A stretch of DNA of 64,000 nt from an uncultured delta proteobacterium (GTDB lineage Bacteria; Desulfobacterota; Binatia; UBA9968): NCBI GenBank assembly GCA_963816145.1, contig CAWFJP010000004.1, positions 64,001 to 128,000 on the forward strand, read 5' to 3'. The position numbers were made by a program, and so were the translations under genes. This document shows, piece by piece, positions 1 to 64,000 of this stretch. The notes under the pieces were generated by a model. That model was given only the letters and a program-made list of their open reading frames with translations, ran no database searches and was not told the DNA's origin. How positions within the stretch are numbered: the stretch's first letter is position 1; each line of letters opens with the position of its first letter.

Positions 1-2
1 AC

Positions 3-725
3 GAGCGCTTCGCCTGGTATCCCAAATACGGCATTCACAAGGAAAACCTGCGGCTGCGCGAGCATGAGAAAGACGAGCTGGCGCACTACGCCAAACGCAC
101 CGCCGACATCGAGTATCTGTTCCCGATGGGTTGGAGTGAGCTCGAAGGGATCGCCAACCGCACCGATTTCGATTTGAAGCAGCACGCCCAGTTCAGCGGC
201 AAGACCCTGGAATACTTCGACGAGGAGAGCAGGCAAAAGGTGGTTCCCTTTGTCATCGAGCCGTCGGCCGGCGCCGACCGCGGCACATTGGCGTTCCTTG
301 TCGACGCCTATCGCGAGGAAGAGGTGAAGGGCGAGAAGCGCGTGGTGCTGAACTTTCATCCCGAGCTCGCGCCGATCAAGATTGCGATCCTGCCGCTCTT
401 GAAGAAGAATTCACGGATCGTTGAGACCGCGCGGAAGCTGTGCGCCGAGCTGCGCAAACGTTGGCACTCGGTCTATGACGACACCGCGTCGATCGGCCGA
501 CTCTACCGCCGCCAGGACGAAGTCGGCACGCCGTTCTGCGTCACCGTCGATGTGCAAACGGTCGGCGATGAAAAGTCGGCGGCCGACGAAAAAGTGACGA
601 TTCGCGACCGCGACAACATGCAGCAGGTCCGCGTGCCGCTGGCGTCGTTGATTGGAGTGATGGAAAAGCTCATGGACGGCGAGTGGGCCGAGGTTCATCG
701 CCAGCACGGCGTTGCGCGAGGCTAA
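3..725 (+). CDS. glyQS: Glycine--tRNA ligase (alpha2 homodimeric type), 5'-truncated by window edge
   Basis: Open frame from base 3: ELAHYAKRTADIEYLFPMGWSELEGIANRTDFDL...VIEPSAGADR, plus anticodon-binding domain (SIGRLYRRQDEVGTPFCVTVD). Confidence 0.95.
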   Translation, partial: ERFAWYPKYGIHKENLRLREHEKDELAHYAKRTADIEYLFPMGWSELEGIANRTDFDLKQHAQFSGKTLEYFDEESRQKVVPFVIEPSAGADRGTLAFLVDAYREEEVKGEKRVVLNFHPELAPIKIAILPLLKKNSRIVETARKLCAELRKRWHSVYDDTASIGRLYRRQDEVGTPFCVTVDVQTVGDEKSAADEKVTIRDRDNMQQVRVPLASLIGVMEKLMDGEWAEVHRQHGVARG

Positions 726-768
726 GATCTAAGAACGTTGAGTTGCAATCAAGATCGATAGACACCCT

Positions 769-850
769 TCACCACGAAGGACACGAAGAGCACGAAGTTC
801 GGAGTTTAAACTATCTTAACCCTTCGTGTCCTTCGTGCTCTTCGTGGTGA
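769..850. repeat. REP-like imperfect palindrome (TCACCACGAAG...CTTCGTGGTGA family)
   Basis: Arms made of ~9-nt units CACGAAG(G/A)(A/G) and their reverse complement; same family at 38571-38650 and 50741-50769. Confidence 0.85.
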
Positions 851-856
851 GTTTGA

Positions 857-2680
857 ATGTTTTCATCGCTTGCGCCCACTGACTGCGAACCAAAGGACAC
901 AGAGATTCTTCGCTATTACCACCGGGTCAAGTTTCTCATTGACCGCTACCGTCGGCTGCTCCTTCTCGGCGTTCTTTCGCTGATCGCGACTGATTTCTCC
1001 GGCATCGCGTTGCCATGGTTGATCAAAGGCGGCATCGACACGGCGTTGCGCGCCAAAGACGACATCGCCTCGCTAATCGCTTACCCGCTGCTGATTCTCG
1101 GCGCAGCGTCGTTGCAAGGCTTTTTTCGTTTCTGCTGGCGCATCAACATTCACGGTTTCTCGCGCCGCTGCGAGGCCGACTTGCGCGATGCAGTGTTCGC
1201 CCACCTGCAAAAGTTGCCGCTCAGCTATTTTCAATACAACAAGATCGGCGACTTGATGTCGCGCCTGACCAACGACATCCACGCCGTGCGCGAGCTCATG
1301 GGTTTCGGTTCGCTGGCGATCGTCGACGCTGTGGTGGTGATTCTTTTCAGCTTGACGCTGATGATCACCATCGATCCTTGGCTGACCCTGTGGTCGATGA
1401 TGGCGATGCCGTTTATTCCGGTCGTCGTGCGCTTCTTCGGACGGCATATTTTCCGCTGGTCGCGCGACACCCAGGATCAACTGAGCGTGATGAGCGCCTA
1501 CACGCTGGAAAACTTCTCCGGCATCCGCGTCGTCCAAGCTTACGCCCAGGAGGAAAACCAGATTCACGGCTTCGATCGGATCAGCTCCGAGTACCGCAAG
1601 AAGACCATGTGGCTGGCGACGCTGTGGGGGGTTTTCTGGCCGCTGATGCAGGTTCATGCCGGCATCGCTGGCACCATCGTGCTCTGGCTTGGCGGTCGCC
1701 AGGTGTTGGCGGGAACCATGACTCTTGGAGAATACGTCGCTTTCAACGGCTATCTCGCGATGCTTACTTGGCCGCTCATGGCGATCGGTTACACCGCCAA
1801 TCAATATCAGCGCGGCACCGCGGCGCTCACCCGGATAGCCGAAGTGCTGGACACGCCCGTGGGTTCGCGTTACGCGAGTCCCACCGATCTCGAGCCGGCA
1901 AAGGCCGTGCGTGGCGCCATTGAGCTGCGCAATTTGACTTTCTCCTATGGCACCACCCAAGCGGCGGAACTGCGCAATATTAATTTGCACATTCCCGCGG
2001 GCAAGATCTGCGGCATCATCGGTGAGACCGGTGCGGGCAAGAGCACGCTGGTGAATCTTTTGCTGCGGCTTTATGAACCGCCGACGCAGTCGATTCTGAT
2101 TGACGGCATCGATATTTGCCGCATGCCGCTGCGCCAGCTGGAGGACGCCGTCGGCTTTGTCTCGCAGGATATTTTTCTGTTCTCGGGGTCGGTGCGGGAG
2201 AATATCTTGCTCGGCGTCGAGAACGGCGAGTTGGCGCGGGTCGAAGAGGCGGCGCGAATCGCCCAATTGCTGCCGGCCGTCGAGTCGTTCGGCGCCGGCT
2301 TCGAGACGATCATCGGCGAGCGCGGCGTGCGCCTATCGGGTGGACAGAAACAGCGCACCGCGCTGGCGCGAGCGCTGATCAAGGATCCGCCGATTCTAAT
2401 TCTTGACGACGCGTTTTCCAGCGTCGATGTCGAAACCGAAGAAGAGATTCTACGCGAGCTCAAACAGTTCATGCGCGGCCGCACGACGTTGCTCATATCG
2501 CATCGCATCTCCACCGTGCGCGATGCCGACATGATCGTCTACCTGAGCGGCGGCACGATCATCGAGCAGGGGACGCACGAGCAACTCTTGGCGCAGCGCG
2601 GCGCTTATTTCAGTTTGTTCCGGCGCCAGAGTCTTGAACGGGAAGTCGCCACCTTGATGCTTGAGGACGGGCAGCGATGA
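857..2680 (+). CDS. ABC exporter, fused TMD+NBD, heterodimer subunit 1 (start uncertain)
   Basis: Multi-TM domain, Walker A GETGAGKS, LSGGQKQR, degenerate Walker B ILDD. Confidence 0.92.
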   Translation: MFSSLAPTDCEPKDTEILRYYHRVKFLIDRYRRLLLLGVLSLIATDFSGIALPWLIKGGIDTALRAKDDIASLIAYPLLILGAASLQGFFRFCWRINIHGFSRRCEADLRDAVFAHLQKLPLSYFQYNKIGDLMSRLTNDIHAVRELMGFGSLAIVDAVVVILFSLTLMITIDPWLTLWSMMAMPFIPVVVRFFGRHIFRWSRDTQDQLSVMSAYTLENFSGIRVVQAYAQEENQIHGFDRISSEYRKKTMWLATLWGVFWPLMQVHAGIAGTIVLWLGGRQVLAGTMTLGEYVAFNGYLAMLTWPLMAIGYTANQYQRGTAALTRIAEVLDTPVGSRYASPTDLEPAKAVRGAIELRNLTFSYGTTQAAELRNINLHIPAGKICGIIGETGAGKSTLVNLLLRLYEPPTQSILIDGIDICRMPLRQLEDAVGFVSQDIFLFSGSVRENILLGVENGELARVEEAARIAQLLPAVESFGAGFETIIGERGVRLSGGQKQRTALARALIKDPPILILDDAFSSVDVETEEEILRELKQFMRGRTTLLISHRISTVRDADMIVYLSGGTIIEQGTHEQLLAQRGAYFSLFRRQSLEREVATLMLEDGQR

Positions 2681-4491
2681 TCGGCGCGCAGCTCCCGGAC
2701 GAGGAAATTCTCGGCAAGGCCTACGACGCGCGCTTGATGGCGCGCATCCTGCGCTACCTGCGGCCTTACTGGAAACTGCTCGCCGTCGCGTTTGTCTTTT
2801 TGCTGCTGCAGACCGGTACGCAGTTGCTCGGTCCCTATATCACCAAGATCGCCATTGACCGCTATGTGCTCGCCAAGGATGTTCATGGCCTTGATTTAAT
2901 GGCACTGGCCTATCTCGGCGTCGTTTTGTGCGGCTTTGTCGTGCTGTTCGTGCAGACCTACACCACCGAGTATATCGGCCAGCGCGCCATGCATGATTTG
3001 CGCCTGGAAATTTTCAGCCATTTGCAAAAGCAGGATCTGGCCTATTTCGACCGTAACGCGGTCGGCCGGTTGATGACCCGGACGATCAACGATGTCGAGA
3101 CGCTGAACGAACTATTCAGCACCGGCGTTGTCGGTCTCATGGGCGATGTTTCCATGGTGTTCGGCATCGCCGTGGTGATGCTTTGGCTCAACTGGCAGCT
3201 GGCGCTGGTCTGCCTCGCGGCGTTCCCGCTGATTATTTACTTGAGCCGTTTTTATCGCCGGCGCGCCCGCGAGGTCTATCGTCAGAGCCGGCTTATTCTC
3301 GGCCGGCTCAATGCCGGTTTGCAGGAAAACATCGCCGGTGTGGCGACGGTGCAGGCATTCGGTCAAGAGGAGCGGATGTACCGGCGCTTTCAACAGGTCA
3401 ATCTCAACTATCGCGATGTCTTGTTGCAGAGTATTCGCAACAACGCCGTGTTCTTTCCGGTCATCGAACTGTTCAGCGCGATCTCGGTGGGCTTGCTGCT
3501 CTGGTACGGCGGCGTGCAAATGGCGGGTCATGCGGTCGAGGCTGGCGTGCTGGTGGCGTTTCTCCAGTACATTCAACGCATGTACCAGCCGATCCGCGAT
3601 TTAGCCGAGAAATACAATATCATGCAAGCCGCCATGGCATCGTCGGAGCGGATTTTTCTCTTGCTCGATCAAGCGGAGACGATCAAGAACCCGCCCGAGC
3701 CCAAGCGCGTCGATAAATTCGCCGGCGCGGTTGAATTCAAAAACGTTCAGCTATCCTATCAGCCCGGCGATCCGGTGCTGAAAAACATTTCGTTTAAAAT
3801 TCGCCCCGGTGAAAAAGTCGCTCTGGTCGGCGCCACCGGCGGCGGCAAGACTTCGATTATCTCCGCGCTCTGCCGCTTCTACGATGTCGACTGTGGCGCG
3901 ATCCTGGTTGACGGCATCGATGTCCGCGAATGGAACAAGCAGGAGCTGCGCCGCCACTTGGGTCTGGTGTTGCAAGATGTGTTTCTGTTTTCCGGCGACA
4001 TCGCCACCAACGTTACTCTCGGCGACCCGCGCATCAGCCAAGAGCGCATGGCCGAGGCGGCGGCGCGGGCGCAGATTATGCCGTTTGTCGACAAGCTGCC
4101 GCATGGTTTCCAGGAAGAAGTCCAAGAGCGCGGCTCGACCATATCCCAAGGCCAACGCCAGCTCCTGTCGTTCGCCAGGGCCCTGGCTTTCGATCCGAAG
4201 ATACTCATTCTCGATGAAGCGACGAGCTCGGTGGATACCCAAACCGAAGCGCTGATTCAGGAGGCGCTCAACGAGCTCTTGAAAAATCGCACTGCGCTGA
4301 TCGTCGCCCACCGGCTGTCGACGATCAAGCACGCCGATCGCATTCTCGTCATCCACAACGGCGAGATCCGGGAAGAGGGCAATCACGACGAGCTGCTGGC
4401 TCACGGCGGCTTGTACGCGCGGCTCTACGAGTTGCAGTATCGCGTTCCGGAGCGTGACGGCGCGATGGCGGCGGCTGTTGCGCCGCTGTGA
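2677..4491 (+). CDS. ABC exporter, fused TMD+NBD, heterodimer subunit 2
   Basis: Walker A GATGGGKT, degenerate signature ISQGQRQ, ILDEATSS; ATGA overlap with partner gene. Confidence 0.92.
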   Translation: MIGAQLPDEEILGKAYDARLMARILRYLRPYWKLLAVAFVFLLLQTGTQLLGPYITKIAIDRYVLAKDVHGLDLMALAYLGVVLCGFVVLFVQTYTTEYIGQRAMHDLRLEIFSHLQKQDLAYFDRNAVGRLMTRTINDVETLNELFSTGVVGLMGDVSMVFGIAVVMLWLNWQLALVCLAAFPLIIYLSRFYRRRAREVYRQSRLILGRLNAGLQENIAGVATVQAFGQEERMYRRFQQVNLNYRDVLLQSIRNNAVFFPVIELFSAISVGLLLWYGGVQMAGHAVEAGVLVAFLQYIQRMYQPIRDLAEKYNIMQAAMASSERIFLLLDQAETIKNPPEPKRVDKFAGAVEFKNVQLSYQPGDPVLKNISFKIRPGEKVALVGATGGGKTSIISALCRFYDVDCGAILVDGIDVREWNKQELRRHLGLVLQDVFLFSGDIATNVTLGDPRISQERMAEAAARAQIMPFVDKLPHGFQEEVQERGSTISQGQRQLLSFARALAFDPKILILDEATSSVDTQTEALIQEALNELLKNRTALIVAHRLSTIKHADRILVIHNGEIREEGNHDELLAHGGLYARLYELQYRVPERDGAMAAAVAPL

Positions 4492-4574
4492 AGCAATGAC
4501 GCGCCGTTGGGTCCAGATCGCGTAGCTCGAAGTTAACGGCCAGAGGGCTTGGCATTTTTTTGTAAAAGTCCCGA

Positions 4575-5792
4575 TTAAGCGACGAACCCCAGCAGTCCAG
4601 CCGTGCGAAACCCTGGGAAAACTTTGTTCAGCTCTTTTTGGCCCAGATGGCGCGTGAGCACTTCGCTGCACACGGCGCGAAAGTCGGTCGTGAGGGCGAG
4701 GTCGCGGCCTTCGTAAAGCGTTTCCGGCGCGAGACCGGGCCAGCGGCCGTAGACTTTGCCGCCGCGCACGCGCCCGCCCATGGCGAACATTACGTTGGCA
4801 TGGCCATGATCGGTGCCGCGGTTGCCGTTCTCACGCGCCGTGCGGCCGAACTCCGACATGGTGAGAAGCGTGACATCGTCCATGCGGTCGCCAAGGTCAC
4901 GATAGAACGCGGCCAGACCGTCAGCCAATTCTCTGAGCCGATTGGCCAGCTGGCCGGTGGCGCCGCCTTGGTTGGCGTGGGTGTCCCAGCCGCCGATTTC
5001 AGTGAATGCCACTTCAATGCCGACATCGGCTTTGATCAGGCGGGCGATCTGCGCTAGACCGGCGCCAAAACGTCCTGCCGGATAGCGTTCCGAGGAGAAG
5101 GGTATTTTGGCATCGAGCCGTTTGAGCTCGGCCATGGCGCCGAAGAGATTCTCGGCGCCGAAGCGCAGTTCTTTGTCCGGGGTGTTAGCGTAGAGTTTTT
5201 GTAAGGCGTTGCCGAGCGCTTCATTGCGGAAGCGAAATTCTTCAATCGATGACAGCGTCAGCGCCGGTGCCGTGCCGGCCAACATGCGCGGCAATTGCGC
5301 GGTGAAGGCGATGCCGCGTAAATTTGACTGAGATTTTCTGCTTTCAAGTAAATAGCGGTTAAGCCAACCGTCCGGTGTGCTCTTGATGCCAGGTGTGCCG
5401 ATCTCCATGTAGTCCTGGGCATCGAAATGGGAGCGCGTGTTATCCGGCGAACCGGCTGCTTGGATAAACCCTAGATGGCCTTTGTCGTAGATGCTCTTGA
5501 GCGCTGCCAGCGCCGGATGCAGCCCGTAAAAGCCGTCGAGATCGATGGCGCTCTCTTCACCCGCTCCCGGCTCGCGCACGGCGATGCTCGGCCGGAGTTT
5601 GAAGTAGGCCGGATCTTTAAATGGAATGACGACATTCAAGCCATCCATGGCGCCGCGCTGAAACACCACGACCAGCGATTTATTTTTCGCCGATTGCGCG
5701 TGCGCCGCGCGGACGAGAAACGAAGGCGGTAAGCCCAGGGCGAGAAAGCCTAAACCGGTGCTTTGCAAAAAACTTCGGCGTGAGGAGTTCAT
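4575..5792 (-). CDS. DUF1501 domain protein with Tat signal
   Basis: SRRSFL twin-arginine signal; VVVFQRGAMDGLN, RSHFDAQD, GGWDTH, SEFGRT, GTDHG motifs. Confidence 0.92.
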   Translation of the reverse strand: MNSSRRSFLQSTGLGFLALGLPPSFLVRAAHAQSAKNKSLVVVFQRGAMDGLNVVIPFKDPAYFKLRPSIAVREPGAGEESAIDLDGFYGLHPALAALKSIYDKGHLGFIQAAGSPDNTRSHFDAQDYMEIGTPGIKSTPDGWLNRYLLESRKSQSNLRGIAFTAQLPRMLAGTAPALTLSSIEEFRFRNEALGNALQKLYANTPDKELRFGAENLFGAMAELKRLDAKIPFSSERYPAGRFGAGLAQIARLIKADVGIEVAFTEIGGWDTHANQGGATGQLANRLRELADGLAAFYRDLGDRMDDVTLLTMSEFGRTARENGNRGTDHGHANVMFAMGGRVRGGKVYGRWPGLAPETLYEGRDLALTTDFRAVCSEVLTRHLGQKELNKVFPGFRTAGLLGFVA

Positions 5793-5794
5793 CC

Positions 5795-7210
5795 TTATCT
5801 CCTTTGAAATTCCGGCGCCGCCAACAGCAACGCGATGGCTTGATTACCCTCGGCTTCCGCCAGGACCGTTTGCGTCGCCTGCGACAGCGAGTCCGGCGCA
5901 ATGCGGCGAACCAGACTGTCGCGATTCTTCAGTGTTTCCATCGGCACATTGGTCCCCGGCAAGCGGTTCGACAGCAGATCCGCGACGAAATTCATGCGCG
6001 TGAGCAGCATGTCGGCGCTGATCCAGGAGGCCGCGTTATCGGGATAGCCGGTGGGCGCTTGGGCCAGGAACAGCGGCTCGCCCATGCGGCCCAAGTAGCG
6101 CAGCAGTTGGTGCGTTACCTGCGCTTCGCTGCCGGTGACCCGGAGTGCGCTAGTGACGAACTCGAAAGGAGTTTTGATCTTGGCCTGATAAAAATCACGG
6201 CTGAAAAACTCCGGCGCATCGACGATGGCGCGCAAGACCGTCGGGATATCGCCGTCGCTCTGGCGAAACGCTTCCGCGGCCTTGCTGACGATCGCTGCCG
6301 GCGCTTCGTCGGCGACAAATCTGCGCGCCAATTTGGCGGCGATAAACCGCGCCGTCGACGGATGTTTGACCAGGATATCGATGACCCTTAGGCCATCGTC
6401 CATGCCGCCGCCTCGCGGGATGCGCTCGCCGAGGACGGTCTTTTCGCCGTTGTCATGCAGCCGCGGTTCAAAGCGAAATACTCCTTGACCGCGCGGTTGG
6501 ACAATTGTCCAGCCGGTGAAACAGCGGGCGACTTCCTGAACGTCCTGCTGGGTGTAGCCGCCGTCGACGCCCAACGTATGCAGCTCCATCAGCTCGCGGG
6601 CGTAGTTCTCGTTTAAGCCGCGGCGCCGATTGTTCGGCCCGCCCATGCGGGCGCCGGGGGAATCCGGACTGGCGCTCATCCAGTTGTCCAGATAAAACAG
6701 CATCGCCGGGCTTTGCGCCGTCGCTAGCAACAACTCCTTAAATTTGCCCAAGGCCAGGGGCCGGATCGTGTCGCGGTCGTAGGAAGTAGTCAACCAACGG
6801 TTGGCGCCTTTGGCGGCGTAAATGTTGAAGTGATTGCTCCAGAAATCGACCATGACTTCATAGAGTTGGCGGTTACTGTAAAGCGCGCGCAGGAGTTTGC
6901 CTTGTTGCAGCTCAAGGATCACGACGCGCGGGCCTTCCATGGACTGCATGGCCATGTCGCCTGGCTGTCTTTGCGCCCGCGGTGGTGGATAGAGTTCGAT
7001 CAGTTCGCGGCTGTTAAACCGCATGGTCTTGAGCCCCGCGACCCTTTCGTCGGCGGGGTTATCGGGGATTTTTTCCGGCGCGAGCTGCTCGTCCAGGTAG
7101 GCTCGGATGCCGATGCGCGCGGCTCTTTGCATGTTGCCCAGGGTGGGACCGAAACTGGTGCGATTCAAAAAATGGACGATTCTTTGGTCTTGACTGAGCG
7201 GCGCGGTCAT
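5795..7210 (-). CDS. DUF1800 domain protein
   Basis: HFLNRTSFG, FWSNHFN, MLFYLDN, NENYARELMELHTLG, APEFQRR; usual partner of DUF1501. Confidence 0.93.
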   Translation of the reverse strand: MTAPLSQDQRIVHFLNRTSFGPTLGNMQRAARIGIRAYLDEQLAPEKIPDNPADERVAGLKTMRFNSRELIELYPPPRAQRQPGDMAMQSMEGPRVVILELQQGKLLRALYSNRQLYEVMVDFWSNHFNIYAAKGANRWLTTSYDRDTIRPLALGKFKELLLATAQSPAMLFYLDNWMSASPDSPGARMGGPNNRRRGLNENYARELMELHTLGVDGGYTQQDVQEVARCFTGWTIVQPRGQGVFRFEPRLHDNGEKTVLGERIPRGGGMDDGLRVIDILVKHPSTARFIAAKLARRFVADEAPAAIVSKAAEAFRQSDGDIPTVLRAIVDAPEFFSRDFYQAKIKTPFEFVTSALRVTGSEAQVTHQLLRYLGRMGEPLFLAQAPTGYPDNAASWISADMLLTRMNFVADLLSNRLPGTNVPMETLKNRDSLVRRIAPDSLSQATQTVLAEAEGNQAIALLLAAPEFQRR

Positions 7211-7225
7211 GGGTTACTCCTTGGG

Positions 7226-7873
7226 CTAGTCCTTGTCCCGGCTGCGCTGTAGCTTTTCCCGGAGCTGCTCGCGATAGCGCCGTTTCTCCTCAAGCGTCCC
7301 ATGCTCTTTGAGTTCGCGAACTTTTTCGCGTAGCTCCTGTCTCTCATGGGCCGGCATGTTGTCGTAATGTTCGCGCAGCCTCTGCCGCTGCTCCTTCGTC
7401 TCCCCCAGCCGCTCGCGCCGCTCCATCAGCTGCCGGCGCAATTCTTGGCGCTTTTCCGGCGGCATTTCGCGCAGTGTCTGCAGGCGCCGTTTGATTTCTT
7501 CGCGCCGTTCGGGCGGCAGCTTGCGATATTCTTCCCAGCGTTTCTGCAAGCGTTCGCGCTCGTCCGGCGGCAGTTTCTGAAAGCGCTCAAAATTTCGCCG
7601 TGCCGTGGTCTTCTCTTCAGGGGGCAGTTTGCGCCAGTTGTCAAACTTATCCTGTAGGTCGGCTTTTTCTTTAGCGTCGAGGCTTTTCCAACGCTGGTAA
7701 CGCTCGCGCATTTCCTGTTTTTCTTCCTGCGACATCTTTTGCCAGCGGTCGAGGGATTCTTGTTCGTTCTGGACCGGCACGGGACCGGGGCGCGCGCTTT
7801 GGCTCCAAGCCGGCGCTGCCAGAAGCAATGCTGCAAGCCCGAATGGGAGCGCCGATTGGCCAAAATTTTTCAC
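7226..7873 (-). CDS. DUF3106-like secreted helical repeat protein
   Basis: Signal peptide (AWS-Q) followed by W/F-x-x-L/M-P-P-E-E-K/R repeats. Confidence 0.8.
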   Translation of the reverse strand: MKNFGQSALPFGLAALLLAAPAWSQSARPGPVPVQNEQESLDRWQKMSQEEKQEMRERYQRWKSLDAKEKADLQDKFDNWRKLPPEEKTTARRNFERFQKLPPDERERLQKRWEEYRKLPPERREEIKRRLQTLREMPPEKRQELRRQLMERRERLGETKEQRQRLREHYDNMPAHERQELREKVRELKEHGTLEEKRRYREQLREKLQRSRDKD

Positions 7874-8133
7874 TTGGGAGCCTCCTTCTTTGTCGCCGGA
7901 GCGGACTTTCGCGGCAGGGAATTCTTGGCTTGTTCGCCCAGCGACTCGGCTCGATCCAGTTCACGCATCATTTCCAGCTGCTTGATCATTTCCATTTCGC
8001 GCAAGAACTCGAGCATCTTGAGCATCTCTTTGTCCGGCGGGTCGGCTTGCTTTGTCGCGCCGAATCCGACGGATGCGGCGATCAGGAGAATGCCCAGTGG
8101 TAACCAACGGTAGGTCATGGTGCGGACCGTCAA
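7870..8133 (-). CDS. Small secreted protein carrying an anti-sigma-tail-like motif (start TTG 8133 or ATG 8118)
   Basis: 4-nt overlaps with both neighbours; hydrophobic signal; LEFLREMEMIKQLEMMRELD. Confidence 0.75.
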   Translation of the reverse strand: MTVRTMTYRWLPLGILLIAASVGFGATKQADPPDKEMLKMLEFLREMEMIKQLEMMRELDRAESLGEQAKNSLPRKSAPATKKEAPK

Positions 8134-8648
8134 GCCGCGTCGTTGGCCGAGTTGTCCATGGCTTCCAATAAGTCCAGGTTATCCAATACATCCATGGCGC
8201 GGAAGAATTCCAAGTTCTCCGCCACCGGCAGCGCTTCGGATAATTCATCGTCCGGTAGATCATTCTTGCCGTTCCATAAGCCGCGATTGAGGGTGAACGT
8301 CAGAGCCATGGCCAGCACCGCGACAGCGGCCAGAGCGGACAGGTAGCGCGGTTGAAAAATCGCGGTTAAATCTTGCCACCAAGGTTTATGGTCAACGGCG
8401 GCGTCGATTTTGTGGCGCAGCTCGCGGCTATAATCCATCCAGAACTCATGCGGCGGCGTGTCGGTTTTGACCGTTAACGGCATGAGCGTGGTAAGTTCCT
8501 TCAGGTAGTTCGAGCAGCCGGCGCAGTCGGCGAGATGAGCTTGCAGCCGTTCACGCTCGCCGCCGTCGAGGTCGCCGAAGTGAAACAATACAAGATCGGC
8601 TTCCAAGTCTGTGCAGGCAGTCGCCGCGGATTCGATTGGTTGCGCCAT
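8130..8648 (-). CDS. zf-HC2 (ZAS) membrane anti-sigma factor
   Basis: N-terminal Cys plus HLADCAGC zinc motif, one TM, short periplasmic tail; GGAGGAG RBS. Confidence 0.88.
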   Translation of the reverse strand: MAQPIESAATACTDLEADLVLFHFGDLDGGERERLQAHLADCAGCSNYLKELTTLMPLTVKTDTPPHEFWMDYSRELRHKIDAAVDHKPWWQDLTAIFQPRYLSALAAVAVLAMALTFTLNRGLWNGKNDLPDDELSEALPVAENLEFFRAMDVLDNLDLLEAMDNSANDAA

Positions 8649-8656
8649 AACTCCTC

Positions 8657-9322
8657 CTAGATCAACTCCGCCAAGCTTTGCCGCAGCGTGGTGACGGCGC
8701 GGTGCAGGTGTACTTTTACCGTGCCCTCGGCAGTTTCCATGGTTTCGGCGATTTCTCTGATCGAAAGCCCTTGGTGGTTCTTTAAAATAAATGCCGTGCG
8801 CTGTTTGGCCGGCAAGGTTTGCAGCGCGGCGTCTACTTTGCGCGAGAGCTGCCCCGCCAACACATGCTGTTCCGGCGCCAGCGGTTGAGCCGGGTTATGC
8901 GACGGTTCCATTTGATTCTCGATGTTCTCGTCAAATTCACCGGCGGATGTGCGCTTGGCGCGCCGCTTGTAATCGAGACAGACGTTGACCACGATGCGGT
9001 AAAACCAGGTGTAAAAGCTCGAGCGGCCGTCGAAGTTCTTCAAGTAGGTAAAAGCTTTTAAGAACGCTTCTTGGGACAAATCTTTGGCTTCCTCGCGATC
9101 TCGGGAGAAGCCAAAAGCGATATGGTAGGCCTTCTGTTTGTGGCGCTCGATCAGTTCATCGAACGCCCGGCGGTCGCCGTTTTGGGCCAATGCGACCAAT
9201 TCCTCATCCCCAGAGTTCGCCAATTGGCTCGTCCTGCCTTTCGTCGCTTCACGCGCGCTCGGATCACTGTGGAGGGGGCGGCGGAAGAATTCAAGTTCTT
9301 GCGCCGCTTGCAGGCATGCCAT
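8657..9322 (-). CDS. ECF RNA polymerase sigma factor
   Basis: Region 2 (DLSQEAFLKAF...FYTWFYRIVVN) and region 4 (LSIREIAETM...GTVKVHLHRA). Confidence 0.95.
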   Translation of the reverse strand: MACLQAAQELEFFRRPLHSDPSAREATKGRTSQLANSGDEELVALAQNGDRRAFDELIERHKQKAYHIAFGFSRDREEAKDLSQEAFLKAFTYLKNFDGRSSFYTWFYRIVVNVCLDYKRRAKRTSAGEFDENIENQMEPSHNPAQPLAPEQHVLAGQLSRKVDAALQTLPAKQRTAFILKNHQGLSIREIAETMETAEGTVKVHLHRAVTTLRQSLAELI

Positions 9323-9335
9323 GTCGGCTCCCGTT

Positions 9336-9731
9336 TTAGTTTGTCACGGCGTCTCGGCGGTCGCTGCGCAGTTCCTTGCGGTCCTGGCGCCGTTCGACGC
9401 GGTCCTGATGCAATTCTTTCCTGTCGCCTTTGATCTCGACCTTGTCCTGGACGATTTCTTTGCGGTCCTGGGCGATCTCTTGTGAGCTGGCGTTGTTCCT
9501 AACGTCCCGGCGCAATTCTCGACGGTCGGCGCGCAGCTGTCTAAAGTCTTTGCGCGACTCGCGACGGTCGCCCTTGATCTCCTGACGGTCGCGGTGGATT
9601 TCCTTGCGGTCCTGTCGCAGCTCGGCATTCTCCACGGGGGTGATCTTGCTTTCCGCCGCCAGCAGCGGTGATACTGCCACGGCCAAAGTAGCGACAAACA
9701 CTCCCGTGCTCATGACCGATTTACTTGTCAT
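9336..9731 (-). CDS. Secreted heptad-repeat (xxxDRxE) coiled-coil protein
   Basis: Signal peptide then ~12 seven-residue repeats such as LRQDRKE, IKGDRRE; GGAGG RBS. Confidence 0.8.
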   Translation of the reverse strand: MTSKSVMSTGVFVATLAVAVSPLLAAESKITPVENAELRQDRKEIHRDRQEIKGDRRESRKDFRQLRADRRELRRDVRNNASSQEIAQDRKEIVQDKVEIKGDRKELHQDRVERRQDRKELRSDRRDAVTN

Positions 9732-9772
9732 CTGGAAGACCTCCGGAGTTTAGTTTTTGCTTCTCCATCGGT

Positions 9773-9800
9773 TAGACGGCCCAAACGACGGTCGGTTTAC
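9773..9800 (-). promoter_or_regulatory. Putative ECF autoregulatory promoter GTAAAC-N16-CGTCTA
   Basis: -35 AAC and -10 CGTC motifs with 16-nt spacer, ~40 nt upstream of the first operon gene. Confidence 0.7.
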
Positions 9801-10048
9801 CGGCCCGTTGAGAAAATCCAGCGGTGAATTATTCAGCGAAAATTCGCTTACTTAGGATCCCATGCAGGACCATATTAGAACTCCGATGAGGGGCTTACGA
9901 GGGCTGCTTGACGTAGCCGCGGGCAAAACCGGCATTGACCCGCCAGCGCCAAGATGCGAAAGGCAGGCGGAATCTTGGGCACAGAGCTGAATCTTGAAAC
10001 TTGTAGTCGGGTCCAGAGTGACGCAGAGTGCGGATCGGACTGTTCAAG

Positions 10049-10077
10049 TTGACAAGCCATCCGGCTTCGACTAGCTT
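10049..10077 (+). promoter_or_regulatory. Sigma70-type promoter TTGACA-N17-TAGCTT (leaderless start at 10084)
   Basis: Perfect -35, 17-nt spacer, 6 nt between -10 and ATG, no SD. Confidence 0.75.
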
Positions 10078-10083
10078 CAAACC

Positions 10084-10380
10084 ATGTCAGTTTTTGGAGC
10101 TCGAACGGCAAACGCTTTCGGCCGCGCCGCTTGCGCCGTCACTTTGCTGTTCTTGTTCTTCCTGCCGCTGCATGTTCATTTTTCGCTGTCGCCGCAGTTG
10201 AGCAACCAATGCAGTTGCTTGCAGGGCGCGCGCGCGCAGTTCGTCGTCGCCGACAAAGCTCCGACGGTTGTGCCGGTCCCGCAATTTGCGGTTCTGCTCG
10301 AACCGCAGGTTTGCGCTTGGAGTTCTACCGCATCGCATTGCCAGTATGTCCGTGGCCCGCCTCTCTCAGTAGCCGTTTAG
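10084..10380 (+). CDS. RGPP leader/arrest peptide uORF 1 (DUF2946-like, HxH/CxC type)
   Basis: 98 aa; hydrophobic segment, HVH, CSCLQG, 44 aa, RGPP; paralogous to 10918 and 19382. Confidence 0.8.
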   Translation: MSVFGARTANAFGRAACAVTLLFLFFLPLHVHFSLSPQLSNQCSCLQGARAQFVVADKAPTVVPVPQFAVLLEPQVCAWSSTASHCQYVRGPPLSVAV

Positions 10381-10467
10381 TTCGACAATTTCAGCGATAC
10401 TAGTGTGTTCTCGGTGGCGTGTGCGCAAGCCGAGGCGAGTTGTTATCTATCGAGGGAGGGGCTTGTC

Positions 10468-10902
10468 ATGAACTTTTCTGTTGTTCGGACACCGCTTGTC
10501 GTGGTGTCTGCGGCTTTTACGTTTCTGTTGTTTCTATCGGAGCGAGGTTGGGGGCAAAGTACCGAGCTTGAATCGCTGCGCGCGCTCGTCAAGGGCATGG
10601 AACAGCAGCTGCAACAGGCTTTGCAGCGCATCGATCAGCTGGAAAAAGAAAAAGGGTCGACGTCAGTAAGGGTCGAGCAAGTCGAAAAATCAATTCAGGC
10701 GGTGCAAAGCGCGCCGACGGCGCTCAATCCAGCAATCACACCGATCCAACCGCTTGTCCCGGAGCTATGTCAACGAAACTCTTCTTATTTTACCGCATTA
10801 ACAAGTATTCACCGATGGAGGCCTGAGACAAAAAGCACTCCGGTCGAGGCATCCTCTCAGCTACGCGCGGACTCGTTGAATTTGACAAGTCTTAATTCCT
10901 AG
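10468..10902 (+). pseudogene. Truncated paralog of the outer-membrane porin gene at 19787 (signal peptide plus coiled coil only)
   Basis: QSTELESLRA...SAPTALNP matches the 19787 protein; homology stops at ~10731; strong SD GAGGGAGGGG at 10452-10461. Confidence 0.75.
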
Positions 10903-10910
10903 GCTAACAA
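10882..10910 (+). promoter_or_regulatory. Sigma70-type promoter TTGACA-N17-TAACAA (leaderless start at 10918)
   Basis: Perfect -35, 17-nt spacer, weaker -10, 7 nt to ATG, no SD. Confidence 0.6.
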
Positions 10911-10917
10911 GTCGGCT

Positions 10918-11214
10918 ATGGATCTCGCGCAGCTCTCGTTTCAAATAAAGCATAGACAGCGCTGCGTCGGCGTCTTATTGCTGCTAACCGTCTTTTTCCT
11001 GCTGTTTCATTTTCACCCCGCCACAGCGTCAACCGCACAGATTAATGGCGAATGTACCTGCCTGCATGGTACCCGGACCCAAATCGGAATTGCCCCGGTC
11101 ATGGTCCAGTTACCACTGCCCGTGCTGTTAGTTAGGTATTATTCATTCGAACCTCGGTTTGTGTCATTAAATACTGTTCGTTTCCGATCCATTCGCGGTC
11201 CGCCGGTTTTTTAG
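10918..11214 (+). CDS. RGPP leader/arrest peptide uORF 2
   Basis: 98 aa; hydrophobic segment, HFH, CTCLHG, 44 aa, RGPP. Confidence 0.8.
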   Translation: MDLAQLSFQIKHRQRCVGVLLLLTVFFLLFHFHPATASTAQINGECTCLHGTRTQIGIAPVMVQLPLPVLLVRYYSFEPRFVSLNTVRFRSIRGPPVF

Positions 11215-11293
11215 TCTCTCCGTCACCGTTTATTTTTCAGCTGTTTCTTGAAGATAGGAGCCACCTCGACCGTCCTCGGTCGCCCGCGGCCCG

Positions 11294-11328
11294 TTCTCCA
11301 TCCATTGGCCCTTAGCCGATTGGAGGAA
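11294..11328 (+). promoter_or_regulatory. Hairpin predicted to occlude SD GGAGGA of the MerC-domain gene
   Basis: TTCTCCATCCATTGGC-CCTTA-GCCGATTGGAGGAA pairs by eye with two single-base bulges. Confidence 0.55.
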
Positions 11329-11333
11329 TATTC

Positions 11334-11819
11334 ATGAATCAAAATGTCTCTGCCGTGGCGCCCCGCTCGTGGATCGATGCCCTCGGCAGCACGTTTTCAA
11401 TTGCCTGCGCCATGCAGTGTTCGGTTTTTCCGCTGCTCATCGGCGTGTTGCCGCTGTTAGGTTTGGGTTTTCTCTTAGGCGACGGCGTCGAGAAAGTCTT
11501 TCTGGGAACCTCAGTCGTGCTCGGCGTCAGCAGCTTCACTTGGGGATTTCGCTACCACCAACGTTTTTACGTCTTTGTTTTTTTGGTTTCGGCGTTAGCC
11601 TTGATCGGCGTCGGACGCTTTTGGGTTGACGACCGATACGAGACTCCAATCGTCGTCGCCGGAACGCTGGTTTTGGCCGCAGGCCATTTCCTCAATCGGC
11701 GACTATGCCGTCTTTGCGCCGAGTGCGACCGCCATGGAAGCGCGTCCGGCTCCCATGTCGCAAGCCATATGAGCACTGTCTCCGTTGCCAACGAAAGGAA
11801 CAACGATCATGAAGTCTAA
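11334..11819 (+). CDS. MerC-domain membrane protein
   Basis: WIDALGSTFSIACAMQC (MerC-like CxxxC), four TMs, GHFLN, C-terminal CRLCAEC and His residues. Confidence 0.8.
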   Translation: MNQNVSAVAPRSWIDALGSTFSIACAMQCSVFPLLIGVLPLLGLGFLLGDGVEKVFLGTSVVLGVSSFTWGFRYHQRFYVFVFLVSALALIGVGRFWVDDRYETPIVVAGTLVLAAGHFLNRRLCRLCAECDRHGSASGSHVASHMSTVSVANERNNDHEV

Positions 11820-12312
11820 GTTGATATTAGCTTTACTTTGTATCGGCCTGATCTCCCTGGGTTCACCCGCGGTGCATGTCTGCCGGATTATTCCCGGCTG
11901 GAGTGCGATTACCGTTGCTGGCGCTGCCAATGCTGCGGAAAAGATTCCGTCGCTTACCTGGGATAATCTCCGCAGGCTCAACCCGCAGTCGGGCAAAATG
12001 CCGGCGGACTTGAAGAAGCACGATGGTAACGTTGTGCGAGTTCCAGGTTTTATCATCCCGCTCGAAGACAATGACCAGGAAGTTTCAGAGTTTCTCCTCG
12101 TGCCCTACCCGTTGGCGTGCATTCATGTGCCGGCTCCGCCGCCCAATCAAATTGTCCATGTGAAAATGGAGAAGGGGAAGAAGGTTCCTTTCGATTTTTA
12201 CGCGCCGGTTTGGGCGCAAGGACGGCTCAAGATTCAACACGAGCAAAACATGTACACCGACACGTCGTACTTCATGAGCGGTCTCTCGATAGAACCGTAC
12301 CGAGAACGATAG
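11809..12312 (+). CDS. DUF3299 protein (ZrgD/PA4066-like)
   Basis: VRVPGFIIPLE...EFLLVPYPLACIHVPAPPPNQIVHV; AAGGA RBS. Confidence 0.88.
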   Translation: MKSKLILALLCIGLISLGSPAVHVCRIIPGWSAITVAGAANAAEKIPSLTWDNLRRLNPQSGKMPADLKKHDGNVVRVPGFIIPLEDNDQEVSEFLLVPYPLACIHVPAPPPNQIVHVKMEKGKKVPFDFYAPVWAQGRLKIQHEQNMYTDTSYFMSGLSIEPYRER

Positions 12313-12321
12313 GAGTGAGCC

Positions 12322-12891
12322 ATGTTCTATAAGACATTGTTAATTTCGGCACTCGGCATCTTTGCGCTGGGCGTTAATAAAGGAACCGCAGCTGAACAGC
12401 GCCATGCCGAAGCTCATGTGCACGGCATGGCGGAAATCAACATCGTAGTCGAAGGCAAGAGAGTTGTTGTGGAATTCCACACGCCCTCGGAAGGTCTAAT
12501 GGGTTTTGAGCATGAAGCCAAGACTGACGCAGAAAAGAAAAAACGTGACGCGGCAATGAAAATCGTCAACCAGCGGTCTAACGAACTGATCGTTTTCGAC
12601 AAACGAAGCGCTTGCAAATCGCGTAGTGCTACAGCTCGGATCGCGCGCGGTGAGGACCACGATACTAAAGACAAAACGCACGCGGCGGAAAATCAAAAGA
12701 TCAGCGGCGAGCACAGCGAACTCCAAGCCGTGTACCAATTTGAGTGTGATCGGTCGCCGCTAGGGACCAAAGTGAGTTTTGGCGTCTCGAAGCTGTTTCC
12801 TGACATTCACGAGATCAAAGTACAGATCTTGACCGACACCAAGCAAACCGGAGTAACGATCAAGAACGACAAAGGGAACGTCGAGCTTTAA
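12322..12891 (+). CDS. zrgA: DUF2796 periplasmic zinc-binding protein (ZrgA/PA4063-like)
   Basis: Signal peptide, HAEAHVHG, GFEH, HSEL...YQFEC motifs. Confidence 0.85.
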   Translation: MFYKTLLISALGIFALGVNKGTAAEQRHAEAHVHGMAEINIVVEGKRVVVEFHTPSEGLMGFEHEAKTDAEKKKRDAAMKIVNQRSNELIVFDKRSACKSRSATARIARGEDHDTKDKTHAAENQKISGEHSELQAVYQFECDRSPLGTKVSFGVSKLFPDIHEIKVQILTDTKQTGVTIKNDKGNVEL

Positions 12892-12897
12892 CCGGCT

Positions 12898-13575
12898 ATG
12901 GATTACGCCGTTGACATCGAGCAATTGATTTTTTCCTACCGTGGATCGAAGGCCGTGCTGCGTATTCCCGCTCTTACGATCGCCAAGGGTGAAAAAATTT
13001 TCCTCCATGGACCGAGCGGCAGCGGCAAAACCACGCTGCTCGGAATTCTCGCCGGTGTTCTCAGGGCGACCGAAGGACAGGTGACTATCTTGGGGCAAGA
13101 TCTCGCTCGAATGTCGGGACCCCGCCGCGATGCCCTTCGCGGTTCGCACATCGGTTACATCTTTCAGATGTTCAATCTAATTCCTTATCTCAATGTGCTG
13201 GAAAACATCATCCTGCCCTGCCGCATCAGCCCGGAACGCCAACGACGCTTGAACGGCCGATCGCAACACGATGAAGCCAAGAAATTAGCGGACCGATTGG
13301 GGATCGGGCCGATTGTAAGCGACAACGTCATCGATCTGAGCGTCGGCCAGCAGCAACGGGTGGCGGCGGCGCGCGCCTTGATGGGCGCTCCTGAGCTGAT
13401 CATCGCCGATGAACCGACATCGTCGTTGGACGAAGATCATCGCGAGGGATTTCTTCAACTGTTGTTCGATCAGTGCCGCGAGATCGGCTCGACGTTGATT
13501 TTTGTCAGCCACGATAGACGGATGATGCCGCTCTTCGATCGCGCCGTGTCGTTAGCAGAGATCAATAAGGTTTAA
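12898..13575 (+). CDS. ABC ATP-binding protein (ZrgB/PA4064-like, LolD-type)
   Basis: GPSGSGKTT, FQMFNLIPYL, LSVGQQQRVAAARAL, IADEPTS. Confidence 0.92.
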   Translation: MDYAVDIEQLIFSYRGSKAVLRIPALTIAKGEKIFLHGPSGSGKTTLLGILAGVLRATEGQVTILGQDLARMSGPRRDALRGSHIGYIFQMFNLIPYLNVLENIILPCRISPERQRRLNGRSQHDEAKKLADRLGIGPIVSDNVIDLSVGQQQRVAAARALMGAPELIIADEPTSSLDEDHREGFLQLLFDQCREIGSTLIFVSHDRRMMPLFDRAVSLAEINKV

Positions 13576-13576
13576 C

Positions 13577-14842
13577 ATGTTTCTGCTCTCGCTCGCATAC
13601 CGCTCATTGGCCAATCGCAAACTGACGACGATCGTTACATTGTTGTCGCTTGGACTGAGCGTCAGCCTTTGGATTGGGATCGAACAGATTCGTAGCGGCG
13701 CGCGCGAAAGTTTTTCCAACACTATCAGCCAAACCGATCTGATCGTCGGCGCGCGCGGCAGTCCGATCCAGTTGCTGCTCTACACGGTATTTCACATCGG
13801 TACGCCGACGGCGAACGTCACTTACAAGTCATACAAGGAAATCAAAGATCACAAAGCGGTGCTGTGGACGATTCCCATCTCTCTGGGCGACAGCCACCGC
13901 GGATACCGCGTAGTTGGCACAAACGAAGATTTTTACCAGCATTACCGTTACCGGCAAGACCAGCAATTGGAGTTTGGCCAAGGGCGCGCGCCGGCTGGGA
14001 TCTTTGATGTGGCGCTCGGCAGCGATGTGGCGCAGGCGTTGCGCTACGGTCTGGGAGCAAAGATCGTTGTCACTCACGGCATCACCAACAGCCGCGGCAT
14101 CATGGATCACGACGATAAGCCGTTTACAGTTGTCGGTGTCTTGCGGCCCACGCGCACCCCGATCGACCGTTCTCTTTATGTGACACTCGAAGGTATCGAA
14201 GCGATGCACATCGACTGGAAACAGGGCGCGCCGCCGATCAAAGGACAAGAAACCCCGGCGGAGAAAATCAAAAAGGAAGACATTAAAATTGACCAGATCA
14301 CGGCGTTTTTTCTGCGCACGAAGTCACGGGTGCAAACCCTCGCGCTGCAACGGGAGATCACCAATTTCCCTGACGAGCCGCTGACGGCGGTGGTTCCCGG
14401 TGTCGCTCTGAGCGAGCTTTGGACCGGTATCAGTTACGGCGAGCAAGTGCTCCAAGTGGTGGCGATCTTTGTCGTGATCGTCGGACTCCTCGGCATGTTG
14501 ATGTCGCTCTACACATCTTTGAACGAGCGGCGGCGGGAAATTGCCATTCTCAGGGCCTTGGGAGTTGGGCCGGTGAAAGTAATTTCCCTCTTGATATTCG
14601 AGTCGGGGCTGCTGACCTTAATCGGTACGGTTTTGGGGGTGGCTATAGTTTATGGTTCTGTTGCATTGTTGCAGCCGACGATTGAGCAGCAATTCGGCCT
14701 GCACATCCCGCTTAGGCCGCTCACGGGCACGCAGTATAGTTACCTGGTTTATGTAGTCTTTGGCGGAATTGCCGTCGGTCTCATTCCAGCCTGGAAAGCT
14801 TACCGAAATGCCCTCTCAGATGGCTTAAGCGTGCGAATTTAG
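13577..14842 (+). CDS. ABC permease, MacB/FtsX type (ZrgC/PA4065-like)
   Basis: DLIVGARGS, PISLGDSHRGYRVVGT, ERRREIAILRALG. Confidence 0.92.
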   Translation: MFLLSLAYRSLANRKLTTIVTLLSLGLSVSLWIGIEQIRSGARESFSNTISQTDLIVGARGSPIQLLLYTVFHIGTPTANVTYKSYKEIKDHKAVLWTIPISLGDSHRGYRVVGTNEDFYQHYRYRQDQQLEFGQGRAPAGIFDVALGSDVAQALRYGLGAKIVVTHGITNSRGIMDHDDKPFTVVGVLRPTRTPIDRSLYVTLEGIEAMHIDWKQGAPPIKGQETPAEKIKKEDIKIDQITAFFLRTKSRVQTLALQREITNFPDEPLTAVVPGVALSELWTGISYGEQVLQVVAIFVVIVGLLGMLMSLYTSLNERRREIAILRALGVGPVKVISLLIFESGLLTLIGTVLGVAIVYGSVALLQPTIEQQFGLHIPLRPLTGTQYSYLVYVVFGGIAVGLIPAWKAYRNALSDGLSVRI

Positions 14843-14945
14843 ATTTGCAGCGATGGGGATAGTGAAAAAAACTTCCTTGATGACGCTGCCGGTGCGGTAT
14901 CGTCGGAGGGTATACGAGTCTTGCTTATGATTTTGGAGATTTGAA

Positions 14946-15437
14946 ATGGAAAAACAAGCCGTCATTTTATTTCTGCTGTTAAGTTTGTTGCTCATCTCGA
15001 AAGGAATGAATTTTGCCGACGAATCCATTCCTGTTCGGCAACCGATTCGCGATAAGTTGGCGAACGCAGCGCGCCATTTTCTCGGGATGCCATATCGCTG
15101 GGGAGGGATGTCGGAGCGTCGCGGCATGGATTGCTCGGGGTTGGTCAAAGCGCTATTTGCCACATTACACATTGATTTGCCCAGGACTTCCCGCGAACAA
15201 TATCACGCCGGGGAAAATGTTGCTGTCGAAAACCTGCAAGCCGGCGACCTGCTCTTCTTTTCATCTGACGGCGTGACGCCGAATCACGTCGGTCTTTATA
15301 TCGGCGACAATCGTTTTGTTCACGCCGAGAAAAAAGCCGGACACGTCATCATCACGGAACTGAATCAGCCTTGGTACGTTAAGCATTTCCTGGGAGCACG
15401 CCGTATTGTGGAATCGGAAGAAGGGCGACGCACATGA
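14946..15437 (+). CDS. NlpC/P60 (C40) peptidoglycan endopeptidase
   Basis: GMPYRWGG, MDCSG, LPRTS, GDLLFF, HVGLYIG, HA. Confidence 0.93.
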   Translation: MEKQAVILFLLLSLLLISKGMNFADESIPVRQPIRDKLANAARHFLGMPYRWGGMSERRGMDCSGLVKALFATLHIDLPRTSREQYHAGENVAVENLQAGDLLFFSSDGVTPNHVGLYIGDNRFVHAEKKAGHVIITELNQPWYVKHFLGARRIVESEEGRRT

Positions 15438-15570
15438 AACAAATGGATCGGTTTTAGTGTTACGTGATCTATGTTTCAAGCCTGACGATAATACAGCATA
15501 GACAGGAATCGCGGCCTGGGAGAAGTTTAGGGAAAGTCAAAAAAGTAAACCCTCTGGAGACGCGCTGCGA

Positions 15571-15870
15571 GTGGCATTCGGATTTAGATTAATTACTTTC
15601 GCTGGGCTTTGCTTAATTTGGTCGGTGCACATCGCTTGGGCGGCCGGCTCTTGTCATATCCACCCGCTGGGAGTCGATATCAAGGAAGCCGAATCGAGCG
15701 CATTCGAGTGGTACAGCTCTCTTGAGCAGTGCGAGGTGGCGAATAAAAAGTTTTTCGGCGGAAGAGGAATGTGTCATTGTTTTCCTGACGGATTTATCAA
15801 CGGAGAAGGCGATGACTGGCGGTCTCGGCTGAGAGATCACGGCACGCTGCAAGAGCCGCCGTCGGAATGA
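15571..15870 (+). CDS. Small secreted Cys/His-rich hypothetical protein
   Basis: Signal peptide (AWA), CHIH...C...CHC; GGAG upstream of GTG. Confidence 0.6.
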   Translation: MAFGFRLITFAGLCLIWSVHIAWAAGSCHIHPLGVDIKEAESSAFEWYSSLEQCEVANKKFFGGRGMCHCFPDGFINGEGDDWRSRLRDHGTLQEPPSE

Positions 15871-15938
15871 TCATTGATGTCACAAACGCACGGTCGTCTA
15901 CCCTGGGACCGGATGCTGACGGAACGCCTCGATGGAAA

Positions 15939-16556
15939 ATGAAGCACCCATCTAGCATGACCTTCATGCTTGGAATCGGATTGATCGCTGCATTATTCGG
16001 TGCGGTCGCTTGCACGCCAGCAATTGTCACTTCTCTACCGCAGACCGTTCGTCGAATCGCCGTTCTTCCACCCTTCCAACGTGGCGCCGTCAATGCGCGC
16101 ACTGACGCAGACAACGGTCTACCTGTTTTACAAAACATGACTGTGGGAGATGTTCTCGCCCATCAAGCACGCATCAGACTTGCGGAAAAAGGATTCGAGG
16201 TTCTCAGTCCTGGTGCAGTGAAAGTGGCAACCAAGGATCGTGTGCCCACTAGCCCAGAGATGGCGGCGCAGATTCTGCGCGAGGCCAACCTTGACGCGGT
16301 GGCGCTGTACATCGAAATACGGCGTTGGGACCCAACGCCAAGCGAGAGGGGAATGAAAGCCGACGGTGTAATCGTCGCGTTAGACGTGACGATGGTCGAT
16401 CCGAGGACAGGCGCGATATTGTGGCAGCTACACCGTCCATCCCGGCCGGTTCCGCTTTACGGAGTCGTATTGACCGGGCAAGCTAATGTCTTCGTGGCCG
16501 AGACGATCATGCGGGAGGCGCTTGCATTGGTTAAGTTGTCGCAGCCGAATGGTTGA
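15939..16556 (+). CDS. Lipoprotein, DUF799/LpoB-like fold (start 15939 or 15867)
   Basis: Lipobox AVAC, RRIAVLPPF, VALDVTMVDPRTGAILW. Confidence 0.7.
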   Translation: MKHPSSMTFMLGIGLIAALFGAVACTPAIVTSLPQTVRRIAVLPPFQRGAVNARTDADNGLPVLQNMTVGDVLAHQARIRLAEKGFEVLSPGAVKVATKDRVPTSPEMAAQILREANLDAVALYIEIRRWDPTPSERGMKADGVIVALDVTMVDPRTGAILWQLHRPSRPVPLYGVVLTGQANVFVAETIMREALALVKLSQPNG

Positions 16557-16620
16557 ACATACGTCCATTAGCCGCTAATGGACCATGCTTTATGAACTCA
16601 ACACAGGTTATCCATGGGAC

Positions 16621-19186
16621 TCAATGGCCGGTGTTTTCTTCGGAGCCTGAAAGTTTATTAAGGCGCCGCTGGATCTCGTCGAATTGCTGGCGCAGCGCTT
16701 CGTACTGCTGGCGGAGCATTGCCAAATCCCGTTGATCCTGGGATTTCTCCTTCGTCTTGGAATCGCTATCTCCAGCCAATACAACTTCAGGCACCAACTC
16801 ACGCACGACAGTTTCGTAGCGACGAGCAGCGCCATCATCGCGCCCAGCGGCTGCGACGGCATAGTGATAGAGCGCTGTCCCGGCCCGACGAGCAGCGGTA
16901 ATTTCCGGCGCTGTCGGCCAAAGCGGATCGGCAGCGCCTGCCAAGCGCGTTTCAAGAATATCATAAAACGAAGCTAGACTTTCTCCGGTGAACCAATCCG
17001 CGTTGCCAAATGTGGCGGCGACACGGGTCAAGCGCGGAGCCAGGAATTCAATCAGCGGGCGATCGTCGGTATTAAGCGGAGCGCTGCCGAACAAATCAGC
17101 TACAGCTCTGAGATTTCCGGCGTAGAGCATCGACAGACCTCGCGGAGTCGAAAGAACCGGATCCTTGCTCCATTCGGGCAGTCGCAACGCGCGCTCACGG
17201 ATGCGCGCGAGGTCAAGCCGTCGCGATGTTAGCTGGCCGACCAAACCAACCACTGGAAGCTCCGCATAAAAATCATCGCGCCAGAGACTCACTTGCGGAA
17301 ATACAGCAAGAAACGTTCGCGCGATAATATCAAATTCCCCGCGGGTAAGTTGATAGAGCGGCAGCCACTGACAAAAGATTCCGTCCGGCGCGAGACGACG
17401 GGCCGCGGTTTCATACATCTCTCGCGCGTAAAGGTTTCCAGTCCCCGGATTCCAGGGTACGAACAGGTCGGAGACAATCACGTCGAAACTGTCTCGGCTG
17501 GTCGCGAGATAGCGGCGACCGTCGTCGAGCACGAGGCGTACATCGGAGCGCTCCAATAATTTTGCGTTCCAAGACGAGAAGTGCGCGCGCGCCGCGTTCG
17601 CGACTTCCGGCACGAGTTCAACAACCGTTGTATCTTCTACGCCAAGGGCAGGTGCTGCGCTTGCGCTGATGCCGGTGGCAAGGCCGATGAAGGCAACACG
17701 GCGCGGATTGGGATGGAGCAGCAACGGGAGCAGCCCCTGGCGCCGCTCGCCAACCGCTGCCGCGCTGCGCCCCAGTACGTAGTAGTTATCGAGCCGGAGT
17801 TGAAGATCTCCGCCCGCCTCCGTCACAGCGACAACGCCGCTCGCTCCCTCGATCATCTCGCGTAACGTTTCGCCTTTCGAACCGAGATGTACGAGCGGCG
17901 CTCGCAGTGGATTGGCAATCAACATGGCGAGGAGAACAACGTAAGCGAGCGGTCTAAACCGGCTTTGCGACGGCGCAAGTAGATCAGCGAGCAGAACATA
18001 CACCACCGCCGCGACGAGCAAGCTCCCGCGAACGCCGAGCGCCGGGATTATTAAGAAGCCCATGGCAACCGCGCCGAGGACTCCACCGAAAAGGTTTGCC
18101 GCCGAAAGATCTCCCAGCGGACGAGCTACACTTATCCGCTCGCCCCAGGCGGCCCAGAGGGCGGGCAAAACCATTCCGGACGCAATCGCCGCGGGGCCAA
18201 CTGTTATTGCGGTAAGTGCTATGATCCGTAAAACATATTCCAGCAACCCAGCGCGCATGCCCAAATAGGTGAGCCCATCCGTCCAGTACACGAAGAGCCA
18301 CAGCCCGCCGATGGTTGCACCCGCTGCAACCACCAACCCCATCGCTGCGACGGTATTCGGTGCAGCGCGACGCAGTAGAAACGCCGCCAGTGCCGCGCCC
18401 GCCGCGATCGCTAAAAGAAAAACAAGGATCACCGTCGTGAAGGAATAGACTGAGTTATGTAAAACTTGGGCAAAGAGATGTGTCCAAAGCACTTCGAGCC
18501 CGAGGCCCAAGGCGCCCGTACCGGCGGCGACGAGCCGCAAACGCGCGCGTTGCGGCGGCGGAAACATGGCTTTCCTTGACCGATTCGGTTATGGATGCTT
18601 TCTCACGGCGATCGCCGATCGCGATTGCCAGGAGTCCGGCCAGCAAACTGGCGCCGGCGGCGATGACGTAGCTCGCCCGCACACCGACGAAGATGGGAAG
18701 GCCAAAGCCCGCGGCTGCCGCGCCGAGCACAGCGCCTGCGGTGTTGATGGCGTAAAGGAGACCGCCGCGTTGTCCCACAGTCTCGACGCTGGCAAGAGCT
18801 TGGGCAAGAGTCGGAAGCGTTGCACCTAGACAGAATGTTGTCGGTAGAATCGCCAACGCGACGGCAGCAACGCGTCCCGCGAGTCCAATGTTGGAAAGCC
18901 AAACCTGAGCATTATCGAGGGCCAGTACCCGGAAAATAGTGAGCGACCACAGTGCGCCTCCTGCGGCGCCAAATTCGAGATATCCGTACAATCGCACTGG
19001 TCGTGACGAAGCCCGTCGCGCATAGACTGAGCCAAGGCCCAAGCCGGCAAAATAGCAGGCGAGGACGGTCGCGGCGGTGAAAGCGGTTGTGCCAAGGACG
19101 AGCCCGGCCGAGCGCATCCATAGCATTTCCAAGGCCAGAGCGGCTGCGCCTGAAAGAGCGAAACAGAGCCAAAGCATAAACCGCAT
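16621..19186 (-). pseudogene. Fused membrane/spermidine-synthase-like protein, split by a frameshift near 18567 (frames 19186-18455 and 18567-16621)
   Basis: SGAAALALEMLWMR and LYAINTAG membrane repeats; IGLATG, VELVPEV, DDGRRYL, DVIVSD, TDDRP SAM-fold motifs. Confidence 0.75.
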
Positions 19187-19194
19187 GCTACGTT

Positions 19195-19223
19195 GATTTA
19201 TGTTGTACCACAGCAAATGTAAA
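19195..19223 (-). promoter_or_regulatory. Promoter TTTACA-N17-TAAATC with a palindromic, Zur-box-like spacer
   Basis: 8 nt from -10 to ATG 19186; TGTTGT-ACC-ACAGCA at 19201-19215. Confidence 0.45.
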
Positions 19224-19345
19224 CTAGATGACTCATCAACGGCCAAAAAATATGTTTCTGTTCGACTCCTCGCTGCCTGTTGTGTCATCTTTCGGAAAGA
19301 TTGATCTCAATAGCAAGTCGGTTACGGCTGCAGCGCAATATTCTG

Positions 19346-19374
19346 TTGACTTCGCGAAGCACATTCGTTAGGTT
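19346..19374 (+). promoter_or_regulatory. Sigma70-type promoter TTGACT-N17-TAGGTT (leaderless start at GTG 19382)
   Basis: 17-nt spacer, 7 nt to GTG. Confidence 0.7.
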
Positions 19375-19381
19375 AAACGGC

Positions 19382-19678
19382 GTGGTTCTTTCAGGAATGA
19401 GAAGAGGATTTTCTATTCGCCGTCTCGTTACTGCGACGACTTTAGTATTTGTTTTCTTTCTACCATTTCATTTTCATCTTTCCGTTTCCGCGCAAATCAG
19501 TAAAGAGTGCACTTGCCTCCAAGGTGTTCGAACTCAGCTGGGTGCGATCGCGAATGTTACGGCGGTCGTCCAGCAGCTTTGGATTGCACGCGTTGCCAAT
19601 CAAGCGGTTTCTATTTGGGCCGAAGACAGATTGGAACAGCAGCATGTCCGAGGGCCACCCTTCCGAGCCTCCCTGTAG
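19382..19678 (+). CDS. RGPP leader/arrest peptide uORF 3
   Basis: 98 aa from GTG 19382 (ATG 19397 is an alternative); HFH, CTCLQG, 44 aa, RGPP. Confidence 0.8.
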   Translation: MVLSGMRRGFSIRRLVTATTLVFVFFLPFHFHLSVSAQISKECTCLQGVRTQLGAIANVTAVVQQLWIARVANQAVSIWAEDRLEQQHVRGPPFRASL

Positions 19679-19786
19679 TTCTTTGTTCGAAATCCGAATC
19701 GTAAAATAACTACGTCCGTTTCCCTTCTATTCTCACCTCTGAATCATAGGAGGGTGACGGAATGGTATTGGAGGGGGGGTAGCAAA

Positions 19787-21052
19787 ATGTTTCTATTATC
19801 AGCGAGGCTGCAACGGGTCGCGGCATTCGTTCTGGTGAGTCTATTGATTGGGTTTCCATCGGCTGCCCTGGCGCAAAGTTCGGAGTTGGAAGCGCTGCGC
19901 GCCACGGTCAAAAACATGGAGCAGCAAATGCAAAAGGCGTTGCAGCGTATCGATCAATTGGAAAAGGAAAAAACTTCGACAACCGTGCGCGTCGAGCAAG
20001 TCGAAAAATCAGTTCAGGCGGTGCAGAGCGCGCCCACAGCGCTAAACCCCTCGATGGGGCTGGTGCTTGATGCGAATGTCCAAAATCTTGGCAAAGCGGG
20101 CGGCAATTTTGATTTCCGCAGCGCCGAGCTGGGAATCGCGGCTTCGGTGGACCCATTCGCCAGAATGTACAGTTTCTTCAACGGCTCAAAGGATGGTGTG
20201 GAGGTCGATGAAGCGGCAGCGATCACTTCTTCGCTGCCATGGAACTTGACGGCCAAGGGCGGCCGATTCCTCGCCGACTTCGGGCGCTTGCCTAAAGTTC
20301 ACGAGCATGAGCTGCCGTTTGTGACTCAGCCGCTATCGATACAACGAATGGTCGGCGGTGAAACCCAGGCGGACGGCGTAGAAATGAATTATCTGTTCCC
20401 GACGCCGTTTTATCTGCGGGCCACGTTGGGAGGAATGAACAAGATCGGCGAGGATAACGATCAGGTAAGCAATTCCAAGCCGCGCTCGTGGAGCCGATTC
20501 ACCTATCTCGGCAGGCTCAACACCTATTTTGATCTAACTGATAATCAAAGCGTTGAAGTTGGCACGAGCATGGCCTATACGCCAGACCTGCGTCTGGCAG
20601 GTGATCCCAGCGGCGGCTATCGCGCGCTTAACGGCATCGATGTGACTTATCGCTACCAGCCCCTCAACAGCGCCGTTTACCAGGGTGTGACTTGGGGTAG
20701 TGAATGGTATACCAACAGCGAGCGGATACCATTTGATACCGACGCGAGTAGTTCTGCCAAACGACAACGGTCATACGGCGGCTATAGTTACGTTGAGGCG
20801 AAGCTGAACAAGAACTGGTCGACCGGATTCCAAGTCGACTACGCTCCCATGGTCGAGACCCCGGCACAGCGGACCATGAGTTACACACCTTTCGTGACCT
20901 GGAATCTCAGCGAATTTAATCGGCTGCGCTTTCAGTACAGTTACTTGAACAACAATTTTCGCGGGGCGGACAAAGCTGAAAACGGCAATCAATTTTTCCT
21001 CCAATGGACGACGGTCATCGGTGCTCATACCCATGGTTTTCTCGGTCGCTAA
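19787..21052 (+). CDS. Outer-membrane beta-barrel of the 'zinc-regulated TonB-dependent receptor/porin'-like family
   Basis: Signal peptide, N-terminal coiled coil, FNRLRFQY, C-terminal IGAHTHGF; precedes a metal ABC transporter. Confidence 0.8.
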   Translation: MFLLSARLQRVAAFVLVSLLIGFPSAALAQSSELEALRATVKNMEQQMQKALQRIDQLEKEKTSTTVRVEQVEKSVQAVQSAPTALNPSMGLVLDANVQNLGKAGGNFDFRSAELGIAASVDPFARMYSFFNGSKDGVEVDEAAAITSSLPWNLTAKGGRFLADFGRLPKVHEHELPFVTQPLSIQRMVGGETQADGVEMNYLFPTPFYLRATLGGMNKIGEDNDQVSNSKPRSWSRFTYLGRLNTYFDLTDNQSVEVGTSMAYTPDLRLAGDPSGGYRALNGIDVTYRYQPLNSAVYQGVTWGSEWYTNSERIPFDTDASSSAKRQRSYGGYSYVEAKLNKNWSTGFQVDYAPMVETPAQRTMSYTPFVTWNLSEFNRLRFQYSYLNNNFRGADKAENGNQFFLQWTTVIGAHTHGFLGR

Positions 21053-21079
21053 GGATTTTCCCAAGGGAGTCTACTTATT

Positions 21080-22009
21080 ATGATTAAAAAATTAACGCGA
21101 GGAATAAACTGGAAAACATTTCTCTTCGCTTTTACATTTCTTTCCTTACAAACGGGTTTGGTATTCGCACAGCAGATTCGTGTAGTGGCGACCTTTCCTG
21201 ATCTCGCCGACATAACCCGGCAGATCGGCAAAGAGCTGGTCACTGTGGATAGTCTGGCCACGGGAATCGAAGACCCTCACGGGGTTCCCATGAAACCGAG
21301 CTTTGTGCCTCGATTAAACAGAGCTGACGTAATAGTCCTCACGGGTTTGGATGACGAGCATTCATGGCTTCCCGCGTTACTGGAAGTGGCAGCCAATTCA
21401 AAAATTCTTCTCGGCCGTCCGGGCTACATAGATTGTTCTGTTGGAGTACCGGTGCTTGAAGCGCCGACTCTCGTGGACCGCTCGGAGGGAGATATGCACC
21501 CGAAGGGGAATCCGCACTTCATGTTAGATCCTGTCAAAGCGAAAATCGCAGCGCGGAACATCGCTTCTGGCCTTTCCCGGAATTTTCCTCAACATCAGCA
21601 GGTTTTTGACAAAAATCTCAAAGCCTATGTTGCGGAACTGGATAGTTGGATTGCACGCTGGGAAAAGCTGGCGATGCCTCTCCGGGGTATCAAATATGTA
21701 GAATATCATCCCCAATGGATATATTTCGCCGATCGATTCGGTATGAAACGGATTGGGAGTGTTGAACTGAAGCCAGGGATAGAACCAACGCCTAATCATA
21801 TCGTGGAATTGGTGCAGACAATCAAACAAGAGAAACCTCAGTTACTCCTTTACGGTGCTCAGAACCCGCGACTTCCGCAACAAATCTCAGCTGAGACAGG
21901 TATCAAGGTTCTTCGTCTTTACAGTAACGCGGGAGCGCAACCTGAGACGGATAGCTATATAAAATGGATCGATTATACTGTGCGTACTCTAGTTCAGGCG
22001 GTTAGTTAG
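21080..22009 (+). CDS. znuA: Metal ABC transporter substrate-binding protein (ZnuA/TroA family)
   Basis: EDPH, GDMHPKGNPHFMLDP, YH, ELKPGIEPT. Confidence 0.88.
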   Translation: MIKKLTRGINWKTFLFAFTFLSLQTGLVFAQQIRVVATFPDLADITRQIGKELVTVDSLATGIEDPHGVPMKPSFVPRLNRADVIVLTGLDDEHSWLPALLEVAANSKILLGRPGYIDCSVGVPVLEAPTLVDRSEGDMHPKGNPHFMLDPVKAKIAARNIASGLSRNFPQHQQVFDKNLKAYVAELDSWIARWEKLAMPLRGIKYVEYHPQWIYFADRFGMKRIGSVELKPGIEPTPNHIVELVQTIKQEKPQLLLYGAQNPRLPQQISAETGIKVLRLYSNAGAQPETDSYIKWIDYTVRTLVQAVS

Positions 22010-22011
22010 AC

Positions 22012-22746
22012 TTGATAAAACAGGATCGAGATGTCGACGCAATCGCAGGCGCCAGAGGTGAAGAGTCGGAAAAAAGCTCTTCGCCTCTGGTTTCTCTTGA
22101 AAATGTAAACCTGGGCTATGATTCCACCCCGGTGGTTCGAGACGTCAATCTCGCTATCTTTCCGGGGAGCCTCATCGGTCTGGCCGGGCCCAACGGTTCA
22201 GGCAAGACCACGCTGTTCAGAACAATTCTAGGGTTACTGCCGCCTGTTAGCGGAACTCTTTCCCGCAGTTGTCCCTTGTCAAACTTTGGCTACGTGCCGC
22301 AAAGCGCAGCGCTCGATCCGCAATTTCCGCTGAGCGCGTCAGAGGTCGTGGAGATGGGCGCCTACGGCCGTGTCCGCCCATATCAGTTTTTACCGGCGAG
22401 TGAAAAGGCGCGAGTCAAAGAAGTTTTGCAACAAATTGGCTTGCCGCAGCTCGCGGCGAGATCGTTTTTTTCTTTGTCCGGTGGCCAAAAACAACGGATG
22501 CTGATTGCGCGCGCGTTGATGGTAAATCCAAAGATCATGATTTTAGACGAGCCGCTTTCTGGAGTGGACGAAGAGTCCCGGCGCAGCATCGCCGATCTAT
22601 TAACAAAACTCACCCGCGAAAAGGGATTGGCGGTGTTTTTTTCCAGCCACGACCTTGAGATGGTGCAACGCGTGGCCGATGGTATCGTGCGCATCGATAA
22701 AGGACAGATTTGGTTGGACGAAAGAAAGGCACGACTTCATCCATGA
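22012..22746 (+). CDS. znuC: Metal ABC transporter ATP-binding protein
   Basis: GPNGSGKTT, GYVPQ, LSGGQKQR, ILDEPLSGVD, SHD. Confidence 0.88.
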   Translation: MIKQDRDVDAIAGARGEESEKSSSPLVSLENVNLGYDSTPVVRDVNLAIFPGSLIGLAGPNGSGKTTLFRTILGLLPPVSGTLSRSCPLSNFGYVPQSAALDPQFPLSASEVVEMGAYGRVRPYQFLPASEKARVKEVLQQIGLPQLAARSFFSLSGGQKQRMLIARALMVNPKIMILDEPLSGVDEESRRSIADLLTKLTREKGLAVFFSSHDLEMVQRVADGIVRIDKGQIWLDERKARLHP

Positions 22747-24188
22747 GCGCTCTATTTGAAATCATAAGCCCCTCATATTTGCTCTTTCCAGCACTCGTGG
22801 GCACGATGATCATGGGCTTGGTTTGTCCACTGGTGGGATCGTTCCTGGTTCTTAGACGCACGGTGTTTCTTGGATTAACCCTTCCGGAAATTGCTGCCGC
22901 TGGAGTCGCTTTTACGTTCTGGATGCAGCAGGCGGGCCTCTTGCCACAGATGGGACAAAGCGAAAGAGGTGTTGCGATGGTGGGGTCGCTCGTCTTTACG
23001 TTCCTCGGCATGGGGCTGCTCGGTTATCTGGAGCAGCGCGGCAAAGGCCCAGCGGAAGGCCGCCTCGCCGCGGCATACGCATTTGCCGGCGCTCTAACGA
23101 TCTTGTTCATGGTTTTTAATCCCGCGGGTCAGATAGAAGTTCTCAATCTACTGAAGGGTGAAGTGATCGCACTATCCAAAGGAGAACTGCGACTTGTAGT
23201 TGCAGTGTTTGGCTTAGTTTTATTGGCGATGGTTTTCTTCCGCCGTGAGTTTCTTCTGACTTCTTTCGATCGGGACTTAGCATTCTTGCTCAAAGGCCGC
23301 CAAGTGATTTGGGACATATTGCTTTATCTTCTTGCCGGCTTAATCATCGCCGTCGGGGTGATCATCGCGGGACCGCTGCTGATTTTCGGATTCCTGGTCT
23401 TGCCGGCGCTGGCAGCTAAACCTTTGGTCCACCGGATGAGTTCTTTCCTTATGCTTTCTTCAGCGTTGGGTATGATGATGGCATTTTTCGGTTTTTACAG
23501 CTCCGTCAGGTTGGATCTTCCTTTAGGACCAACAGACGTGGCTCTGGGATGCTGCCTGATCTTTCTGGCGTACGGAATCCGGCGGATTTCAACCAGAGGT
23601 TTTGCGGCAACGATCCTGACATGCGTTGCTATTTCCGTTTCCGCTTGCAGCACGCCAGTCCCTCCACCACCCATTCCTGAGGCTAAAGCGATTCATGCAG
23701 ATCTAGTCTGGTTGGCCAAGGTCAAAAATAGCACTGCGTTGCCGCTGATATTGCCGGAGTCCAATCCGCTGCGATCGTTGGCCGAAATGGCCGGCAAGCT
23801 TGCCCCCGAGACACGCGCCAACGTGATGGATTTGCTGCGTCAAAATCTCCAAACTGAACTCGCGCAACAAGGCTTCCAGATTTTTCTACCTGAGGCCAAG
23901 GATGTGCGCTTTCCGCCGTTTGCCGCCGACGCCGTTAGCGCCGCCCGGGTGGCGCGCGAGGGGAATCTTTCGGGGTTGATTTTCGTCTGTGAGATTTGGC
24001 GCTGGGAAGGCGAAACGCAAAAGTTCGTGCGCGCTCTGGTCGATTTCAAACTCGTCCGCATCGATGACGGCACCGTCGTCTGGGAGCGCCGCGTGCAACG
24101 CGCGGTTCCCACCCCGAGCGCGACCAATCTCGGTCAGGCATCGACCGATGCCGTAAAGGCAATTATCCACGACTTATTCGCGGGATGA
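22743..24188 (+). CDS. znuB: Metal ABC permease (ABC-3) fused to a C-terminal lipoprotein-like domain
   Basis: ~280-aa ABC-3 permease (LVGSFLVLRR, SFDRDLA, FLVLPALAA), then RR..R-hydrophobic-VSAC and a ~180-aa soluble domain. Confidence 0.85.
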   Translation: MSALFEIISPSYLLFPALVGTMIMGLVCPLVGSFLVLRRTVFLGLTLPEIAAAGVAFTFWMQQAGLLPQMGQSERGVAMVGSLVFTFLGMGLLGYLEQRGKGPAEGRLAAAYAFAGALTILFMVFNPAGQIEVLNLLKGEVIALSKGELRLVVAVFGLVLLAMVFFRREFLLTSFDRDLAFLLKGRQVIWDILLYLLAGLIIAVGVIIAGPLLIFGFLVLPALAAKPLVHRMSSFLMLSSALGMMMAFFGFYSSVRLDLPLGPTDVALGCCLIFLAYGIRRISTRGFAATILTCVAISVSACSTPVPPPPIPEAKAIHADLVWLAKVKNSTALPLILPESNPLRSLAEMAGKLAPETRANVMDLLRQNLQTELAQQGFQIFLPEAKDVRFPPFAADAVSAARVAREGNLSGLIFVCEIWRWEGETQKFVRALVDFKLVRIDDGTVVWERRVQRAVPTPSATNLGQASTDAVKAIIHDLFAG

Positions 24189-24200
24189 AAAGAGGATGTC

Positions 24201-24950
24201 ACGTCTGCTACATGGATTTATAGCCTCGCCAGCGTTGTTTTGGTGAGTCTGCTGTCGCTTGTCGGTATCGCTTTTATCTCACTGAGCGAATTGCGTTTGA
24301 AGCAGCTGATATTCGCCATGGTTAGCCTCGCTGTCGGCAGTTTGTTCGGCGACGCATTCATCCATCTGTTGCCCAAGTCATTTGAGCAGAGGCCGGAGAA
24401 GATGCAAGTGTCGCTCTCAATTCTTGCCGGAATCTTTACATTTTTTATTTTGGAAAAATTTCTTCTTTGGCGTCACAAGCACGTGCTGGAATCCGAGCAT
24501 GCGATCCACCCCGTCGGGTACATGAATCTACTGGCAGACGGCGTGCACAACTTTATTGACGGCGCGATTATCGGAGCGTCTTATCTGGTCAGCTATCAGA
24601 TTGGCGTGGCGACTACCCTGGCGGTGATTTTTCACGAGATCCCGCATGAGCTCGGAAACTTCTTCGTTTTGCTCTATGCCGGATTCACCAAGACGAAAGC
24701 GCTCTTGTTCAACTTTATATCGGCATTGTTCGCGATTTTGGGAACTGTAATTTCGTTGTCCGTCGGTTCTCGGGTGCAACAATTTGCTTCGCTGATGCTG
24801 CCGATCGCCGCCGGCGGTTTTATTTACATCGCCGGTTCCGATCTAGTTCCCGAGCTGAATAAAGAGGTGCAACTATCCAAATCGATCATGCAGATGATCG
24901 CTATAGGAACCGGCGTTGGATTAATGCTGTTATTGACGCTGCTGGAATGA
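24201..24950 (+). CDS. ZIP family metal transporter (no canonical start before TTG 24240; ACG 24201 suspected)
   Basis: GDAFIHLLP, DGVHNFIDG, HEIPHELG, AGGFIYIAGSDLVPEL. Confidence 0.88.
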   Translation, partial: TSATWIYSLASVVLVSLLSLVGIAFISLSELRLKQLIFAMVSLAVGSLFGDAFIHLLPKSFEQRPEKMQVSLSILAGIFTFFILEKFLLWRHKHVLESEHAIHPVGYMNLLADGVHNFIDGAIIGASYLVSYQIGVATTLAVIFHEIPHELGNFFVLLYAGFTKTKALLFNFISALFAILGTVISLSVGSRVQQFASLMLPIAAGGFIYIAGSDLVPELNKEVQLSKSIMQMIAIGTGVGLMLLLTLLE

Positions 24951-24962
24951 GGTTATCGCACT

Positions 24963-25586
24963 ATGGCTCACCGTCGTCCTCCGCTTATGCGCGCATTGCA
25001 GCTCAATACCGCGGTTCTGGTCGTAGAGATCGCCGCCGGAATTGGCTCTAACAGTTTTAGCCTCATCATGGATGGCATCCATAATCTTTCCGACGAAGTC
25101 GCGCTTGTGCTGCTGGTGCTAGCCTATAGTCTTAGAGCGGGTCTTTCAGGCAAGCTGTTGCGCTACGCAAACCTGTTCAACTCAGTCGGACTTTTAGCGA
25201 TCTCGGTCTTCCTGACCTTGCGTGTTGTTGAGCGCCTGTCTTACCCCGTCGAAGTGGTCGGCGTTGTCCCGATCATAGCCGGTTTGATCGGAGCAGCAGC
25301 CAACTGGGGCGTCGCTCGCGTGTTGCGCGAAGCCGCCAAAGAGGACGTGGCCATTCGTCTAGCTTACGTCCACAATCTCGGCGACACTTTGGTTTCGCTC
25401 ATTCCGGTAGCAGCTGGCATTTTCATTTTTGCCTCGGGAAATTTTCTATTTGACTCGTTGTTCGCCTTGCTGATTGCCGCCGTTGTGGTGGTTACGACGC
25501 TGCAAGCCGTCGTGGGGTCCCACCAAGAGCTGCTGTGGCCGGAGAATGTTTCGTGCGGGCATGCGGAAGTTGATCTAAAGATTTGA
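24963..25586 (+). CDS. Cation diffusion facilitator, membrane domain only
   Basis: DGIHNLSD (TM2) and AYVHNLGD (TM5) HxxxD motifs; no C-terminal domain. Confidence 0.85.
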   Translation: MAHRRPPLMRALQLNTAVLVVEIAAGIGSNSFSLIMDGIHNLSDEVALVLLVLAYSLRAGLSGKLLRYANLFNSVGLLAISVFLTLRVVERLSYPVEVVGVVPIIAGLIGAAANWGVARVLREAAKEDVAIRLAYVHNLGDTLVSLIPVAAGIFIFASGNFLFDSLFALLIAAVVVVTTLQAVVGSHQELLWPENVSCGHAEVDLKI

Positions 25587-25657
25587 CCAAAATTCGCCGC
25601 TGATTTTCCAAACCTGGGTGGGGCTACCGCCCGGGCAGATTCTCCTTGGTCCAAGGG

Positions 25658-26437
25658 TCACGGCGTTCTTCGTGAAGCAAAGATAAGGGATACGCCGACG
25701 ACGAAAAAGGGAATACTGAGAATTTGCCCCATGTCCAACGGCAGTCGGCTCTCGAATGGCACCTGATTCTCTTTGACCATTTCGATTAGGAAACGCGCGA
25801 GAAAAGCTGCCGTTGTCACCGTGCCGACGACTCTGCCGGGGAATTGCGTGATCGTGGTTCTCCGATAGGTGGTATTGAGAAGGCAAAAGATAACCAAGTA
25901 CGCGAGCGCTTCGTAAAGCATCGCAGGATGCCGAGGAATGCTGTCAACACGCGCGAAAACCAGGGCCCACGGCAAGATTGACGGCGTGCCGATAATCTCC
26001 GAATTGAAAAAATTGCCGACTCTGATCAATGCGCCCGCCAACAAACAAGGTAGGGAGAGACGATCCGCAAGCTCGATGAAACTCATGTCGCGGTGTTTTC
26101 TGAGGTAAAAATAGAGCGCGATAATGACGCCGGCGAAACCGCCATGGCTGGCGAGACCACCGTGCCAGAGCATCGGAATCTCCCATGGGTGTGACAGGAA
26201 ATAGTCGGGCTGATAGAAAAGGACGTGACCCAGTCGGGCGCCGATGATCGTACCGAGCATCAAATAGAGAAATAGCTCGGATAAATTCTCGAGTGAGCGC
26301 TGTTCCCGGCGGTAAATCTGCGCCATGACCTCGTAGCCGAGGAAAAATCCGAGCGCGAAAAATAGACCATACCAACGAATTTCGACTGGGCCGAGGCGAA
26401 ATATCGCCGGATCTATGTTCCATACCCAATGTCGCAT
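25658..26437 (-). CDS. lgt: Prolipoprotein diacylglyceryl transferase
   Basis: IRWYG, IGARLGHVLFY, GLASHGG, RVGNFFNSE, RHPAMLYE, MGQILSIPF. Confidence 0.95.
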   Translation of the reverse strand: MRHWVWNIDPAIFRLGPVEIRWYGLFFALGFFLGYEVMAQIYRREQRSLENLSELFLYLMLGTIIGARLGHVLFYQPDYFLSHPWEIPMLWHGGLASHGGFAGVIIALYFYLRKHRDMSFIELADRLSLPCLLAGALIRVGNFFNSEIIGTPSILPWALVFARVDSIPRHPAMLYEALAYLVIFCLLNTTYRRTTITQFPGRVVGTVTTAAFLARFLIEMVKENQVPFESRLPLDMGQILSIPFFVVGVSLIFASRRTP

Positions 26438-26546
26438 CAGCGATGTCACGCTAGCAGGTTTCGTCGATTATTGAAGATCGCGCCCGGTTGTCCGCGATCC
26501 TTGAGATAGCTTTTGCTACTCCAAAAGCTTTGCTATAGTCGCACCC

Positions 26547-27719
26547 ATGTCGTCAATCCTGATCAAAAACATCGGCGCCCTGGTCACTGGCAAGTTGGCC
26601 GGTCCGCTCCGGCAGGCTGATTCGATTTTTATTAAAGATGGTTTGGTTCAAGCGATCGGCACCGGTTTAAGTCAAGCTGCCGACCAGACGATCGACGCCA
26701 ACGGCATCACCGCCATCCCCGGTTTGATCGATTCGCATTCCCATCCATCGATCGGCGAGTACACGCCGGCGCAGAATACGCTGGGTTGGATCACTAACTA
26801 TATGCATGGCGGCGTGACTGCGTTGATCTCCGCCGGCGAATTGCATCTCCCCGGACTGCCGCTGCCGCCCGACGCGCGCACGGCGCTGTCGGTCGCTGTG
26901 GTGACGAAGAAATGTTACGACAATCTGCGACCGTCGGGCGTCAAGGTGCATGCCGGCACCTTGCTGTTGGTTCCAGGTTTGTCGGAAAAAGATTTCGACG
27001 AGATTCACGCGCTCGGCATCAAGCTGGTCAAGTTTATTTTTTACGATTACAGCTTGCTGCCCAACGGCGAAGCGAATCGTTATGTCGATTGGGCGCATGC
27101 TCGGGGTATCAAGGTTAAAATTCATTCCGGCGGCGTGTCGCGTTCGGGCGTCAGCCAGGTGGCCGGCTTCGACATGGTGCAAAAGATCAAACCCGACATC
27201 ATCGGCCATATCACCGGCGGGCCGATTCCGATGCCGGAACAGGACATGATCCGCATCGCCAACGAGACCGAATGCTTCATGGAAATCTGCACCTCGGGAA
27301 ATTATCGCTTGGCTTTGAGCCTGGCGCGAGTTGTAAAAGTGAACGGCCGTTATGACCGGGTGTTGATCGGTACCGACACGCCAGGCGGCACCGGCATCGT
27401 GCCGCGCGGCATTTTGCGTGAGATCGCTTTTCTTTCTTCCGTGGGCGAGATCGCGCCGGAGAATGCCATCTGCATGGCTACCGGCAACGTCGGCCGCGCC
27501 CATGATTTGAATCTGGGCATCCTAGAAGAGGGGCGGCCCGCCGATATCGTCTTGCTGCACAAGATCACCGGCTCGGTTTCCAAGGACGCGCTCGATTCCT
27601 TTGCCAAAGGCGATTTGCCGGGGATTTCCTATGTGATTATCGACGGGGTCGTCCAGGTGGCAGGACGCAGCCAGCAAACGCCGCCGCCGGAGCGAGCGGC
27701 CAGCGAAAGTTGTTGTTAA
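26547..27719 (+). CDS. Metal-dependent amidohydrolase (enamidase-like)
   Basis: PGLIDSHSH, GTDTPGGTG, GRPADIV. Confidence 0.85.
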   Translation: MSSILIKNIGALVTGKLAGPLRQADSIFIKDGLVQAIGTGLSQAADQTIDANGITAIPGLIDSHSHPSIGEYTPAQNTLGWITNYMHGGVTALISAGELHLPGLPLPPDARTALSVAVVTKKCYDNLRPSGVKVHAGTLLLVPGLSEKDFDEIHALGIKLVKFIFYDYSLLPNGEANRYVDWAHARGIKVKIHSGGVSRSGVSQVAGFDMVQKIKPDIIGHITGGPIPMPEQDMIRIANETECFMEICTSGNYRLALSLARVVKVNGRYDRVLIGTDTPGGTGIVPRGILREIAFLSSVGEIAPENAICMATGNVGRAHDLNLGILEEGRPADIVLLHKITGSVSKDALDSFAKGDLPGISYVIIDGVVQVAGRSQQTPPPERAASESCC

Positions 27720-27732
27720 AGGGGAGTCGATC

Positions 27733-28714
27733 GTGAGCCAATTCGAATTCGGCGTTGGGCTTTTTCCCACCGAGCCGCTGCAAAAGATGATTCACCTGGC
27801 CAAGGTAAGTGAAGAGGTGGGGTTTAGCCACATTTGGGTGGGCGACTCCCACTTAATCTGGCGCGAGGCTTACATCAATATGGCGGCGATGATGCTCAAC
27901 ACGACCAAAGTGAAGTTGGGCACCGGTGTCACCAACCCGTTGACGCGCCATCCCTCGGTGGTCGCTAGCGGCTATGCGACTTTGGAAGAATATTCACCCG
28001 GCCGCATGATCGTCGGCATTGGCTTGGGCGACAGCTCGGTGGAAACCATGGGCATGAAGCCGTCGACGTTGGCCAACTTCGAAAAATCTCTACAGCAAAT
28101 GCGCGAGTTGTTCGCCGGCAAGGAAGCCGAACTGCCGACCGGCAGGATTCATCTGCTCCATCCATGCAAAAACAAAGTTCCGATATACGTCGCCGCCAGC
28201 GGGCCGAAGATGTTGGAACTCTGCGGGCGCATCGCCGATGGCATCATCGTTCTGGTGGGTGTCGCAGACGATTACATCGCCCATGCCAAGGAGAAGATCG
28301 CCGCGGGCGCCAAAGCCGCAGGACGAAAGTTGGACGATATTAATCTCGTTCTTGTGGGTTCCCTGCGCGGTTTCCGAAACGGCGAATGCGAAAGACGCAG
28401 TCAAAGCCCATGTCGCGCGCGTGGTTGCCCATCCGCTGCCTTACGTGCTCGATCCCAATGAACAGAAGGTTCTTGAAGAGATCCGCAAAACCTACGACTA
28501 CTACCATCATATGGATCAGCAGGCGAACCACGCCGAGGTGATTCCCGACTGGCTGGTCGACAAGTTCGCCATCGCCGGCACGGCGGCGGAATGCAAAGCG
28601 CAGATCGAGCGCATCAAGAAAACCGGCATCCAGCAAATCGCCATCATTCCCTACAGCCCGCCAGGCGGCAGCCGGGAAGAGACCATTCGCGGCTTTGCCA
28701 AGGCCATGGGCTAG
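27733..28714 (+). pseudogene. LLM-class flavin/F420-dependent oxidoreductase with a frameshift near 28350
   Basis: GTGVTNPLTRHP, VAASGPKML; one extra base in GTT-C-TTG-TGG moves the C-terminus (LWVPCAVS...) into another frame. Confidence 0.8.
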
Positions 28715-28763
28715 ATTGTGGATTCTCACTACTGCTATATCATCGAGCGAAAGGGTAAGAACT

Positions 28764-29156
28764 ATGAAAATCGTCCACACTATGATCCGCGTCAACAATC
28801 TCGACGAGAGTTTGAAGTTCTACTGCGACGGGCTCGGCATGAAGCTATTGAAGAAACGCGACTATGAGTCGGGCCGTTTTACCAACGTTTTCGTCGGTTA
28901 CGGCTCGGAAGCGACCGACGCGGTGATCGAGCTTACCTACAATTGGGACACTCATTCTTACGATATTGGTAATGGCTTCGGCCATATCGCCCTGGGCGTG
29001 CCGGATGTCTACAAGACCTGTGAAGAGTTGCGCGCCAAAGGCGTGAAAATTACCCGCGAGCCCGGCCCGATGAAACATGGCAGCGGCGCCAACGCCATTG
29101 CATTCCTCGAAGACCCCAATGGCTACAAAATCGAACTGACGACGCGGGCGGAGTAA
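28764..29156 (+). CDS. gloA: Lactoylglutathione lyase (glyoxalase I)
   Basis: HTMIRV, IELTYNW, GFGHIAL, REPGPMK, EDPNGYKIEL. Confidence 0.95.
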   Translation: MKIVHTMIRVNNLDESLKFYCDGLGMKLLKKRDYESGRFTNVFVGYGSEATDAVIELTYNWDTHSYDIGNGFGHIALGVPDVYKTCEELRAKGVKITREPGPMKHGSGANAIAFLEDPNGYKIELTTRAE

Positions 29157-29174
29157 CGATTTACACTGCCGAGA

Positions 29175-29494
29175 TTAATCCTTGCGCCGCTGGACGACTT
29201 TAGGATTTTTATCTTCCATGTCGTTAAGCGGCCCCGCCTTACGCAAGAGCCCAGGCGCGACATTCCAGCGCTGGCCGCCGTCGGTGATCACTGTGACGGT
29301 TTTTTATTGTAGCGGGTGATGATGCCGAATAACGGCGGGCGTCGGTCCGGGTGAAAAGTCACTCGGTCGCCGATCCCGAAGTCGAGCATCTGCGAGTGGG
29401 CGCGCATTTGATTCAAGAACCGCAGACGCGCGACGATACGGTTGTTCAGATCGATCAAATCGTTCTCGCTGAGTTTGTCGCTGTCGATATTCAC
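29175..29494 (-). pseudogene. Small hypothetical (SH3-like) gene with a frameshift in an A6 run at 29300-29305
   Basis: IGDRVTF...ITRYNKK continues in the shifted frame as TVTVITDGGQRWNVAPGLLRK to a stop at 29175; GGAGG RBS. Confidence 0.65.
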
Positions 29495-29576
29495 GACGAC
29501 CTCCGCCTTGAATTTGGCGCACCGCTTGAAAAGAAGTCAATTGAGCTTGGGCGAAATTGCCGGTAACCTTTTTACC

Positions 29577-29942
29577 ATGGCAAAACTTATATCAGCACCG
29601 ACCGTTATTCCTGCAGCCGGCAAGCCGCCGAAAATCATCGAAGAGTTCATTGGCCGCGTCAACTCGCAGACCGCGAATATCAGTATCGCCAAGATGACCA
29701 GCCCTTCGGGCTGGCGCGAACCAGGACAAATTCCGGAGTTTGACGAATACACGATTGTTCTGTATGGCGAACTGCAAGTGGAAACGCGCGACGCGATCCA
29801 CAAAGTTGCGGCCGGACAAGCGATCATCGTTCATGCCGGCGAGTGGGTGCGTTACAGCACACCAAGTCCGGCTGGCGCGCAATACGTCGCGGTTTGCCTG
29901 CCTGCGTTCGCGCCAGTAACCGTTCACCGCGACGCGGAATGA
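29577..29942 (+). CDS. Cupin domain protein
   Basis: EPGQIPEFDEYTIVLYG...GEWVRYSTP; promoter TTGAGC-N17-TAACCT 7 nt upstream of ATG. Confidence 0.88.
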   Translation: MAKLISAPTVIPAAGKPPKIIEEFIGRVNSQTANISIAKMTSPSGWREPGQIPEFDEYTIVLYGELQVETRDAIHKVAAGQAIIVHAGEWVRYSTPSPAGAQYVAVCLPAFAPVTVHRDAE

Positions 29943-30455
29943 TTTCATGGCAGTTGTTGGCGATGCGATTGGGCGGCGGAGGGCGTTCTGGTACCCGGTA
30001 CCCTGGTCCATCATTGCAGATCGTTTGTCTAATCCGGATTCTTGACGAGAATATTTTTAGCCGCGTCTAGACAGACCAGCCGCATTACTCCCAGGACATC
30101 TTGCGTGAACGGGCAGACCATGAAGTCTGCAAACCTAAGCGAATCGGCGGTGACTAATTGCGCGACGATATCGGGTGGGATGTTTTCATAATTGGGCAGT
30201 AGGAAACGCCCGTCCGAAATGCCCAGAAGCCGCTTGCTGCCAATCGGCCATATGCGCAAAGCCGGTGCGCCGTTTTAGATGGACAATCTGCCGCGAATTT
30301 GAAAGCAGGGATTGACGAGTTGGGGATGCTGTCGACAGGGCATTTTCCGGATGGTTCGGGTGCCCCTGGATTATCGGCTGCAAAGTGCCGTATCAAGGGG
30401 AGTAACACGAATGCCACCCACCGGGATCGCTACGCCACTTTTACGCCCCATGATT

Positions 30456-30941
30456 TCATAAGAACCGCACTACCGCGAAAATTCCAATCATGGCAAGTGA
30501 CATGGCAATCTTCAGCGCCGAGCCGATGACGAGGCCGATGGTGGCGCCGATGCCGGCGCGGGTGGCTTGTTGCAGACCACGGCGGGCTGACAGTTCACCG
30601 ATCACGGCGCCGATAAAAGGGCCAAAGATGACGCCGGAAAGGCCGAGAAACAGACCGGCGACGACGCCGATCAGAGCGCCGATGATTGCGCGTTTGGATG
30701 CGCCGAACTTCTTGGCGCCAAAAATCGTCGCCCAAAAATCCACGGCGTAAGTCAATCCCGCCAAAACCGCAAGAACGATTATCGTCCGCAGGCCGACGTG
30801 GGTAAAATTGTCGGCCCACGCGCCGAGGATGAGGCCGATCAGAATGAGCGGCGCGCCTGGTAGGCCGGGCAGGACGAGTCCGAGCAAACCCAGTCCCACC
30901 AGGAGAACTGCGCCGACCCAGTAGATAATAACATCTTCCAT
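30456..30941 (-). CDS. DUF456 (YqgC-like) membrane protein
   Basis: LPGLPG, AKKFGASK, GPFIGAVIGEL. Confidence 0.9.
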   Translation of the reverse strand: MEDVIIYWVGAVLLVGLGLLGLVLPGLPGAPLILIGLILGAWADNFTHVGLRTIIVLAVLAGLTYAVDFWATIFGAKKFGASKRAIIGALIGVVAGLFLGLSGVIFGPFIGAVIGELSARRGLQQATRAGIGATIGLVIGSALKIAMSLAMIGIFAVVRFL

Positions 30942-30984
30942 GGTCTTGCTTTCGTTATTGCGGACATGGCTGCGGTGACTGGTT

Positions 30985-31746
30985 TCAGCGCGGCAGTTTC
31001 TCTAGTCTCAGGCGCCGCCGACGCCGCACCGTTGGCGCGGCATCGTGCCCCGAGAACCGCTTCAGCCGCTGCGCGATGACTTTGTAAACATCGGCGGAGA
31101 AACCAAATCCGAGGTGAGTCGATTTGACTTCGACATGTTCTATGTTGTGAGTGTGATGGTCGATACAGGCTTCCCAGGCCACCAACCCGTCCTTTTGCGA
31201 ATAAATCGCCACTACCGGAACCTCTAGGTTGGCGATACGATTACGCTGTTCGACCTCGGCAGCGATGGCTTCAATATCGATACCGCGCTTGCGATAGGAT
31301 TCCGCCGCTGCCGTGTATTTCGGGCCGCCGATGACCGGTGTACCCAGAGTAATCACCAGACGAACAAGCTCGGGACGCTCGCGCGCCAGCTCGCGCGCTA
31401 AGTAACCGCCGAAGCTCCAGCCAACGATGGCGACCTTTTGTTTGCTCCGTCGGGATAAATTCCCCAACCGTCGCAAAAGGCGCGGCAGCGAATCGCTGGC
31501 AGCGCGGTGATTTTTGCCCAGACCCCAACCCCGCGCACGATAGCCGAGTAAACGCAGATAGCCCTTGAGAATCATCGTCGAACCGTCGCCGGCGCCGTAG
31601 CCGGGAAAGACCAGAACCGGCTCGCCGTTGCCGCGCGGTTGGCGCGCCAGGGACGGAAACCTCAACAAAAGCCGCGGCAACTCGATCAAGCCGCGCGCTT
31701 CGCGCATTACATGGGCCGGTGAGGGCGCCTGCAGAGTTTCATTCAT
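30985..31746 (-). CDS. Alpha/beta hydrolase, paralog 1
   Basis: PVLVFPG, GWGLG, GWSFGG nucleophile, ITLGTP, DGLV, THLG. Confidence 0.88.
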   Translation of the reverse strand: MNETLQAPSPAHVMREARGLIELPRLLLRFPSLARQPRGNGEPVLVFPGYGAGDGSTMILKGYLRLLGYRARGWGLGKNHRAASDSLPRLLRRLGNLSRRSKQKVAIVGWSFGGYLARELARERPELVRLVITLGTPVIGGPKYTAAAESYRKRGIDIEAIAAEVEQRNRIANLEVPVVAIYSQKDGLVAWEACIDHHTHNIEHVEVKSTHLGFGFSADVYKVIAQRLKRFSGHDAAPTVRRRRRLRLEKLPR

Positions 31747-31888
31747 GATCCGAAGCCTAAGCCATGGATTACCAATGCTAGCCAACTTTGCGCAGCGGAA
31801 CAATGATAAAATGGCCAAACCGGAGAATTCCCCGCCATAAAGACCGATATTGGGACTTGGCGCGACGATCGACAATACGACATCAGTC

Positions 31889-32458
31889 TCAAAGATCCGC
31901 CAAACCTTCCGTCAAAGAGGGATAGATCAGACAGGGCGCGATTTCACCTTTCTTCCGTCTGGTGTCGGCGACAACCGAAGTCATGCCCATCTGAATAATG
32001 TCGCGCTTCAGCGGCGTCCCGACATGAAAGAGGCCGGCGATCGCTTCGCATGCCGCCTCCGTGAGGGTGAAAAAAAACTTCGGGAGACGGCGAGGTTTTG
32101 GATAACCCCAATGGTTTGCAAGACGGTGCAAAAACTCATGCAATAAAAGCGGCTGATCGTCGCAGAGGTTGTAAATGCCGTGATGTTGCTCCTTCGCGAT
32201 GGCGCACTGAACGCAGTGAAGAAAGTCCGCGAAGGACAGCAGATGTATACAAGCGGGCTGCGGCCAGATCGCCATCAAGCGCCAACGCATGAGTGTGCGC
32301 GCTACCTCAAAGAGTTTCACGGCCAGACCGTAAATCACACCGGCGCGCAAAATGACCGGGGTCATACTCAGGCCGCCGCAGGCGTCGAGTAAATAGTTTT
32401 CCGCCGCGAGCCTGGTTTGCGCATGCAAAGATTTAGGCTCGACGATGAGAACGTTCAC
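31889..32458 (-). pseudogene. C-terminal fragment of an NAD-dependent epimerase/SDR
   Basis: ILRAGVIYG, GIYNLCDD present; no Rossmann GxxGxxG; catalytic YxxxK degenerate. Confidence 0.6.
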
Positions 32459-32626
32459 GAGGCTTTAACTCGCTTGACAAGTTATTAATTGTACAGATAA
32501 AAGTCGGGCAAACGTGATTTTTGGATTCCCTAATATTGTAGTCATTCAATGATTGGGCCTCTAAGCGAAATCTCCACGACTTCAGAGCGTAGACTAGCGC
32601 TGTGTCGGACAAAGAAGGAGTCCCTC

Positions 32627-33406
32627 ATGAACCTTGCTGAAGAGATGCCGGTTTCGCGTGTCCGTGAGAAGGTAACGGAGGCCGAATGGGAAGCACGGGT
32701 TAACCTCGCTGCCGCCTATCGCCTGGTGGCCCTGTACGGTTGGGACGATCTCGTCTTCACCCACATTTCGATGCGGGTTCCAGGTGCTAATCATCATTTC
32801 CTCATCAACCCCTACGGGATGCTGTTTGAAGAGATTACAGCGTCGAGCCTGGTCAAGGTCGACATCGACGGCAACATCGTGATGGACACCCTCTACCCGA
32901 TCTCTCCAGCTGGTTTCGTTATTCACAGCGCCATCCATGCAGCGCGGGAGAGTGCGAAATGCGTGCTTCATATCCACAGCGTAAACGGGATAGCGGTGTC
33001 CGCACAACGGAGCGGGGTGTTACCGATATCGCAGCAATCGGCCTACGTGCTCTCCTCGCTCGGTTACCACGATTACGAGGGGTTCGCTCTGAACGACGAA
33101 GAAAAGCCGCGACTGGTTCGTGATCTCGGGGATCGCATATTTCTGATACTTCGTAACCATGGCTTGTTGACCGTCGGCGAGACGGTTGCGGACGCGTTCG
33201 TGGCTATGTACGTGCTTGAAACGGTGTGTACGATTCAAGTGCGCGCTCAAGCTGGCGGCGGCGAACTCATAGGCATCGACCCATCGATTATCGAGGCGGC
33301 GAAGGAACAAGCGCGGAAGGCGACCACTGGTGTTAGCGCGGGCGCGCTGAGTTGGCCTGGGCTGCTTCGTAAGCTTGATCGAACTGATCCATCGTACAAG
33401 AACTAG
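32627..33406 (+). CDS. Class II aldolase/adducin family protein
   Basis: LAAAYRL, THIS, GFVIHSAIH, HIHS, LRNHG; AAGGAG RBS. Confidence 0.93.
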   Translation: MNLAEEMPVSRVREKVTEAEWEARVNLAAAYRLVALYGWDDLVFTHISMRVPGANHHFLINPYGMLFEEITASSLVKVDIDGNIVMDTLYPISPAGFVIHSAIHAARESAKCVLHIHSVNGIAVSAQRSGVLPISQQSAYVLSSLGYHDYEGFALNDEEKPRLVRDLGDRIFLILRNHGLLTVGETVADAFVAMYVLETVCTIQVRAQAGGGELIGIDPSIIEAAKEQARKATTGVSAGALSWPGLLRKLDRTDPSYKN

Positions 33407-33480
33407 GTTCTCCAACTGCCGCACGTACCATACGGTGGGGCGGCACCGCCAGTTCAGACAAGAGAGGCCCAACCCGCCGT

Positions 33481-34794
33481 TCAACCGGAGCGCCTAAGCT
33501 GAGCGCCAAGGGTGGGATGATGAGAATCGTTGACGACGTGAACACCGGGACCCTTCGAATCGTAGCGCATCCGAATCGGATTACAAATGAGAACTCTCAG
33601 CGTTCGCGCCCCTGACCCAGGCATTCCGCTGTGTGCCATTTTCAGGTTGTCGACGATGAGCACGTCGCCCGCTCTCCACTTAAACGAGGAGCACCGATTG
33701 CGGATGCTCGTGGCCAAACGACCAGTCGCCTCTTTACTGAAGATCTCGTCAACGCAAGCATCAAAAGGTTTGCGAAATAAGGTTCGCCATACGGTCCCTG
33801 GATCCCGAGACAACACGTCCAGTTTATCCAACACGCCGATTAGGGGAAAGCGCCAGCTCAGTCTATGCAGCAGCCATTCCTTTGACGAGTAATCCGGTAG
33901 GAATACTCTTTGTATCGTGCGGTCGAGTCCGGACTTCATCAATGCCACTGAGTAATTGAATGCCAAGGCGTGTTCTTTAGTGATCGGGTGTTCGATAACA
34001 CACGGCTTGTACATCGAGGCGTATTTCTGACCGTGCTGCGTGACGACAGGTAATCCGGAATCCAAACAAAATTGCTCCACCTGCTGAGCATTAACGCCAT
34101 ATCGCCACGCCATTTTAGCCAACGGCCACGCCGCGACCCAGTAGGCTCGTTGCTTGAGTTCTGTTTTCACGGCCTCAGGAAGGTCAGAGAAGAGCTGGGC
34201 CGTGTTTACCAGACCCGTTTCACCGCCAATCTGCGATGCTTGCTCGCAGAAGAAGGATATGTAGCTTGGTACGTCAGGCGAATAGTAGTTTTCGGAATGG
34301 AATCCACCCAAATATAGGCTCCCCCCAGTCCTGTATAGACTATTGGTGTGGAGGACGAAGCGAGTGCCTTTTACGACTTCACGACCTGGCTCCGACATTA
34401 GGCATTCGTTGATTCCTTGAAATTTAGAGATAGCAAGGGTGGCACTCTCGAAATCTTGAGGGCTCCTTAAATCAAAGCCTCGCAATAAGACGGCTCCATG
34501 AATAGCAATATCCATTACAATTTGGGATGAGTTGGACGAGAGAAACTCCTGAAGAAAACCGAGGCTACCTGAACTACCCCGGCGCTCTATGACAAGCGGT
34601 GTAGGCTCCTCGGTATCAATGAACCTCTCGTCTGGATTTAGGAGCCGAGTAGTAACGCCGCTGTAGCGATGACTCACGTCGATGCCGCCAATATGTCGTC
34701 TCATATCGGTGTTGTTATGATAGTCCACAAGGCCCTGCTGGCTCCCCTCATACTTATGACAGGGCAGCTGACGTGTTTTAAGCAGGCTTTTCAT
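33481..34794 (-). CDS. TauD/TfdA-family Fe(II)/2-oxoglutarate dioxygenase (start uncertain)
   Basis: GAVLLRGF, HSE metal motif, GGET, WRAGDVLIVDNLKMAH. Confidence 0.85.
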   Translation of the reverse strand: MKSLLKTRQLPCHKYEGSQQGLVDYHNNTDMRRHIGGIDVSHRYSGVTTRLLNPDERFIDTEEPTPLVIERRGSSGSLGFLQEFLSSNSSQIVMDIAIHGAVLLRGFDLRSPQDFESATLAISKFQGINECLMSEPGREVVKGTRFVLHTNSLYRTGGSLYLGGFHSENYYSPDVPSYISFFCEQASQIGGETGLVNTAQLFSDLPEAVKTELKQRAYWVAAWPLAKMAWRYGVNAQQVEQFCLDSGLPVVTQHGQKYASMYKPCVIEHPITKEHALAFNYSVALMKSGLDRTIQRVFLPDYSSKEWLLHRLSWRFPLIGVLDKLDVLSRDPGTVWRTLFRKPFDACVDEIFSKEATGRLATSIRNRCSSFKWRAGDVLIVDNLKMAHSGMPGSGARTLRVLICNPIRMRYDSKGPGVHVVNDSHHPTLGAQLRRSG

Positions 34795-35182
34795 TAGTCA
34801 CTCCGGCGCCAAAATTTGCAGTAACGCGGAATTTAGTCGATTGACCAAAGCCATGTCAATATTTCTCGTAGTTCGAACGACGCACAGAAATCTTTAGGTA
34901 CGCTGTTCTCTGGGGGACTATACCAAAGTCTAGTAGAACAGCGCTGCCGAGTCTTTGTAGCTTTAGTTGTGAGGGGAAAGACGCAGCGGGTGCTGGCAGT
35001 GCTTGATGACAAGCTGCCGATGCGCAAATCGTTGCGCCGGTGGCGCACCGCCAGAGGCTCACGCACAGAGGACTATCGGCGCGGCCAGCCGAGCCTCAAA
35101 ATCAAAGTTTGCAGCTCTGCGAGACCGCGGTTGGACAGATCTCGAGCGCGCGATAGTCCACGCCGCAGGTCACTAAAAATTT

Positions 35183-35947
35183 TCAGCGAGTGTGGAGCCG
35201 GATGTGTTTGCGCCTGTGTGGCTTCTCGCCAATTTCGTGACGCGAACGGTCGTCGGCTTGCGCCAGGCGCTGCGCGATGATGCGGTAAACTTCCGGCGAA
35301 AAGCCGAAGCCATAATGGGCGCTGCGGACCTCGACATGTTCAACGTTTAGCGTTTGGTGGTCGATGCAAGCTTGCCAGGCGACGAGGGCGTCGATGCGTG
35401 AATAGATCGCCACCACCGGCGTTTCCAGCGGTGCCGCTTGATTGCGGAAATTGACTTCGGCTGCGATGGCTTCGATATCCATGCCGCGCTTGCGGTAGAT
35501 TTCCGATAGAGCGGTGTACTTGGGCCCGCCGATTACAGGAGTGCCGAGGGTAATCACGCGGCGAATGAGATCCGGACGCTCGCGCGCCAATTCGCGCGCC
35601 AGGTAGCCGCCAAAGCTCCATCCGATCAGTGTAACTTTTTGATTGCTGCGTTTGGCAAAGGATGCCAACCGTTTCAACGCGCGCGGCAGCAGTTCGGATA
35701 CGTCGCCTTTATTGCGTCCGAGGCCCCAACCCCGAGCGCGATAGCCGATCAGCCGAAGGTAGGCTTTTAGAAGTGTCGTCGAACCGTCGCCACTGCTGTG
35801 CGGCGGAAGAATAAGCACCGGCTCACGCTTGCCGCGCGGTTGGGCAAAAAGCGACGGAAAGTGTAATAGTAAGCGTGGCAGTTCGATCAGACAAAGTACT
35901 TCACGTACAAGACCTGAAAAAGCCGGCGGCTGAAGAGTTTCAATCAT
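35183..35947 (-). CDS. Alpha/beta hydrolase, paralog 2
   Basis: Clearly homologous to 30985-31746 (GWSFGGYLARELARERP, ITLGTPVIGGPKYTA). Confidence 0.88.
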   Translation of the reverse strand: MIETLQPPAFSGLVREVLCLIELPRLLLHFPSLFAQPRGKREPVLILPPHSSGDGSTTLLKAYLRLIGYRARGWGLGRNKGDVSELLPRALKRLASFAKRSNQKVTLIGWSFGGYLARELARERPDLIRRVITLGTPVIGGPKYTALSEIYRKRGMDIEAIAAEVNFRNQAAPLETPVVAIYSRIDALVAWQACIDHQTLNVEHVEVRSAHYGFGFSPEVYRIIAQRLAQADDRSRHEIGEKPHRRKHIRLHTR

Positions 35948-36373
35948 ACCTGCGAGTAACTCGTCGACAGAGAACTGACCTTTAGCAAAATTAACTCGAC
36001 ACAGTGTAGCCTTATGCCGGTTGGATGTGAAGCGACAACGGATCGACGCAGTTTAGGCGCCAAACCCGGCTTTCCAATGATTGCTAAGCCGTGCGCCAAC
36101 GGCGGGTGCGCAAAATGAAAAAAATTCTACCTGGGTACGAATTGAATAGATGCTGTGGTTTGTCGAATTGCGGTTGTTGAGCTCCGGTTGCGGTTCTGCG
36201 TAGGAGAGCACCATCGTCACAAAATCTTGCTCTTTCTTGTCACACCCTTCTCATGATCTGCTGGCAAATCTGACCGGTGCGACATTGGCGCTGGGCCGTT
36301 CAAAAACGTCGAACAGTAACACGGACATTTCGAAATGAAATGAGTCAAATGAGCGGAGTTGAAAACTCTTAAG

Positions 36374-37042
36374 CTATGCCTTGGTTTTTCCTGGAAATGA
36401 ACAAAGGTCTTCGATCGTGCATTCCGGGCATTTCGGTTTTTTGGCGAAGCAGACGCGGCGGCCATGGTACTGCATCAGGTGGCAAAAGCGCACCCGCTGT
36501 TTTTCCGGGACAATGGCCATCAAGTCGGCTTCGATCTTGTCCGGATCGTTTTTGGTCGTGAAGCCCAAGCGCTGCGACAAGCGCATGACATGGGTGTCGA
36601 CGCCGATGGTGTCCCGGCTGAAACCGTTGCCGAGGACGATGTTGGCGGTCTTGCGGCCGACGCCGGGCAGGCTGACGAGGTCTTCTAAGTTGTCGGGAAC
36701 CTTGCCGCCGAAGCGTTCGACCAATTGGCTGCAACAGTTGTGAATCGATTTGGCCTTGTTGCGGTAGAAATTAATCTTGCCAATCTGTTTTTCCAACTTG
36801 GCTAGCGGGAGCTTGGCGTAGTCGGCGGCAGTGCGGTTCGCTCGGAAGAGTTCCGGTGTGACTTGATTGACCAGATCGTCGCGCGCTTGGGCGGCGAGGA
36901 TCAGGGCGATCAGCAATTCCATAGGGTTGGCGAAGTCGAGGTCGAGTTTGGCGTCGGGATGGGCTTTCTCTAGCCGAGGCAGGATTTTATTGACGCTATC
37001 TGTAGGGTTGAATTTTACGGTTTTTGGCTTTTTGGCGGTCAT
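36374..37042 (-). CDS. nth: Endonuclease III
   Basis: HhH LPGVGRKTAN, VDTHV, CFAKKPKCPECTIEDLC Fe-S loop. Confidence 0.95.
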   Translation of the reverse strand: MTAKKPKTVKFNPTDSVNKILPRLEKAHPDAKLDLDFANPMELLIALILAAQARDDLVNQVTPELFRANRTAADYAKLPLAKLEKQIGKINFYRNKAKSIHNCCSQLVERFGGKVPDNLEDLVSLPGVGRKTANIVLGNGFSRDTIGVDTHVMRLSQRLGFTTKNDPDKIEADLMAIVPEKQRVRFCHLMQYHGRRVCFAKKPKCPECTIEDLCSFPGKTKA

Positions 37043-37101
37043 TTTGGTTTCAGTGGAAAATATGGTACCAAAAAGTGACTCATAAAGGGAGGAATTTCTT
37101 G

Positions 37102-37428
37102 ATGGAAGCCAGTGCATTGACGACCGCCAAACAAAACATTCGCCAGCTGAAAAAACAAAAAGCCGAACTCGCCGCGGCCACGCCCGATCGTAAGAAAACG
37201 CGCCGGTTACAACGGAAGATCCGGCTGCTCAAGCGCACGACCCGCATCCTCGCTACGGAGAAGAAGGCAGTAGCCGCAAAGGCCGCCGCGGAAGCCGCTG
37301 CCAAAGAGACCGCGGAAAAAGCCGCCGCAGCCAAAGCTGCCGCTGATGCTAAAGCCGCTGAGGCCAAAGCTGCGGCCGACGCCGCCAAGGCGGCCGATGC
37401 CGCTGAAGCGACCGAAGCAAGCGCCTAG
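37102..37428 (+). CDS. Small basic protein with an Ala/Lys/Glu low-complexity tail
   Basis: Strong AGGGAGGA RBS; Arg/Lys-rich helical N-half; AAAKAAA repeats. Confidence 0.7.
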   Translation: MEASALTTAKQNIRQLKKQKAELAAATPDRKKTRRLQRKIRLLKRTTRILATEKKAVAAKAAAEAAAKETAEKAAAAKAAADAKAAEAKAAADAAKAADAAEATEASA

Positions 37429-37439
37429 TGCGTTAAGCC

Positions 37440-38495
37440 ATGAATACGCCGCCTCCTCTGCGCGGCCGCGGTTCGGCGACCAATCCGAAAAACCGTTTCG
37501 AGTCGATCGAACGGCTGCCTGAGCCGCCAGAGGATAGCGACGAAGTTCCTGCTCCTCACACTCAGTTCTACCCCGATCATTCGAAATCGCTGATCGTCTT
37601 CAACGACAGCCCCGATGTCGGCTTCGATGCCAGCATTAATCCCTATCGTGGCTGCGAGCATGGCTGTGTTTATTGCTACGCCCGTCCGACGCATGAGTAT
37701 CTAGGGTTTTCCGCGGGGTTAGACTTTGAGACCAAGATCATGGTCAAAGAGGATGCACCGGAACTATTGCGCCAAGAATTGGCGCGCCCTAACTGGAAGC
37801 CGCAGTTGGTCGCGCTGAGCGGTAATACCGACTGTTACCAGCCCATCGAGAAACAAAAGCAGCTGAGCCGGCGCTGCTTGGAGGTGTTGCTCGATTTCCG
37901 CAATCCGGTGGTTATCGTCACCAAAAATCATTTGGTCACCCGTGATATCGATGTTCTTGCTCAACTGGCTAGGTTCGACTGTATCGGCGTGACGATTTCT
38001 CTGTCGACGTTGGATGCCAAGTTGGCGGCGTCGATGGAGCCGCGCGCGTCGCGGCCGGCACGCCGTTTGGAGGCGATTCGAAAACTAGCCGCGGCAGGCG
38101 TGCCGGTTGGCTATCTGCAAGCGCCGATGATTCCCGGACTGACCGATGCCGAAGCCCCGGCGATTGCCCTCGCGGCGTCCCGGGCCGGCGCGACATTCTC
38201 TGGTTATGTCGCGTTACGGTTGCCGTTCGCCGTAAAAGAACTATTCGAGCAATGGCTGGCGCAACACTACCCTGACAAGAAGGACAAGATTCTTCACCGT
38301 CTGCGAGAGATCCGCGGCGGCAAACTCAACGATCCCAACTTCCAATCGCGCATGCGTGGCGAAGGCAAATTCGCCGAGCAAATGGCGGGGCTGTTTCAAT
38401 TGGCGCGCAAGAAGTCGGGTATTACAGATCGCTGGCCCAAGCTGACGACCGAACATTTTCGCCGGCCGGAAAGGGATCAGTTGAGTTTGTTTTGA
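37440..38495 (+). CDS. PA0069-family radical SAM protein (SPL-like, DNA-repair associated)
   Basis: SINPYRGCEHGCVYCYARPTHEYLG, DFETKI, TDCYQP. Confidence 0.93.
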   Translation: MNTPPPLRGRGSATNPKNRFESIERLPEPPEDSDEVPAPHTQFYPDHSKSLIVFNDSPDVGFDASINPYRGCEHGCVYCYARPTHEYLGFSAGLDFETKIMVKEDAPELLRQELARPNWKPQLVALSGNTDCYQPIEKQKQLSRRCLEVLLDFRNPVVIVTKNHLVTRDIDVLAQLARFDCIGVTISLSTLDAKLAASMEPRASRPARRLEAIRKLAAAGVPVGYLQAPMIPGLTDAEAPAIALAASRAGATFSGYVALRLPFAVKELFEQWLAQHYPDKKDKILHRLREIRGGKLNDPNFQSRMRGEGKFAEQMAGLFQLARKKSGITDRWPKLTTEHFRRPERDQLSLF

Positions 38496-38527
38496 GCGGT
38501 ATGATGCAATTCGGAATCGGATGTTTA

Positions 38528-38650
38528 ACCGCAAAGAACGCAGAGGGCGCAAAGTTTGGAAGGGGAATGTTCACCACGAAGGCACGAAGAGCGCGAAGTT
38601 CGGAATCAGTGTCATTCGAAACCTTCGTGTCCTTCGTGTCTTCGTGGTGA
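38528..38650. repeat. REP-like palindrome between convergent genes (possible terminator)
   Basis: TCACCACGAAGGCACGAAG...CTTCGTGTCTTCGTGGTGA (38571-38650), preceded by a related ACCGCAAAGAACGCAGAG arm. Confidence 0.85.
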
Positions 38651-38670
38651 GATCCTAATCCCCGGCTGCC

Positions 38671-39627
38671 TCAGCTCCAGAAGCCGTGCTGCTTACTTAC
38701 TTCCAGATAATCCTTGAATCCCTGGATCAATTTGTATTTTGGCGTGTAGCCCAAGACGCGTTTGGCTTGCGCCAGTGAGATGTTGATCCGCTCGTTGCCG
38801 GCGCGGCCGTCGTCGGCGCCTTTGATCAATTTGATCTCGCGCTTGGGACAGAGCTGGGCGATCGCTTTGCGAAAATCTTGCGGCGTGTAGGTCTCGCCGG
38901 TGCCGATGTTGAAAGTCTTGCCCGCCGCGTCTTTGGCCACGCACGCAAGCGCAATGCCGCGGCCGACGTCTTTGGCGTAGACGAAATCGTTGCTGCCGAT
39001 GCGCTTCTCGTGCAGTTCGATGGCACCGTTGCCCAGACAGCTGCGCGCCAGCTCAGCCATGTTCTTGCCGCCGCCGGAGCCGCCGCGGTAGTGGCCGGGA
39101 CCGTAGACGCTGGCAGGGCGGATCACGACGGTTTCCAATTCATAGTAATTTTTATAAGCACCGAGCAACAGTTCGTTGGCGACTTTGGTCGCCTGATAAA
39201 ACTGCGTCGCCCAGCGCGGGAAGTCTTCGGTTACCGGCCCTTTCTTGATGTTGTCCCAGTCGTAGACGCCGAAGGTGCTGACATGAACGATGCGCTTGAC
39301 GCCGGTGAGTTGGGCGGCTTCGAAAGTGTTCACCGAGCCGAGAATGTTGGTGCGGATGCCACGGTAGGGCGGGTTGGCGACCTGGCTGCCGATGAAGCCG
39401 GCGCTGTGGACGACCGCGGCGGGTTTCACGGTTTTCATGGCGCGCAGCAGCGCAGGCAAGTCGAGCAGGTCGCCGCGCAGGACGCTGACGCGCTTCTTGC
39501 CGGCGATGGCGTCGATATAGGTTTGGTTGGGATTGATGTCGAAGAGTGTGACGTTGTGGCCGCGCTGGGCCAATTCATTGGCGCTATGGCAGCCGATCAG
39601 GCCGGCGCCGGTGATGAGGATTTTCAT
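38671..39627 (-). CDS. NAD-dependent epimerase/dehydratase
   Basis: TGAGLIG, YQATK, RPASVYGPG, DFVYAKD. Confidence 0.92.
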   Translation of the reverse strand: MKILITGAGLIGCHSANELAQRGHNVTLFDINPNQTYIDAIAGKKRVSVLRGDLLDLPALLRAMKTVKPAAVVHSAGFIGSQVANPPYRGIRTNILGSVNTFEAAQLTGVKRIVHVSTFGVYDWDNIKKGPVTEDFPRWATQFYQATKVANELLLGAYKNYYELETVVIRPASVYGPGHYRGGSGGGKNMAELARSCLGNGAIELHEKRIGSNDFVYAKDVGRGIALACVAKDAAGKTFNIGTGETYTPQDFRKAIAQLCPKREIKLIKGADDGRAGNERINISLAQAKRVLGYTPKYKLIQGFKDYLEVSKQHGFWS

Positions 39628-39712
39628 TTTGTCGGGATTCCTTCCGCAGTGAGTTCAGTTGAATATTCAGCCATATACAAGCTTTTCACTCTCACCCTTC
39701 GCTCTCCAGTCG

Positions 39713-39845
39713 GAGGCTGTGTCGTAATGCGCAAATGCCCCACATCTGTCATCCCGAGCGCAGCGAGGGATCTCGTGTTTTCAGCTACATTAGGATGACA
39801 AGATTTCTCGGCTTCACCTCGAAATGACAGTTGCGACACAGCCTC
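39713..39845. mobile_element. MITE-like element, 133 bp, with 15-bp terminal inverted repeats and a 7-bp target duplication
   Basis: TIR GAGGCTGTGTCG(T/C)AA (14/15); CCAGTCG duplicated at 39706-39712 and 39846-39852. Confidence 0.8.
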
Positions 39846-39913
39846 CCAGTCGAGGGAGAGGGTAAAATTTGGGGAGGGGAAAAGAATGCAAACTCATTGA
39901 ATTGCTGATTCGA

Positions 39914-40264
39914 TTAGTCGCAGTAGTATTCCAGTTTATAACCGTTGGGGTCGGTGATGTAGAAAGCGGTCTTGCCGCGGCGGCCGTCGATCTGGATGGC
40001 TAACTTTTTGAATTTTGCTTCGAGCTTTTTCAGTTCCGCTTGGGTGACTTTAAAGCCGACATGTTCGAGGCCTTGGTTGGCGCGAGGGCGTTGGGCGGTT
40101 TTGACGAAGTTCAGAAGGTCGCTGCTGCCGGGCGTGGTGAGAAAAATCATGCTGGGCGGATGACGAAACGCTACCTTAAGCCCCAGCACATCGACGTAGA
40201 AGTCCTCGGTCTTTTTCAAGTCGCGCACTTTGAGAGCGATGTGGCTAAGCCCTTTTTTTGCCAT
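39914..40264 (-). CDS. VOC/glyoxalase family protein
   Basis: LSHIALKV, FYVDVLGL, LEHVGF, TDPNGYKLE. Confidence 0.9.
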   Translation of the reverse strand: MAKKGLSHIALKVRDLKKTEDFYVDVLGLKVAFRHPPSMIFLTTPGSSDLLNFVKTAQRPRANQGLEHVGFKVTQAELKKLEAKFKKLAIQIDGRRGKTAFYITDPNGYKLEYYCD

Positions 40265-40410
40265 GGCGTCGGTCCTCCGTGATCGGGTTCGTGATCGTGC
40301 TCGTCACATAACTGCTATATCCCATCGGTTCTAGCCCATTCAACTCCGAGCTTTTACAAGCGCGGCGATCCTTGATAGTTTGCAAACTCTCGCTTCGTGG
40401 TGGCTTTGCA

Positions 40411-41715
40411 TTGAATTCTCCCACAACATTTTCAACCTCCCGTTCCGACCGTAAATTTTTCTACGGCTGGTACATCGTCGGTGTCGGCTTTCTTGCCCAT
40501 GTCGCGTGCGCGTTTCACATGTCGAGCACCCTCAGCGTGTTCTTGAAGCCGTTGACCGAGGATCTGGGCGTCTCGCGCGGTTTGTTTTCGCTCTTGCGCT
40601 CTGGGGAAATTCTCATCGGCGCGGCGATGGCGCCGCTGGTGGGGCCGCTGGTCGATCGTTTCGGCGGCCGTTGGCTGATGGTCGGCGGGGCGTTATCCGC
40701 GGGTTTGGGATTTCTCCTGATGAGCCGGGTCGGCGCGTTCTGGCAGTTTCTCATGCTGCGCTGGATCTTCGTCGCCATCGGCGGCGTCTTCATGTGCCAG
40801 ATGATCGTCAGCGTGACGGTGTCGCGCTGGTTCGTGCGCAAACGCGGGCGGGCGATCGCGATCGCCAGCCTGGGGCAGGGATTTGCCAAGGTCTGTATCC
40901 CGGTCGTGACCGCGACTCTGTTCGCCTGGGTTGGCTGGCGGCTGACCTGGTCGATCTTCGGCTTGATCACATTGGTGCTGGTCGTGGTTCCCGCGCTGAT
41001 TTTCATGCGGCGCAGCCCGGAGGAGATGGGCTTGCAGCCGGACGGCATGGACGCACAGCCGGCGTTGGTTGGCAGTAAATCGAATGACGCTACCAAGGCA
41101 CGACTGGCGGCGGAAGAAGTAGTTTGGACTTGGCGCGAAGTGATCCGCACCAAAGCGTTTTGGATTATTTGTTTCATTTACGGTATAGCCAACGTCGGTA
41201 TCGCCGGCTTGAATCTGCATGTGTTCGCTTACGTCACCGATATCGGCTACTCGCCGCTGGTGGCGGCGACGGTGCTCAGCATCATCGCGTCGACGCAGCT
41301 TGGCTCGACCATGGTCTGGGGCGTGATTAGCGAGCGCATGGACATCCGCCACTCCAGTTTGGTCATGTTTTTGGTGCAGTCGACAGGATTGGCGCTGGTT
41401 CTTGTCACTAGTCAGGTGGTGCCGGTTTACCTCGGTTTTTTGCTTTACGGTGTCGGTTTGGGCGGTGGTTGGGTGCTGCAAGAACTCATCTGGGCCAGCA
41501 ATTTCGGCCGGGTCTCGCTCGGCATGGTGCGGGGCCTTGGCATTCTGGTTACCCATGCGTTCGGTGCCGCGGGGGCGCCGTTCTTCGGATTTGTCCACGA
41601 TCTCACAGGCAGTTACCGATCATCGTTTTTGGCTTTCGTCGTCGCCTTGATCGTCTCGGCGTTGTTGAGCCTGGCGGTGCGGGCGCCGCGCAAGAACTCT
41701 CTGGTCGTGAGTTGA
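40411..41715 (+). CDS. MFS transporter (OFA/MCT-like)
   Basis: FFYGWYIV, GPLVDRFGGR, WFVRKRGRA; promoter TTTACA-N17-TAGTTT at 40353-40381 places the start downstream of 40372. Confidence 0.9.
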   Translation: MNSPTTFSTSRSDRKFFYGWYIVGVGFLAHVACAFHMSSTLSVFLKPLTEDLGVSRGLFSLLRSGEILIGAAMAPLVGPLVDRFGGRWLMVGGALSAGLGFLLMSRVGAFWQFLMLRWIFVAIGGVFMCQMIVSVTVSRWFVRKRGRAIAIASLGQGFAKVCIPVVTATLFAWVGWRLTWSIFGLITLVLVVVPALIFMRRSPEEMGLQPDGMDAQPALVGSKSNDATKARLAAEEVVWTWREVIRTKAFWIICFIYGIANVGIAGLNLHVFAYVTDIGYSPLVAATVLSIIASTQLGSTMVWGVISERMDIRHSSLVMFLVQSTGLALVLVTSQVVPVYLGFLLYGVGLGGGWVLQELIWASNFGRVSLGMVRGLGILVTHAFGAAGAPFFGFVHDLTGSYRSSFLAFVVALIVSALLSLAVRAPRKNSLVVS

Positions 41716-41766
41716 CCCGCGATATGCACTGCGCATAATAAGATCACCAGCCGCAAAACGTCTCGC

Positions 41767-42906
41767 ATGGAATCACAACTTTCCAAATCCGCCAGCTTGC
41801 ACAGCGACGGACCGCGCAACGGCGTGCTCAAGCTCGCCATCGCCGGCCGGCTCGACGCCGACAGCACCGGGGGCATTTGGCGCGAATCGACGCGACTGGT
41901 GGCGGCGGCACGGGCGGTGACGGTTGATCTCGACGCGGCGGCGATCGATTACTGCGACGGTTCCGGTATCGCGCTGCTGATTCAGCTGCGCCGGTTGCAA
42001 CAGAAGAACGCGGGCCGGTTGGAAATTCACGGTCTACGCCCGGAGTTCCAAGAATTGTTGGACGACTGGGCGCAAGGCAGCGCTGAGACCGGTCAGAGCA
42101 AGACCAAAGTTCGCGTTCAATTGGCCGAGGAGATCGGCCGGGGGGCGGTGCAGGTTTGGCAAGATATTCATGAATTGATTGCCTTCGTCGGTCAGTTGGG
42201 CTTGGCCATGGTCAAGGCGGCGCGTCATCCCAGCACGATTCGTTGGCGCGACACGTTGCTGATCGCTGAAGAGGTCGGGGTCAATGCGCTGCCGATCGTA
42301 GCGCTGCTGAGTTTTCTGGTCGGCGTCATCATGGCGTTTCAGGCGGCGGTCGCCTTGCGTCAATTCGGCGCCGAGATCTTTGTCGCCAATATGATCGGCT
42401 TGTCGGTGCTGCGCGAGATGGGGCCGTTGATGACGGCGATCATTCTCGCCGGCCGTTCGGGTTCGGCCTTTGCCGCCGAGATCGGCACCATGAAAGTGCG
42501 CGAGGAAATCGACGCGCTCAAAACCATGGGGTTGGAGCCGGTGCGGTTTCTGGTCGTGCCGCGGGTGCTTGCCGCGCTGGCGATGACGCCGGTGCTCACC
42601 GTGTTCGCCGACCTGTTGGGCGTCATGGGCGGTTCGGTCGTCATGATGTCGTTAGGTTTTCCGCTCATTACTTTTTTTCATCAACTGCAGCTGGCGGTGA
42701 GCTATGGCTCGCTTGTCGGCGGGCTGGTGAAAGCCTTCGCGTTTGGTATCCTGGTTGCGGCGATCGGCTGCTTGCGCGGCCTGCAGACCCAATCCGGCGC
42801 CAGCGCCGTCGGACTTTCCACCACCCATGCGGTGGTGAGCGGGATTATCCTGATCGTGATCACCGACGGGATTTTTACGGTGATCTATTATTACCTTTGG
42901 GTCTAA
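41767..42906 (+). CDS. mlaE: MlaE-family permease with N-terminal STAS domain
   Basis: STAS (IDYCDGSG), REMGPLMTAIILAGRSGSAFAAEIGTMKVREEIDAL. Confidence 0.9.
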   Translation: MESQLSKSASLHSDGPRNGVLKLAIAGRLDADSTGGIWRESTRLVAAARAVTVDLDAAAIDYCDGSGIALLIQLRRLQQKNAGRLEIHGLRPEFQELLDDWAQGSAETGQSKTKVRVQLAEEIGRGAVQVWQDIHELIAFVGQLGLAMVKAARHPSTIRWRDTLLIAEEVGVNALPIVALLSFLVGVIMAFQAAVALRQFGAEIFVANMIGLSVLREMGPLMTAIILAGRSGSAFAAEIGTMKVREEIDALKTMGLEPVRFLVVPRVLAALAMTPVLTVFADLLGVMGGSVVMMSLGFPLITFFHQLQLAVSYGSLVGGLVKAFAFGILVAAIGCLRGLQTQSGASAVGLSTTHAVVSGIILIVITDGIFTVIYYYLWV

Positions 42907-42913
42907 TCGGATC

Positions 42914-43684
42914 ATGGCAACCGACGATACGATCATCCGAGTGGACGGCTTCACCGCAGCCTATGACGGCCTGGTGATTCTCAATCAATTGAATTTCGAC
43001 GTGTGCCGCGGCGAAGTGTTCGCCATCCTCGGCGGCTCGGGGTGCGGCAAGAGCACTCTGCTCAAACATATGATCGGCTTGTACCCGCCGGCGGCGGGAA
43101 CCATTCTCATCGACGGCCACAATGTCACTACGGCTGAAGGCGGCGAGCGCCAGCGACTGCTCCGCAAGTTCGGCGTCATGTACCAAAGCGGCGCGTTGTT
43201 TGGCTCGATGACGGTGCTCGACAATGTCTGTTTGCCGCTCCAAGAGTTTACCGATCTGCCGCCGGACGCGATTCGTTTTATCGCCTCGATGAAGTTGCAG
43301 CGCGTCGGCCTCGGCGGTTTCGACGATCATCTGCCGTCGGAATTAAGCGGCGGCATGCAGAAGCGCGCCGCCATCGCCCGCGCCATGGCGCTTGACCCGC
43401 AGGTGATGTTTCTCGACGAACCGTCGGCAGGGCTCGATCCGATCACTTCGGCGGAACTTGATGAATTGATTCTCTCGCTGGCGCGCAGCTTAAAGATTAC
43501 CTTTGTCATCGTCACCCATGAGCTGGCGAGTATCTTCGCGATTGCGGATCGGGTGATTATGTTGGATAAAAGCGTCAAAGGCATCGTGGCTACGGGCAAA
43601 CCTCAGGAGTTGCGCGATCACAGCGAGAATCCCTGGGTAAGGCAGTTTTTTTCCCGCCAGCCCTCCGCCGACAATCCAGCTTAG
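42914..43684 (+). CDS. mlaF: MlaF/Mkl ABC ATP-binding protein
   Basis: GGSGCGKS, YQSGALFGS, LSGGMQKR, DEPSAGLDP. Confidence 0.9.
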   Translation: MATDDTIIRVDGFTAAYDGLVILNQLNFDVCRGEVFAILGGSGCGKSTLLKHMIGLYPPAAGTILIDGHNVTTAEGGERQRLLRKFGVMYQSGALFGSMTVLDNVCLPLQEFTDLPPDAIRFIASMKLQRVGLGGFDDHLPSELSGGMQKRAAIARAMALDPQVMFLDEPSAGLDPITSAELDELILSLARSLKITFVIVTHELASIFAIADRVIMLDKSVKGIVATGKPQELRDHSENPWVRQFFSRQPSADNPA

Positions 43685-43723
43685 CGCATCCATGGTATTG
43701 ATTTAACCGCTTAAATTGCCGGT

Positions 43724-44782
43724 ATGGAAAAAGCCAGCTATTTCAAGATCGGTGTATTTATCATCATTGGCACCATCATCGGCGTCATTGGCGTGGTCGC
43801 GCTCGGCGTCGGCACCATTTTTCAGAAGAAAGTCCTGGTCGAAACCTATATCGATGAGTCGGTGCAAGGGCTTGACGTCGGCTCGTCGGTGAAATTTCGC
43901 GGTGTGCCGGTCGGCAAGGTCGAAACCATCAGCCTGACCAGCGCCGAGTATCCGACCAAGCGCCGCTACGTTCTGGTCCGGATCGGTCTTACGACGACGA
44001 TCTTTCAAGCGCCGCTGTCCGACGCCGGTTCACCGAGTTTCACGACCGAGATCGAAAAAGGATTGCGCGTCCGTCTCGCATCCCAGGGTCTCACCGGCGC
44101 GGCCTACATAGAGGCGGATTATCAGGACCCAGCGCGCAATCCGCCGTTGGAGATCGATTGGCACCCCCGATACCCCTATGTGCCGTCGACTCTGAGCCGA
44201 ATCGCGCAGCTCAGCGAGTCGCTGGAAAAGATTCTTCGCAGCGCGGAAGACATCGATGTTGGCCGGTTGGTCGCCGGCCTGGAAAAATCTTTGCAAACGA
44301 TTACCAAAGTCGCCGAAGGGGCGAATTTCGACAAGCTCGGCGGCCAGGCCAACGCCTTTCTGACCGAAGTGCGTGACACCAACCGTCAGTTGAAAGAGCT
44401 GATCGGCAGCAACGAAGTGAAGTCCGCCTTGAAAGACAGCGCGGCTGCGGCGAGCGCCGCGCGCCAGATCATCGAACGCGCGCAAGGTCCGGTCAATCAA
44501 ATGCTCAGCGACTTGCCGCGCGCGGCTGAGAGTTTGGAACGCATGGTCAAGCGGCTTGATTTGGTCAGCGCTGATCTGCCCGATACGAGTGCTCAGCTCA
44601 GGCAAACCGTCCAGCGATTGAACCGATTGATCGCGACGCAGCAACAGGGGATCGCGGCCACAGTCGAGAACTTGCAAGCGATTTCCAATGACATGAAAGA
44701 GCTCACGGAAAGTTCGCGCAAGTATCCATCTCAGGTATTGTTCGGCGCGCCGCCGACGCCCTCGAAGGTGATGCCACGATGA
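43724..44782 (+). CDS. mlaD: MlaD/MCE family protein
   Basis: N-terminal anchor, SVQGLDVGSSVKFRGVPVGKV, QGLTG, helical tail. Confidence 0.88.
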   Translation: MEKASYFKIGVFIIIGTIIGVIGVVALGVGTIFQKKVLVETYIDESVQGLDVGSSVKFRGVPVGKVETISLTSAEYPTKRRYVLVRIGLTTTIFQAPLSDAGSPSFTTEIEKGLRVRLASQGLTGAAYIEADYQDPARNPPLEIDWHPRYPYVPSTLSRIAQLSESLEKILRSAEDIDVGRLVAGLEKSLQTITKVAEGANFDKLGGQANAFLTEVRDTNRQLKELIGSNEVKSALKDSAAAASAARQIIERAQGPVNQMLSDLPRAAESLERMVKRLDLVSADLPDTSAQLRQTVQRLNRLIATQQQGIAATVENLQAISNDMKELTESSRKYPSQVLFGAPPTPSKVMPR

Positions 44783-45390
44783 AATCATTTAGGACTCTTT
44801 TTGTAACCGCAGCGCTGCTGGCCATGCTTGGCAACGGTTGCGTCAGCCTCGAACGCAACTATCCCGATAAGCATTTTTATGCCCTGGAAGTCCGCCCGGC
44901 GACGAGCGGTGAAGTGGTTCGTGACGAAATCTTGCAAGTGTCGCCTTTACGTATTTCACCGCGTTATCAGGATCGAAGTTTTGTTTATCGTATTTCGGAT
45001 ACCGGGTTCGAGAGCGATTTTTACAATCAATTTATCGCTCCACCAGCAGGGCTGATCAGTGAAGAGATTCGCAAGAGTTTGATCGGCTCACAGCTTTTCA
45101 AATACGTCATCAGCGCATCGAATAGCCAGACGCCGAGCTATGTGTTGGAGGGCACGGTCAATGGGATCTATGGGGATTTTAGAAATCTGAATGCGCCGGC
45201 TGCGGTGATTGACTTGGAGTTTTTTTTGACCAGCGATCTACCCGCCAAACCGGGGATTCTCATGCAGAAACGCTATGTGCAATCCGTGCTGGTGAGCAAC
45301 CGATCACCGGAAGCGCTGGTCAAAAGCTGGGATCTCGCGCTGGAAGAAATTCTCACGGCTCTGACGGCGGATCTTAGAATAGTAAAATAA
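44779..45390 (+). CDS. ABC auxiliary lipoprotein (PqiC-like)
   Basis: Lipobox-like GNGC, follows MCE gene, FIAPPAGLI. Confidence 0.8.
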   Translation: MKSFRTLFVTAALLAMLGNGCVSLERNYPDKHFYALEVRPATSGEVVRDEILQVSPLRISPRYQDRSFVYRISDTGFESDFYNQFIAPPAGLISEEIRKSLIGSQLFKYVISASNSQTPSYVLEGTVNGIYGDFRNLNAPAAVIDLEFFLTSDLPAKPGILMQKRYVQSVLVSNRSPEALVKSWDLALEEILTALTADLRIVK

Positions 45391-45504
45391 TACTGGTTAA
45401 CGCCGGTCAAAAAGTCCGAGCTGGTCAAAGCGCCGCTGATTTCCGATCGGTCAATTCGAACGACCGGAAGTTTTGCAACGATCGGAACAGACCCACCTGG
45501 CGAT

Positions 45505-47910
45505 TCACGGTGCCGGACGGACTCTGCATAGATACGATCGATGCGGCAGTGAGCCGCTGATCGGATCGGCTTGGTCGGTGCCGATGAGCACGGCGGCGTT
45601 GGCGCCATTTTCGTTGTAGGCGTCGTAGCCCGGGAGTTCCAGTTCTTTGCAGCCTTGCCACCAGCCATGTTGGACGCAGACGGCGCCGGGGACGATGTTT
45701 CCAGTCACGCGCGCTTTGACTTTGATCGCACCCTTCGGGGTTTCGACGGTCATCCATTCTTTGTTCTTAATCCCATAACGCAATGCGGTTTCAGGGTGAA
45801 CGTCGGCGCTCGGCTCGGGCAACGCTTTGCGCAGACTGGTTAACGCGCGCTGCTGGCTGTGCACGAAAGTCGTGTTCTTGGCGTTGGTCAGGACCAGAGG
45901 AAAATCCGCAGCGACGTCCGGCCGGCTGACTGGGCTCAACGCGGGCTCGATATATTCCGGCAGCGCTGGATAGCCGGCGGCGGCGAACTTATGGCAGTAT
46001 AGTTCGACTCGCTTCGACGGCGTGGCGAAGCCGCGCGGTTTGCCGTCTTTATTTATTTTTGTGTGTTTCTCAAATGTCGGTGCGACCGGACGGGAAATAC
46101 CGCCGGGAGTGTTTTTCAATTCTTCCAGCGTGATTCCTGTCGGCGCGAGCTCGTAGGCGTAGGCGGCTTCGATGTCGCCGTTGAAGAATTGCTCGCTCAT
46201 GCCCATGCGCTTGGCTAGCTCGAAAAGTATCCAGGTATCGGAGCGCCGCTCGTAGAGCGGTTCCACCACGACGGCGCGATATTGCAGATGGGTCTTGCCT
46301 AACTGGCGGTGTTCGAAGGCGGTGGTGATGTTGGACATTTCGAGAAAACTGGCGGCCGGCAAGACATAGTCGCAGAGCTGCGCCGTCGGCGTCATGAACA
46401 AATCCATGGCTACGGCGAATTCCAATTTGCTTAGCGCCTCGCGGGCGCGCCGCGGATCGGCATTGGACATGACCGGATTACAACCGAAGGCGAGAAACGC
46501 TTTGATCGGATAGGGTTGTTCGTCGAGGATTGCGGTGAAGATATCGTAGGCGGCGCAGTTTCCCGGCGACGCCGGCGGGCCGAGCGGCTTTTTATCGCGG
46601 CCAATGCGCAATGCTGCCGCTTCTTTGGACAAAAATTCTTTGCCGTCGACGCTGTTAGTGGGGACTTTCGGAAAAGTCACGTTGCCGCCCTGGCGGTCGA
46701 AGTCGCCGAGGAGCGCGTAGAGTGATGCGATGGCGCGGCTGGTTTGGGTCGCGTTGGTGTGCTGGCCGAGTCCGTTCCACATGTACAGGCTGACCGGCCG
46801 ATTGTGTGACAGCATCAGCGCGGTCTTCCAGACCTGCTCGGCCGGCACCCAGGTGATTTTCTCGGATTTCTCCGGGGCGAATTCCGCGGCGAGCTCGCCC
46901 AACCGTTCGAAGACCGGCTGGCAAACAATTTCATTGCCGTCTTTGCTTTTGAGAATTCGTTTGCCGAAGAGTGCCGGTCGCACATCGTCGCGTGCGTAAT
47001 CGCCGGTGGCGGAATCGTAGATGACCGCCTTGTTTTTCGCTTCGTCCCAAACTACGAAGCGGTTGGCATCGCCGTCGGCGCTGAGATTGGCTTCGGTGAC
47101 GACGGCGCCGGTGGCGGTATTCATCAACAACATTCCATTGGTCCAGCGGCGTACGAAATCGACGTCGTACCAGCTCTCTTCGATCAGACAATGGATCAGC
47201 GCTAGCGCCAGGGCGCCGTCGGTGCCGGGACGTACTTGCAAGAGCATGTCAGCATTCGCGCCTATGCCGATGCGGCGGGGATCGACGACGATAGTTTTCA
47301 TGCCGCGCTTGCGCGCCTGGATGATATCTTCCGCGAGAATCAGCGAGGTCGAGCTAGGGTTATGGCCCCAAAGGAGAAACGTTTTGCTATGTCCGACATC
47401 GGGCGTTTGGATCGTTGTGCCGAAGGTAAAACTGAAACCGGTGTCTTTATGCCAATTGCACACATGGGTGGTCGAAACCCAGTTGGGACTGCCGTAGAGG
47501 TAAAGAAAGCGGCCAAGCCAGCGCTCGACATCGTCCACCGAGGTGCCGCTCTTGGTGCCCTTGCCCAACGCCATCGCCTTGGCGCCATGCTGGTCGCGGA
47601 TCGATAGCAGTTTTCTCGCGATGTCATCGAGCGCTTCGTCCCAACCGACGCGCTGCCAGCCGGGATCGGGGTCTCCTTTAGGCCGGGTGCGCTTGAGCGG
47701 GTAGTTCAATCGCTCGGGATTGTAGACCAACTCCGGCGCCGCTTTGCCCTTAATGCACATGACGCCGCCATTGGGATGATCGTAGTCGGGTTCCAATTTA
47801 GTCACCCGGCCGTTCTCAACGGTGGCGATGGTGGCGCAGTGGGCGGTGCAGAGGGCGCAGTAGCCGCGCACTTCTTTTACCTCAGCAACCTGACGAGCTG
47901 ATTTGGACAT
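45505..47910 (-). CDS. Molybdopterin-dependent oxidoreductase (acetylene-hydratase-like)
   Basis: CALCTAHC...C 4Fe-4S motif, VRPGTDGALAL, DLFMTPTA, C-terminal MopB domain; no Tat signal. Confidence 0.9.
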   Translation of the reverse strand: MSKSARQVAEVKEVRGYCALCTAHCATIATVENGRVTKLEPDYDHPNGGVMCIKGKAAPELVYNPERLNYPLKRTRPKGDPDPGWQRVGWDEALDDIARKLLSIRDQHGAKAMALGKGTKSGTSVDDVERWLGRFLYLYGSPNWVSTTHVCNWHKDTGFSFTFGTTIQTPDVGHSKTFLLWGHNPSSTSLILAEDIIQARKRGMKTIVVDPRRIGIGANADMLLQVRPGTDGALALALIHCLIEESWYDVDFVRRWTNGMLLMNTATGAVVTEANLSADGDANRFVVWDEAKNKAVIYDSATGDYARDDVRPALFGKRILKSKDGNEIVCQPVFERLGELAAEFAPEKSEKITWVPAEQVWKTALMLSHNRPVSLYMWNGLGQHTNATQTSRAIASLYALLGDFDRQGGNVTFPKVPTNSVDGKEFLSKEAAALRIGRDKKPLGPPASPGNCAAYDIFTAILDEQPYPIKAFLAFGCNPVMSNADPRRAREALSKLEFAVAMDLFMTPTAQLCDYVLPAASFLEMSNITTAFEHRQLGKTHLQYRAVVVEPLYERRSDTWILFELAKRMGMSEQFFNGDIEAAYAYELAPTGITLEELKNTPGGISRPVAPTFEKHTKINKDGKPRGFATPSKRVELYCHKFAAAGYPALPEYIEPALSPVSRPDVAADFPLVLTNAKNTTFVHSQQRALTSLRKALPEPSADVHPETALRYGIKNKEWMTVETPKGAIKVKARVTGNIVPGAVCVQHGWWQGCKELELPGYDAYNENGANAAVLIGTDQADPISGSLPHRSYLCRVRPAP

Positions 47911-47948
47911 TACTTTCTCCGATTGATGACGGCGACCTGAACGCGGCG

Positions 47949-48024
47949 GTTCAAGGTTCAATAGTTCAAAAGTTCAGTCGTCCGGTATCCGACCTTGAAC
48001 TTTTGAACCTCAAAACCCTTGAAC
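47949..48024. repeat. GTTCAA/TTGAAC short-unit palindromic repeat
   Basis: GTTCAA units followed by TTGAAC units; related arm at 55808-55846. Confidence 0.7.
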
Positions 48025-48030
48025 GGGCTT

Positions 48031-49512
48031 TTAATCTAACTCCGGCCGATTCGGTCTGCCGATAAAGCCGGGGCCGAAGCCGGCTTCGTGGGCGGCCCAG
48101 GCGCCGGCGACGCGACCGCTGAAGATCGACGGGCCGAGCATGGTGCCTTCGAGTCCAGCCTTGCCGTTAATATGGCCGCCGGCCATGCCGGCGACTTCTC
48201 CTGCTGCATAGAGCCCGGGGATCGGCTCGAAGTATTTGTTAAGTGCGCGGCAACGCAGGTCGGTTTTGGCGCCGCCAAAATTCTTGCGCGCCAGCGGACA
48301 AATCTGAATCGCATAGTAGGGCGGCGTGTCGAATTTTTTCGAAGCCTTGAGCGACTTGCCGAACTTGGGCTCCTTGTCCAGGTTGGCATCGAAGCATTTG
48401 TTATAAGCGTCCACTTCGGCGACGAAATTATTTGCGTCGTCGAAGCCGCACTGCTTGCCCAGCTCTTCGAGGGTGTCGGCCTTCTTGATAAACGGTGAGT
48501 GGTTCAGCAGTTCCTCGACTTTCGGCCGGTCGATGACATCGCCGCGGCGGTAGTACGGGTCGGCGACATCGATCTTGGCCAGCATCGGCGTGTCGGCGAT
48601 GGCCCAGGCGTGGGGCGGAGTCTGCGCCAGCAGCGCCGGCGTCGCCGAGGCGCCCCCGGTGAGCGACTCGTTATGAAAGCGTCGGCCTTGCTGGTTGAAC
48701 CAGAGGTAGCCGGGCACCATGCGAAAAACCAAACCGCGGCGTTGCTGCGAATCGCGGTAGTCCGGCGTAGCATAGACGTAGAACCAGATGCAGTCCAAAT
48801 GAGTGAAGTAGCCGCCCAGTTCGCGGATCATCTTGTGGCCCTCGCCTTTGGCGCCAAAACCCGAGCCTTCCATGACGCGAAACTTTTTGAACTCGGGGCG
48901 GCACTCCAATATCATGTCCAGGTTGGAGTTGAACCCGCCGGTGGAGACGACGACCGTCTTGCTCTGGACGTCGAACCTTTGGTTTTCTTTGGTCGCGGTT
49001 AGTCCGGCGACCCGGCCGTCCTTGGTGATGAGCTTGCCCGCCTTTGTCGACGTTATAATGGTGATGTTGGGAATCGATTCAACGGTCTTGATCAGCGCGG
49101 TCATCAGCCCGAGACCATTGTTGTCGGGCCGGTGCCAGCGGTGGACGCGGTTGCCTTCCTGGAATTTCAAATCCATCCACTTGACGCCGCAGCTTTCGGC
49201 CCAGTGATACAGATCATGCAAGCTGTGTTCGAGGTAATAGCGCGCCCAAACTTCGTCGGCCTGGCCGCCGCCCCACTTGATCCAATCTTCGAAGGCCATG
49301 TCGGGCGTGTCGTTAATGTCCAGGGCTTTTTGCAACGGCGTGCCGACGATGCAGCAGCCGCCGCCGGAGATCGCCGCCGTGCCGCCGCATTCCGCCGCGC
49401 CTTCCAAAACCAGCGCTCGGCCGCCGGCGCGGGCTACTTCGATTGCCGCGGGTATACCCGCACCACCGCCGCCGACAATCGCTACATCCGTTTCGATAAT
49501 CGAGTTGGCCAT
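48031..49512 (-). CDS. FAD-dependent oxidoreductase (FAD_binding_2, fumarate reductase/KstD-like)
   Basis: GGGGAG, GGTAAISGG, STGGF, IPGLYAAGE. Confidence 0.9.
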   Translation of the reverse strand: MANSIIETDVAIVGGGGAGIPAAIEVARAGGRALVLEGAAECGGTAAISGGGCCIVGTPLQKALDINDTPDMAFEDWIKWGGGQADEVWARYYLEHSLHDLYHWAESCGVKWMDLKFQEGNRVHRWHRPDNNGLGLMTALIKTVESIPNITIITSTKAGKLITKDGRVAGLTATKENQRFDVQSKTVVVSTGGFNSNLDMILECRPEFKKFRVMEGSGFGAKGEGHKMIRELGGYFTHLDCIWFYVYATPDYRDSQQRRGLVFRMVPGYLWFNQQGRRFHNESLTGGASATPALLAQTPPHAWAIADTPMLAKIDVADPYYRRGDVIDRPKVEELLNHSPFIKKADTLEELGKQCGFDDANNFVAEVDAYNKCFDANLDKEPKFGKSLKASKKFDTPPYYAIQICPLARKNFGGAKTDLRCRALNKYFEPIPGLYAAGEVAGMAGGHINGKAGLEGTMLGPSIFSGRVAGAWAAHEAGFGPGFIGRPNRPELD

Positions 49513-49650
49513 GAAAAACTCCTGTGGAAGGGTATCGATAGCCGACGGTTTATCACCGTTATCCCGATGGGGTCAACGCATACCCCCTTGCCAAGAGCGC
49601 GCGCTTTCGGTATCGGGAGTGATGATCGCACTAGGCTAAGGAGGTTATTT

Positions 49651-50634
49651 ATGATCTGCCGCCGATTGGGTGTGTTTGTTCTCATGGGTTTTGCCCTATT
49701 GACGTTGGCTAACCGCAACGGCCACTCGCAAGAAAACGTTCGCGTTGCCTATCCGTCGCTGTCCGCATCGGTGATTATAATGATGATCGCCGCCAGGGAA
49801 GGCTATTTTAAGGAAGAAGGACTCAACGTCGAAATGCTGAGCATTCGCGGCGAGATCGCGATCCGCACGGCGCTGGCCGGCGAGATCGATTTTTTCACCA
49901 ACGCCGGCAGCGGTCTGGCCGCCGCCGCGCGCAATGTGCCGGTCAAAATCCTTGCGGTGATTCAGGATAAACCGGGCTGGGACTTGATCGCGCTGCCGAA
50001 CATCAAATCCATCGCGCAACTGCGCGGTCAGACGGTGGCGATCATGTCGCCGGAGGGCTCGCTCGCGGTGGTGACGCGAGAGATTCTCCGGAAAAACGGT
50101 CTCGATCCCAGCAAGGACGCCAATCTAGTGGTGATGGGCGGCGACGAAGTGCGCTTTCCAGCGCTAAAGGGCAAAGCGATCCAAGCGACACTATTTAACG
50201 CGGCGGCAAGCATACGCGCGCAAAAAGAAGGTTTCACCAAGCTCGCGTCTGCGGGCGAGTATGTCAGCGCGATCCAGGGCGGCATCGCCACAACCGATGA
50301 ACGGATCAAGCAGCAGCCGGCGAAGATTGGCCGATTCATGCGCGCGAGTTTGAAGGGCATCAGCTTCTTCGTCAACAAGCGCGATGCGTCGATCAAACAC
50401 ATGGTCGATATTCTGAAAATGAAAGACCGCGACCTGGTGGCCTCGATCTACGACACTGAAGAGCGAATCACGGTACGCAACGGCATCAGTGACGACAGAA
50501 TCCTCCAACCGTTGATCGACGATATGAAACGCACGACCAAATCGACGCGGGAAATGAAAGTCAGCGATGTTTTCGACTTCAGCTTCGCGCGCAAGGCCAA
50601 CGATGAGTTGAAGGCGAGCGGCTGGAAACCGTGA
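49651..50634 (+). CDS. ABC substrate-binding protein, SsuA/NMT1 family (orphan)
   Basis: AAGGAGG RBS, signal peptide, GYFKEEGLNVE, LAGEIDF, FDFSF. Confidence 0.88.
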   Translation: MICRRLGVFVLMGFALLTLANRNGHSQENVRVAYPSLSASVIIMMIAAREGYFKEEGLNVEMLSIRGEIAIRTALAGEIDFFTNAGSGLAAAARNVPVKILAVIQDKPGWDLIALPNIKSIAQLRGQTVAIMSPEGSLAVVTREILRKNGLDPSKDANLVVMGGDEVRFPALKGKAIQATLFNAAASIRAQKEGFTKLASAGEYVSAIQGGIATTDERIKQQPAKIGRFMRASLKGISFFVNKRDASIKHMVDILKMKDRDLVASIYDTEERITVRNGISDDRILQPLIDDMKRTTKSTREMKVSDVFDFSFARKANDELKASGWKP

Positions 50635-50652
50635 GAATCGGTTTCGGAATTT

Positions 50653-50769
50653 CTCTCGCCAAGGCGCAAAGTTCGGAAAAGAGATTTTTGGGGAATCGTT
50701 CTTGGCGTCTTTGCGCCTTGGCGAGAGGTATATCCGAACCCCTTCGTGACCTTCGCGTCTTCGTGGTGA
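50653..50769. repeat. REP-like hairpin plus a half arm of the CACGAAG family, between convergent genes
   Basis: CTCTCGCCAAGGCGCAAAG / CTTTGCGCCTTGGCGAGAG perfect 19-bp arms. Confidence 0.85.
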
Positions 50770-50787
50770 AAAAACGTCCCCATAAAC

Positions 50788-51912
50788 TTATGCCAACCCA
50801 TACAGCTTCGCCGGATTTTTCTCCAGGATACTTTCCTTTGCCGACTCGCTGATATCGGTGCGCTTTTGCAAGATTGCGGCAGCGCAGCGGTCGCGGTCGC
50901 CGTGCGGCATGTCGCTGCCGAAGATGACTTGGCTTTCGCCGACGAGATTCAAAACATTGGGCAGGATTTCATCTTCGACCTCGGTGCTGAAATAGATGTT
51001 GCCGCGTTTGATGTAGTCCATCACCGGCAGCTTTTGGATCGGCGCGGTCTGCGGCAAGAACTTTCTCAGCGTCGAGCCTTGGTTTTTGAAGCGATGGTGA
51101 ATTCTCTCGATGATGAAAGGCACCCACTGGCAGCCGGCTTCGAGGAACACCACTTTGAGCTGCGGAAAACGATCGAGGACGCCGCCGCTGACCAGCGCGG
51201 TGAAGGCCATCAGCAGGGGTACATGAAAGGCGATGACGCCGGATGGATAAATATGCGAGTAGAGATTGTTTACCGATGGACAGGACCAGCCAACATGGAC
51301 ACCCAGGGCTATGTTCTCTTCGCATAGGGCGGCGTAAAAGGGATCGAGGCGCGGATGATCGAGCATGTCGTCGCCGGCGGTGCCGAGCACCATGACCGAG
51401 ACGGCGCCGAGCTTTTTCGCCTCGCGAACTTGTTTCATCGCGCCTGGGATGTCGTCGAGATTGACCACTGCCGACCACTTGATGCGCGCTTGTCCGGCCA
51501 GGCGTTGACCCATCCAACGGTTGTAGGAAGCTGTCATCGCGGTAGCCAACGGGACATTCTTGGTCAGTGGGTAGGCTAGGAATAGCGTTGTGTATATGAC
51601 TTGAATGGCGATGTCTTCGTCGTCCATGAGCTTCAAGCGCGCCGCGATGTCGTCCAGCTCCATGCTGGCGATGCTTTCCTGCTTGCTCAACGTGTGAGCG
51701 GCGACCTCGCCGTTTACATTGGTCGGCGTGCCCAAATTATGACAGCCGGGACCGACGCGCCGCGGGTAGAGTTGCTCTTCGATCACCCAATAGGCCAAAC
51801 CGTCAACTCCGGTGACGCGCGGGCGCAACGCACGAAACGCGGGGTCCAAATATCTATCGCTAAAAGTATCTAAGTTCTCTTCGACATGACCGTCGGCATC
51901 GATGACACGCAT
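50788..51912 (-). CDS. Amidohydrolase_2 family protein
   Basis: IDADGH, GVH, GGVLDRFPQLKVVFLEAG, FGSDMPH. Confidence 0.9.
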   Translation of the reverse strand: MRVIDADGHVEENLDTFSDRYLDPAFRALRPRVTGVDGLAYWVIEEQLYPRRVGPGCHNLGTPTNVNGEVAAHTLSKQESIASMELDDIAARLKLMDDEDIAIQVIYTTLFLAYPLTKNVPLATAMTASYNRWMGQRLAGQARIKWSAVVNLDDIPGAMKQVREAKKLGAVSVMVLGTAGDDMLDHPRLDPFYAALCEENIALGVHVGWSCPSVNNLYSHIYPSGVIAFHVPLLMAFTALVSGGVLDRFPQLKVVFLEAGCQWVPFIIERIHHRFKNQGSTLRKFLPQTAPIQKLPVMDYIKRGNIYFSTEVEDEILPNVLNLVGESQVIFGSDMPHGDRDRCAAAILQKRTDISESAKESILEKNPAKLYGLA

Positions 51913-52100
51913 AAGAAATACCTCCGTGATGCGTCGAGCTGTATTACTAGGCTGTGCGGATTGTCAAGCTAAGCTGCGCGCATGATCCCGCCCTTCGCTA
52001 TATTTAGTTTGGCAATTTCATCATTACAAAACTGCAGCGGTTTGCTACAATGGCGTTATCACGACCGTTGTGCATAGACACACGTAATCTGGCAGTCGTT

Positions 52101-53555
52101 ATGGCTGATATTTTTATTAGTTACGCTCACGAAGACCGGGAATCCGCTGAGCATATCGCTCAGGTTCTTGAAGCGGCCGGTTTTAGTGTGTGGTGGGATC
52201 GTCGCATTCCGGCGGGCCGCACTTGGCGCTCCGTCCTCGAAGAGGCGTTGCAAGGGATGCGATGCTTGATCGTGCTCTGGTCAGAAAACTCGATCAAGAG
52301 TACTTGGGTCATTGAGGAAGCCGAAGAGGCGCGTCGGCTGGGGAAAATAATGCTTCCCGTGCTGATTCACAAGATCAATCCGCCGGTGGGATTTCGTGCG
52401 ATCCAAGCGGCCAAGTTGATAGACTGGAGCGGGGCTGCCGACGCACCGGCGGTGGAATTGCTGGTTGCCGACCTGAAGGCCCTGTTGGGCGAACCTAAAG
52501 CACCAAGCAACGGAAACGTTGAACCTGACCGGGTGAATGACTCGGCATCTGACGACAATCCCCGTGCAGACCCTTTGCGCAGCCTGTTCGTTCGTAACTG
52601 GAAAATCCTGGCCGGCGGAGGTGCGGCGATCGCCTTGATTCTCGTTGCTCTCCAAATCTCATGGCCGGGTCGAACCGCCATTGATGCGCCGCCGGCGCAG
52701 CCGATAAACGAGCCGCTTCCAGCCCGCCAATTGACCGCCATTGCCATCGCGGGCGCGCCGCGAGAGTTAAAACCTGCCGATATGGTCGCGCTCAAACTGC
52801 AAGGAATTTATTCCGACGGAACCAACAGCGATATCGCCGATTCGATAAAATGGACGATCAGCGATAGCCGCGTTGCAGCGGTCGATGACCAAGGTAATTT
52901 GAAGGCGCTGCAGCCGGGGACCGCTGAAGTATCGGCGCGACTTGGAGACTTGGTCAGTAAACCCTGGACGGTGGCGGTAACATCGATACAAAAAGTCGTT
53001 GATGAAATCCCCGCCGTCAAGATGGTGCAGCTTGCAATTACACCCGCGCGCAAAGAATTGTTCGCGAATGAAAGAATTGCGCTGCGCGTGATTGCTCGTT
53101 ATTCAGACCAAAGCGAAAGACCAATCGGTCGCGAGTTGCGATGGCACATCAGCGATCCCACCATCGCGGCCATCACTTCCGATGGTCAACTGAGCGGCTT
53201 GAGAACAGGCAGAGTCGATATATCGGTGCGCGCCGGAGAGGTGGTGAGTGCGCCAATCCTAATCGTCGTTAAGGATCGGCCGAAAAAGGCGCAAGTCGAA
53301 ACTCTTTCGGTAAAACCAAACACTGAATCAAAAGCCCTGGCTCCACCGCCGCTGGAGCCCGCCAGACCGAGGCTCGCGCCTTACATCGCTCGGGCCAAGA
53401 GTTTGCGCGAGCAAGGTCAATATGCCGCCGCCGTGGCGGAGCTACAAAAAGCTGCGGCTATCGATCCGTCCAACGCCGAGGTGATAAAAGAAATCGATCA
53501 AACCAGAAGAGCCTGTGCGGCGGAAAGAAGTCTCGGCCAAAAGATAGAATGCTAA
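52101..53555 (+). CDS. TIR-domain membrane protein with two Ig-like (Big-2) repeats and a C-terminal TPR
   Basis: MADIFISYAHED...VWWD...SIKSTWVIEE; TM; WTISDSRVAAVD / WHISDPTIAAIT repeats; TPR-like LQKAAAIDPSNAE. Confidence 0.85.
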   Translation: MADIFISYAHEDRESAEHIAQVLEAAGFSVWWDRRIPAGRTWRSVLEEALQGMRCLIVLWSENSIKSTWVIEEAEEARRLGKIMLPVLIHKINPPVGFRAIQAAKLIDWSGAADAPAVELLVADLKALLGEPKAPSNGNVEPDRVNDSASDDNPRADPLRSLFVRNWKILAGGGAAIALILVALQISWPGRTAIDAPPAQPINEPLPARQLTAIAIAGAPRELKPADMVALKLQGIYSDGTNSDIADSIKWTISDSRVAAVDDQGNLKALQPGTAEVSARLGDLVSKPWTVAVTSIQKVVDEIPAVKMVQLAITPARKELFANERIALRVIARYSDQSERPIGRELRWHISDPTIAAITSDGQLSGLRTGRVDISVRAGEVVSAPILIVVKDRPKKAQVETLSVKPNTESKALAPPPLEPARPRLAPYIARAKSLREQGQYAAAVAELQKAAAIDPSNAEVIKEIDQTRRACAAERSLGQKIEC

Positions 53556-53589
53556 AATCCTGTTTGGGTCATTGGCTCCGGGTAGGGCT

Positions 53590-54429
53590 CTAAGGCCGCA
53601 TTCGTCGACCTTCCTCAGCCTCGTCACGCCGGGCGCGATCGCTTTCCTCTTCCAAATTGTAACCCACCAACTCGGCGTTGCTAAGGATGATTTCCCAATT
53701 GGGCTGACTTGCCTGCGCCGACCGAAGTGCCCGGGAAATTTCCGTGCGGATTTCTCCCGAAGGATCCCAATAGCGTCCTTGAGGAGTGTGGGCAATTGTA
53801 TAGTCGAGCCAGTCGCGCAGCCCGGTCAAAGCCGCCGCGATTTCTTTGGCGCCTTCCATGCGCTGTTTGTCGCTCGCCTTGCCTTGTTTGGTGCGCTCGG
53901 CGCGAAATTGTTTAAGCTCATCCAACAAGGTTGAGTCGGCCCCTGCAGTTCTTAGCTGATTTTCAGTCTCGGCGTTGAGGTCGAAGGCTATACCGCGCTC
54001 GCGCGAAATCGTGCCGACTCGCCGCGGCGCCACGCCTTCGCGGAGCGCATAGGAAACTTCTTGCAGAGTCATAGCATTGGCGGGCGGTGCGGCGGTGTCG
54101 CCACGTAGAACCGTCAAGCCGCGGTAAAGCCGTGCGACATCGTCGTCCTTCACATAAGTCAAAGCTTTATCGAGGGCGACTTTGGCCTCCGCATATCTGC
54201 CAGCGTTGTAATAGGCTCGGCCCAGGTAAGTCCAGATACTCTTGCGCGGTGGCGCCGAGGTGACGACGTAACTAGGATCGGTTTGTGCGATCGCGTTGAA
54301 ATAATTGGCAGCGTTGTCGGGTTCGCCGCGCAATAATGCTTGCCGCCCTGCCAAGAAGCTGGAGCCCGTACCGGCGCAGGCGGCAAACGCGAGACACGAT
54401 GTTAGTAAAAACCAATGCCGAATCATCAT
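53590..54429 (-). CDS. TPR-containing lipoprotein
   Basis: Lipobox FAAC, TYLGRAYYNAGRYAEA; promoter TTGTCT-N17-TATCCT just upstream. Confidence 0.8.
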   Translation of the reverse strand: MMIRHWFLLTSCLAFAACAGTGSSFLAGRQALLRGEPDNAANYFNAIAQTDPSYVVTSAPPRKSIWTYLGRAYYNAGRYAEAKVALDKALTYVKDDDVARLYRGLTVLRGDTAAPPANAMTLQEVSYALREGVAPRRVGTISRERGIAFDLNAETENQLRTAGADSTLLDELKQFRAERTKQGKASDKQRMEGAKEIAAALTGLRDWLDYTIAHTPQGRYWDPSGEIRTEISRALRSAQASQPNWEIILSNAELVGYNLEEESDRARRDEAEEGRRMRP

Positions 54430-54567
54430 GGATGACCGATAGGATAAGTGTCCAGGCGAGAAAAGACAATGACTCAATGGCGTTCTCGTCGAATGGTTTC
54501 GCCGGATTGTCACTGCCTGCTTGTGGGCTTTTCCGCCATCTGTTAATGACAAAGGGCAATTATCGTC

Positions 54568-55803
54568 ATGCGTTTCTCACCGACACCGTGGTTAATCGCC
54601 GCATTCGCTTTCGTCGTGCTCGGATTCTCGCGCGGACTGCATTCTTCCTTCGGCGTTTTCAATGTCGCTTTGCTCGATGCCTTCGGTTGGAGCCGGGGGG
54701 CGACGGCGGGGATATTTTCGATTGTCCTAGCTGTCGATGCGCTGCTTTCTCCTGCGGCTGGATATTTACTAGACCGCTTCGGCACCAGGAAAATCGCGAT
54801 CGCCGGCTGCCTCACGCTGGTTGTCGGGCTCTTTCTTAGCAGCCAAGTCTCGGCGCTATGGGAACTCTATATTAGCTTTGGCCTCGTGCTGGCAACTGGA
54901 TTTACTTTGACCGGCATGGTGCCGCATATTTTTCTGATCTCGGAGTGGTTCTCATCCAATCGAGCTTCGGCCATCGGCGTGGTCTACGCCGGCAGCGGCG
55001 TCGGCATCATGTTATTAGCGCCGCTCAGCGAATGGCTGATTTCCAGCTATGGCTGGGAGCGCGCGTTTGAGATTTACGCGGCGATGGTGCTGGTTTTGTT
55101 GCTGCCGATTGTGCTGCTTTCCTATCAACCGGGGCCCCATGGACATAGCGGCGCCCACGGCATGCAGAAAAAAGGCGAACAGAACCAGTGGACCGCCAAG
55201 CTGGCGCTGCAGAGCTTGCAGTTCTGGCTGTTGTTCATCGCCCGCATCGGCGCGGCGTCGGGTACTACCGTGATTGTCACCCACCAAGTTGCGCACGTGG
55301 TCGACGTCGGCTTCAGTAAGCTGCTGGCGGCGTCGATTTTTGGTCTCGCCGGGATTACCAGCAGTTTTGGCCGGGTGATTTTCGGCTTCATCGCCGACCA
55401 CTTGACCAAACAGGCGGCTTATTCGTTAAATATCGTCATGACCATCGTTGGCGTCGGCGCCTTGATGATCCTGCGCGATCCCAGTCAGGCTTGGCTGCTC
55501 TACGTCTACGTCATTTTCTTTGGCATCGGTTTCGGCTCGCGGGCGGTGATCTTTTCGTCGTTAACAGCGGATATTTTTGCCGGCAAAGGCTTTGGTTCGA
55601 TTCTCGGTTACTCGACGGTTGCGGTCGGCGTCGGTGGGGCAATGGGTTCCTACTTCGGCGGCGTGTTTCACGACTGGACGGGCAGTTATAACATGTCCTT
55701 CACACTTTCCACTTTGTTGCTGGCGGTCTCCGATGTCTGCATCTGGCTCGCCGCGGTGCCGGCGGTGGCGCAGTACGATCAACGTCTGTGGGCGCGCCAT
55801 TGA
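54568..55803 (+). CDS. MFS transporter
   Basis: GYLLDRFGTR, multi-TM, GVFHDWTGSY. Confidence 0.92.
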   Translation: MRFSPTPWLIAAFAFVVLGFSRGLHSSFGVFNVALLDAFGWSRGATAGIFSIVLAVDALLSPAAGYLLDRFGTRKIAIAGCLTLVVGLFLSSQVSALWELYISFGLVLATGFTLTGMVPHIFLISEWFSSNRASAIGVVYAGSGVGIMLLAPLSEWLISSYGWERAFEIYAAMVLVLLLPIVLLSYQPGPHGHSGAHGMQKKGEQNQWTAKLALQSLQFWLLFIARIGAASGTTVIVTHQVAHVVDVGFSKLLAASIFGLAGITSSFGRVIFGFIADHLTKQAAYSLNIVMTIVGVGALMILRDPSQAWLLYVYVIFFGIGFGSRAVIFSSLTADIFAGKGFGSILGYSTVAVGVGGAMGSYFGGVFHDWTGSYNMSFTLSTLLLAVSDVCIWLAAVPAVAQYDQRLWARH

Positions 55804-55919
55804 ACTCGTTCAAGCCATTCAAATAGTTCAAAACCTTCAAGCCGTTTCGTTCCTCCTTAGACTTCTCAGCTCGCCTTGAGGGCTTGGTCGGAAGTTGCTA
55901 ATTTACTCACTTCAAACTT

Positions 55920-56288
55920 ATGGATGCTCGGCTTCGAGACGGCATACGTCTATTTAACGACCGGAAATTCTTCGAGTGCCACGAAGTTCTGGAGGGTTAT
56001 TACCAGGACAGCCAGTTGGATACCAAGCCGTTTATCGAGGGCTTGATTCAGTTGGCGGCGGCGTTTCGCATGTTTGTCGATTTCGGCGAGGTCAAAGGCC
56101 CGGTGCGGGCGATTTACCAGGCACTGATTCGCTTCGAGAATTATCAGCCGGCGTATCTGCAAGTTAGGGTGAAAGACCTCAGTACGGAGGTCGAGGCCTG
56201 GGCCAAAGCGGCTGAGGCCGCTGGCGCCGTGCCGTCAACCGCCGATATTCCAAAGATTCAGCTCCAACGGTTCAATCTTTTTTCATGA
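55920..56288 (+). CDS. DUF309 domain protein
   Basis: GIRLFN...FFECHEVLE...GLIQLAA. Confidence 0.88.
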   Translation: MDARLRDGIRLFNDRKFFECHEVLEGYYQDSQLDTKPFIEGLIQLAAAFRMFVDFGEVKGPVRAIYQALIRFENYQPAYLQVRVKDLSTEVEAWAKAAEAAGAVPSTADIPKIQLQRFNLFS

Positions 56289-59200
56289 CCGATCAACCGC
56301 TCAGCGAAAAGCTCGGTCAATTTCTTCGCGGAAACTGGACGGGCGATAAACGCATTCAGGGCATACAGGGCGGCGCGCGGGCCTATCTGTTGGCGCTCGC
56401 CGCGGCCGAGGCCCAGCGACCGCTGTTGGTGATCGCGCCGAGCGCCAATCAGGCGGAAAATCTTTATGACGATCTGGCGTTTTTCCTCGGCGAGGAGCGC
56501 GGCTTGGCGCCGCTGCGCCGCCGCCTGCATCTATTCCCGTCCTGGGAAGTACTGCCCTTCGAAAATCTCTCGCCCCATCCGGAAAACATCGCCGGCCGAT
56601 TGGAAGGGCTTTACAAACTGGTCGAAGAACCGGCGCCGATCTTAATCGCCACGCCGGCAGCGCTCATGCAGCGGGTGATCCCCAAAGACACCCTAAAAAA
56701 ATCTTATCTTTATCTCGTTGTCGGCCAGGAACTGCCGCGCGAGTCGTTACTCGATCATGTCGTCCACTGGGGTTTTCAAAATGTTCCATTGGTCGAGGAG
56801 CGCGGCGATTTTAGCGTGCGCGGCGGTATCGTCGATCTATTTCCGCCGGGTTACGGCCGGCCGATTCGCCTTGAATTCGACGGCGACTGCTTGGAGTCTA
56901 TTCGCGAGTTCAACCCGGCCAATCAGCGCACCGAGGCGGTGCAGGAGGAATGCATCCTTCTGCCGATGAAAGAGTTCGCGCTCAAACGGGCAGGCATCGA
57001 CGAGTCGGTCCGGCGCCTGGAGCAGCGCGCACTGGAGTTGGAAGTCGACCGGCGCGAACGCCAGGCGCTGATCGAATCGATCCGTGAAGGTATTCCGGTC
57101 GCCGGCGTGGAATTTTTTCTGCCGTTTTTTTGCTCCAACTTGGTGCCGGTGACTTCCTATCTGCCGAACAACACTCTCGTCTGGTTCGATGGCGCGGACC
57201 GCGTCGAGGCGGAAAGCGAGCGCTTTGGCCAGCTTGCTTGGGAGCGCAACCGGATGGTCATCGAAGAGCGCCGCCTGGCGGCGCCGGTGGCGCAGCTCTA
57301 TTTGAACGAACATGAGTGGCGTGAAACGCTCCAGCCATTTTCCACCGTTCACGGCGAAGCCTTGATGCTGCTTGCCGGCGCGGAAAAAGCCCAGGCGACA
57401 ACCCTCACCGTTGAGTCGTATATGACCACCGATTTGCGCCAGGACCCGGCACTGCATGGCAAGGATGTTTCGCTGGCGCCGCTGGTTGAGCGTTTGAAAT
57501 CCTGGAGCGGCGAAAAAGTCATCTTCGTCGCGCCGACCAAGGGTGATGCGGCGCGCCTGCGGGAGCTGTTGGGCGGCTACCAAGTCGATGCGGCGCTGAT
57601 CGAGGATGCGATTCCCGCCGTGCTGGCGCGCAAGGATATCGGACGGGCGATCGTGTGCGGCAATTTGAATCAAGGGTTTCGCTTGCCCGAAGCGCATTTG
57701 ATTTTCGTTACCTTCGACGAGATTTTCGGCACGCGTAAGCGCCAGCCGACCACGGCGACCAAAAGCTATCCGAGCCATTTTCTTTCCAGCCTGAGCGAGC
57801 TCAAGCAGGATGATTACGTCGTCCATCTCGACCATGGCATAGGTGTTTATCGCGGCCTTAAGTTTCTCAAGGTGGCCGGTGTTGAGGGCGAGTTTCTCCA
57901 TCTCGAATATGAAGCGGGCGACCGGCTGTATCTGCCGGTGGACCGCATCAATATGGTGCAGAAATACATCGGCGGCGACGGCGCGCAGCCGTCGCTCGAC
58001 CGGCTGGGCGGCACGGCCTGGGAGAAAGTTAAAGCCAAGGCGAAGAAGAGCGTGCTTGCCATGGCCGAAGAGCTGGTCCAGCTCTACGCCCTGCGCGAAG
58101 CGCGCGGCGGAACGGCGTTCGCTCCGCCGGACAACATGTACAACGAGTTCGAAGCGGCCTTCGAGTTCGAAGAGACGCCGGACCAGCAACGCGCCATCGA
58201 CGACACGCTGGCGAGCATGCAGAGCAAGAAGCCGATGGACCGCTTGGTATGCGGCGACGTCGGCTACGGCAAAACCGAAGTGGCCATGCGCGCGGCGTTC
58301 CTCGCCGTCGAGGGCGGCAAGCAGGTTGCTGTGCTCGCGCCGACGACGATCTTGGCGCAACAGCACATGCAGACCTTTCGCCATCGTTTTCGCAATCATC
58401 CGGTGCGCATCGAAATGGTCAGCCGGTTTTTGACCAGCAAAGAAATCGCCCAGGTTCTCAGCGACGCCGCCAAAGGCCAGGTCGATATTGTCATCGGCAC
58501 CCACCGGCTTTTGCAGAAGGATGTCGAGTTCAGGGACCTGGGACTGGTGATCATCGACGAAGAGCACCGTTTCGGCGTGGTGCACAAAGAACGGCTGAAA
58601 AAAATGCGCGCGCTGGTCGATGTCTTGAGTCTCACCGCGACGCCGATCCCGCGCACCTTGCATATGTCTCTGGTCGGCATTCGCGATTTGAGCATTATTG
58701 AAACGCCGCCGGTGGATCGATTGGCGATTCAGACCTATGTTACACGCTACGACGATCGGGTGATCCGCGACGCCATCCTGCGCGAGATCGAACGCGGCGG
58801 TCAGGTGTTTTTTCTGCACAACCGGGTGGAAACCATCGATCGCCTAGCGCTCAAACTGTCGGAGTTGGTTCCCGAGGCGAAGATGGCGGTGGGCCATGGC
58901 CAGATGCGGCCCAAGGAATTGGAAAAGGTCATGATCGATTTTTTGGAGAATAAGACCCAAGTGTTGGTCTGTTCGGCGATCATCGAGTCGGGCCTCGACT
59001 TTCCCAACGCCAACACAATCATCATTAATCGTGCCGACCGCTTCGGCCTGGCCCAGCTCTATCAACTGCGCGGCCGGGTCGGGCGCTCGCATCGCCACGC
59101 GTTCGCCTATCTCCTCATTCCCGGCGAGCACGCGATTACGCCGGACGCCGAACGGCGCTTGCGCGCCTTGCAGGAAATCGACGGTCTCGGCGGCGGTTTC

Positions 59201-59830
59201 AAGTTGGCGCTGCACGATCTAGAGATTCGCGGCGCCGGCAATTTACTCGGCGACCAGCAGTCGGGGCAAATCACCGCGGTCGGTTTCGAGCTTTACACCG
59301 AGATGATGCAGGTGGCGATCCAGGAACTCAAAGGCGAAGAAATTCTGCCCGAGATCGATCCGGAAATTCGTTTGGGCATCTCAGCCTATTTCCCTGACAA
59401 CTACATGCCCGATGCCAATCAGCGGCTGTATTTTTACAAGCGCTTGGCGAGCTTGAAAAACGGCGCGGAACTTGAAGATCTCAAGGCGGAGATCGAAGAT
59501 CGCTTCGGCCCCTATCCCGATGTGGTCGATAATCTGTTCCTGGTGATGAATCTGCGCCGGGTGCTCAAAGAGTTTCTCGTCCAGCAGATCAGCTACTCCG
59601 ACGGCAAGATTTTTCTTCTCTTCCATCCCGAGTCACCGGTCAAAGTCGACAAGCTGCTGGGACTGATTCACACGCAAAAAAATCGTTTCCGTTTGGCGCC
59701 CGACGGCCGTTTGTCATTCACACCGAGGAATCATGAGTGGCAGCCGCTGGCCGCCGAGGTGGCCGAGTTGCTGCGGGCGATTCGCGAAATTCCCGCGCCG
59801 CAGTGTGTCGGACCGGTGACGATCCGATAG
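56285..59830 (+). CDS. mfd: Transcription-repair coupling factor
   Basis: UvrB-homology region, DYVVHLDHGIG, CGDVGYGKTEVA, IDEEHRFG, QLRGRVGR, TRG and TRCF domains. Confidence 0.98.
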   Translation: MTDQPLSEKLGQFLRGNWTGDKRIQGIQGGARAYLLALAAAEAQRPLLVIAPSANQAENLYDDLAFFLGEERGLAPLRRRLHLFPSWEVLPFENLSPHPENIAGRLEGLYKLVEEPAPILIATPAALMQRVIPKDTLKKSYLYLVVGQELPRESLLDHVVHWGFQNVPLVEERGDFSVRGGIVDLFPPGYGRPIRLEFDGDCLESIREFNPANQRTEAVQEECILLPMKEFALKRAGIDESVRRLEQRALELEVDRRERQALIESIREGIPVAGVEFFLPFFCSNLVPVTSYLPNNTLVWFDGADRVEAESERFGQLAWERNRMVIEERRLAAPVAQLYLNEHEWRETLQPFSTVHGEALMLLAGAEKAQATTLTVESYMTTDLRQDPALHGKDVSLAPLVERLKSWSGEKVIFVAPTKGDAARLRELLGGYQVDAALIEDAIPAVLARKDIGRAIVCGNLNQGFRLPEAHLIFVTFDEIFGTRKRQPTTATKSYPSHFLSSLSELKQDDYVVHLDHGIGVYRGLKFLKVAGVEGEFLHLEYEAGDRLYLPVDRINMVQKYIGGDGAQPSLDRLGGTAWEKVKAKAKKSVLAMAEELVQLYALREARGGTAFAPPDNMYNEFEAAFEFEETPDQQRAIDDTLASMQSKKPMDRLVCGDVGYGKTEVAMRAAFLAVEGGKQVAVLAPTTILAQQHMQTFRHRFRNHPVRIEMVSRFLTSKEIAQVLSDAAKGQVDIVIGTHRLLQKDVEFRDLGLVIIDEEHRFGVVHKERLKKMRALVDVLSLTATPIPRTLHMSLVGIRDLSIIETPPVDRLAIQTYVTRYDDRVIRDAILREIERGGQVFFLHNRVETIDRLALKLSELVPEAKMAVGHGQMRPKELEKVMIDFLENKTQVLVCSAIIESGLDFPNANTIIINRADRFGLAQLYQLRGRVGRSHRHAFAYLLIPGEHAITPDAERRLRALQEIDGLGGGFKLALHDLEIRGAGNLLGDQQSGQITAVGFELYTEMMQVAIQELKGEEILPEIDPEIRLGISAYFPDNYMPDANQRLYFYKRLASLKNGAELEDLKAEIEDRFGPYPDVVDNLFLVMNLRRVLKEFLVQQISYSDGKIFLLFHPESPVKVDKLLGLIHTQKNRFRLAPDGRLSFTPRNHEWQPLAAEVAELLRAIREIPAPQCVGPVTIR

Positions 59831-59834
59831 GCGG

Positions 59835-59899
59835 ATTGGAATGATGGAGTATTTGGTTAGTGGAGTGCTGGGGGGAAATCTCCGGTCTATCACTCCAAT
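59835..59899. repeat. TGGAGT/ACTCCA short-unit palindromic repeat
   Basis: TTGGAATGATGGAGTATTTGG...TGGAGTGCT versus ATCACTCCAA. Confidence 0.55.
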
Positions 59900-59947
59900 G
59901 CATGATCTTTTGTGAACTTGGCTGAAATTGCCTTGCCGCCGAGGCGT

Positions 59948-60273
59948 ATGACACAACGCTGCTATCCCTGGGTGGTCATCGGCGTGGCATTTCTTACCGT
60001 GGCCATGGCTTTTCGTCGCGCCAGTCGCTCTATCCGACCATCGCTGCTGACCTGTTCCATGGAAGTTCGTTTGGCGCGATCATCGGTGCCATCGCCCTGT
60101 TCATAGGTGCCGGCGCCGGCATCGGTCCTTGGCCGGGCGGGGCGGTGTGTGACTGGACGAGCGGTTATTTGGGGGCGTTTTGGGTCGCCCAGATCCTGTC
60201 ATTCTTATCAGCCTGTTTCATCGCTTGGGCGGCGCGGGTGGCAACGCCGGAAAATTCCCACAAGGATCATTGA
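59948..60273 (+). pseudogene. Internally deleted MFS transporter remnant
   Basis: YPWVVIGVAFLTVAMAF (TM1) joined out of frame to TIAADLFHGSSFGAIIG...DWTSGY (last TMs), homologous to the C-terminus of the 54568 MFS. Confidence 0.75.
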
Positions 60274-60385
60274 CCGGGGGTGTCGAAGCCTCATGACCTG
60301 ACGGTGGTAGTCTGGTATTTTTCGGTTTGGCATTCTAAAATGACTATGTTAGCTGTTAGATAGCCGTCCGGAGAGGCTTTAGACC

Positions 60386-61687
60386 ATGTTCATCCGAGCA
60401 ATATTGATTGGGCTATGCCTGTTAGTGACCGCTGTTCTGCCGCACAAAACGGTGGCGGGGGTGATTGAGCAGTTGATCGTCGTAATCGATGGCGAACCTT
60501 ATACCCTCACCAATCTCCGAACCTTCGCAAAATCTCGCCTGGCAAGAGCTTTCCCAACTGGCAATTTGCAGGAAATCAATGCGGCCGATCGCGATGTCCT
60601 GGAGCAGTTTATCACGGATAAGCTGATGGAGGCGGAGGTTCGCGAGGCGGGCATTCGGGTTACGGATGTTGAAGTGGATGGTTACATTGAACAGGTTAAG
60701 AAGAACAACCGGCTCTCCGAGGAAGATTTCAAGGCTGCCCTAGCCCGTGATGGGATGAACCTAGCGAGCTATAAAATCTCGGTCAAGACGGAACTGGAAA
60801 AATCTGATGTTCTCGACCGCCAAGTCAAGCGCAAGGTGAGTATTACCGACGAGGACGTCGAGCGCTACTACAAGCTCAACTCGAAAAATTACCGTACCAA
60901 TGAACGGGCGCGATTTCGCCATATCCTGTTGACCTTATCTGAAAAAGCCCCGGCCGACCAAGTCAATGCCGTCTCTGCCAAGGCGAGGGAGTTGTACAGT
61001 AGGATTGCCGCCGGCGAAGACTTTGCCGCCATCGCACAGGAGTATTCCGAAGGCGCCGGGCGCGCCGAGGGCGGCGATATCGGCTGGGTGAATAAAGGCT
61101 CCTTGATTGCCGGGCTCGAAGAGGTCGCGTTTGAAAAGCTCAAGCCTGGTCAAGTAAGCGAACCCTTCCGCACCAGCATGGGTATCCATATTGTCAAATT
61201 GGAAGCGCGCGAAGCCGGTAGTGTGTTGCCGCTCAGCACGGTGGCGCCGAAGATCAAGCAAGAGTTGCTCAACAAAGCGCTGGAAGAGCGTTTTGCCAAA
61301 TGGCTCAAGTCCGATCTGCGGCGCAAACACCGCGTCGACATCAAGCTCGCCGGGGTTACGTACAAGCCGGAAGATTCAAAAGAAGATACCGTGAATTCGT
61401 TGATGGCGCGCTCGAACCGACCGGCGCGCCCCGCGCAGCGCTCGGTGTTAAGCTATCTTAACCCGCTGTCGTACATCGTTAAGGAAACGCCATTCGAGGA
61501 CGAGGATCCGAAAGGCCCGTTGGCGAATAAAAGCGTTGTCAGCGTCTTCGGTGCACCGTTATTCGTCACCGACAACGCTGCCGAGGCACCGGATATTTTC
61601 GCGCCGCCGCCGGACGGCGAGGAGTCCAAGGGATTATTCTCGTCGATCATCGACTCGCTCAATCCGTTCTCGTCAAAAAAGCCCTGA
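60386..61687 (+). CDS. surA: SurA-type peptidyl-prolyl isomerase/chaperone
   Basis: SurA N-domain, RHILL, FAAIAQEYS, GGDIGW, GIHIVK; lies between mfd and pdxA. Confidence 0.88.
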   Translation: MFIRAILIGLCLLVTAVLPHKTVAGVIEQLIVVIDGEPYTLTNLRTFAKSRLARAFPTGNLQEINAADRDVLEQFITDKLMEAEVREAGIRVTDVEVDGYIEQVKKNNRLSEEDFKAALARDGMNLASYKISVKTELEKSDVLDRQVKRKVSITDEDVERYYKLNSKNYRTNERARFRHILLTLSEKAPADQVNAVSAKARELYSRIAAGEDFAAIAQEYSEGAGRAEGGDIGWVNKGSLIAGLEEVAFEKLKPGQVSEPFRTSMGIHIVKLEAREAGSVLPLSTVAPKIKQELLNKALEERFAKWLKSDLRRKHRVDIKLAGVTYKPEDSKEDTVNSLMARSNRPARPAQRSVLSYLNPLSYIVKETPFEDEDPKGPLANKSVVSVFGAPLFVTDNAAEAPDIFAPPPDGEESKGLFSSIIDSLNPFSSKKP

Positions 61688-61754
61688 TCTCTTGCCTGAC
61701 CGTTCGTAAGCGGAGATAATCGACCAACTATCTCACGCGAAGTTTCGCCACCGC

Positions 61755-62777
61755 ATGCCAGCTAAACCGATTATCGCCGTAACCATGGGCGATCCGTCAG
61801 GGATCGGACCGGAAATTATTCTCAAAGCGCTCAAAGACCCGATCATCAAGAAAGTCGCCAGGCCGCTAATCCTGGGCGACTGGGGCGTGCTGCAGCGGAC
61901 GCGGCTGAGTGGAAGAAGGCCAAGATTAATTTGTTGGCAGCCCGGCCAGCGCCTCTTGCCGATGCTCGACGACCCTAAGGCGTTCACGCTCTGTTCGTTG
62001 TCGGCGCTCAGCGCCAAAGATTCACGCCCCGGTGTCGCTGCCAAGGTCGCCGGCCATGGGACGTTCAGCTATATCCGGGTGGCTGCCAAGCTGGCGCTCT
62101 CGAAAGTCGCCGACGCCATCGCTACTGCGCCGCTCAGCAAAAATATTCTCATCGATGCCGGGTATAACTATCCCGGTCATACTGAATTGCTCGGCGAGCT
62201 TGGCGGCACGCCCGAGTGCCGTATGATGCTCATCGGCGATAAGTTGCGCGTTGTACCGGTGACCGGCCATATTCCGTTGGCCAAGGTGCCGCGCAGTCTC
62301 AATCGCGAAAATATTCAAAAAACTTTTGAATTAACCTATCAAAGCTTAAAAAAATCCTTCGGCATCGCCCGGCCACGTATCGCGGTGGCGGCGCTCAACC
62401 CACACGGCGGTGAAAAGGGTAACTTTGGCGCCGAGGAGATTGAAATCATCGCACCGGCGGTGAGGGCGGCGCGCAAGCGCGGCATTCCCGTGCATGGACC
62501 GTTCCCGGCCGATAGTTTGTTTCATCATGCCGCACGCGGCGATTACGACGCGGTGGTATGCATGTATCACGATCAAGGTTTGATTCCGCTGAAATTGCAC
62601 CATTTCTACGGCGGAGTGGCACTGACTCTGGGCCCGCCATTCATTCGCACATCGGTGGACCATGGCACCGCTTACGATATCGCCGGCAAGGACAAAGCGG
62701 ATGAGACCAGTATGAGGGAAGCGATTCTCCTGGCAGCTCGCCTAGCGCGGCAAAATTCCCGACTCAAGAAAAGATGA
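61755..62777 (+). CDS. pdxA: 4-hydroxythreonine-4-phosphate dehydrogenase
   Basis: MGDPSGIGPE, GHTE, LNPH, MYHDQG, RTSVDHGTA. Confidence 0.96.
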   Translation: MPAKPIIAVTMGDPSGIGPEIILKALKDPIIKKVARPLILGDWGVLQRTRLSGRRPRLICWQPGQRLLPMLDDPKAFTLCSLSALSAKDSRPGVAAKVAGHGTFSYIRVAAKLALSKVADAIATAPLSKNILIDAGYNYPGHTELLGELGGTPECRMMLIGDKLRVVPVTGHIPLAKVPRSLNRENIQKTFELTYQSLKKSFGIARPRIAVAALNPHGGEKGNFGAEEIEIIAPAVRAARKRGIPVHGPFPADSLFHHAARGDYDAVVCMYHDQGLIPLKLHHFYGGVALTLGPPFIRTSVDHGTAYDIAGKDKADETSMREAILLAARLARQNSRLKKR

Positions 62778-64000
62778 ATCCTGTCGTGTTTCGCGAATAC
62801 GACATTCGCGGTCTAGCCGAAATCGATTTTGACCAAGAGTTCGCGTTGCTGCTCGGCAAGGTGCATGGCACGGCCATCGCCGAGACGGGCGGAACGCGTG
62901 TGACCGTGGGACGCGACTGCCGGGCGACTTCGGATGCTTATGCCGAAGCGGTGATCGCCGGTTTTGTGTCGGCGGGCCTGCAGGTTTACGATGTCGGCGT
63001 GTGTCCGTCGCCGCTGCTCTATTTTTCGCTGTTTCATCTCGATGTCGACGGCGGTATTCAAATCACCGCTAGCCACAATCCGCCAGAGTACAACGGCTTT
63101 AAAATTTGTCGGGGCAAAGACACGCTCCACGGCGAGCAGATTCAAGAGATTCGCCGCATGATGGAGCGCGGTGAATTTCGCCAGCGCCCGGGCGGTACAG
63201 TAGAGCATTTTGAAATCGTTACGCCCTATCAGAAGCATCTATTAACCGACGTACCGAAGCTGGCACGCCCGTTAAAAGTCGTTGTCGATGCCGGCAGCGG
63301 TGTCGGTGGCCCGGTGGCGCCGCCGATTTTTCGCCAATTGGGCTGTCATGTGTGGGAGATCGCTTGCGTTCCCGACGGCAATTTTCCGTTCCATCATCCC
63401 GATCCGACGGTGCCGGAAAATTTGGCGATGTTGATCGCTAAAGTCAGAAAGGAAAAGGCCGATGTCGGTATCGCCTATGATGGCGACGCTGACCGCATTG
63501 GCGCGGTCGATGAGCAGGGTAATATTCTTTGGGGCGACGAGTTGCTGGTGCTCTTTGCCCGCGACATGCTCAAGCGTAATCCCGGCGCGCTGGTGATTTC
63601 CGAAATTAAATGCTCGCAACGGCTCTATGACGATATCGCCAGGCATGGCGGCAAGTCGGTCATGTGGAAAGCTGGCCATTCCTTGCTCAAGGCCAAGATG
63701 AAAGAGACCGGCGCGTTACTAGCTGGCGAAATGAGCGGCCATATGTTTTTCAAAGAGCGCTACTTTGGTTACGACGATGCGGTGTACGCGTCGCTGCGGC
63801 TGTTAGAGATCCTCGCCAATTCCGGCAAACCGCTTTCGGAGCTGCTCGCCGATCTGCCGAAAAGCGTCTCGACGCCGGAGCTGCGCGTCGATTGTCCCGA
63901 TGACAAGAAATTCATCATCGCCGACAAGGCGACGCAATACTTTCGCCAGCATTACGATGTCGTCGATGTCGACGGCGTGCGCGTGCAGTTTCCGCAGGGC
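62774..64000 (+). CDS. algC: Phosphomannomutase/phosphoglucomutase, 3'-truncated by window edge
   Basis: My translation from ATG 62774: FREYDIRG, ITASHNP, YDGDADR, GEMSGH; absent from the ORF track because no stop codon falls in the window. Confidence 0.93.
   Translation, partial: MNPVVFREYDIRGLAEIDFDQEFALLLGKVHGTAIAETGGTRVTVGRDCRATSDAYAEAVIAGFVSAGLQVYDVGVCPSPLLYFSLFHLDVDGGIQITASHNPPEYNGFKICRGKDTLHGEQIQEIRRMMERGEFRQRPGGTVEHFEIVTPYQKHLLTDVPKLARPLKVVVDAGSGVGGPVAPPIFRQLGCHVWEIACVPDGNFPFHHPDPTVPENLAMLIAKVRKEKADVGIAYDGDADRIGAVDEQGNILWGDELLVLFARDMLKRNPGALVISEIKCSQRLYDDIARHGGKSVMWKAGHSLLKAKMKETGALLAGEMSGHMFFKERYFGYDDAVYASLRLLEILANSGKPLSELLADLPKSVSTPELRVDCPDDKKFIIADKATQYFRQHYDVVDVDGVRVQFPQG

Follow-up and report, generated by a model that had tools for sequence, protein, structure and literature searches.

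The three 98-aa open reading frames (leaders 1 to 3) on the forward strand of the 64,000-nt stretch of DNA analyzed here (the window) are likely to encode RAPP/RGPP arrest peptides that sense a metal, probably zinc, and whose predicted stall exposes the ribosome-binding site of the next gene. They resemble CruR of Bordetella pertussis (Bp2923, DUF2946/PF11162; Roy et al. 2022, PMC9426467) and CutF of Rhodobacter capsulatus (PMC9973294; bioRxiv 10.1101/2025.02.05.636593), and arrest-peptide control of the CruR type, by this analogy, probably extends to zinc uptake. The leaders represent a conserved, translated family, and in the units that start with a porin-like gene, the codons of the RxPP motif and of the short tail after it are the complement of that gene's Shine-Dalgarno (SD) sequence.

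Leaders and downstream units in the window

The layout that the first-pass annotation had ascribed to the three 98-aa ORFs is seen in both their translations and their alignment (Table 1). A basic N terminus is followed by a hydrophobic run ending in FFLPLHVH, FFLLFHFH, and FFLPFHFH in leaders 1, 2, and 3, respectively, then by a gap of 10, 12, and 10 residues from the end of HxH to the C(S/T)CL(Q/H)GxRxQ block, a divergent linker, and (V/I)RGPP, which ends 5, 2, and 5 residues ahead of the stop codon. Pairwise identity is 33 to 36%, with 19 invariant columns. In the 7.8-Mb source genome, the family profile matches exactly these three leaders, plus one weak match (E = 0.56); the resemblance is more than chance because the profile picks out just three sites in this genome and the family is found elsewhere. 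An RNA library contains a 188-nt contig that matches positions 19526 to 19713, in the leader 3 region, with full identity; it is taken as weak evidence.

Table 1. Features of the leader-headed units (window coordinates)
Feature	Positions	Strand	Details or basis
Promoter 1	10049-10083	+	TTGACA 10049-10054, N17, TAGCTT 10072-10077, 6 nt to ATG
Leader 1	10084-10380	+	98 aa; HVH residues 30-32, CSC 43-45, RGPP 90-93, tail LSVAV
Leader 1 RGPP codons	10351-10362	+	
Anti-SD in leader 1 (GPP and tail codons)	10354-10373	+	Pairs with SD 10452-10461; MFE fold, duplex -21.4 kcal/mol
Truncated porin-like gene copy	10468-10902	+	SD GAGGGAGGGG at 10452-10461
Promoter 2	10882-10917	+	TTGACA 10882-10887, N17, TAACAA 10905-10910, 7 nt to ATG
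Leader 2	10918-11214	+	98 aa; HFH residues 31-33, CTC 46-48, RGPP 93-96, tail VF
Leader 2 RGPP codons	11194-11205	+	
Leader 2-to-merC spacer	11215-11333	+	merC SD 11322-11326 in local hairpin with 11294-11303
Unit 2 genes, overall	11334-15437	+	Pfam, NCBIfam
merC-like	11334-11819	+	Pfam, NCBIfam
DUF3299	11785-12312	+	Pfam, NCBIfam
ZrgA	12322-12891	+	Pfam, NCBIfam
ABC ATPase	12898-13575	+	Pfam, NCBIfam
FtsX/MacB permease	13577-14842	+	Pfam, NCBIfam
NlpC/P60 endopeptidase	14946-15437	+	Pfam, NCBIfam
Promoter 3	19346-19381	+	TTGACT 19346-19351, N17, TAGGTT 19369-19374, 7 nt to GTG
Leader 3	19382-19678	+	98 aa, GTG start; HFH residues 30-32, CTC 43-45, RGPP 90-93, tail FRASL
Leader 3 RGPP codons	19649-19660	+	
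Anti-SD in leader 3 (GPP and tail codons)	19653-19669	+	Pairs with SD 19770-19779; duplex -23.3 kcal/mol
Leader 3-to-porin spacer	19679-19786	+	Internal hairpin CCCUUC...GGAGGG; SD GGAGGGGGGG 19770-19779
Unit 3 genes, overall	19787-25586	+	Pfam, NCBIfam
Porin-like outer-membrane protein	19787-21052	+	Pfam, NCBIfam
ZnuA	21080-22009	+	Pfam, NCBIfam
ZnuC	22012-22746	+	Pfam, NCBIfam
ZnuB (ABC-3) with C-terminal extension	22710-24188	+	Pfam, NCBIfam
ZIP	24240-24950	+	Pfam, NCBIfam
CDF	24963-25586	+	Pfam, NCBIfam

The downstream genes named in the first pass (a truncated porin, a merC-zrg ABC set, and porin-znuACB-ZIP-CDF) agree with the Pfam and NCBIfam matches and with the similarity between the two porin-like genes. 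The truncated copy has no Pfam match; it is 82% identical over 61 aa to the porin-like protein of unit 3 (residues 30 to 90 of the latter) and unrelated to it beyond that segment. The predicted model of the porin-like protein consists of a signal helix, a coiled coil, and ~16 strands, and its best Foldseek matches are OprP/OprO, AlgE, and OmpT. The ZnuA-like protein scores under every NCBIfam cut-off (AztC, 97.8 bits; MntC, 80 bits).

Conservation of the leader family

A profile search assembled the leader family into 86 clusters, and a larger search among 1.84 billion proteins yielded 135 family representatives at E ≤ 1e-3. The family has no match in Pfam or NCBIfam, and 0 of 63 members match DUF2946 at E ≤ 10, consistent with the earlier view of it as a distinct branch. 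HxH, CxC, and a C-terminal RxPP are all present in 206 of the 219 fetched proteins, with RAPP in 121, RGPP in 81, RSPP in 3, and RDPP in 1; for the first two of these motifs, robust arrest has been published. After RxPP, the tail comprises 5 residues in 138 proteins, 2 in 30, and 3 in 21. The placement of R(A/G)PP near the stop codon, suggested from the three window ORFs, proved to be a family trait (2 to 5 residues off in 202 of the 206 motif-bearing members), and the suggested HxH and CxC motif set is invariant across a 63-sequence alignment, in which the invariant positions are L27, H30, H32, C43, C45, R50, R90, P92, and P93. The leaders have an invariant N-terminal module, a hydrophobic helix ending in FFLPLHxH and then CxCLxGxRxQ; a linker of fixed length and free sequence comes next, and R(A/G)PP lies only a few codons ahead of the stop. 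Between CxC and the Arg residue, 200 of the 206 motif-bearing members have the same spacing of exactly 47 residues, whereas identity is 0.16 (16%) in the linker versus 0.58 in the CxC block. Across 33 leaders, a coding signature shows in the entropy at the three codon positions (1/2/3), which is 0.73/0.30/1.34 for the HxH block and 0.22/0.39/1.56 for RxPP; the linker is flat (1.62/1.54/1.80), and the tail (n = 24), at 1.57/0.99/1.41, is not protein-like. AF2 run with the alignment predicts a single helix at residues 11 to 31, with the remainder unstructured.

Gene neighborhoods were sampled at 30 loci of other genomes, which together hold 33 leaders. Of these leaders, 28 have a porin-like gene as the next gene downstream, 2 have merC, and 2 have NlpC/P60, with 1 leader at a contig end; the porin-like gene behind the 28 porin-type leaders is mostly followed by znuACB, and the order leader-MerC-NlpC recurs in two loci (L018 and L026). 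The profile search and tabulation of downstream genes that the first-pass annotation had proposed as a check therefore place zinc-type uptake genes behind 32 of 32 leaders with downstream DNA.

The TTGAC(A/T)-N17-TA promoter that had been noted ahead of each leader can be read directly in the sequence in three of three cases. A generic sigma-70 scan flags none of promoters 1 to 3, because their -10 hexamers share only 3 of 6 positions with TATAAT; what supports these promoters is their conservation between loci, as TTGAC[AT]-N17/18-TAnnnn-N5-8-(A/G)TG is present, in frame, in 31 of the 33 leaders from other genomes. Since the promoter abuts the start codon in these 31, the leader mRNA is probably leaderless. 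Counting against a leaderless start, 14 of the 31 inferred leader starts are GTG, which is a poor leaderless start in Escherichia coli. In 15 aligned upstream regions, an alignment-level check only, there is no conserved operator beyond the -35 element, the -10 element, and the start.

Pairing of the RxPP and tail codons with the next Shine-Dalgarno sequence

In 25 of the 28 porin-type units, the minimum free energy (MFE) fold pairs the SD sequence with the 30 nt that begin at the Arg codon; the other three (L013, L019, and L030) have an MFE fold without pairing between the SD and the arrest region. The mean duplex energy is -19.7 kcal/mol for cognate pairs, as against -16.5 for swapped pairs, -14.4 for shuffles, and -12.2 for an upstream control window. 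Swapped pairs were as low as the cognate ones in 0 of 10,000 permutations, a test that overstates independence because the loci are related. When the stall footprint was forced open, the probability that the SD is unpaired increased from 0.14 to 0.29 (n = 24), a modest rise in an equilibrium model, and with a control footprint 10 codons upstream, it stayed at 0.14 (n = 24). For leader 3, the MFE fold of the anti-SD region has z = -2.76, and the SD is unpaired at 0.26 when free versus 0.51 to 0.70 with a modeled stalled ribosome.

Units of the merC type do not fit this pairing model. In all four merC/NlpC-type units, including that of leader 2 in the window, the SD lies in a separate local hairpin, and a modeled stall of any reach never frees it. 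The RGPP codons of leader 2 pair with positions 11283 to 11293 and not with the merC SD, and the spacer that follows has a C content of 0.33 versus a G content of 0.22. By analogy with CruR, the output step in merC- and NlpC-type units may be of the Rho type.

Proposed mechanism, alternative readings, and related systems

All computationally testable predictions of the idea put forward in the first-pass annotation came out favorable. In the proposed mechanism, which follows published work on RAPP peptides for the stall position, the first Pro codon of the motif would occupy the P site of the stalled ribosome and the second Pro codon its A site. The stalled footprint would keep the anti-SD single-stranded, leaving the porin-znuACB SD free and the operon translated; without the stall, termination 2 to 5 codons further on would allow the anti-SD:SD helix to re-form and silence the operon. 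At the predicted stall point, 40 residues separate Q52, the last conserved residue of the module, from the P-site Pro, and 49 separate the first Cys from it, so that the N-terminal module would be just out of the exit tunnel. Once bound to HxH and CxC, whether at the translocon or in the cytoplasm, metal would fold or pull the nascent chain and release the arrest. Uptake genes would be expressed when metal is low and shut off when it is high, matching the polarity of CruR with copper. Judging from the gene neighbors that make up the regulon, Zn(II) is the likeliest metal. Counting against this model, H30 lies inside the predicted helix and may thus be membrane-buried; cleavage of the N terminus as a signal peptide, if it is one, would separate HxH from CxC; and in the periplasm, the CxC pair could be open to oxidation.

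It is unlikely that the leaders are arrest peptides responding to an input other than zinc, be it Sec/YidC insertion or secretion, Cu, Ni, Co, Cd, or Mn, CxC redox state, or a ligand that strengthens the stall with the polarity of CutF. SecM and MifM monitor membrane insertion or secretion, and the N-terminal hydrophobic helix of the leaders is like those of Sec/YidC monitoring substrates, but neither sec nor yidC is found downstream of any of the 33 leaders, and the invariant His2 and Cys2 favor a metal ligand set over a pure insertion monitor. In CutF, as described, the ligand induces the stall, and the force that releases it comes from disulfide formation. The merC-like genes and the A-I type binding proteins are not zinc-specific, and the ZnuA-like protein has sub-cut-off AztC and MntC scores, whereas the regulon of ZnuA/C/B, ZrgA, DUF3299, ZIP, and the NlpC/P60 hydrolase points to zinc limitation. 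Plain translational coupling, in which the SD helix is opened by any ribosome that translates the last codons, with neither arrest nor ligand, and control is transcriptional, e.g., by Zur, is highly improbable. With the anti-SD within the last codons, a terminating ribosome would cover it too, and the source genome encodes two Fur-family genes; this reading leaves the near-universal R(A/G)PP, the 47-residue ruler, and the invariant HxH and CxC unexplained, and the aligned upstream regions described above offer no conserved operator.

Quite unlikely as well, the leaders might be small, stable proteins of an ordinary kind, in the membrane or periplasm, that take part directly in metal handling, for example by serving the porin/Znu and Zrg systems as accessory or chaperone, with RxPP as a structural or targeting feature and the SD pairing as a by-product of Pro and Ser/Leu codons. 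Such a role would suit a gene that is kept at the head of uptake operons with its His and Cys residues invariant, and it has a model in ZrgD (DUF2607), described as a 101-aa single-TM protein encoded first in the Vibrio parahaemolyticus zrg operon (PMC9817125, PMC9820375). ZrgD shares with the leaders a size of ~100 aa, a single TM helix, and a place in a Zur-regulated zinc-uptake operon (Vibrio zrgABCDE) that, like unit 2, holds ZrgA, DUF3299, and an ABC transporter. A protein atlas rates DUF2607 clusters as look-alikes of the leaders (0.93 to 0.94), a lead only, as this likeness rests on language-model features, while the DUF2607 HMM has no match to the leaders at E ≤ 10. A linker of fixed length with free sequence and flat codon entropy, the lack of an AF2 fold past the helix, and the advantage of cognate anti-SD:SD pairing over swaps and shuffles all argue against a stable protein, as does the strong avoidance of RAPP and RGPP in proteomes, arrest peptides excepted, reported in PMC12992588.

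The first-pass annotation regarded the zinc-type leaders as an undescribed variant. We found no paper that ties arrest peptides to zinc uptake; the general class, in contrast, has been published for copper in 2022 to 2025, and the zinc-type leaders differ from it as a variant. Fujiwara et al. (2025, PMC12992588) describe both RAPP and RGPP as versatile cores for arrest, with RGPP the most robust, and small secretory or membrane ORFs with these motifs as a widespread class upstream of metal-homeostasis genes. That account includes metal-related downstream genes and Cys/His-bearing candidates; the metal cases it gives are copper related (TonB receptors, YcnI, PCuAC, and PepSY), and its main text contains 0 occurrences of “Zinc,” “ZnuA,” or “porin.”

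As described in PMC9426467, CruR, in which copper relieves the arrest, is likewise a small upstream ORF whose N terminus carries an export or hydrophobic segment; its Cys motif is invariant, the spacing between this motif and the C-terminal RAPP is conserved (45 intervening residues, as against 44 in the zinc-type leaders), and the stop follows a few codons past RAPP. The operon that it heads serves metal uptake and starts with an outer-membrane protein, and the proposed logic, with the stall as the on state and metal relieving it, is the same. CruR has CxxC where the zinc-type leaders have CxC and HxH, is 145 rather than 98 aa long, controls a copper rather than a zinc-type regulon, and acts through Rho-dependent termination, whereas the output in porin-type units looks like SD sequestration; the leaderless promoter geometry is a further difference. 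CutF, in its published outline, is likewise an exported leader that carries a Cys motif and acts as a nascent chain, and the stalled ribosome melts a stem-loop that shields the ribosome-binding site of the next gene. However, its stall is at PPP and depends on EF-P, to which R(A/G)PP is published as refractory, and is induced by copper to turn on a detoxifying oxidase; with a regulon for uptake, the zinc-type leaders are expected to have the opposite polarity. In the available descriptions of ApdA, ApdP, ApcA, and the S. lividans upstream ORFs (Fujiwara et al. 2024, 2025; Morici et al. 2024), the similarities to the leaders are a C-terminal RAPP/RGPP core, small size, a localization signal, and placement immediately upstream of the gene that is regulated.

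Leader peptides with HxH, CxC, and RxPP motifs

The first-pass annotation had described three ORFs (leaders 1 to 3), each following a TTGAC(A/T)-N17-TA promoter and preceding metal-transport genes, and had interpreted them as a candidate metal-sensing ribosome-arrest system. Translation and alignment confirmed these observations. Within the reach of computation, the interpretation is supported as well. The leaders (see the table) share a basic N-terminus, a hydrophobic run that leads to FFLx(L/F)HxH, a gap of 10 to 12 residues, C(S/T)CL(Q/H)GxRxQ, a divergent linker, and (V/I)RGPP, which is followed by 5, 2, and 5 residues before the stop codon in leaders 1, 2, and 3, respectively. Their pairwise identity is 33 to 36%, with 19 invariant columns. 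Within its own 7.8-Mb genome, the three-leader profile finds just these three places and one match at E=0.56. Pfam and NCBIfam searches with the three leaders give chance-level matches only, and a PDB sequence search with the leader profile returns only transmembrane-helix noise.

Coordinates of the leaders and of other features in the window
Feature	Position	Strand	Description
leader 1	10084-10380	+	translates to 98 residues
leader 2	10918-11214	+	translates to 98 residues
leader 3	19382-19678	+	translates to 98 residues
anti-SD of leader 3	19653-19669		GPP and tail codons
contig from RNA library	19526-19713		identical to the 3' half of leader 3 and the next 35 nt (spacer)
spacer hairpin	19714-19765		of the type CCCUCC-loop-GGGAGGG
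sigma-factor-like and charged-repeat ORFs	8657-9731	-	divergent, upstream of leader 1
NlpC/P60 (MepS-like) gene	14946-15437		cysteine endopeptidase
229-aa ORF	15867-16556		weak GNA1162-like lipoprotein match, E=0.0012
spermidine-synthase-domain ORF	16621-18567	-	648-aa membrane protein
MFS-like ORF	18455-19288	-	277 aa
ZnuB-like permease	22710-24188		C-terminal extension of ~200 aa (residues ~300-492)

The HMM search for relatives that had been proposed uncovered a real family. A word-indexed search yielded 86 clusters, mostly of exactly 98 aa and every one of them unnamed, and an exhaustive search of 1.84 billion representatives produced 135 matches at E<=1e-3, including 71 at E<=1e-10. An alignment of 63 out of 88 proteins (the 25 omitted were mostly near-identical) shows no variation at L27, H30, H32, C43, C45, R50, R90, P92, and P93. 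HxH, CxC, and RxPP are all present in 206 of 219 family proteins; the 13 that were excluded comprise fragments, 5 apparent members with a mutated or lost motif, and one 3571-aa protein (P0161) with 40 profile-matching stretches, which was kept out of all counts. Among the 206, the arrest-type motif is RAPP in 121, RGPP in 81, RSPP in 3, and RDPP in 1, so that RAPP or RGPP is found near the C-terminus of 202 members; it is followed by 5 residues in 138, 2 in 30, 3 in 21, and 4 in 11 (2 to 5 in 200 of 206). A separate protein of 189 aa (P0203) combines the N-terminal motifs of a leader with a porin-like coiled-coil start and has no RxPP, which a frameshift or a fusion introduced during assembly could explain.

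The distance from the first Cys of CxC to the Arg of RxPP behaves as a ruler, being 47 residues (44 intervening) in 200 of the 206 proteins, 48 in 5, and 45 in 1. Pairwise identity averages 0.58 across the CxC block and 0.16 across the linker. In 33 leader genes, codon-position entropy at position 3 far exceeds that at positions 1 and 2 in the HxH, CxC, and RxPP blocks, a codon signature that shows protein-level selection on these blocks and almost none on the linker; in the leader tail, the pattern is not protein-like. The AlphaFold2 (AF2) model of a leader contains only a helix at residues 11 to 31 (pLDDT 59). The basic N-terminus and hydrophobic run may be a signal sequence or transmembrane segment, as carried by RAPP/RGPP arrest peptides. 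Given the selection on the motif blocks, the free linker, and the helix-only model, the leaders are built like a nascent regulatory peptide that includes a length ruler and not like a folded protein.

RAPP and RGPP are versatile arrest cores, refractory to EF-P, that are avoided in proteomes and enriched near the C-termini of small secretory and membrane proteins, and some of the respective ORFs precede metal-homeostasis genes, namely those for TonB receptors, YcnI, PCuAC, and PepSY proteins (Fujiwara et al. 2025, PMC12992588). The leaders share with this class, described by the Chiba laboratory, small size (<300 aa), a C-terminal motif, and a position directly upstream of, and in the same orientation as, the presumed target gene. 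They are probably best placed with the metal-linked RAPP/RGPP arrest peptides and are not a new category. The first-pass annotation knew of no description of this variant: such a metal-linked class is already published, but no tie of arrest peptides to zinc uptake was found among the literature matches listed, and the words “zinc,” “ZnuA,” and “porin” are absent from the main text of PMC12992588.

In CruR, a CxxC motif lies 45 residues before RAPP at a conserved spacing, close to the 44 intervening residues of the leader family, and relief of the arrest by copper allows termination by Rho; the available text of that study makes no mention of zinc (Roy et al. 2022, PMC9426467). However, CruR and CutF, members of DUF2946, carry a CxxC (or CxxxC) copper motif, and the leaders instead have CxC and HxH. 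The comparison with Pfam DUF2946 (PF11162) that had been suggested places the leaders outside it: the profile matches none of 63 members at E<=10, nothing above the cut-off in the window's own genome, and 0 of 151 genomes of the phylum. DUF2607 (PF10795) is absent from an hmmscan of the 63 members, and its six-frame search of the window's genome at E<=10 matches only an unrelated place on contig C30. By profile, the leaders are neither DUF2946 nor DUF2607. Look-alikes proposed by a language model, which serve as leads only, include DUF2607 clusters and one cluster with DUF2946 in 54% of its members. Vibrio ZrgD, an uncharacterized DUF2607 protein (101 aa, one transmembrane helix), is encoded at the head of the zrg operon in V. 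parahaemolyticus (PMC9817125, PMC9820375), which parallels the operon-head position of the leaders, yet there is no profile match between DUF2607 and the leaders.

Zinc-type uptake genes downstream of the leaders

As the first-pass annotation had it, the leaders precede genes for a truncated porin, a merC-zrg set, and a porin-znu set, and Pfam searches and alignments agree. MerC, DUF3299, ZrgA, an ABC ATPase, and an FtsX/MacB permease are encoded behind leader 2, and ZnuA, ABC-3 (ZnuB), and ZIP behind leader 3. The best NCBIfam names of the neighbors are zinc-related (AztC, AztA, AztB, ZupT, ZitB, and ZrgA), but every score falls under its curated cut-off; MntC is a further match of the ZnuA-like protein. 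Behind leader 1, the ORF is 82% identical to the porin-like protein over residues 30 to 90 only and hence is a truncated copy of it. The porin-like protein itself has no match in Pfam and no PDB sequence match. Its AF2 model (21 orthologues; low confidence, pLDDT 56) comprises a signal helix, a coiled coil at 29 to 80, and ~16 strands, with OprP/OprO, AlgE, and OmpT/OmpU as the best Foldseek matches; on the basis of this low-confidence model and these matches, “porin-like” is a reasonable but coarse label.

A scan of one genome per species retrieved 30 foreign loci with 33 leaders. By record title, these loci come from 10 “Candidatus Binatia,” 15 “delta proteobacterium”/Deltaproteobacteria MAGs, 2 Syntrophobacter(aceae), and 1 each of Acidiferrales, Eisenbacteria, and Chloroflexota. 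In the window's own class, the family is present in 10 of 201 sampled genomes, and in 8 of 13 within its own family-level group, at 1 to 3 copies per genome. No leader homologue was found in a plasmid collection at E<=1. Inspection of two zrgA-bearing plasmids brought up a small DUF6525 gene upstream of zrgA in Pseudooceanicola, which was dropped as lacking a transmembrane segment, HxH, CxC, and RxPP.

Tabulating the downstream genes, as had been proposed, revealed linkage to genes of the metal-uptake type: wherever DNA downstream of a foreign leader was available (32 cases), a recognized gene follows on the same strand. The first such gene is porin-like in 28 cases, merC in 2, and NlpC/P60 in 2, with the remaining leader located 21 nt from a contig end. 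The porin-like gene is mostly followed by ZnuA>ZnuC>ZnuB, and six of these units also include ZIP. The distance from the leader stop to the inferred start codon of the next gene is 73 to 122 nt in 31 of 32 folded units (3 of them from the window) and 251 nt in one.

Two other gene pairs adjoin these units in the window. The divergent pair upstream of leader 1 encodes a 221-aa ECF-type sigma-factor-like protein and a 131-aa secreted charged protein with R/D/E/K repeats (RQDRKEI-like); no such pair was recognized next to leaders elsewhere. The region separating units 2 and 3 holds the ORFs for the spermidine-synthase-domain protein and the MFS-like protein, which overlap by ~110 nt and may be one gene split by a frameshift.

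Promoters and pairing of the leader tail with the downstream SD

The promoter-like TTGAC(A/T)-N17-TAnnnn element lies 6 to 7 nt ahead of each of the three start codons in the window, although a generic promoter scan flags none of these sites. The geometry TTGAC[AT]-N17/18-TAnnnn-N5-8-(A/G)TG, in frame and 28 to 30 codons before HxH, is kept in 31 of 33 leaders (17 inferred ATG and 14 GTG starts), which supports a leaderless mRNA. Fifteen aligned upstream regions have nothing in common beyond the -35 element, part of the -10 element, and the start codon, and no intrinsic terminators were found in the window between leaders and next genes. The genome has two Fur-family genes, both outside the window; the matches, on contigs C4 (172988-173332) and C25 (17897-18241), score identically and may reflect a duplicated contig, consistent with the 6.7% contamination figure. 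Parts of the window are contained in 20 rows of public sequencing runs, with small word shares (at most 0.27). In the sole RNA-library (metatranscriptome) run, one 188-nt contig is identical to part of leader 3 and its spacer, which is too little for a short-transcript reading. Contigs reveal neither the ends nor the strand of a transcript, and DNA could have been carried over; the run has nothing over the porin-like gene, an absence that carries no meaning.

In the minimum free energy fold of leader 3 (z = -2.76), the GPP and tail codons are paired to GGAGGGGGGG ahead of the porin-like gene, and the same codons of leader 1 are likewise paired, with GAGGGAGGGG as the partner. Among porin-type units, the Shine-Dalgarno (SD) sequence pairs with the 30 nt from the Arg codon in 25 of 28, the exceptions being loci L013, L019, and L030; that is, with mRNA that a stalled ribosome would cover, as in the SecM, MifM, and CutF type of output, an arrangement seen in 0 of 4 merC/NlpC-type units. 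In CutF, the stall melts a stem-loop that shields the ribosome-binding site of the next gene (bioRxiv 10.1101/2025.02.05.636593). The mean duplex energy is -19.7 kcal/mol for cognate versus -16.5 kcal/mol for swapped partners, and 0 of 10,000 permutations reach the observed mean, a result that overstates independence because the loci are related. Control duplexes average -12.2 kcal/mol for the segment 60 to 30 nt upstream of the Arg codon and -14.4 kcal/mol for shuffled arrest windows. With a modelled stall footprint (first Pro codon in the P site; -12 to +15 kept single-stranded), SD accessibility rises from 0.14 to 0.29, versus 0.14 with the footprint 10 codons upstream (n=24). This effect is modest since an internal CCCUCC...GGGAGGG hairpin can compete.

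A hairpin of that type is conserved between the anti-SD and the SD, for example in the window and in loci L014, L015, L017, L022, L028, L032, and L033. It supplies a second pair of anti-SD and SD-like sequences, is followed by a U-run in L024, L025, and L033, and may be a kinetic trap, a decoy, or an attenuator.

In all 4 merC/NlpC-type units, including that of leader 2, the SD is located in a separate local hairpin that no footprint reach opens; as modelled, these units do not fit SD exposure. A relay for the merC class, in which the stall frees a decoy SD that captures the local anti-SD, was unsupported by folding with footprints to +13 to +24. By analogy with CruR, a Rho-type output is possible for this class, the only hint being a mild C>G bias (0.33 vs 0.22) in the leader 2 spacer.

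A proposed nascent-chain switch for zinc uptake

The family, its ruler, the synteny, and the computed pairing are observed; the stall, its ligand and polarity, and the compartment of sensing are inferred as follows. A ribosome would stall at R(A/G)PP and keep the anti-SD covered, so that the porin-znuACB operon would be translated; the stall would be released once the HxH/CxC module, newly out of the exit tunnel, binds metal, most likely zinc. At the modelled stall, the P-site Pro is 40 residues from Q52, 49 from the first Cys, and 60 to 62 from H30/H32. Zinc uptake is generally held to be under Zur control, at transcription, and metal-responsive arrest peptides have, to our knowledge, been demonstrated for copper only (CruR and CutF).

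A tentative joint reading, to which we give clearly less than an even chance, is that the leaders are the first nascent-chain zinc sensors. Their His2Cys2 site would assemble cotranslationally just beyond the exit tunnel, 40 to 62 residues from the peptidyl-transferase center as set by the 47-residue ruler, and zinc would pull on the chain to release the EF-P-refractory R(A/G)PP arrest. In these lineages, the switch would act post-transcriptionally on a leaderless mRNA and would replace or dominate Zur over a small set of zinc-starvation genes, namely porin-znuACB-ZIP, merC-zrg, and an NlpC/P60 hydrolase independent of zinc, and Vibrio ZrgD/DUF2607 might be the same kind of device. If true, the connection of RAPP/RGPP arrest with znuACB, zrg, and ZIP would represent nascent-chain sensing of a second metal, and the 98-codon leaders would offer a compact test system in which the ruler is strict, the ligand set clear, and the RNA switch readable. 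Record labels place the family solely in uncultured lineages of soil and wetland, among them Binatia and “delta proteobacterium” MAGs, and it thus hints at how these organisms may regulate their zinc economy.

Two further components of these islands were observed. The C-terminal extension of the ZnuB-like permease is matched at 25 to 29% identity by free-standing ORFs of the same islands, namely the 229-aa ORF in the window, L018:5161-5829, and L031:3880-4599, and may be an accessory periplasmic domain. The NlpC/P60 gene belongs to the presumed leader-controlled set in the window; the gene also occurs in loci L018, L026, L031, and L034 and is the first gene after the leader in two loci. By analogy with Vibrio ShyB, its product, which would not need zinc, could take over from zinc-dependent cell-wall hydrolases during zinc starvation.

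Follow-up and report, generated by a model that had tools for sequence, protein, structure and literature searches.

Three leader open reading frames (ORFs) of 98 amino acids each, uORF1, uORF2 and uORF3, are found in the DNA of an uncultured delta proteobacterium (Binatia; UBA9968), and they share with a large family of relatives a spacing of 44 residues between a CxC motif and an R-x-P-P motif close to the C-terminus. It is fairly likely that the three ORFs act in cis as regulatory leader peptides, similar in kind to CruR and CutF and tied to zinc uptake, and the family probably represents a zinc-responsive type of arrest-peptide leader that is new beside CruR and CutF. The window, which is the whole stretch of DNA analysed, comprises 64,000 nt (assembly GCA_963816145.1, contig CAWFJP010000004.1, positions 64,001-128,000, forward strand). 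The features discussed are listed in Table 1 with their positions in the window.

Table 1. Leader ORFs, promoter-like elements, Shine-Dalgarno (SD) regions and operons in the window.
Feature	Position	Strand	Remarks
Promoter-like TTGACA-N17-TAGCTT before uORF1	10049..10077	+	ends 6 nt before ATG
uORF1, 98 aa leader	10084..10380	+	sequence and family membership
uORF1, HxH	10171-10179	+	
uORF1, CxC	10210-10218	+	
uORF1, 44-aa linker	10219-10350	+	
uORF1, RGPP	10351-10362	+	
uORF1, Pro-Pro and first tail codons	10357..10367	+	pyrimidine-rich; predicted pairing with next SD
uORF1, 5-aa tail	10363-10377	+	
uORF1, stop	10378-10380	+	
SD and start of gene after uORF1	10452..10470	+	SD run 10452-10461; ATG 10468
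Gene after uORF1	10468-10902	+	truncated paralog of porin-like gene at 19787
uORF2, 98 aa leader, short-tail class	10918..11214	+	sequence and family membership
uORF2, HxH	11008-11016	+	
uORF2, CxC	11053-11061	+	
uORF2, linker	11062-11193	+	
uORF2, RGPP	11194-11205	+	
uORF2, 2-aa tail	11206-11211	+	
uORF2, stop	11212-11214	+	
Region after uORF2, 119 nt	11215..11336	+	SD GGAGGA 11322-11327; ATG 11334
Operon behind uORF2	11334..15437	+	MerC-like 11334; DUF3299 11806; ZrgA 12322; ABC ATPase 12898; MacB/FtsX permease 13577; NlpC/P60 14946
Promoter-like TTGACT-N17-TAGGTT before uORF3	19346..19374	+	ends 7 nt before GTG 19382
uORF3, 98 aa leader from GTG 19382 (ATG at 19397)	19382..19678	+	sequence and family membership
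uORF3, HxH	19469-19477	+	
uORF3, CxC	19508-19516	+	
uORF3, linker	19517-19648	+	
uORF3, RGPP	19649-19660	+	
uORF3, Gly-Pro-Pro and tail codons	19654..19669	+	predicted pairing with SD 19770-19779
uORF3, tail	19661-19675	+	
uORF3, stop	19676-19678	+	
SD and start of porin-like gene	19770..19789	+	SD run 19770-19779; ATG 19787
Operon behind uORF3	19787..25586	+	porin-like 421 aa 19787; ZnuA 21080; ABC ATPase 22012; ABC-3 permease 22710; ZIP 24240; cation-efflux family 24963

Leader open reading frames and their family

The longest ORF at the uORF3 locus, from TTG 19280, has 132 aa; the most likely start is GTG 19382, with a product of 98 aa, as in uORF1 and uORF2. The gap between HxH and CxC comprises 10, 12 and 10 residues, and 5, 2 and 5 residues follow RGPP, in uORF1, uORF2 and uORF3, respectively. 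The initial annotation had counted exactly 44 residues from the second Cys to the Arg of RGPP in all three ORFs, and a recount gave the same number in each. The linker strings that it had quoted also match the sequence, and the interval it had marked in uORF1 (10209..10362) corresponds to CxC, linker and RGPP (10210-10362).

The family members, which come from Binatia and other soil phyla, are built according to one plan: an N-terminal helix, LPLHxH, KECxCxxGxRTQ, 44 residues, R[A/G]PP, a short tail and the stop codon. A hydrophobic stretch comes after a basic N-terminus, and an N-terminal signal is assigned tentatively, from the look of the sequence and the helix that AlphaFold2 predicts; this helix (residues 7-26) is the only one, the remainder being coil. 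Among 104 diverse members, a single His, both Cys of CxC and the R, P and P of the core near the C-terminus are invariant, while L, P, the second His and a Gly are near-invariant. The stall-type motif in 113 representatives is RAPP (90), RGPP (19), RSPP (3) or RDPP (1), and RAPP and RGPP are, as far as the sequences tell, interchangeable within the family. Scans of the three window ORFs against Pfam and NCBIfam returned nothing significant, and the family has no matching model in either database. The option that the three ORFs are spurious was ruled out, since they are conserved across hundreds of sequences.

The spacing of 44 residues

At the level of the family, the 44-residue spacing is far beyond chance. 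A word-index search gave 86 matches, with a spacer of 44 in 83 and of 45 in one, the other two being a frameshifted form and a fragment. In addition, 226 database relatives were collected, of which one protein of 3571 aa was left out; among the 225 counted, the spacer is 44 in 208, 45 in five and 42 in one, and 11 are without a motif, being truncated, frameshifted or mutated. A metagenome set of 80 loci was found by N-terminal peptide patterns, with the spacer allowed to range over 10-120 residues. Here, 84 of the 85 ORFs have a spacer of 44, the remaining ORF is without RxPP, and two loci are without a complete ORF. A word search with the N-terminal part only (residues 1-55 of P0034) returned 27 relatives, all close, and is a weak control of the spacer. 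The histogram of spacer lengths across homologs, which the initial annotation had named as a check, is a near-single spike at 44 among the sequences with both motifs (208/214 database relatives; 84/84 metagenome ORFs, with length unconstrained in the count). By contrast, the gap between HxH and CxC is variable (10, 11 and 12 residues in 25, 73 and 15 sequences, respectively), as is the tail after R-x-P-P, which ranges from 1 to 8 residues across the family and from 2 to 8 in the 113 representatives.

Linker positions +8 to +41 have a mean pairwise identity of 0.154 in the 113 representatives, compared with 0.64 for the helix end and HxH and 0.55 for the CxC block. The remark that the last ~35 linker residues are nearly without similarity is borne out by this value, with the exception of two conserved positions, a Pro at +19 (84/113) and Ile/Val at +44.

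Genes behind the leaders

The gene set behind the leaders in the window includes ZrgA, DUF3299, ZnuA, ABC-3 and ZIP. The porin-like protein of 421 aa has no Pfam match, and a search of solved structures was without result. Downstream of 26 genome loci, 84 ORFs were scanned, in which ZnuA (19), ABC-3 (16) and ABC_tran (15) were found; the 117 ORFs downstream of the 80 metagenome loci include ZnuA (17), NlpC/P60 (16), ABC_tran (10) and ABC-3 (9), with MerC (8), DUF3299 (5) and ZrgA (2) as rarer families. No Sec or YidC family was present among these 84 genome and 117 metagenome ORFs. Judged solely by the neighbouring genes, the metal is probably zinc. The ZnuA family also includes Mn- and Fe-binding proteins, and the ZnuA of the window stays under the NCBIfam cut-offs (AztC: 97.8 bits vs 350).

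Zinc uptake in bacteria is known to be under the repressor Zur. The genome has two FUR-family matches, and Zur may therefore also act on the uptake genes. A MAFFT alignment of the three upstream regions contained no Zur-box-like palindrome or shared operator.

Predicted pairing at the next Shine-Dalgarno and transcription

The intergenic distances after uORF1, uORF2 and uORF3 are 87, 119 and 108 nt, within a range of 73-122 nt over the leader-gene pairs. Folding predictions for uORF1 and uORF3 pair the Pro-Pro and tail codons with the downstream SD, and therefore a stalled ribosome would unmask it. The SD after uORF2 is predicted to lie inside a local hairpin, with 0 nt paired with the uORF tail. 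Of 29 leader-gene pairs, 25 have a minimum-energy fold in which the uORF 3' end pairs with 5 nt or more of the SD region. The same extent of pairing is predicted for 21 of 26 long-tail pairs from the metagenomes, which form an independent set, and tail-SD pairing for 9 of 24 pairs of the short-tail class, to which uORF2 belongs; the SD region is predicted to be paired with some partner in 49 of these 50 pairs. Masking the footprint of a stalled ribosome raises the predicted probability of an unpaired SD from 0.08 to 0.24.

The predicted structure is stronger than that of dinucleotide shuffles (mean z -1.98; 20/26 below -1). When the tail is shuffled, 6.2 SD nt are still paired, compared with 8.7 observed (Wilcoxon p 2e-4, 29 pairs), most loci taken singly being not significant, and the tail-SD pairing is largely a product of base composition. 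RNAalifold gave no consensus structure and no common register for 26 aligned regions reaching from the R codon to the next start codon.

Promoter-like elements such as those before uORF1 and uORF3 occur at 16 of 91 uORFs, compared with 1 of 1820 control positions, and 6-8 nt lie between the -10 element and the start codon. The short distance to the ATG of uORF1 suggests that its transcript may be leaderless. Scans with a generic sigma-70 consensus and for terminators gave nothing at the leaders, including both promoter-like elements. Part of the stretch is contained in 20 sequencing runs, one of which is on record as RNA; one RNA-library contig of 188 nt, possibly of DNA origin, covers 19526-19713, and the DNA contigs are patchy.

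Proposed mechanism and alternative explanations

In the proposed mechanism, the leader would be translated, partly probably from leaderless mRNA, and its basic and hydrophobic N-terminal segment would bring the nascent chain to the membrane. By analogy with CruR and CutF, the ribosome would stall at R-x-P-P and cover the Pro-Pro and tail codons, by which the next SD would be freed and translation of the zinc-uptake genes switched on. This direction of the response is suggested by the predicted pairing, since the same codons would cover the SD of the first gene in the free mRNA. The stalled ribosome may also protect the transcript from Rho. At arrest, the HxH...KECxCxxGxRTQ block would be located ~40-62 residues from the peptidyl-transferase centre, just beyond the exit tunnel or translocon, and the invariant spacer of 44 residues would fix the distance of this metal block from the centre. 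At a sufficient zinc supply, the metal would be bound by both His and both Cys, and the resulting small fold would pull on the chain and free the arrest; the ribosome would then terminate, the mRNA would refold and the operon would be turned off. The initial annotation had read the spacer as a length ruler for such a release, and this reading fits the spike at 44, the RAPP/RGPP motifs, the zinc-uptake neighbours and the CruR experiments, while stalling, metal binding and which metal is bound, the sign of the response and the compartment of sensing are the parts that we infer.

Tentatively, the family might even contain the first nascent-peptide zinc sensor, in which a chain threaded through the translocon would read periplasmic zinc with a His2Cys2 loop at the outer mouth of the channel, giving a shut-off independent of Zur. 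If true, the invariant spacer of 44 residues would set this loop precisely at that mouth during the pause of the ribosome at R-G/A-P-P, zinc would close the HxH...CxC loop, the pull would restart translation, and ZnuABC, ZrgA and ZIP would be turned off after transcription. Zinc would then stand next to copper as a metal sensed via stalling leaders and not via riboswitches. The near-absolute 44 would be a natural measure of the distance at which an event on the nascent chain is felt at the peptidyl-transferase centre.

An arrest leader may also act on transcription, in that the stalled ribosome would keep Rho off the intergenic RNA and the uORF 3' end, which is rich in C; once the ribosome is freed, transcription would terminate ahead of the operon. 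This is rather unlikely, but it may replace or add to SD unmasking, particularly in the short-tail class of uORF2, which is mostly without tail-SD pairing. CruR operates in this manner (PMC9426467), and the intergenic regions of the leaders are long. Also, the sole RNA-library contig stops 35 nt past the stop codon of uORF3, which is a very weak hint. On the other hand, the predicted sequestration of the SD in nearly all metagenome pairs points to translational control, and Rho-loading sites usually lack structure, unlike these intergenic regions, which are predicted to be folded.

It is improbable that the arrest peptide senses an input other than zinc, such as the insertion capacity of Sec/YidC, the oxidation of the CxC thiols in the periplasm, or Mn, Fe, Cu, Ni or Co. 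The conserved N-terminal helix and basic N-terminus would be consistent with such an input, as would the low score of the window ZnuA and the existence of ZnuA-family proteins that are not specific for zinc. Peptides of the RAPP type were originally discovered ahead of sec and yidC genes (PMC7897499, PMC12992588), and the model for CutF includes disulfide formation (bioRxiv 10.1101/2025.02.05.636593). However, neither downstream tally contains a sec or yidC gene, and ZrgA, ZIP and DUF3299 are found downstream, the Pfam names of the first two pointing to uptake and transport of zinc. A site with two His and two Cys, as in the leaders, is a classical set of zinc ligands. Less probable still is that the peptides are finished small membrane proteins of the uptake systems, such as a zinc chaperone anchored in the membrane or a factor for assembly, in which R-x-P-P slows translation without any regulatory effect. 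The conserved His/Cys ligands with a membrane anchor and the constant position of the leader as first in the operon would suit such a function, but a domain should conserve its sequence, and the 34 linker residues are 15% identical yet invariant in length. In addition, no fold is predicted beyond one helix, and the 3' codons of the uORF are predicted to be paired with the next SD. Proteomes are also reported to avoid RAPP and RGPP strongly, the exception being sites close to the C-terminus in small exported proteins that resemble arrest peptides (PMC12992588). An arrest-peptide leader of zinc uptake is the preferred reading of the three ORFs.

Comparison with known arrest peptides

RAPP and RGPP have been reported as robust arrest motifs that are refractory to EF-P (PMC12992588), and structures of ApdA and ApdP have revealed the stalled ribosome (PMC10951233). 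As in ApdA, ApdP, ApcA and SecM, the R-A/G-P-P core of the family lies close to the C-terminus of a small protein, which in the leaders is putatively exported or membrane-bound; in the known peptides the arrest controls the next gene, and release is thought to be due to force on the nascent chain. The known peptides monitor protein export and are located upstream of sec or yidC, neither of which is found among the ORFs scanned downstream of the leaders described here, and they have neither a conserved His/Cys site nor a reported fixed ruler. The metal-related downstream genes mentioned in PMC12992588 are TonB receptors, YcnI, PCuAC and PepSY; neither zinc nor ZnuA is mentioned in the main text.

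Like the leaders, for which export and stalling are putative, CutF from Rhodobacter capsulatus is a nascent chain destined for export that combines a metal motif with a proline stall site at its C-terminus, and its stalling melts a stem-loop that covers the next ribosome-binding site (PMC9973294; bioRxiv 10.1101/2025.02.05.636593). [quoted passage not shown] CutF has CxxxC and PPP, whereas the leaders have CxC and R[A/G]PP, and the stall of CutF is EF-P-dependent. Metal makes the stall of CutF stronger and leads to induction of an enzyme for detoxification, and the polarity of the leaders could therefore be the opposite of that proposed. The words zinc and ZnuA are absent from the main text of PMC9973294, and members of the family may be present in its supplementary lists.

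The closest parallel for the ruler is CruR (Bp2923) of Bordetella pertussis, a DUF2946 protein in which copper, sensed via CXXC, relieves arrest at RAPP, with Rho termination as the output (PMC9426467). A published precedent is, by analogy, given by its CXXC-45-RAPP spacing, which is conserved within 1-2 residues and in which an insertion of five residues strongly lowers copper control; the export signal is dispensable (PMC9426467). According to its authors, no copper or zinc riboswitch has been described, and CruR is the first transition-metal-responsive uORF (PMC9426467). At the level of domain models, DUF2946 (PF11162) matched none of the three window ORFs at E up to 1 and one of 104 family members at E 0.11, which is under any cut-off, and no match was obtained when all six frames of the entire genome were searched (E up to 0.01). 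Neighbours in a protein language model at 0.93-0.94 include clusters named DUF2946, which is a lead only.

The leaders share with CruR the position as small first gene of a metal-acquisition operon, a putative N-terminal export signal, the long intergenic region, and a Cys motif at a set distance (45 residues in CruR, 44 here) from an RAPP-type motif that lies 2-5 residues before the stop codon. Since the cell requires such an operon at low metal supply, arrest as the 'on' state would be the logical polarity. They differ in having CxC with an upstream LPLHxH, whereas CruR has CXXC, and in their neighbours, which are ZnuABC, ZrgA, ZIP and others, compared with TonB receptors, PepSY and copper chaperones for the CruR type. 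The predicted output is SD unmasking and not Rho termination. DUF2946 is found mainly in Proteobacteria, the family described here in Binatia and other soil phyla, and the ruler is tighter, with 97-100% of the spacers exactly 44, compared with 'one or two residues' of variation in DUF2946. A family of zinc leaders would extend the stalling principle known from CruR to a second metal, bound by other ligands (His2Cys2), and to soil phyla that have received little study, Binatia among them.

Architecture of the leader ORFs

The three small leader ORFs of the window (uORF1, uORF2 and uORF3) share a common plan, in which a basic N-terminus is followed by a hydrophobic stretch ending in LP(L/F)HxH and, after 10-12 residues, by a second half with (E/Q)CxC and L(Q/H)GxR(A/T)Q, a linker, RGPP, a tail of 2 or 5 residues and the stop codon. 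These are the only copies of the family in the whole assembly, as found by a six-frame profile search of 7.8 Mb in 31 contigs. The N-terminal length is nearly fixed, with a start codon 27-31 codons upstream of HxH in 87 of 91 leaders. AlphaFold2 on a 104-member alignment predicted one helix, at residues 7-26, with coil elsewhere (mean pLDDT 72, pTM 0.30).

On inspection of the sequences, the leaders lack strong Shine-Dalgarno (SD) runs, and the downstream genes have them. A promoter-like motif (TTGACA-N16-18-TAnnnT) ending 6-8 nt upstream of a start codon is present in 16 of 91 distinct leaders, compared with 1 of 1820 random positions. The start codon that follows it (GTG in 11, ATG in 5) lies 29 codons upstream of HxH. 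The position of this motif suggests leaderless transcripts, which would explain leaders without an SD site.

Features of the window and corresponding positions at loci holding relatives (L numbers)
Feature	Position	Strand	Remarks
uORF1	10084-10380	+	ORF reading; 98 aa; CxC through RGPP at 10209-10362
uORF2	10918-11214	+	ORF reading; 98 aa
uORF3	end 19678; start most likely GTG 19382	+	98 aa if that GTG is used
Promoter-like motif and start	10049-10086; 19346-19384		14 other loci, e.g. L002-L006, L012
Short-tail intergenic regions	11215-11336		L001 3789-3913; L007 1587-1710; L034-L044
Inner hairpin	19714-19760		predicted fold, stable; also L014-L018, L020, L026
Gene behind uORF1	10468-10902		truncated paralog of the porin-like gene; no other operon gene
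Operon behind uORF2			MerC-like, DUF3299, ZrgA, ABC ATPase, MacB/FtsX permease, NlpC/P60 hydrolase
NlpC/P60 cell-wall hydrolase gene	14946-15437		in uORF2 operon; also downstream in L001, L030-L109
Operon behind uORF3			421-aa porin-like, ZnuA, ABC ATPase, ABC-3 permease, ZIP transporter, cation-efflux protein
Porin-like gene	19787-21052		first gene behind uORF3
X18 contig	19526-19713		188 nt, from a metatranscriptome library
DUF3106 protein	7226-7873	-	upstream of uORF1
zf-HC2 anti-sigma factor	8130-8648	-	upstream of uORF1
ECF sigma factor	8657-9322	-	upstream of uORF1
131-aa protein	9336-9731		RQDRKE-like repeats; no Pfam match

A spacer of fixed length

The initial annotation had counted exactly 44 residues between the second Cys of CxC and the Arg of RGPP in all three uORFs, and a recount on the ORFs gave the same number. 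The spacer-length histogram that it had proposed was run over relatives, almost all of which also have 44 residues. A profile of the three uORFs matched 86 proteins in a word-indexed protein collection, with a spacer of 44 in 83 and 45 in 1; of the remaining 2, one is frameshifted and one is a fragment. HMMER, run exhaustively against 1.84 billion cluster representatives, gave 135 proteins at E <= 0.001. All three protein searches together gave 226 proteins, from which one of 3571 aa was left out. In the pooled set of 225, the spacer is 44 in 208, 45 in 5 and 42 in 1, and 11 relatives lack one motif through truncation, frameshift or mutation. Two database proteins match the family profile weakly: P0164 (3571 aa) in 39 matched stretches, and P0217 in 150 aa of repeats with a CECLQGTR-like motif.

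Since a profile built from equal-length sequences might favour equal lengths, an independent control was run on 80 metagenome loci that had been fetched by two N-terminal peptide patterns only. The distance measured ran from CxC to the final RxPP ahead of the stop codon, with any length of 10-120 permitted. A spacer of 44 was found in 84 of 85 ORFs; the other ORF has no RxPP, and 2 loci have no complete ORF. Among species-representative genome loci, 25 of 26 carry one or two ORFs of the 44-residue form, for which the search pattern presupposed 44. The ruler is thus real and almost absolute. The neighbouring distances vary among 113 representatives (50% identity clusters): the gap between HxH and CxC is 10, 11 or 12 residues in 25, 73 and 15, and the tail is 5, 2, 3, 4, 6 or 8 residues in 67, 24, 10, 7, 3 and 2, respectively.

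In a gap-free alignment of these representatives on CxC, mean pairwise identity falls from 0.64 (helix end with HxH) and 0.55 (CxC block) to 0.154 at linker positions +8 to +41. With linker identity this low and the spacer fixed, length is conserved without sequence, as the initial annotation had proposed. Information content is high in K-E-C-x-C-x-[H/Q]-G-x-R-T-Q-x-G, moderate at Pro +19 (84 of 113) and Ile/Val +44, and low at other positions. A MAFFT alignment of 104 diverse members has one His, both Cys, R, P and P as invariant columns, and L, P, the second His and one Gly as nearly invariant ones.

mRNA structure around the downstream Shine-Dalgarno site

The RNA from the Arg codon through the next start codon was folded. 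In 25 of 29 leader-gene pairs taken from the window and the genome loci, the minimum-energy fold has the uORF 3' end (Pro-Pro and tail codons) paired with 5 nt or more of the SD region; in the independent metagenome set, 21 of the 26 pairs whose tail has at least 4 residues show the same. The pairing partner lies inside or beside the stretch that a ribosome would cover with the first Pro codon in the P site. When this stretch was masked, the SD core became more accessible, its mean unpaired probability going from 0.08 to 0.24 (uORF1, 0.00 to 0.41; uORF3, 0.14 to 0.37). Compared with dinucleotide shuffles, the region folds more stably (mean z -1.98; z below -1 in 20 of 26 and below -2 in 13 of 26). 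When only the tail was shuffled, 6.2 SD nt were still paired, compared with 8.7 observed (29 pairs, Wilcoxon p = 2e-4), and at most individual loci a considerable fraction of the shuffled tails did no worse than the real one. Because shuffled tails keep much of the pairing, the tail-SD signal mostly reflects how rich in pyrimidines the codons for Pro, Ser and Leu are. RNAalifold over the leader-gene regions found no common register for the tail-SD pairing.

An inner hairpin, often of the form CCCUCC-loop-GGGAGGG, is predicted between the two pairing partners; it lies downstream of the uORF stop and upstream of the true SD. In uORF1, L009 and L011 a hairpin of different sequence takes this place. 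Its 3' arm forms a second SD-like run. On the folding model, the hairpin could hold the two partners close to each other, or serve as a decoy or as a site of pausing. The contig from library X18 matches without mismatch the second half of uORF3 and the first 35 nt of intergenic sequence after it, and covers nothing of the porin-like gene; as a single low-depth contig, it shows neither transcription nor an RNA end.

Leaders of the uORF2 type have a 2-residue tail and a MerC-like or NlpC/P60 gene next, from which they are separated by some 120 nt of conserved intergenic sequence. In this short-tail class, the SD is predicted to be sequestered in 23 of 24 metagenome cases, yet the uORF end is the partner in only 9 of 24. 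The SD of the class, including that downstream of uORF2, lies in a predicted local hairpin. For the RxPP codons of uORF2 and L007, the predicted partner is a conserved CGCGGCCCG stretch, which lies about 30 nt upstream of the SD.

Gene context and distribution

Judged by family assignment, the genes behind the leaders are metal-uptake genes, several in families named for zinc. The 84 downstream ORFs of 26 genome loci include ZnuA (19), ABC-3 (16), ABC_tran (15), NlpC/P60 (3), ZIP (1) and MerC (1). The 117 downstream ORFs of the 80 metagenome loci include mainly ZnuA (17), NlpC/P60 (16), ABC_tran (10) and ABC-3 (9), and more rarely MerC (8), DUF3299 (5), FecCD (4), ZrgA (2) and single others. 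The NlpC/P60 hydrolase may be a zinc-independent stand-in for zinc-dependent wall hydrolases in zinc starvation.

The gene behind uORF1 is 82% identical to the porin-like gene over residues 30-90 and unrelated beyond. Because this downstream paralog is truncated, uORF1 heads a remnant. The promoter region of uORF2 directly follows the truncated copy. Elsewhere, relatives of the uORF1 type (L011, L020) head complete porin-ZnuABC operons. [quoted passage not shown] Its nearest language-model clusters are Binatota hypothetical proteins, with one neighbour cluster carrying Porin_O_P in 22% of members; it may be an outer-membrane zinc channel.

Most of the titled genome records are Candidatus Binatia or 'Deltaproteobacteria' MAGs; Chloroflexota, Eisenbacteria, Acidiferrales, Udaeobacter and Syntrophobacter contribute single records. 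The family is present in 30 of 61 genomes related to that of the window (itself counted; unpublished G005 and G035 included). The genus has it in 22 of 30 genomes, family f1 in 26 of 36, f2 in 3 of 5 and f3 in 0 of 19.

Proposed mechanism

The exit tunnel holds about 30-40 residues, and it takes about 50 to emerge beyond a docked translocon. By arithmetic, the distance to the P-site residue is 40 residues for the end of the RTQ block, 47 for the second Cys and 60-62 for HxH, so the conserved block would have just left the tunnel. With an N-in/C-out threading of the chain, the HxH-CxC loop would be the part exposed on the outside of the membrane. RAPP and RGPP are the two motifs reported to cause robust arrest that is not relieved by EF-P, and they are reportedly also overrepresented close to the C-terminus of small exported or membrane proteins encoded ahead of a variety of genes (PMC12992588). 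In the proposed model, arrest would be the default and would keep the SD of the first operon gene open, with the operon on. Zinc bound by two His and two Cys would form a compact site, whose pull would restart elongation; termination would follow 2-5 codons on, the mRNA would refold and the operon would be off. We infer stalling, metal binding, metal identity, compartment and polarity; arrest as the on state fits uptake genes and matches CruR, a copper-sensing stalling leader. In our judgement, it is quite likely that these are metal-sensing arrest-peptide leaders, whatever the metal and polarity, and the specific model in which zinc relieves the arrest is favoured with moderate confidence.

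Comparison with known systems

The closest known system is CruR of Bordetella pertussis (DUF2946), in which copper sensed by CXXC relieves arrest at a C-terminal RAPP and thereby permits Rho-dependent termination ahead of a TonB-dependent transporter gene; the system tolerates a spacing altered by ±1-2 residues, and at +5 the copper effect is much reduced (PMC9426467). In CutF of Rhodobacter capsulatus, with CxxxC and a PPP motif, copper strengthens the stall, upon which a stem-loop over the next ribosome-binding site melts (PMC9973294; bioRxiv 10.1101/2025.02.05.636593). By analogy, the window family would work like CruR and CutF, yet it is no recognised member of DUF2946. The Pfam DUF2946 model matched none of the three uORFs, nothing in the window's genome and 1 of 104 relatives, at E 0.11. 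Unlike CruR with its CXXC, the window family has CxC and an extra invariant HxH. A protein-language-model search placed DUF2946-named clusters among the neighbours at 0.93-0.94, which is a lead to a distant relationship and not evidence.

The literature search found no stalling leader linked to zinc; the words zinc and ZnuA are absent from the main text of PMC9973294 and PMC12992588, whose supplementary lists may hold such proteins. The ruler principle is already published for copper. New here are a separate sequence family, ligands of the His2Cys2 type, a consistent association with zinc importers, an occurrence in soil phyla and a predicted SecM/CutF-like output via the tail codons.

Follow-up and report, generated by a model that had tools for sequence, protein, structure and literature searches.

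The putative arrest codons of a candidate metal-sensing leader peptide pair with the ribosome-binding site of the next gene in an uncultured Binatia bacterium

The locus described here lies in a stretch of 64,000 nucleotides from an uncultured delta proteobacterium, which we call the window and in whose numbering all positions are given. It consists of a short open reading frame, uORF1, which ends shortly after an R-G-P-P motif, and of the 5' part of a porin-like gene that follows it on the same strand; two paralogs of uORF1 are found further downstream. The features are the following.

10049..10077, forward strand: promoter-like site before uORF1, with TTGACA at 10049-10054, a 17-nt spacer and TAGCTT at 10072-10077.
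10084..10380, forward strand: uORF1, 98 aa, with the C-terminus ...YVRGPPLSVAV before the stop; its parts are a membrane helix at about residues 6-26, H30-x-H32, C43-x-C45, a 47-residue spacer, R90-G-P-P93, a 5-residue tail and the stop.
10351..10362, forward strand: the uORF1 codons for R-G-P-P (CGU GGC CCG CCU), read from the sequence.
10468..10902, forward strand: open reading frame downstream of uORF1, 144 aa, of which only 10468-10737 is homologous to a porin-like gene of about 416 aa.
10918..11214, forward strand: uORF2, paralog, 98 aa, ending ...IRGPPVF before the stop.
19382..19678, forward strand: uORF3, paralog, 98 aa if GTG 19382 is the start, ending ...VRGPPFRASL before the stop.

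As the promoter-like site stops only 6 nt before ATG 10084, uORF1 is probably carried on a leaderless mRNA, and a corresponding arrangement (TTGACA, about 17 nt, TAGGTT, TAGCTT or TATCxx, then 6 to 8 nt to the start) was seen at most loci of the family, judged by eye and uncounted. The consensus promoter scan left the site before uORF1 unflagged, because its -10 box fits the consensus at 3 of 6 positions only. Contigs from RNA libraries cover just 10052-10193 and 10185-10330 of the uORF1 region and are uninformative on the transcript start, its level and the intergenic region; no meaning attaches to the parts that they leave uncovered.

Inspection of the uORF1 peptide points to a hydrophobic stretch at residues 15-29 or so, after R7 and R14, as a putative membrane segment, and the AF2 model built on a 75-row alignment predicts a helix at residues 6-26 (pLDDT about 90) and coil for the remainder, with an overall pLDDT of 72, a pTM of 0.30 and no folded domain. 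With this predicted segment uORF1 would share the N-terminal signal or membrane segment of the RAPP/RGPP-type arrest-peptide uORFs, and it carries their C-terminal R-(A/G)-P-P as RGPP at residues 90-93 of 98. The filters for CutF-like proteins given by Ozturk et al. [quoted passage not shown]

According to our analysis uORF1 belongs to a family of proteins of about 98 aa, composed of one membrane helix, HxH, CxC, a 47-residue spacer, R(G/A)PP and a short tail. A database search gave 30 homologs, nearly all of exactly 98 aa and with identity down to 51%, and L22, F25, F26, H30, H32, Q38, C43, C45, G48, R50, R90, G91, P92 and P93 are invariant in the 24 sequences that were aligned. A profile search of 1.84 billion representatives returned 135 proteins at E<=0.001; among 75 diverse members H32, C43, C45, P92 and P93 are still invariant, and the 35 residues preceding R(A/G)PP have no consensus and are predicted to be coil. 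In the 57 loci used for the comparison below, R[GAS]PP is found in every tail (28 RGPP, 28 RAPP and 1 RSPP), the distance from CxC to the arginine is 47 residues in 55, and the tail after Pro-Pro has 5 residues in 41. The motif is otherwise scarce in the source genome, where R[GA]PP accounts for 10 of 4007 Pro-Pro sites in long ORFs.

This family is named by no protein library and, by the HMM test, lies outside DUF2946, the domain of the known copper-sensing leaders. Searches of the window uORFs against Pfam and NCBIfam gave no meaningful match, DUF2946 (PF11162) did not match any of the three, and none of the 75 members was convincingly matched to DUF2946 or to any other family at E<=1. PF11162 searched against the own genome likewise had no match at the uORF genes, and in 81 genomes of the order it had none at E<=1e-5. 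A language-model neighbour search led to clusters of hypothetical proteins of about 95 aa, one of them 54% DUF2946, and a remote kinship with that domain may be taken as a lead only. Matches of the family to GPCRs in PDB sequence-profile searches were set aside as spurious, resting as they do on the membrane helix.

The start of the downstream gene at ATG 10468 is backed by the conserved N-termini of its homologs (MNFS.V.TPL...). The similarity of this open reading frame to its porin-like paralog, as found by blastn, stops at about 10730; in two DNA runs, each from a different study, there are contigs that agree with 10050-10737 at every position (0 differences) and then diverge from the window, going on in frame with GLVLDANVQN, which is the continuation of the full-length paralog. 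The junction at 10737 is either a chimera made in assembly or a strain-specific deletion by which the module became joined to the operon of uORF2. Because independent contigs continue into it, the full porin-like gene would be the natural partner of the uORF1 switch, and the regulatory region of uORF1 is intact despite the shortened gene. The porin-like protein, about 416-443 aa long, begins with a signal peptide, contains a coiled coil and is matched by no Pfam family.

In the 57 loci the gene behind the uORF is porin-like in 49, MerC-like in 4 and encodes in 3 a 163-aa protein resembling the one at 14946..15437 of the window; 1 locus falls into none of these classes. Behind uORF2 there are genes for MerC, DUF3299, ZrgA (PF10986) and an ABC pair of MacB/FtsX type, and the porin-like gene behind uORF3 is followed by ZnuA (PF01297), an ABC ATPase and an ABC-3 permease. 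Judged from these neighbours, the operon context is metal uptake, and the metal is most likely zinc. An earlier note on this DNA had taken the gene after uORF1 for an uptake gene; in the window only the 5' fragment of the porin-like gene is present.

[quoted passage not shown] Three elements make up the RNA structure.

10351..10372, forward strand: 5' arm of the helix that sequesters the ribosome-binding site (RBS), delimited by its pairs in the minimum free energy (MFE) fold; its core, the anti-SD CCUCUCUC, is at 10360-10367.
10410..10434, forward strand: inner hairpin in the intergenic region, conserved, with 9 pairs and 84% of cells paired.
10447..10470, forward strand: 3' arm, comprising the SD GAGGGAGG at 10452-10459, the spacer and the start ATG 10468-10470.

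The SD is positioned 8 nt ahead of ATG 10468 and lies inside the 3' arm, so the stem covers it as had been stated. The MFE and the centroid folds of 10340-10480 (-46.7 kcal/mol) both contain the stem, in agreement with what had been expected of such a fold, though the whole-fold z-score is only -1.13 and 24 of 200 shuffles fold equally well. When 10342-10473 is folded the helix is lengthened, the Arg and Gly codons at 10351-10356 pairing with 10465-10470, and the resulting MFE helix 10351-10372:10447-10470 covers the SD together with the AUG. The inner hairpin, 4 of whose 9 pairs are altered on both sides among 14 close homologs, closes in this fold the 74-nt loop that joins the arms of the outer helix. 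In the free mRNA the SD of the downstream gene is paired with a probability of 0.94, and the probability that its core is paired with the uORF1 tail is likewise 0.94, as against 0.64 after synonymous recoding. Rfam covariance models had 0 matches in 9000-12500 at E<=1.

Judged at the uORF1 locus alone, the stem is not significant beyond chance: the duplex of tail and RBS has -17.2 kcal/mol against -13.5 for synonymous recodings (p 0.145), the uORF1 tail stands at rank 0.18 when set against the RBSs of other loci, and at the 5.5th percentile against genomic Pro-Pro windows. It could be argued from these values, and from the truncation of the gene behind uORF1 in the assembly, that the complementarity arose by chance, CCN-CCN-CUC-UCA codons simply matching a strong SD, and that the fold is functionless at uORF1. 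We regard this as improbable in view of the contigs of two independent studies, 100% identical to the window over 10050-10737 and carrying the full gene, and of the family, in which complementarity exceeds that of recoded, cross-locus and genomic Pro-Pro controls and peaks at the arrest codons.

The family was examined at 75 loci (L001-L075) from related genomes and metagenomes. Seven of these were without a recognisable family ORF (L004, L005, L017, L033, L040, L074 and L075) and three records without a usable downstream start (L020, one in L067, and L068). From the 62 distinct records left, L058, whose contig stops 23 codons into the downstream gene, and 4 near-duplicates were taken out, which gives the 57 loci of the comparison; one of them, L030, is from an unpublished genome (G005). 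Applied to 14 close homologs, RNAalifold recovered the inner hairpin only and missed the long-range stem, since the 5' arm changes its register from one locus to the next; duplex and partition-function tests that need no alignment were therefore used.

In the duplex test the stretch from the first Pro codon of the motif (Pro1) to the stop was paired with the RBS of the same locus (-20..+3). Over the 57 loci its mean is -15.7 kcal/mol, against -12.3 for recoded sequences (Wilcoxon 9e-8; 17 loci at p<0.05) and against -13.2 when the RBSs of other loci are used (p 2e-4; 13 of 57 in the best 5%). The composition of CCN-CCN is controlled for by fixed 24-nt windows at Pro-Pro sites in long ORFs of the genome of the window itself, and here the family mean is -16.2 against -11.0 kcal/mol, with 31 of the 57 loci in the best 5%. 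As related loci make such p-values overstate independence, the last comparison was repeated by sequence cluster, and 24 of 29 clusters go in the same direction (p 3e-6). Partition-function folds whose range opens 30 nt ahead of the Arg codon and closes 20 nt beyond the start give a mean probability of pairing between SD core and tail of 0.63 against 0.28 for recoded sequences (57 loci; p 5e-9). A probability above 0.5 is reached by 40 of the 57 loci, among them 38 of the 49 with a porin-like gene downstream.

The complementarity is placed at the arrest codons. With a sliding 18-nt window it peaks at -14.7 for starts between -6 and +6 from Pro1, whereas the values upstream of the peak lie at -8 to -9 and those directly downstream of it at -6 to -7, and the median 5' arm in the family extends from +3 to +17. 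At several loci the pairing reaches the locus-specific letters of the spacer between SD and AUG, for example with 12 contiguous pairs in L025. Between L027 and L030 the helix is kept through two pairs that are changed on both sides, and in L030, the locus of the unpublished genome, an early stop codon precedes the 5' arm; this speaks for a selection that acts on the RNA and not on the peptide tail. A duplex window limited to the ORF misses arms of this kind, and for L030 it gives -5.7, as against -17.4 in a 30-nt window from Pro1.

Conservation of the pairing among homologs, which the earlier note had named as a check, is seen at the level of the family as an excess of complementarity. Within the 14 closest homologs the 8-bp core, kept in 10-12 of them, is preserved by invariance or one-sided changes only; the 4-bp extension on the far side of the mismatch is not conserved, and the 5 outer pairs are open in 4 to 10 of these sequences. 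Nor is the helix universal: 11 of the 49 porin-class loci have a pairing probability of 0.5 or less, among them the close homologs L007 (0.00), L054 (0.13) and L049 (0.18), and 6 of the 8 loci of other classes, including uORF2, lack a helix between tail and SD. A part of the pairing signal is compositional, since pyrimidine-rich codons for Pro, Leu and Ser would pair with any SD. From the sequences compared we consider that the pairing between tail and RBS is selected and that chance is excluded for the family.

Some loci have hairpins of the form CCCTCC...GGGAGGG followed by T runs, and 7 of the 57 satisfy a simple terminator rule, from which one might suppose transcription attenuation, the inner GC hairpin and a T-rich run acting as an intrinsic terminator that forms or fails to form according to the coverage of the tail. 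We hold this to be highly improbable, as 50 of the 57 loci fail the rule. For uORF1 itself an attenuator of this sort was rejected: it is among those that fail, and the terminator scan finds no site between 10380 and 10468.

We modelled the stall by analogy with the toeprinted RAPP arrest of CruR, so that the Pro codon 10357-10359 occupies the P site and the next one, 10360-10362, the A site, and forced a footprint of -12..+15 around the P site to be unpaired, which for a P site at 10357 means 10345-10372. The 5' arm, 10351-10372, lies within this footprint, and its part 10360-10372 occupies the A-site codon and roughly the next 10 nt of the modelled ribosome. The energies needed to open the RBS are as follows.

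Free mRNA: 18.3 kcal/mol for uORF1, 14.8 for uORF3, family mean 12.5.
Footprint imposed: 7.8 kcal/mol for uORF1, 5.9 for uORF3, family mean 8.3.

The footprint lowers the opening energy by at least 3 kcal/mol in 33 of the 57 loci. It had been predicted that a ribosome on RGPP frees the SD, and in terms of opening energy the model agrees, but in it the SD remains largely paired, its probability going from 0.94 to 0.75 at uORF1 and from 0.90 to 0.77 in the family mean, because other pyrimidine runs take over.

Most of the 5' arm would likewise be hidden by a ribosome that terminates at 10378-10380, and so regulated arrest is not demanded by the RNA evidence alone, whose statistics cannot separate a stalled ribosome from a passing one. 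Plain translational coupling would explain as much: any ribosome that goes through the tail and the stop would melt the helix, no arrest regulated by metal would be involved, and RGPP would only add a constitutive dwell time or serve the mature peptide. Still, the complementarity peaks at the Pro codons and not at the stop, R(G/A)PP is invariant here and avoided elsewhere in the proteome (as also reported in PMC12992588), and the 47-residue ruler between CxC and Arg, kept in 55 of 57 loci, and the invariant His and Cys would be left unexplained, so that we think coupling of this simple kind unlikely, even if it is the most probable of the rivals.

The design of the RNA resembles that of SecM-secA and MifM-yidC2, in which the 3' codons of the arrest ORF pair with the downstream SD and the stalled ribosome melts the helix. 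SecM and MifM monitor Sec and YidC activity by pulling force and have arrest motifs that differ from R(G/A)PP; the uORF1 family shares with them leader 3' codons that are the partner of the downstream SD, whereas its context is metal transport and its conserved His and Cys suggest a ligand.

With regard to the peptide, the relevant background is that no arrest cores are described as more robust than RAPP and RGPP, that proteomes avoid them while small proteins, secreted or in the membrane and encoded upstream of metal genes, are enriched for them at their C-termini, and that the RAPP arrest of CruR was toeprinted with the first Pro in the P site (Fujiwara et al. 2025, PMC12992588). Like the small proteins of that study, uORF1 has a localisation signal, as predicted, a near-C-terminal R(A/G)PP and, on the same strand, a downstream gene of metal homeostasis; the downstream classes reported in that text (TonB receptors, YcnI, PCu(A)C, PepSY, DsbA and thioredoxin) are unlike those of the uORF1 family. 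The words zinc, porin, stem-loop and Shine-Dalgarno each occur 0 times in its main text, and its supplements may list the family.

CutF of Rhodobacter capsulatus (cutFOG) is a DUF2946 protein which, according to PMC9973294 and 10.1101/2025.02.05.636593, stalls upon copper binding and thereby opens a stem-loop in the intergenic region, in which the SD of cutO is otherwise shielded. From these accounts the uORF1 family is similar in having a small exported or membrane leader that carries a Cys motif and, at its C-terminus, a stalling motif with prolines; similar too is an mRNA helix in which the next gene has its SD hidden and which stalling opens, the latter being a prediction in our case. It differs in that CutF has CxxxC within DUF2946, as against HxH and CxC without a Pfam family; in that the anti-SD of CutF belongs to the intergenic stem-loop and not to the arrest-site codons themselves; and in that CutF turns on a detoxifying oxidase with copper, while the targets of the uORF1 family look like zinc-type uptake. 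The main text of PMC9973294 uses the word zinc 0 times, and among the papers listed by our literature search none links an arrest peptide with zinc uptake.

Closer in its context is CruR of Bordetella pertussis (bp2923-bfrG), a DUF2946 uORF with RAPP whose stalling is reported to keep a copper uptake receptor on, copper relieving the stall and Rho-dependent termination being the output (PMC9426467). As in that description, the uORF1 family stands first in a metal-uptake operon, with a C-terminal RAPP or RGPP, a fixed spacing from the Cys motif to it and a poorly structured mature peptide, and in the proposed logic metal relieves arrest and uptake goes off. The metal logic put forward in the earlier note has the same direction; CutF, as reported, runs the opposite way. 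CruR on its side has a 162-nt intergenic region, a CxxC within DUF2946, copper sensing and Rho-dependent termination, in contrast to the conserved RBS-sequestering helix and the intergenic region, which is not C-rich, of the uORF1 family.

It would be logical to ask if the output is also of the CruR type, with a stalled ribosome shielding the transcript from Rho, termination between the uORF and the porin gene and a secondary role for the helix, as this has been demonstrated for a RAPP uORF before an uptake receptor (PMC9426467) and the operon layout is similar, with the uORF first and a structured intergenic region of about 90 nt. Rut sites are C-rich, G-poor and unstructured, however, and in 47 of the 57 intergenic regions G exceeds C, unlike such a site, though one inside the uORF is conceivable; the locus-specific complementarity of tail and RBS would also stay unexplained. 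We find such an output rather unlikely, more so than plain coupling.

By analogy with these systems, the family resembles CruR in its context and probably in its logic, and SecM in the design of its RNA, and it is an unannotated new relative of the copper-sensing CruR and CutF and of SecM-type stalling switches. Our preferred reading, to which we give a probability of about 0.6, is that uORF1 heads a metal-uptake operon as its leader and, as a nascent chain, serves as a sensor in the manner of the RAPP/RGPP arrest peptides. In this mechanism uORF1, probably translated off a leaderless mRNA, would insert its N-terminal helix into the membrane and expose HxH and CxC outside while residues 60-92 or so fill the ribosomal tunnel, and the ribosome would pause at RGPP once its first Pro codon has reached the P site. 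In the free mRNA the codons of Arg90-Val97 (10351-10372) would be engaged in a long imperfect helix with the SD, the spacer and the AUG (10447-10470), and with the inner hairpin closing the loop the RBS would be shut. A ribosome on RGPP would cover the 5' arm, the RBS would open and the porin-like outer-membrane gene would be translated, together in relatives with the ZnuABC genes behind it; upon release of the arrest the uORF would be completed, the ribosome would depart and the helix would form again.

In this proposal the helix, its placement at the arrest codons, its conservation and the locus-specific complementarity across the family are shown here by comparative computation. That RGPP arrests ribosomes in this host is suggested by analogy with the known cases, and binding of metal by the His and Cys residues may tune the arrest, the metal being, from the gene context, most likely zinc. 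We infer that metal would release the arrest, as in CruR, since this is the direction needed for homeostasis of uptake.

To our knowledge, post-transcriptional metal sensing by nascent leader peptides has been shown so far for copper only, in CruR and CutF. We may suggest, tentatively and at somewhat worse than even odds for all its parts together, that with the uORF1 family a nascent-chain sensor is met for the first time for a metal besides copper, zinc being the most likely one. Its parts would be a leaderless, membrane-anchored peptide of 98 aa with HxH and CxC and an exact 47-residue ruler to R(G/A)PP; a ruler by which, during arrest, the metal site comes to lie at the translocon's outer face; arrest codons that double as the anti-SD of an outer-membrane channel gene heading a ZnuABC operon; and three sensors in one genome, placed twice before porin-ZnuABC and once before MerC-DUF3299-ZrgA-ABC. 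If true, this would extend nascent-chain metal sensing to zinc-type uptake, in an uncultured lineage and by a protein family that the libraries do not name. One 22-nt stretch would encode the arrest motif and shut the RBS of the next gene, an unusually clean and testable design, and the fixed peptide ruler would tie the sensor residues to the point of arrest.

The three paralogs also make it possible to compare, in one genome, wiring with and without the helix between tail and RBS. uORF2, in common with the MerC class to which it belongs, is without it (P 0.00); here a local hairpin in the intergenic region keeps the SD of the following gene paired, and the footprint changes the opening energy only from 9.7 to 9.1. 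In uORF3 the tail at 19654-19669 pairs with the RBS at 19764-19780 of the full-length porin-like gene that starts at ATG 19787 (P 1.00).

The sensor family of leader-peptide uORFs is one, and its wiring differs between classes, the MerC class having a local hairpin in place of the uORF tail, whose codons at and after Pro-Pro elsewhere pair with the Shine-Dalgarno (SD) sequence and start of the next gene (the tail:RBS helix). In the window this class is represented by the following region:

10918-11340, uORF2, ending RGPPVF*, with its 119-nt intergenic region and the MerC-like gene starting at ATG 11334

Here the SD of the MerC-like gene is sequestered by a local hairpin at about 11295-11330 and not by the uORF2 tail. 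L019, L066 and L069, which make up the rest of the MerC class among the compared loci, share this arrangement. In many family loci (for example L021, L026, L027, L072 and L073), the inner hairpin of the intergenic region, nested within the tail:RBS helix, reads CCCUCC...GGGAGGG. Its two strands resemble an anti-SD and an SD, and together they form a decoy SD pair.

Judged by eye, most family loci share a promoter-like layout consisting of a near-invariant TTGACA, a spacer of about 17 nt, a TAGGTT, TAGCTT or TATCxx box and, 6-8 nt further, the start codon. It lies upstream of each uORF start in the window:

10049-10084, uORF1
about 10881-10918, uORF2
about 19345-19382, uORF3

Because the box is only 6-8 nt from the start and no SD was found 5' of the family uORFs, the sequence suggests that leaderless mRNAs serve for translation of the uORFs. 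With GTG 19382 as its start, uORF3 would be exactly 98 aa long, matching other family members.

Across the window's whole genome, ORFs 250 codons long or longer contain 4007 Pro-Pro sites, and Arg-Gly or Arg-Ala stands directly before only 10 of them, which agrees with the published avoidance of RAPP/RGPP.

Metagenome contigs otherwise identical to the window diverge from it at 10737/10738 and run into a full-length porin-like gene. The junction in the window is either an artefact of chimeric assembly or a deletion that has brought the uORF2-MerC-ZrgA operon up against the uORF1 module.

Nearby lie the following genes:

8130-8648, anti-sigma factor
8657-9322, ECF sigma factor
9336-9731, minus strand, 131-aa protein adjoined by this pair, with a signal or anchor segment, then an extended charged tract built of DR(K/R)E(I/L)-type repeats

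The repeat protein was without a family match. Two soil metatranscriptome contigs of 151 nt each, from different studies, fall on uORF1, within 10052-10330, with one or two differences, DNA carry-over being possible.
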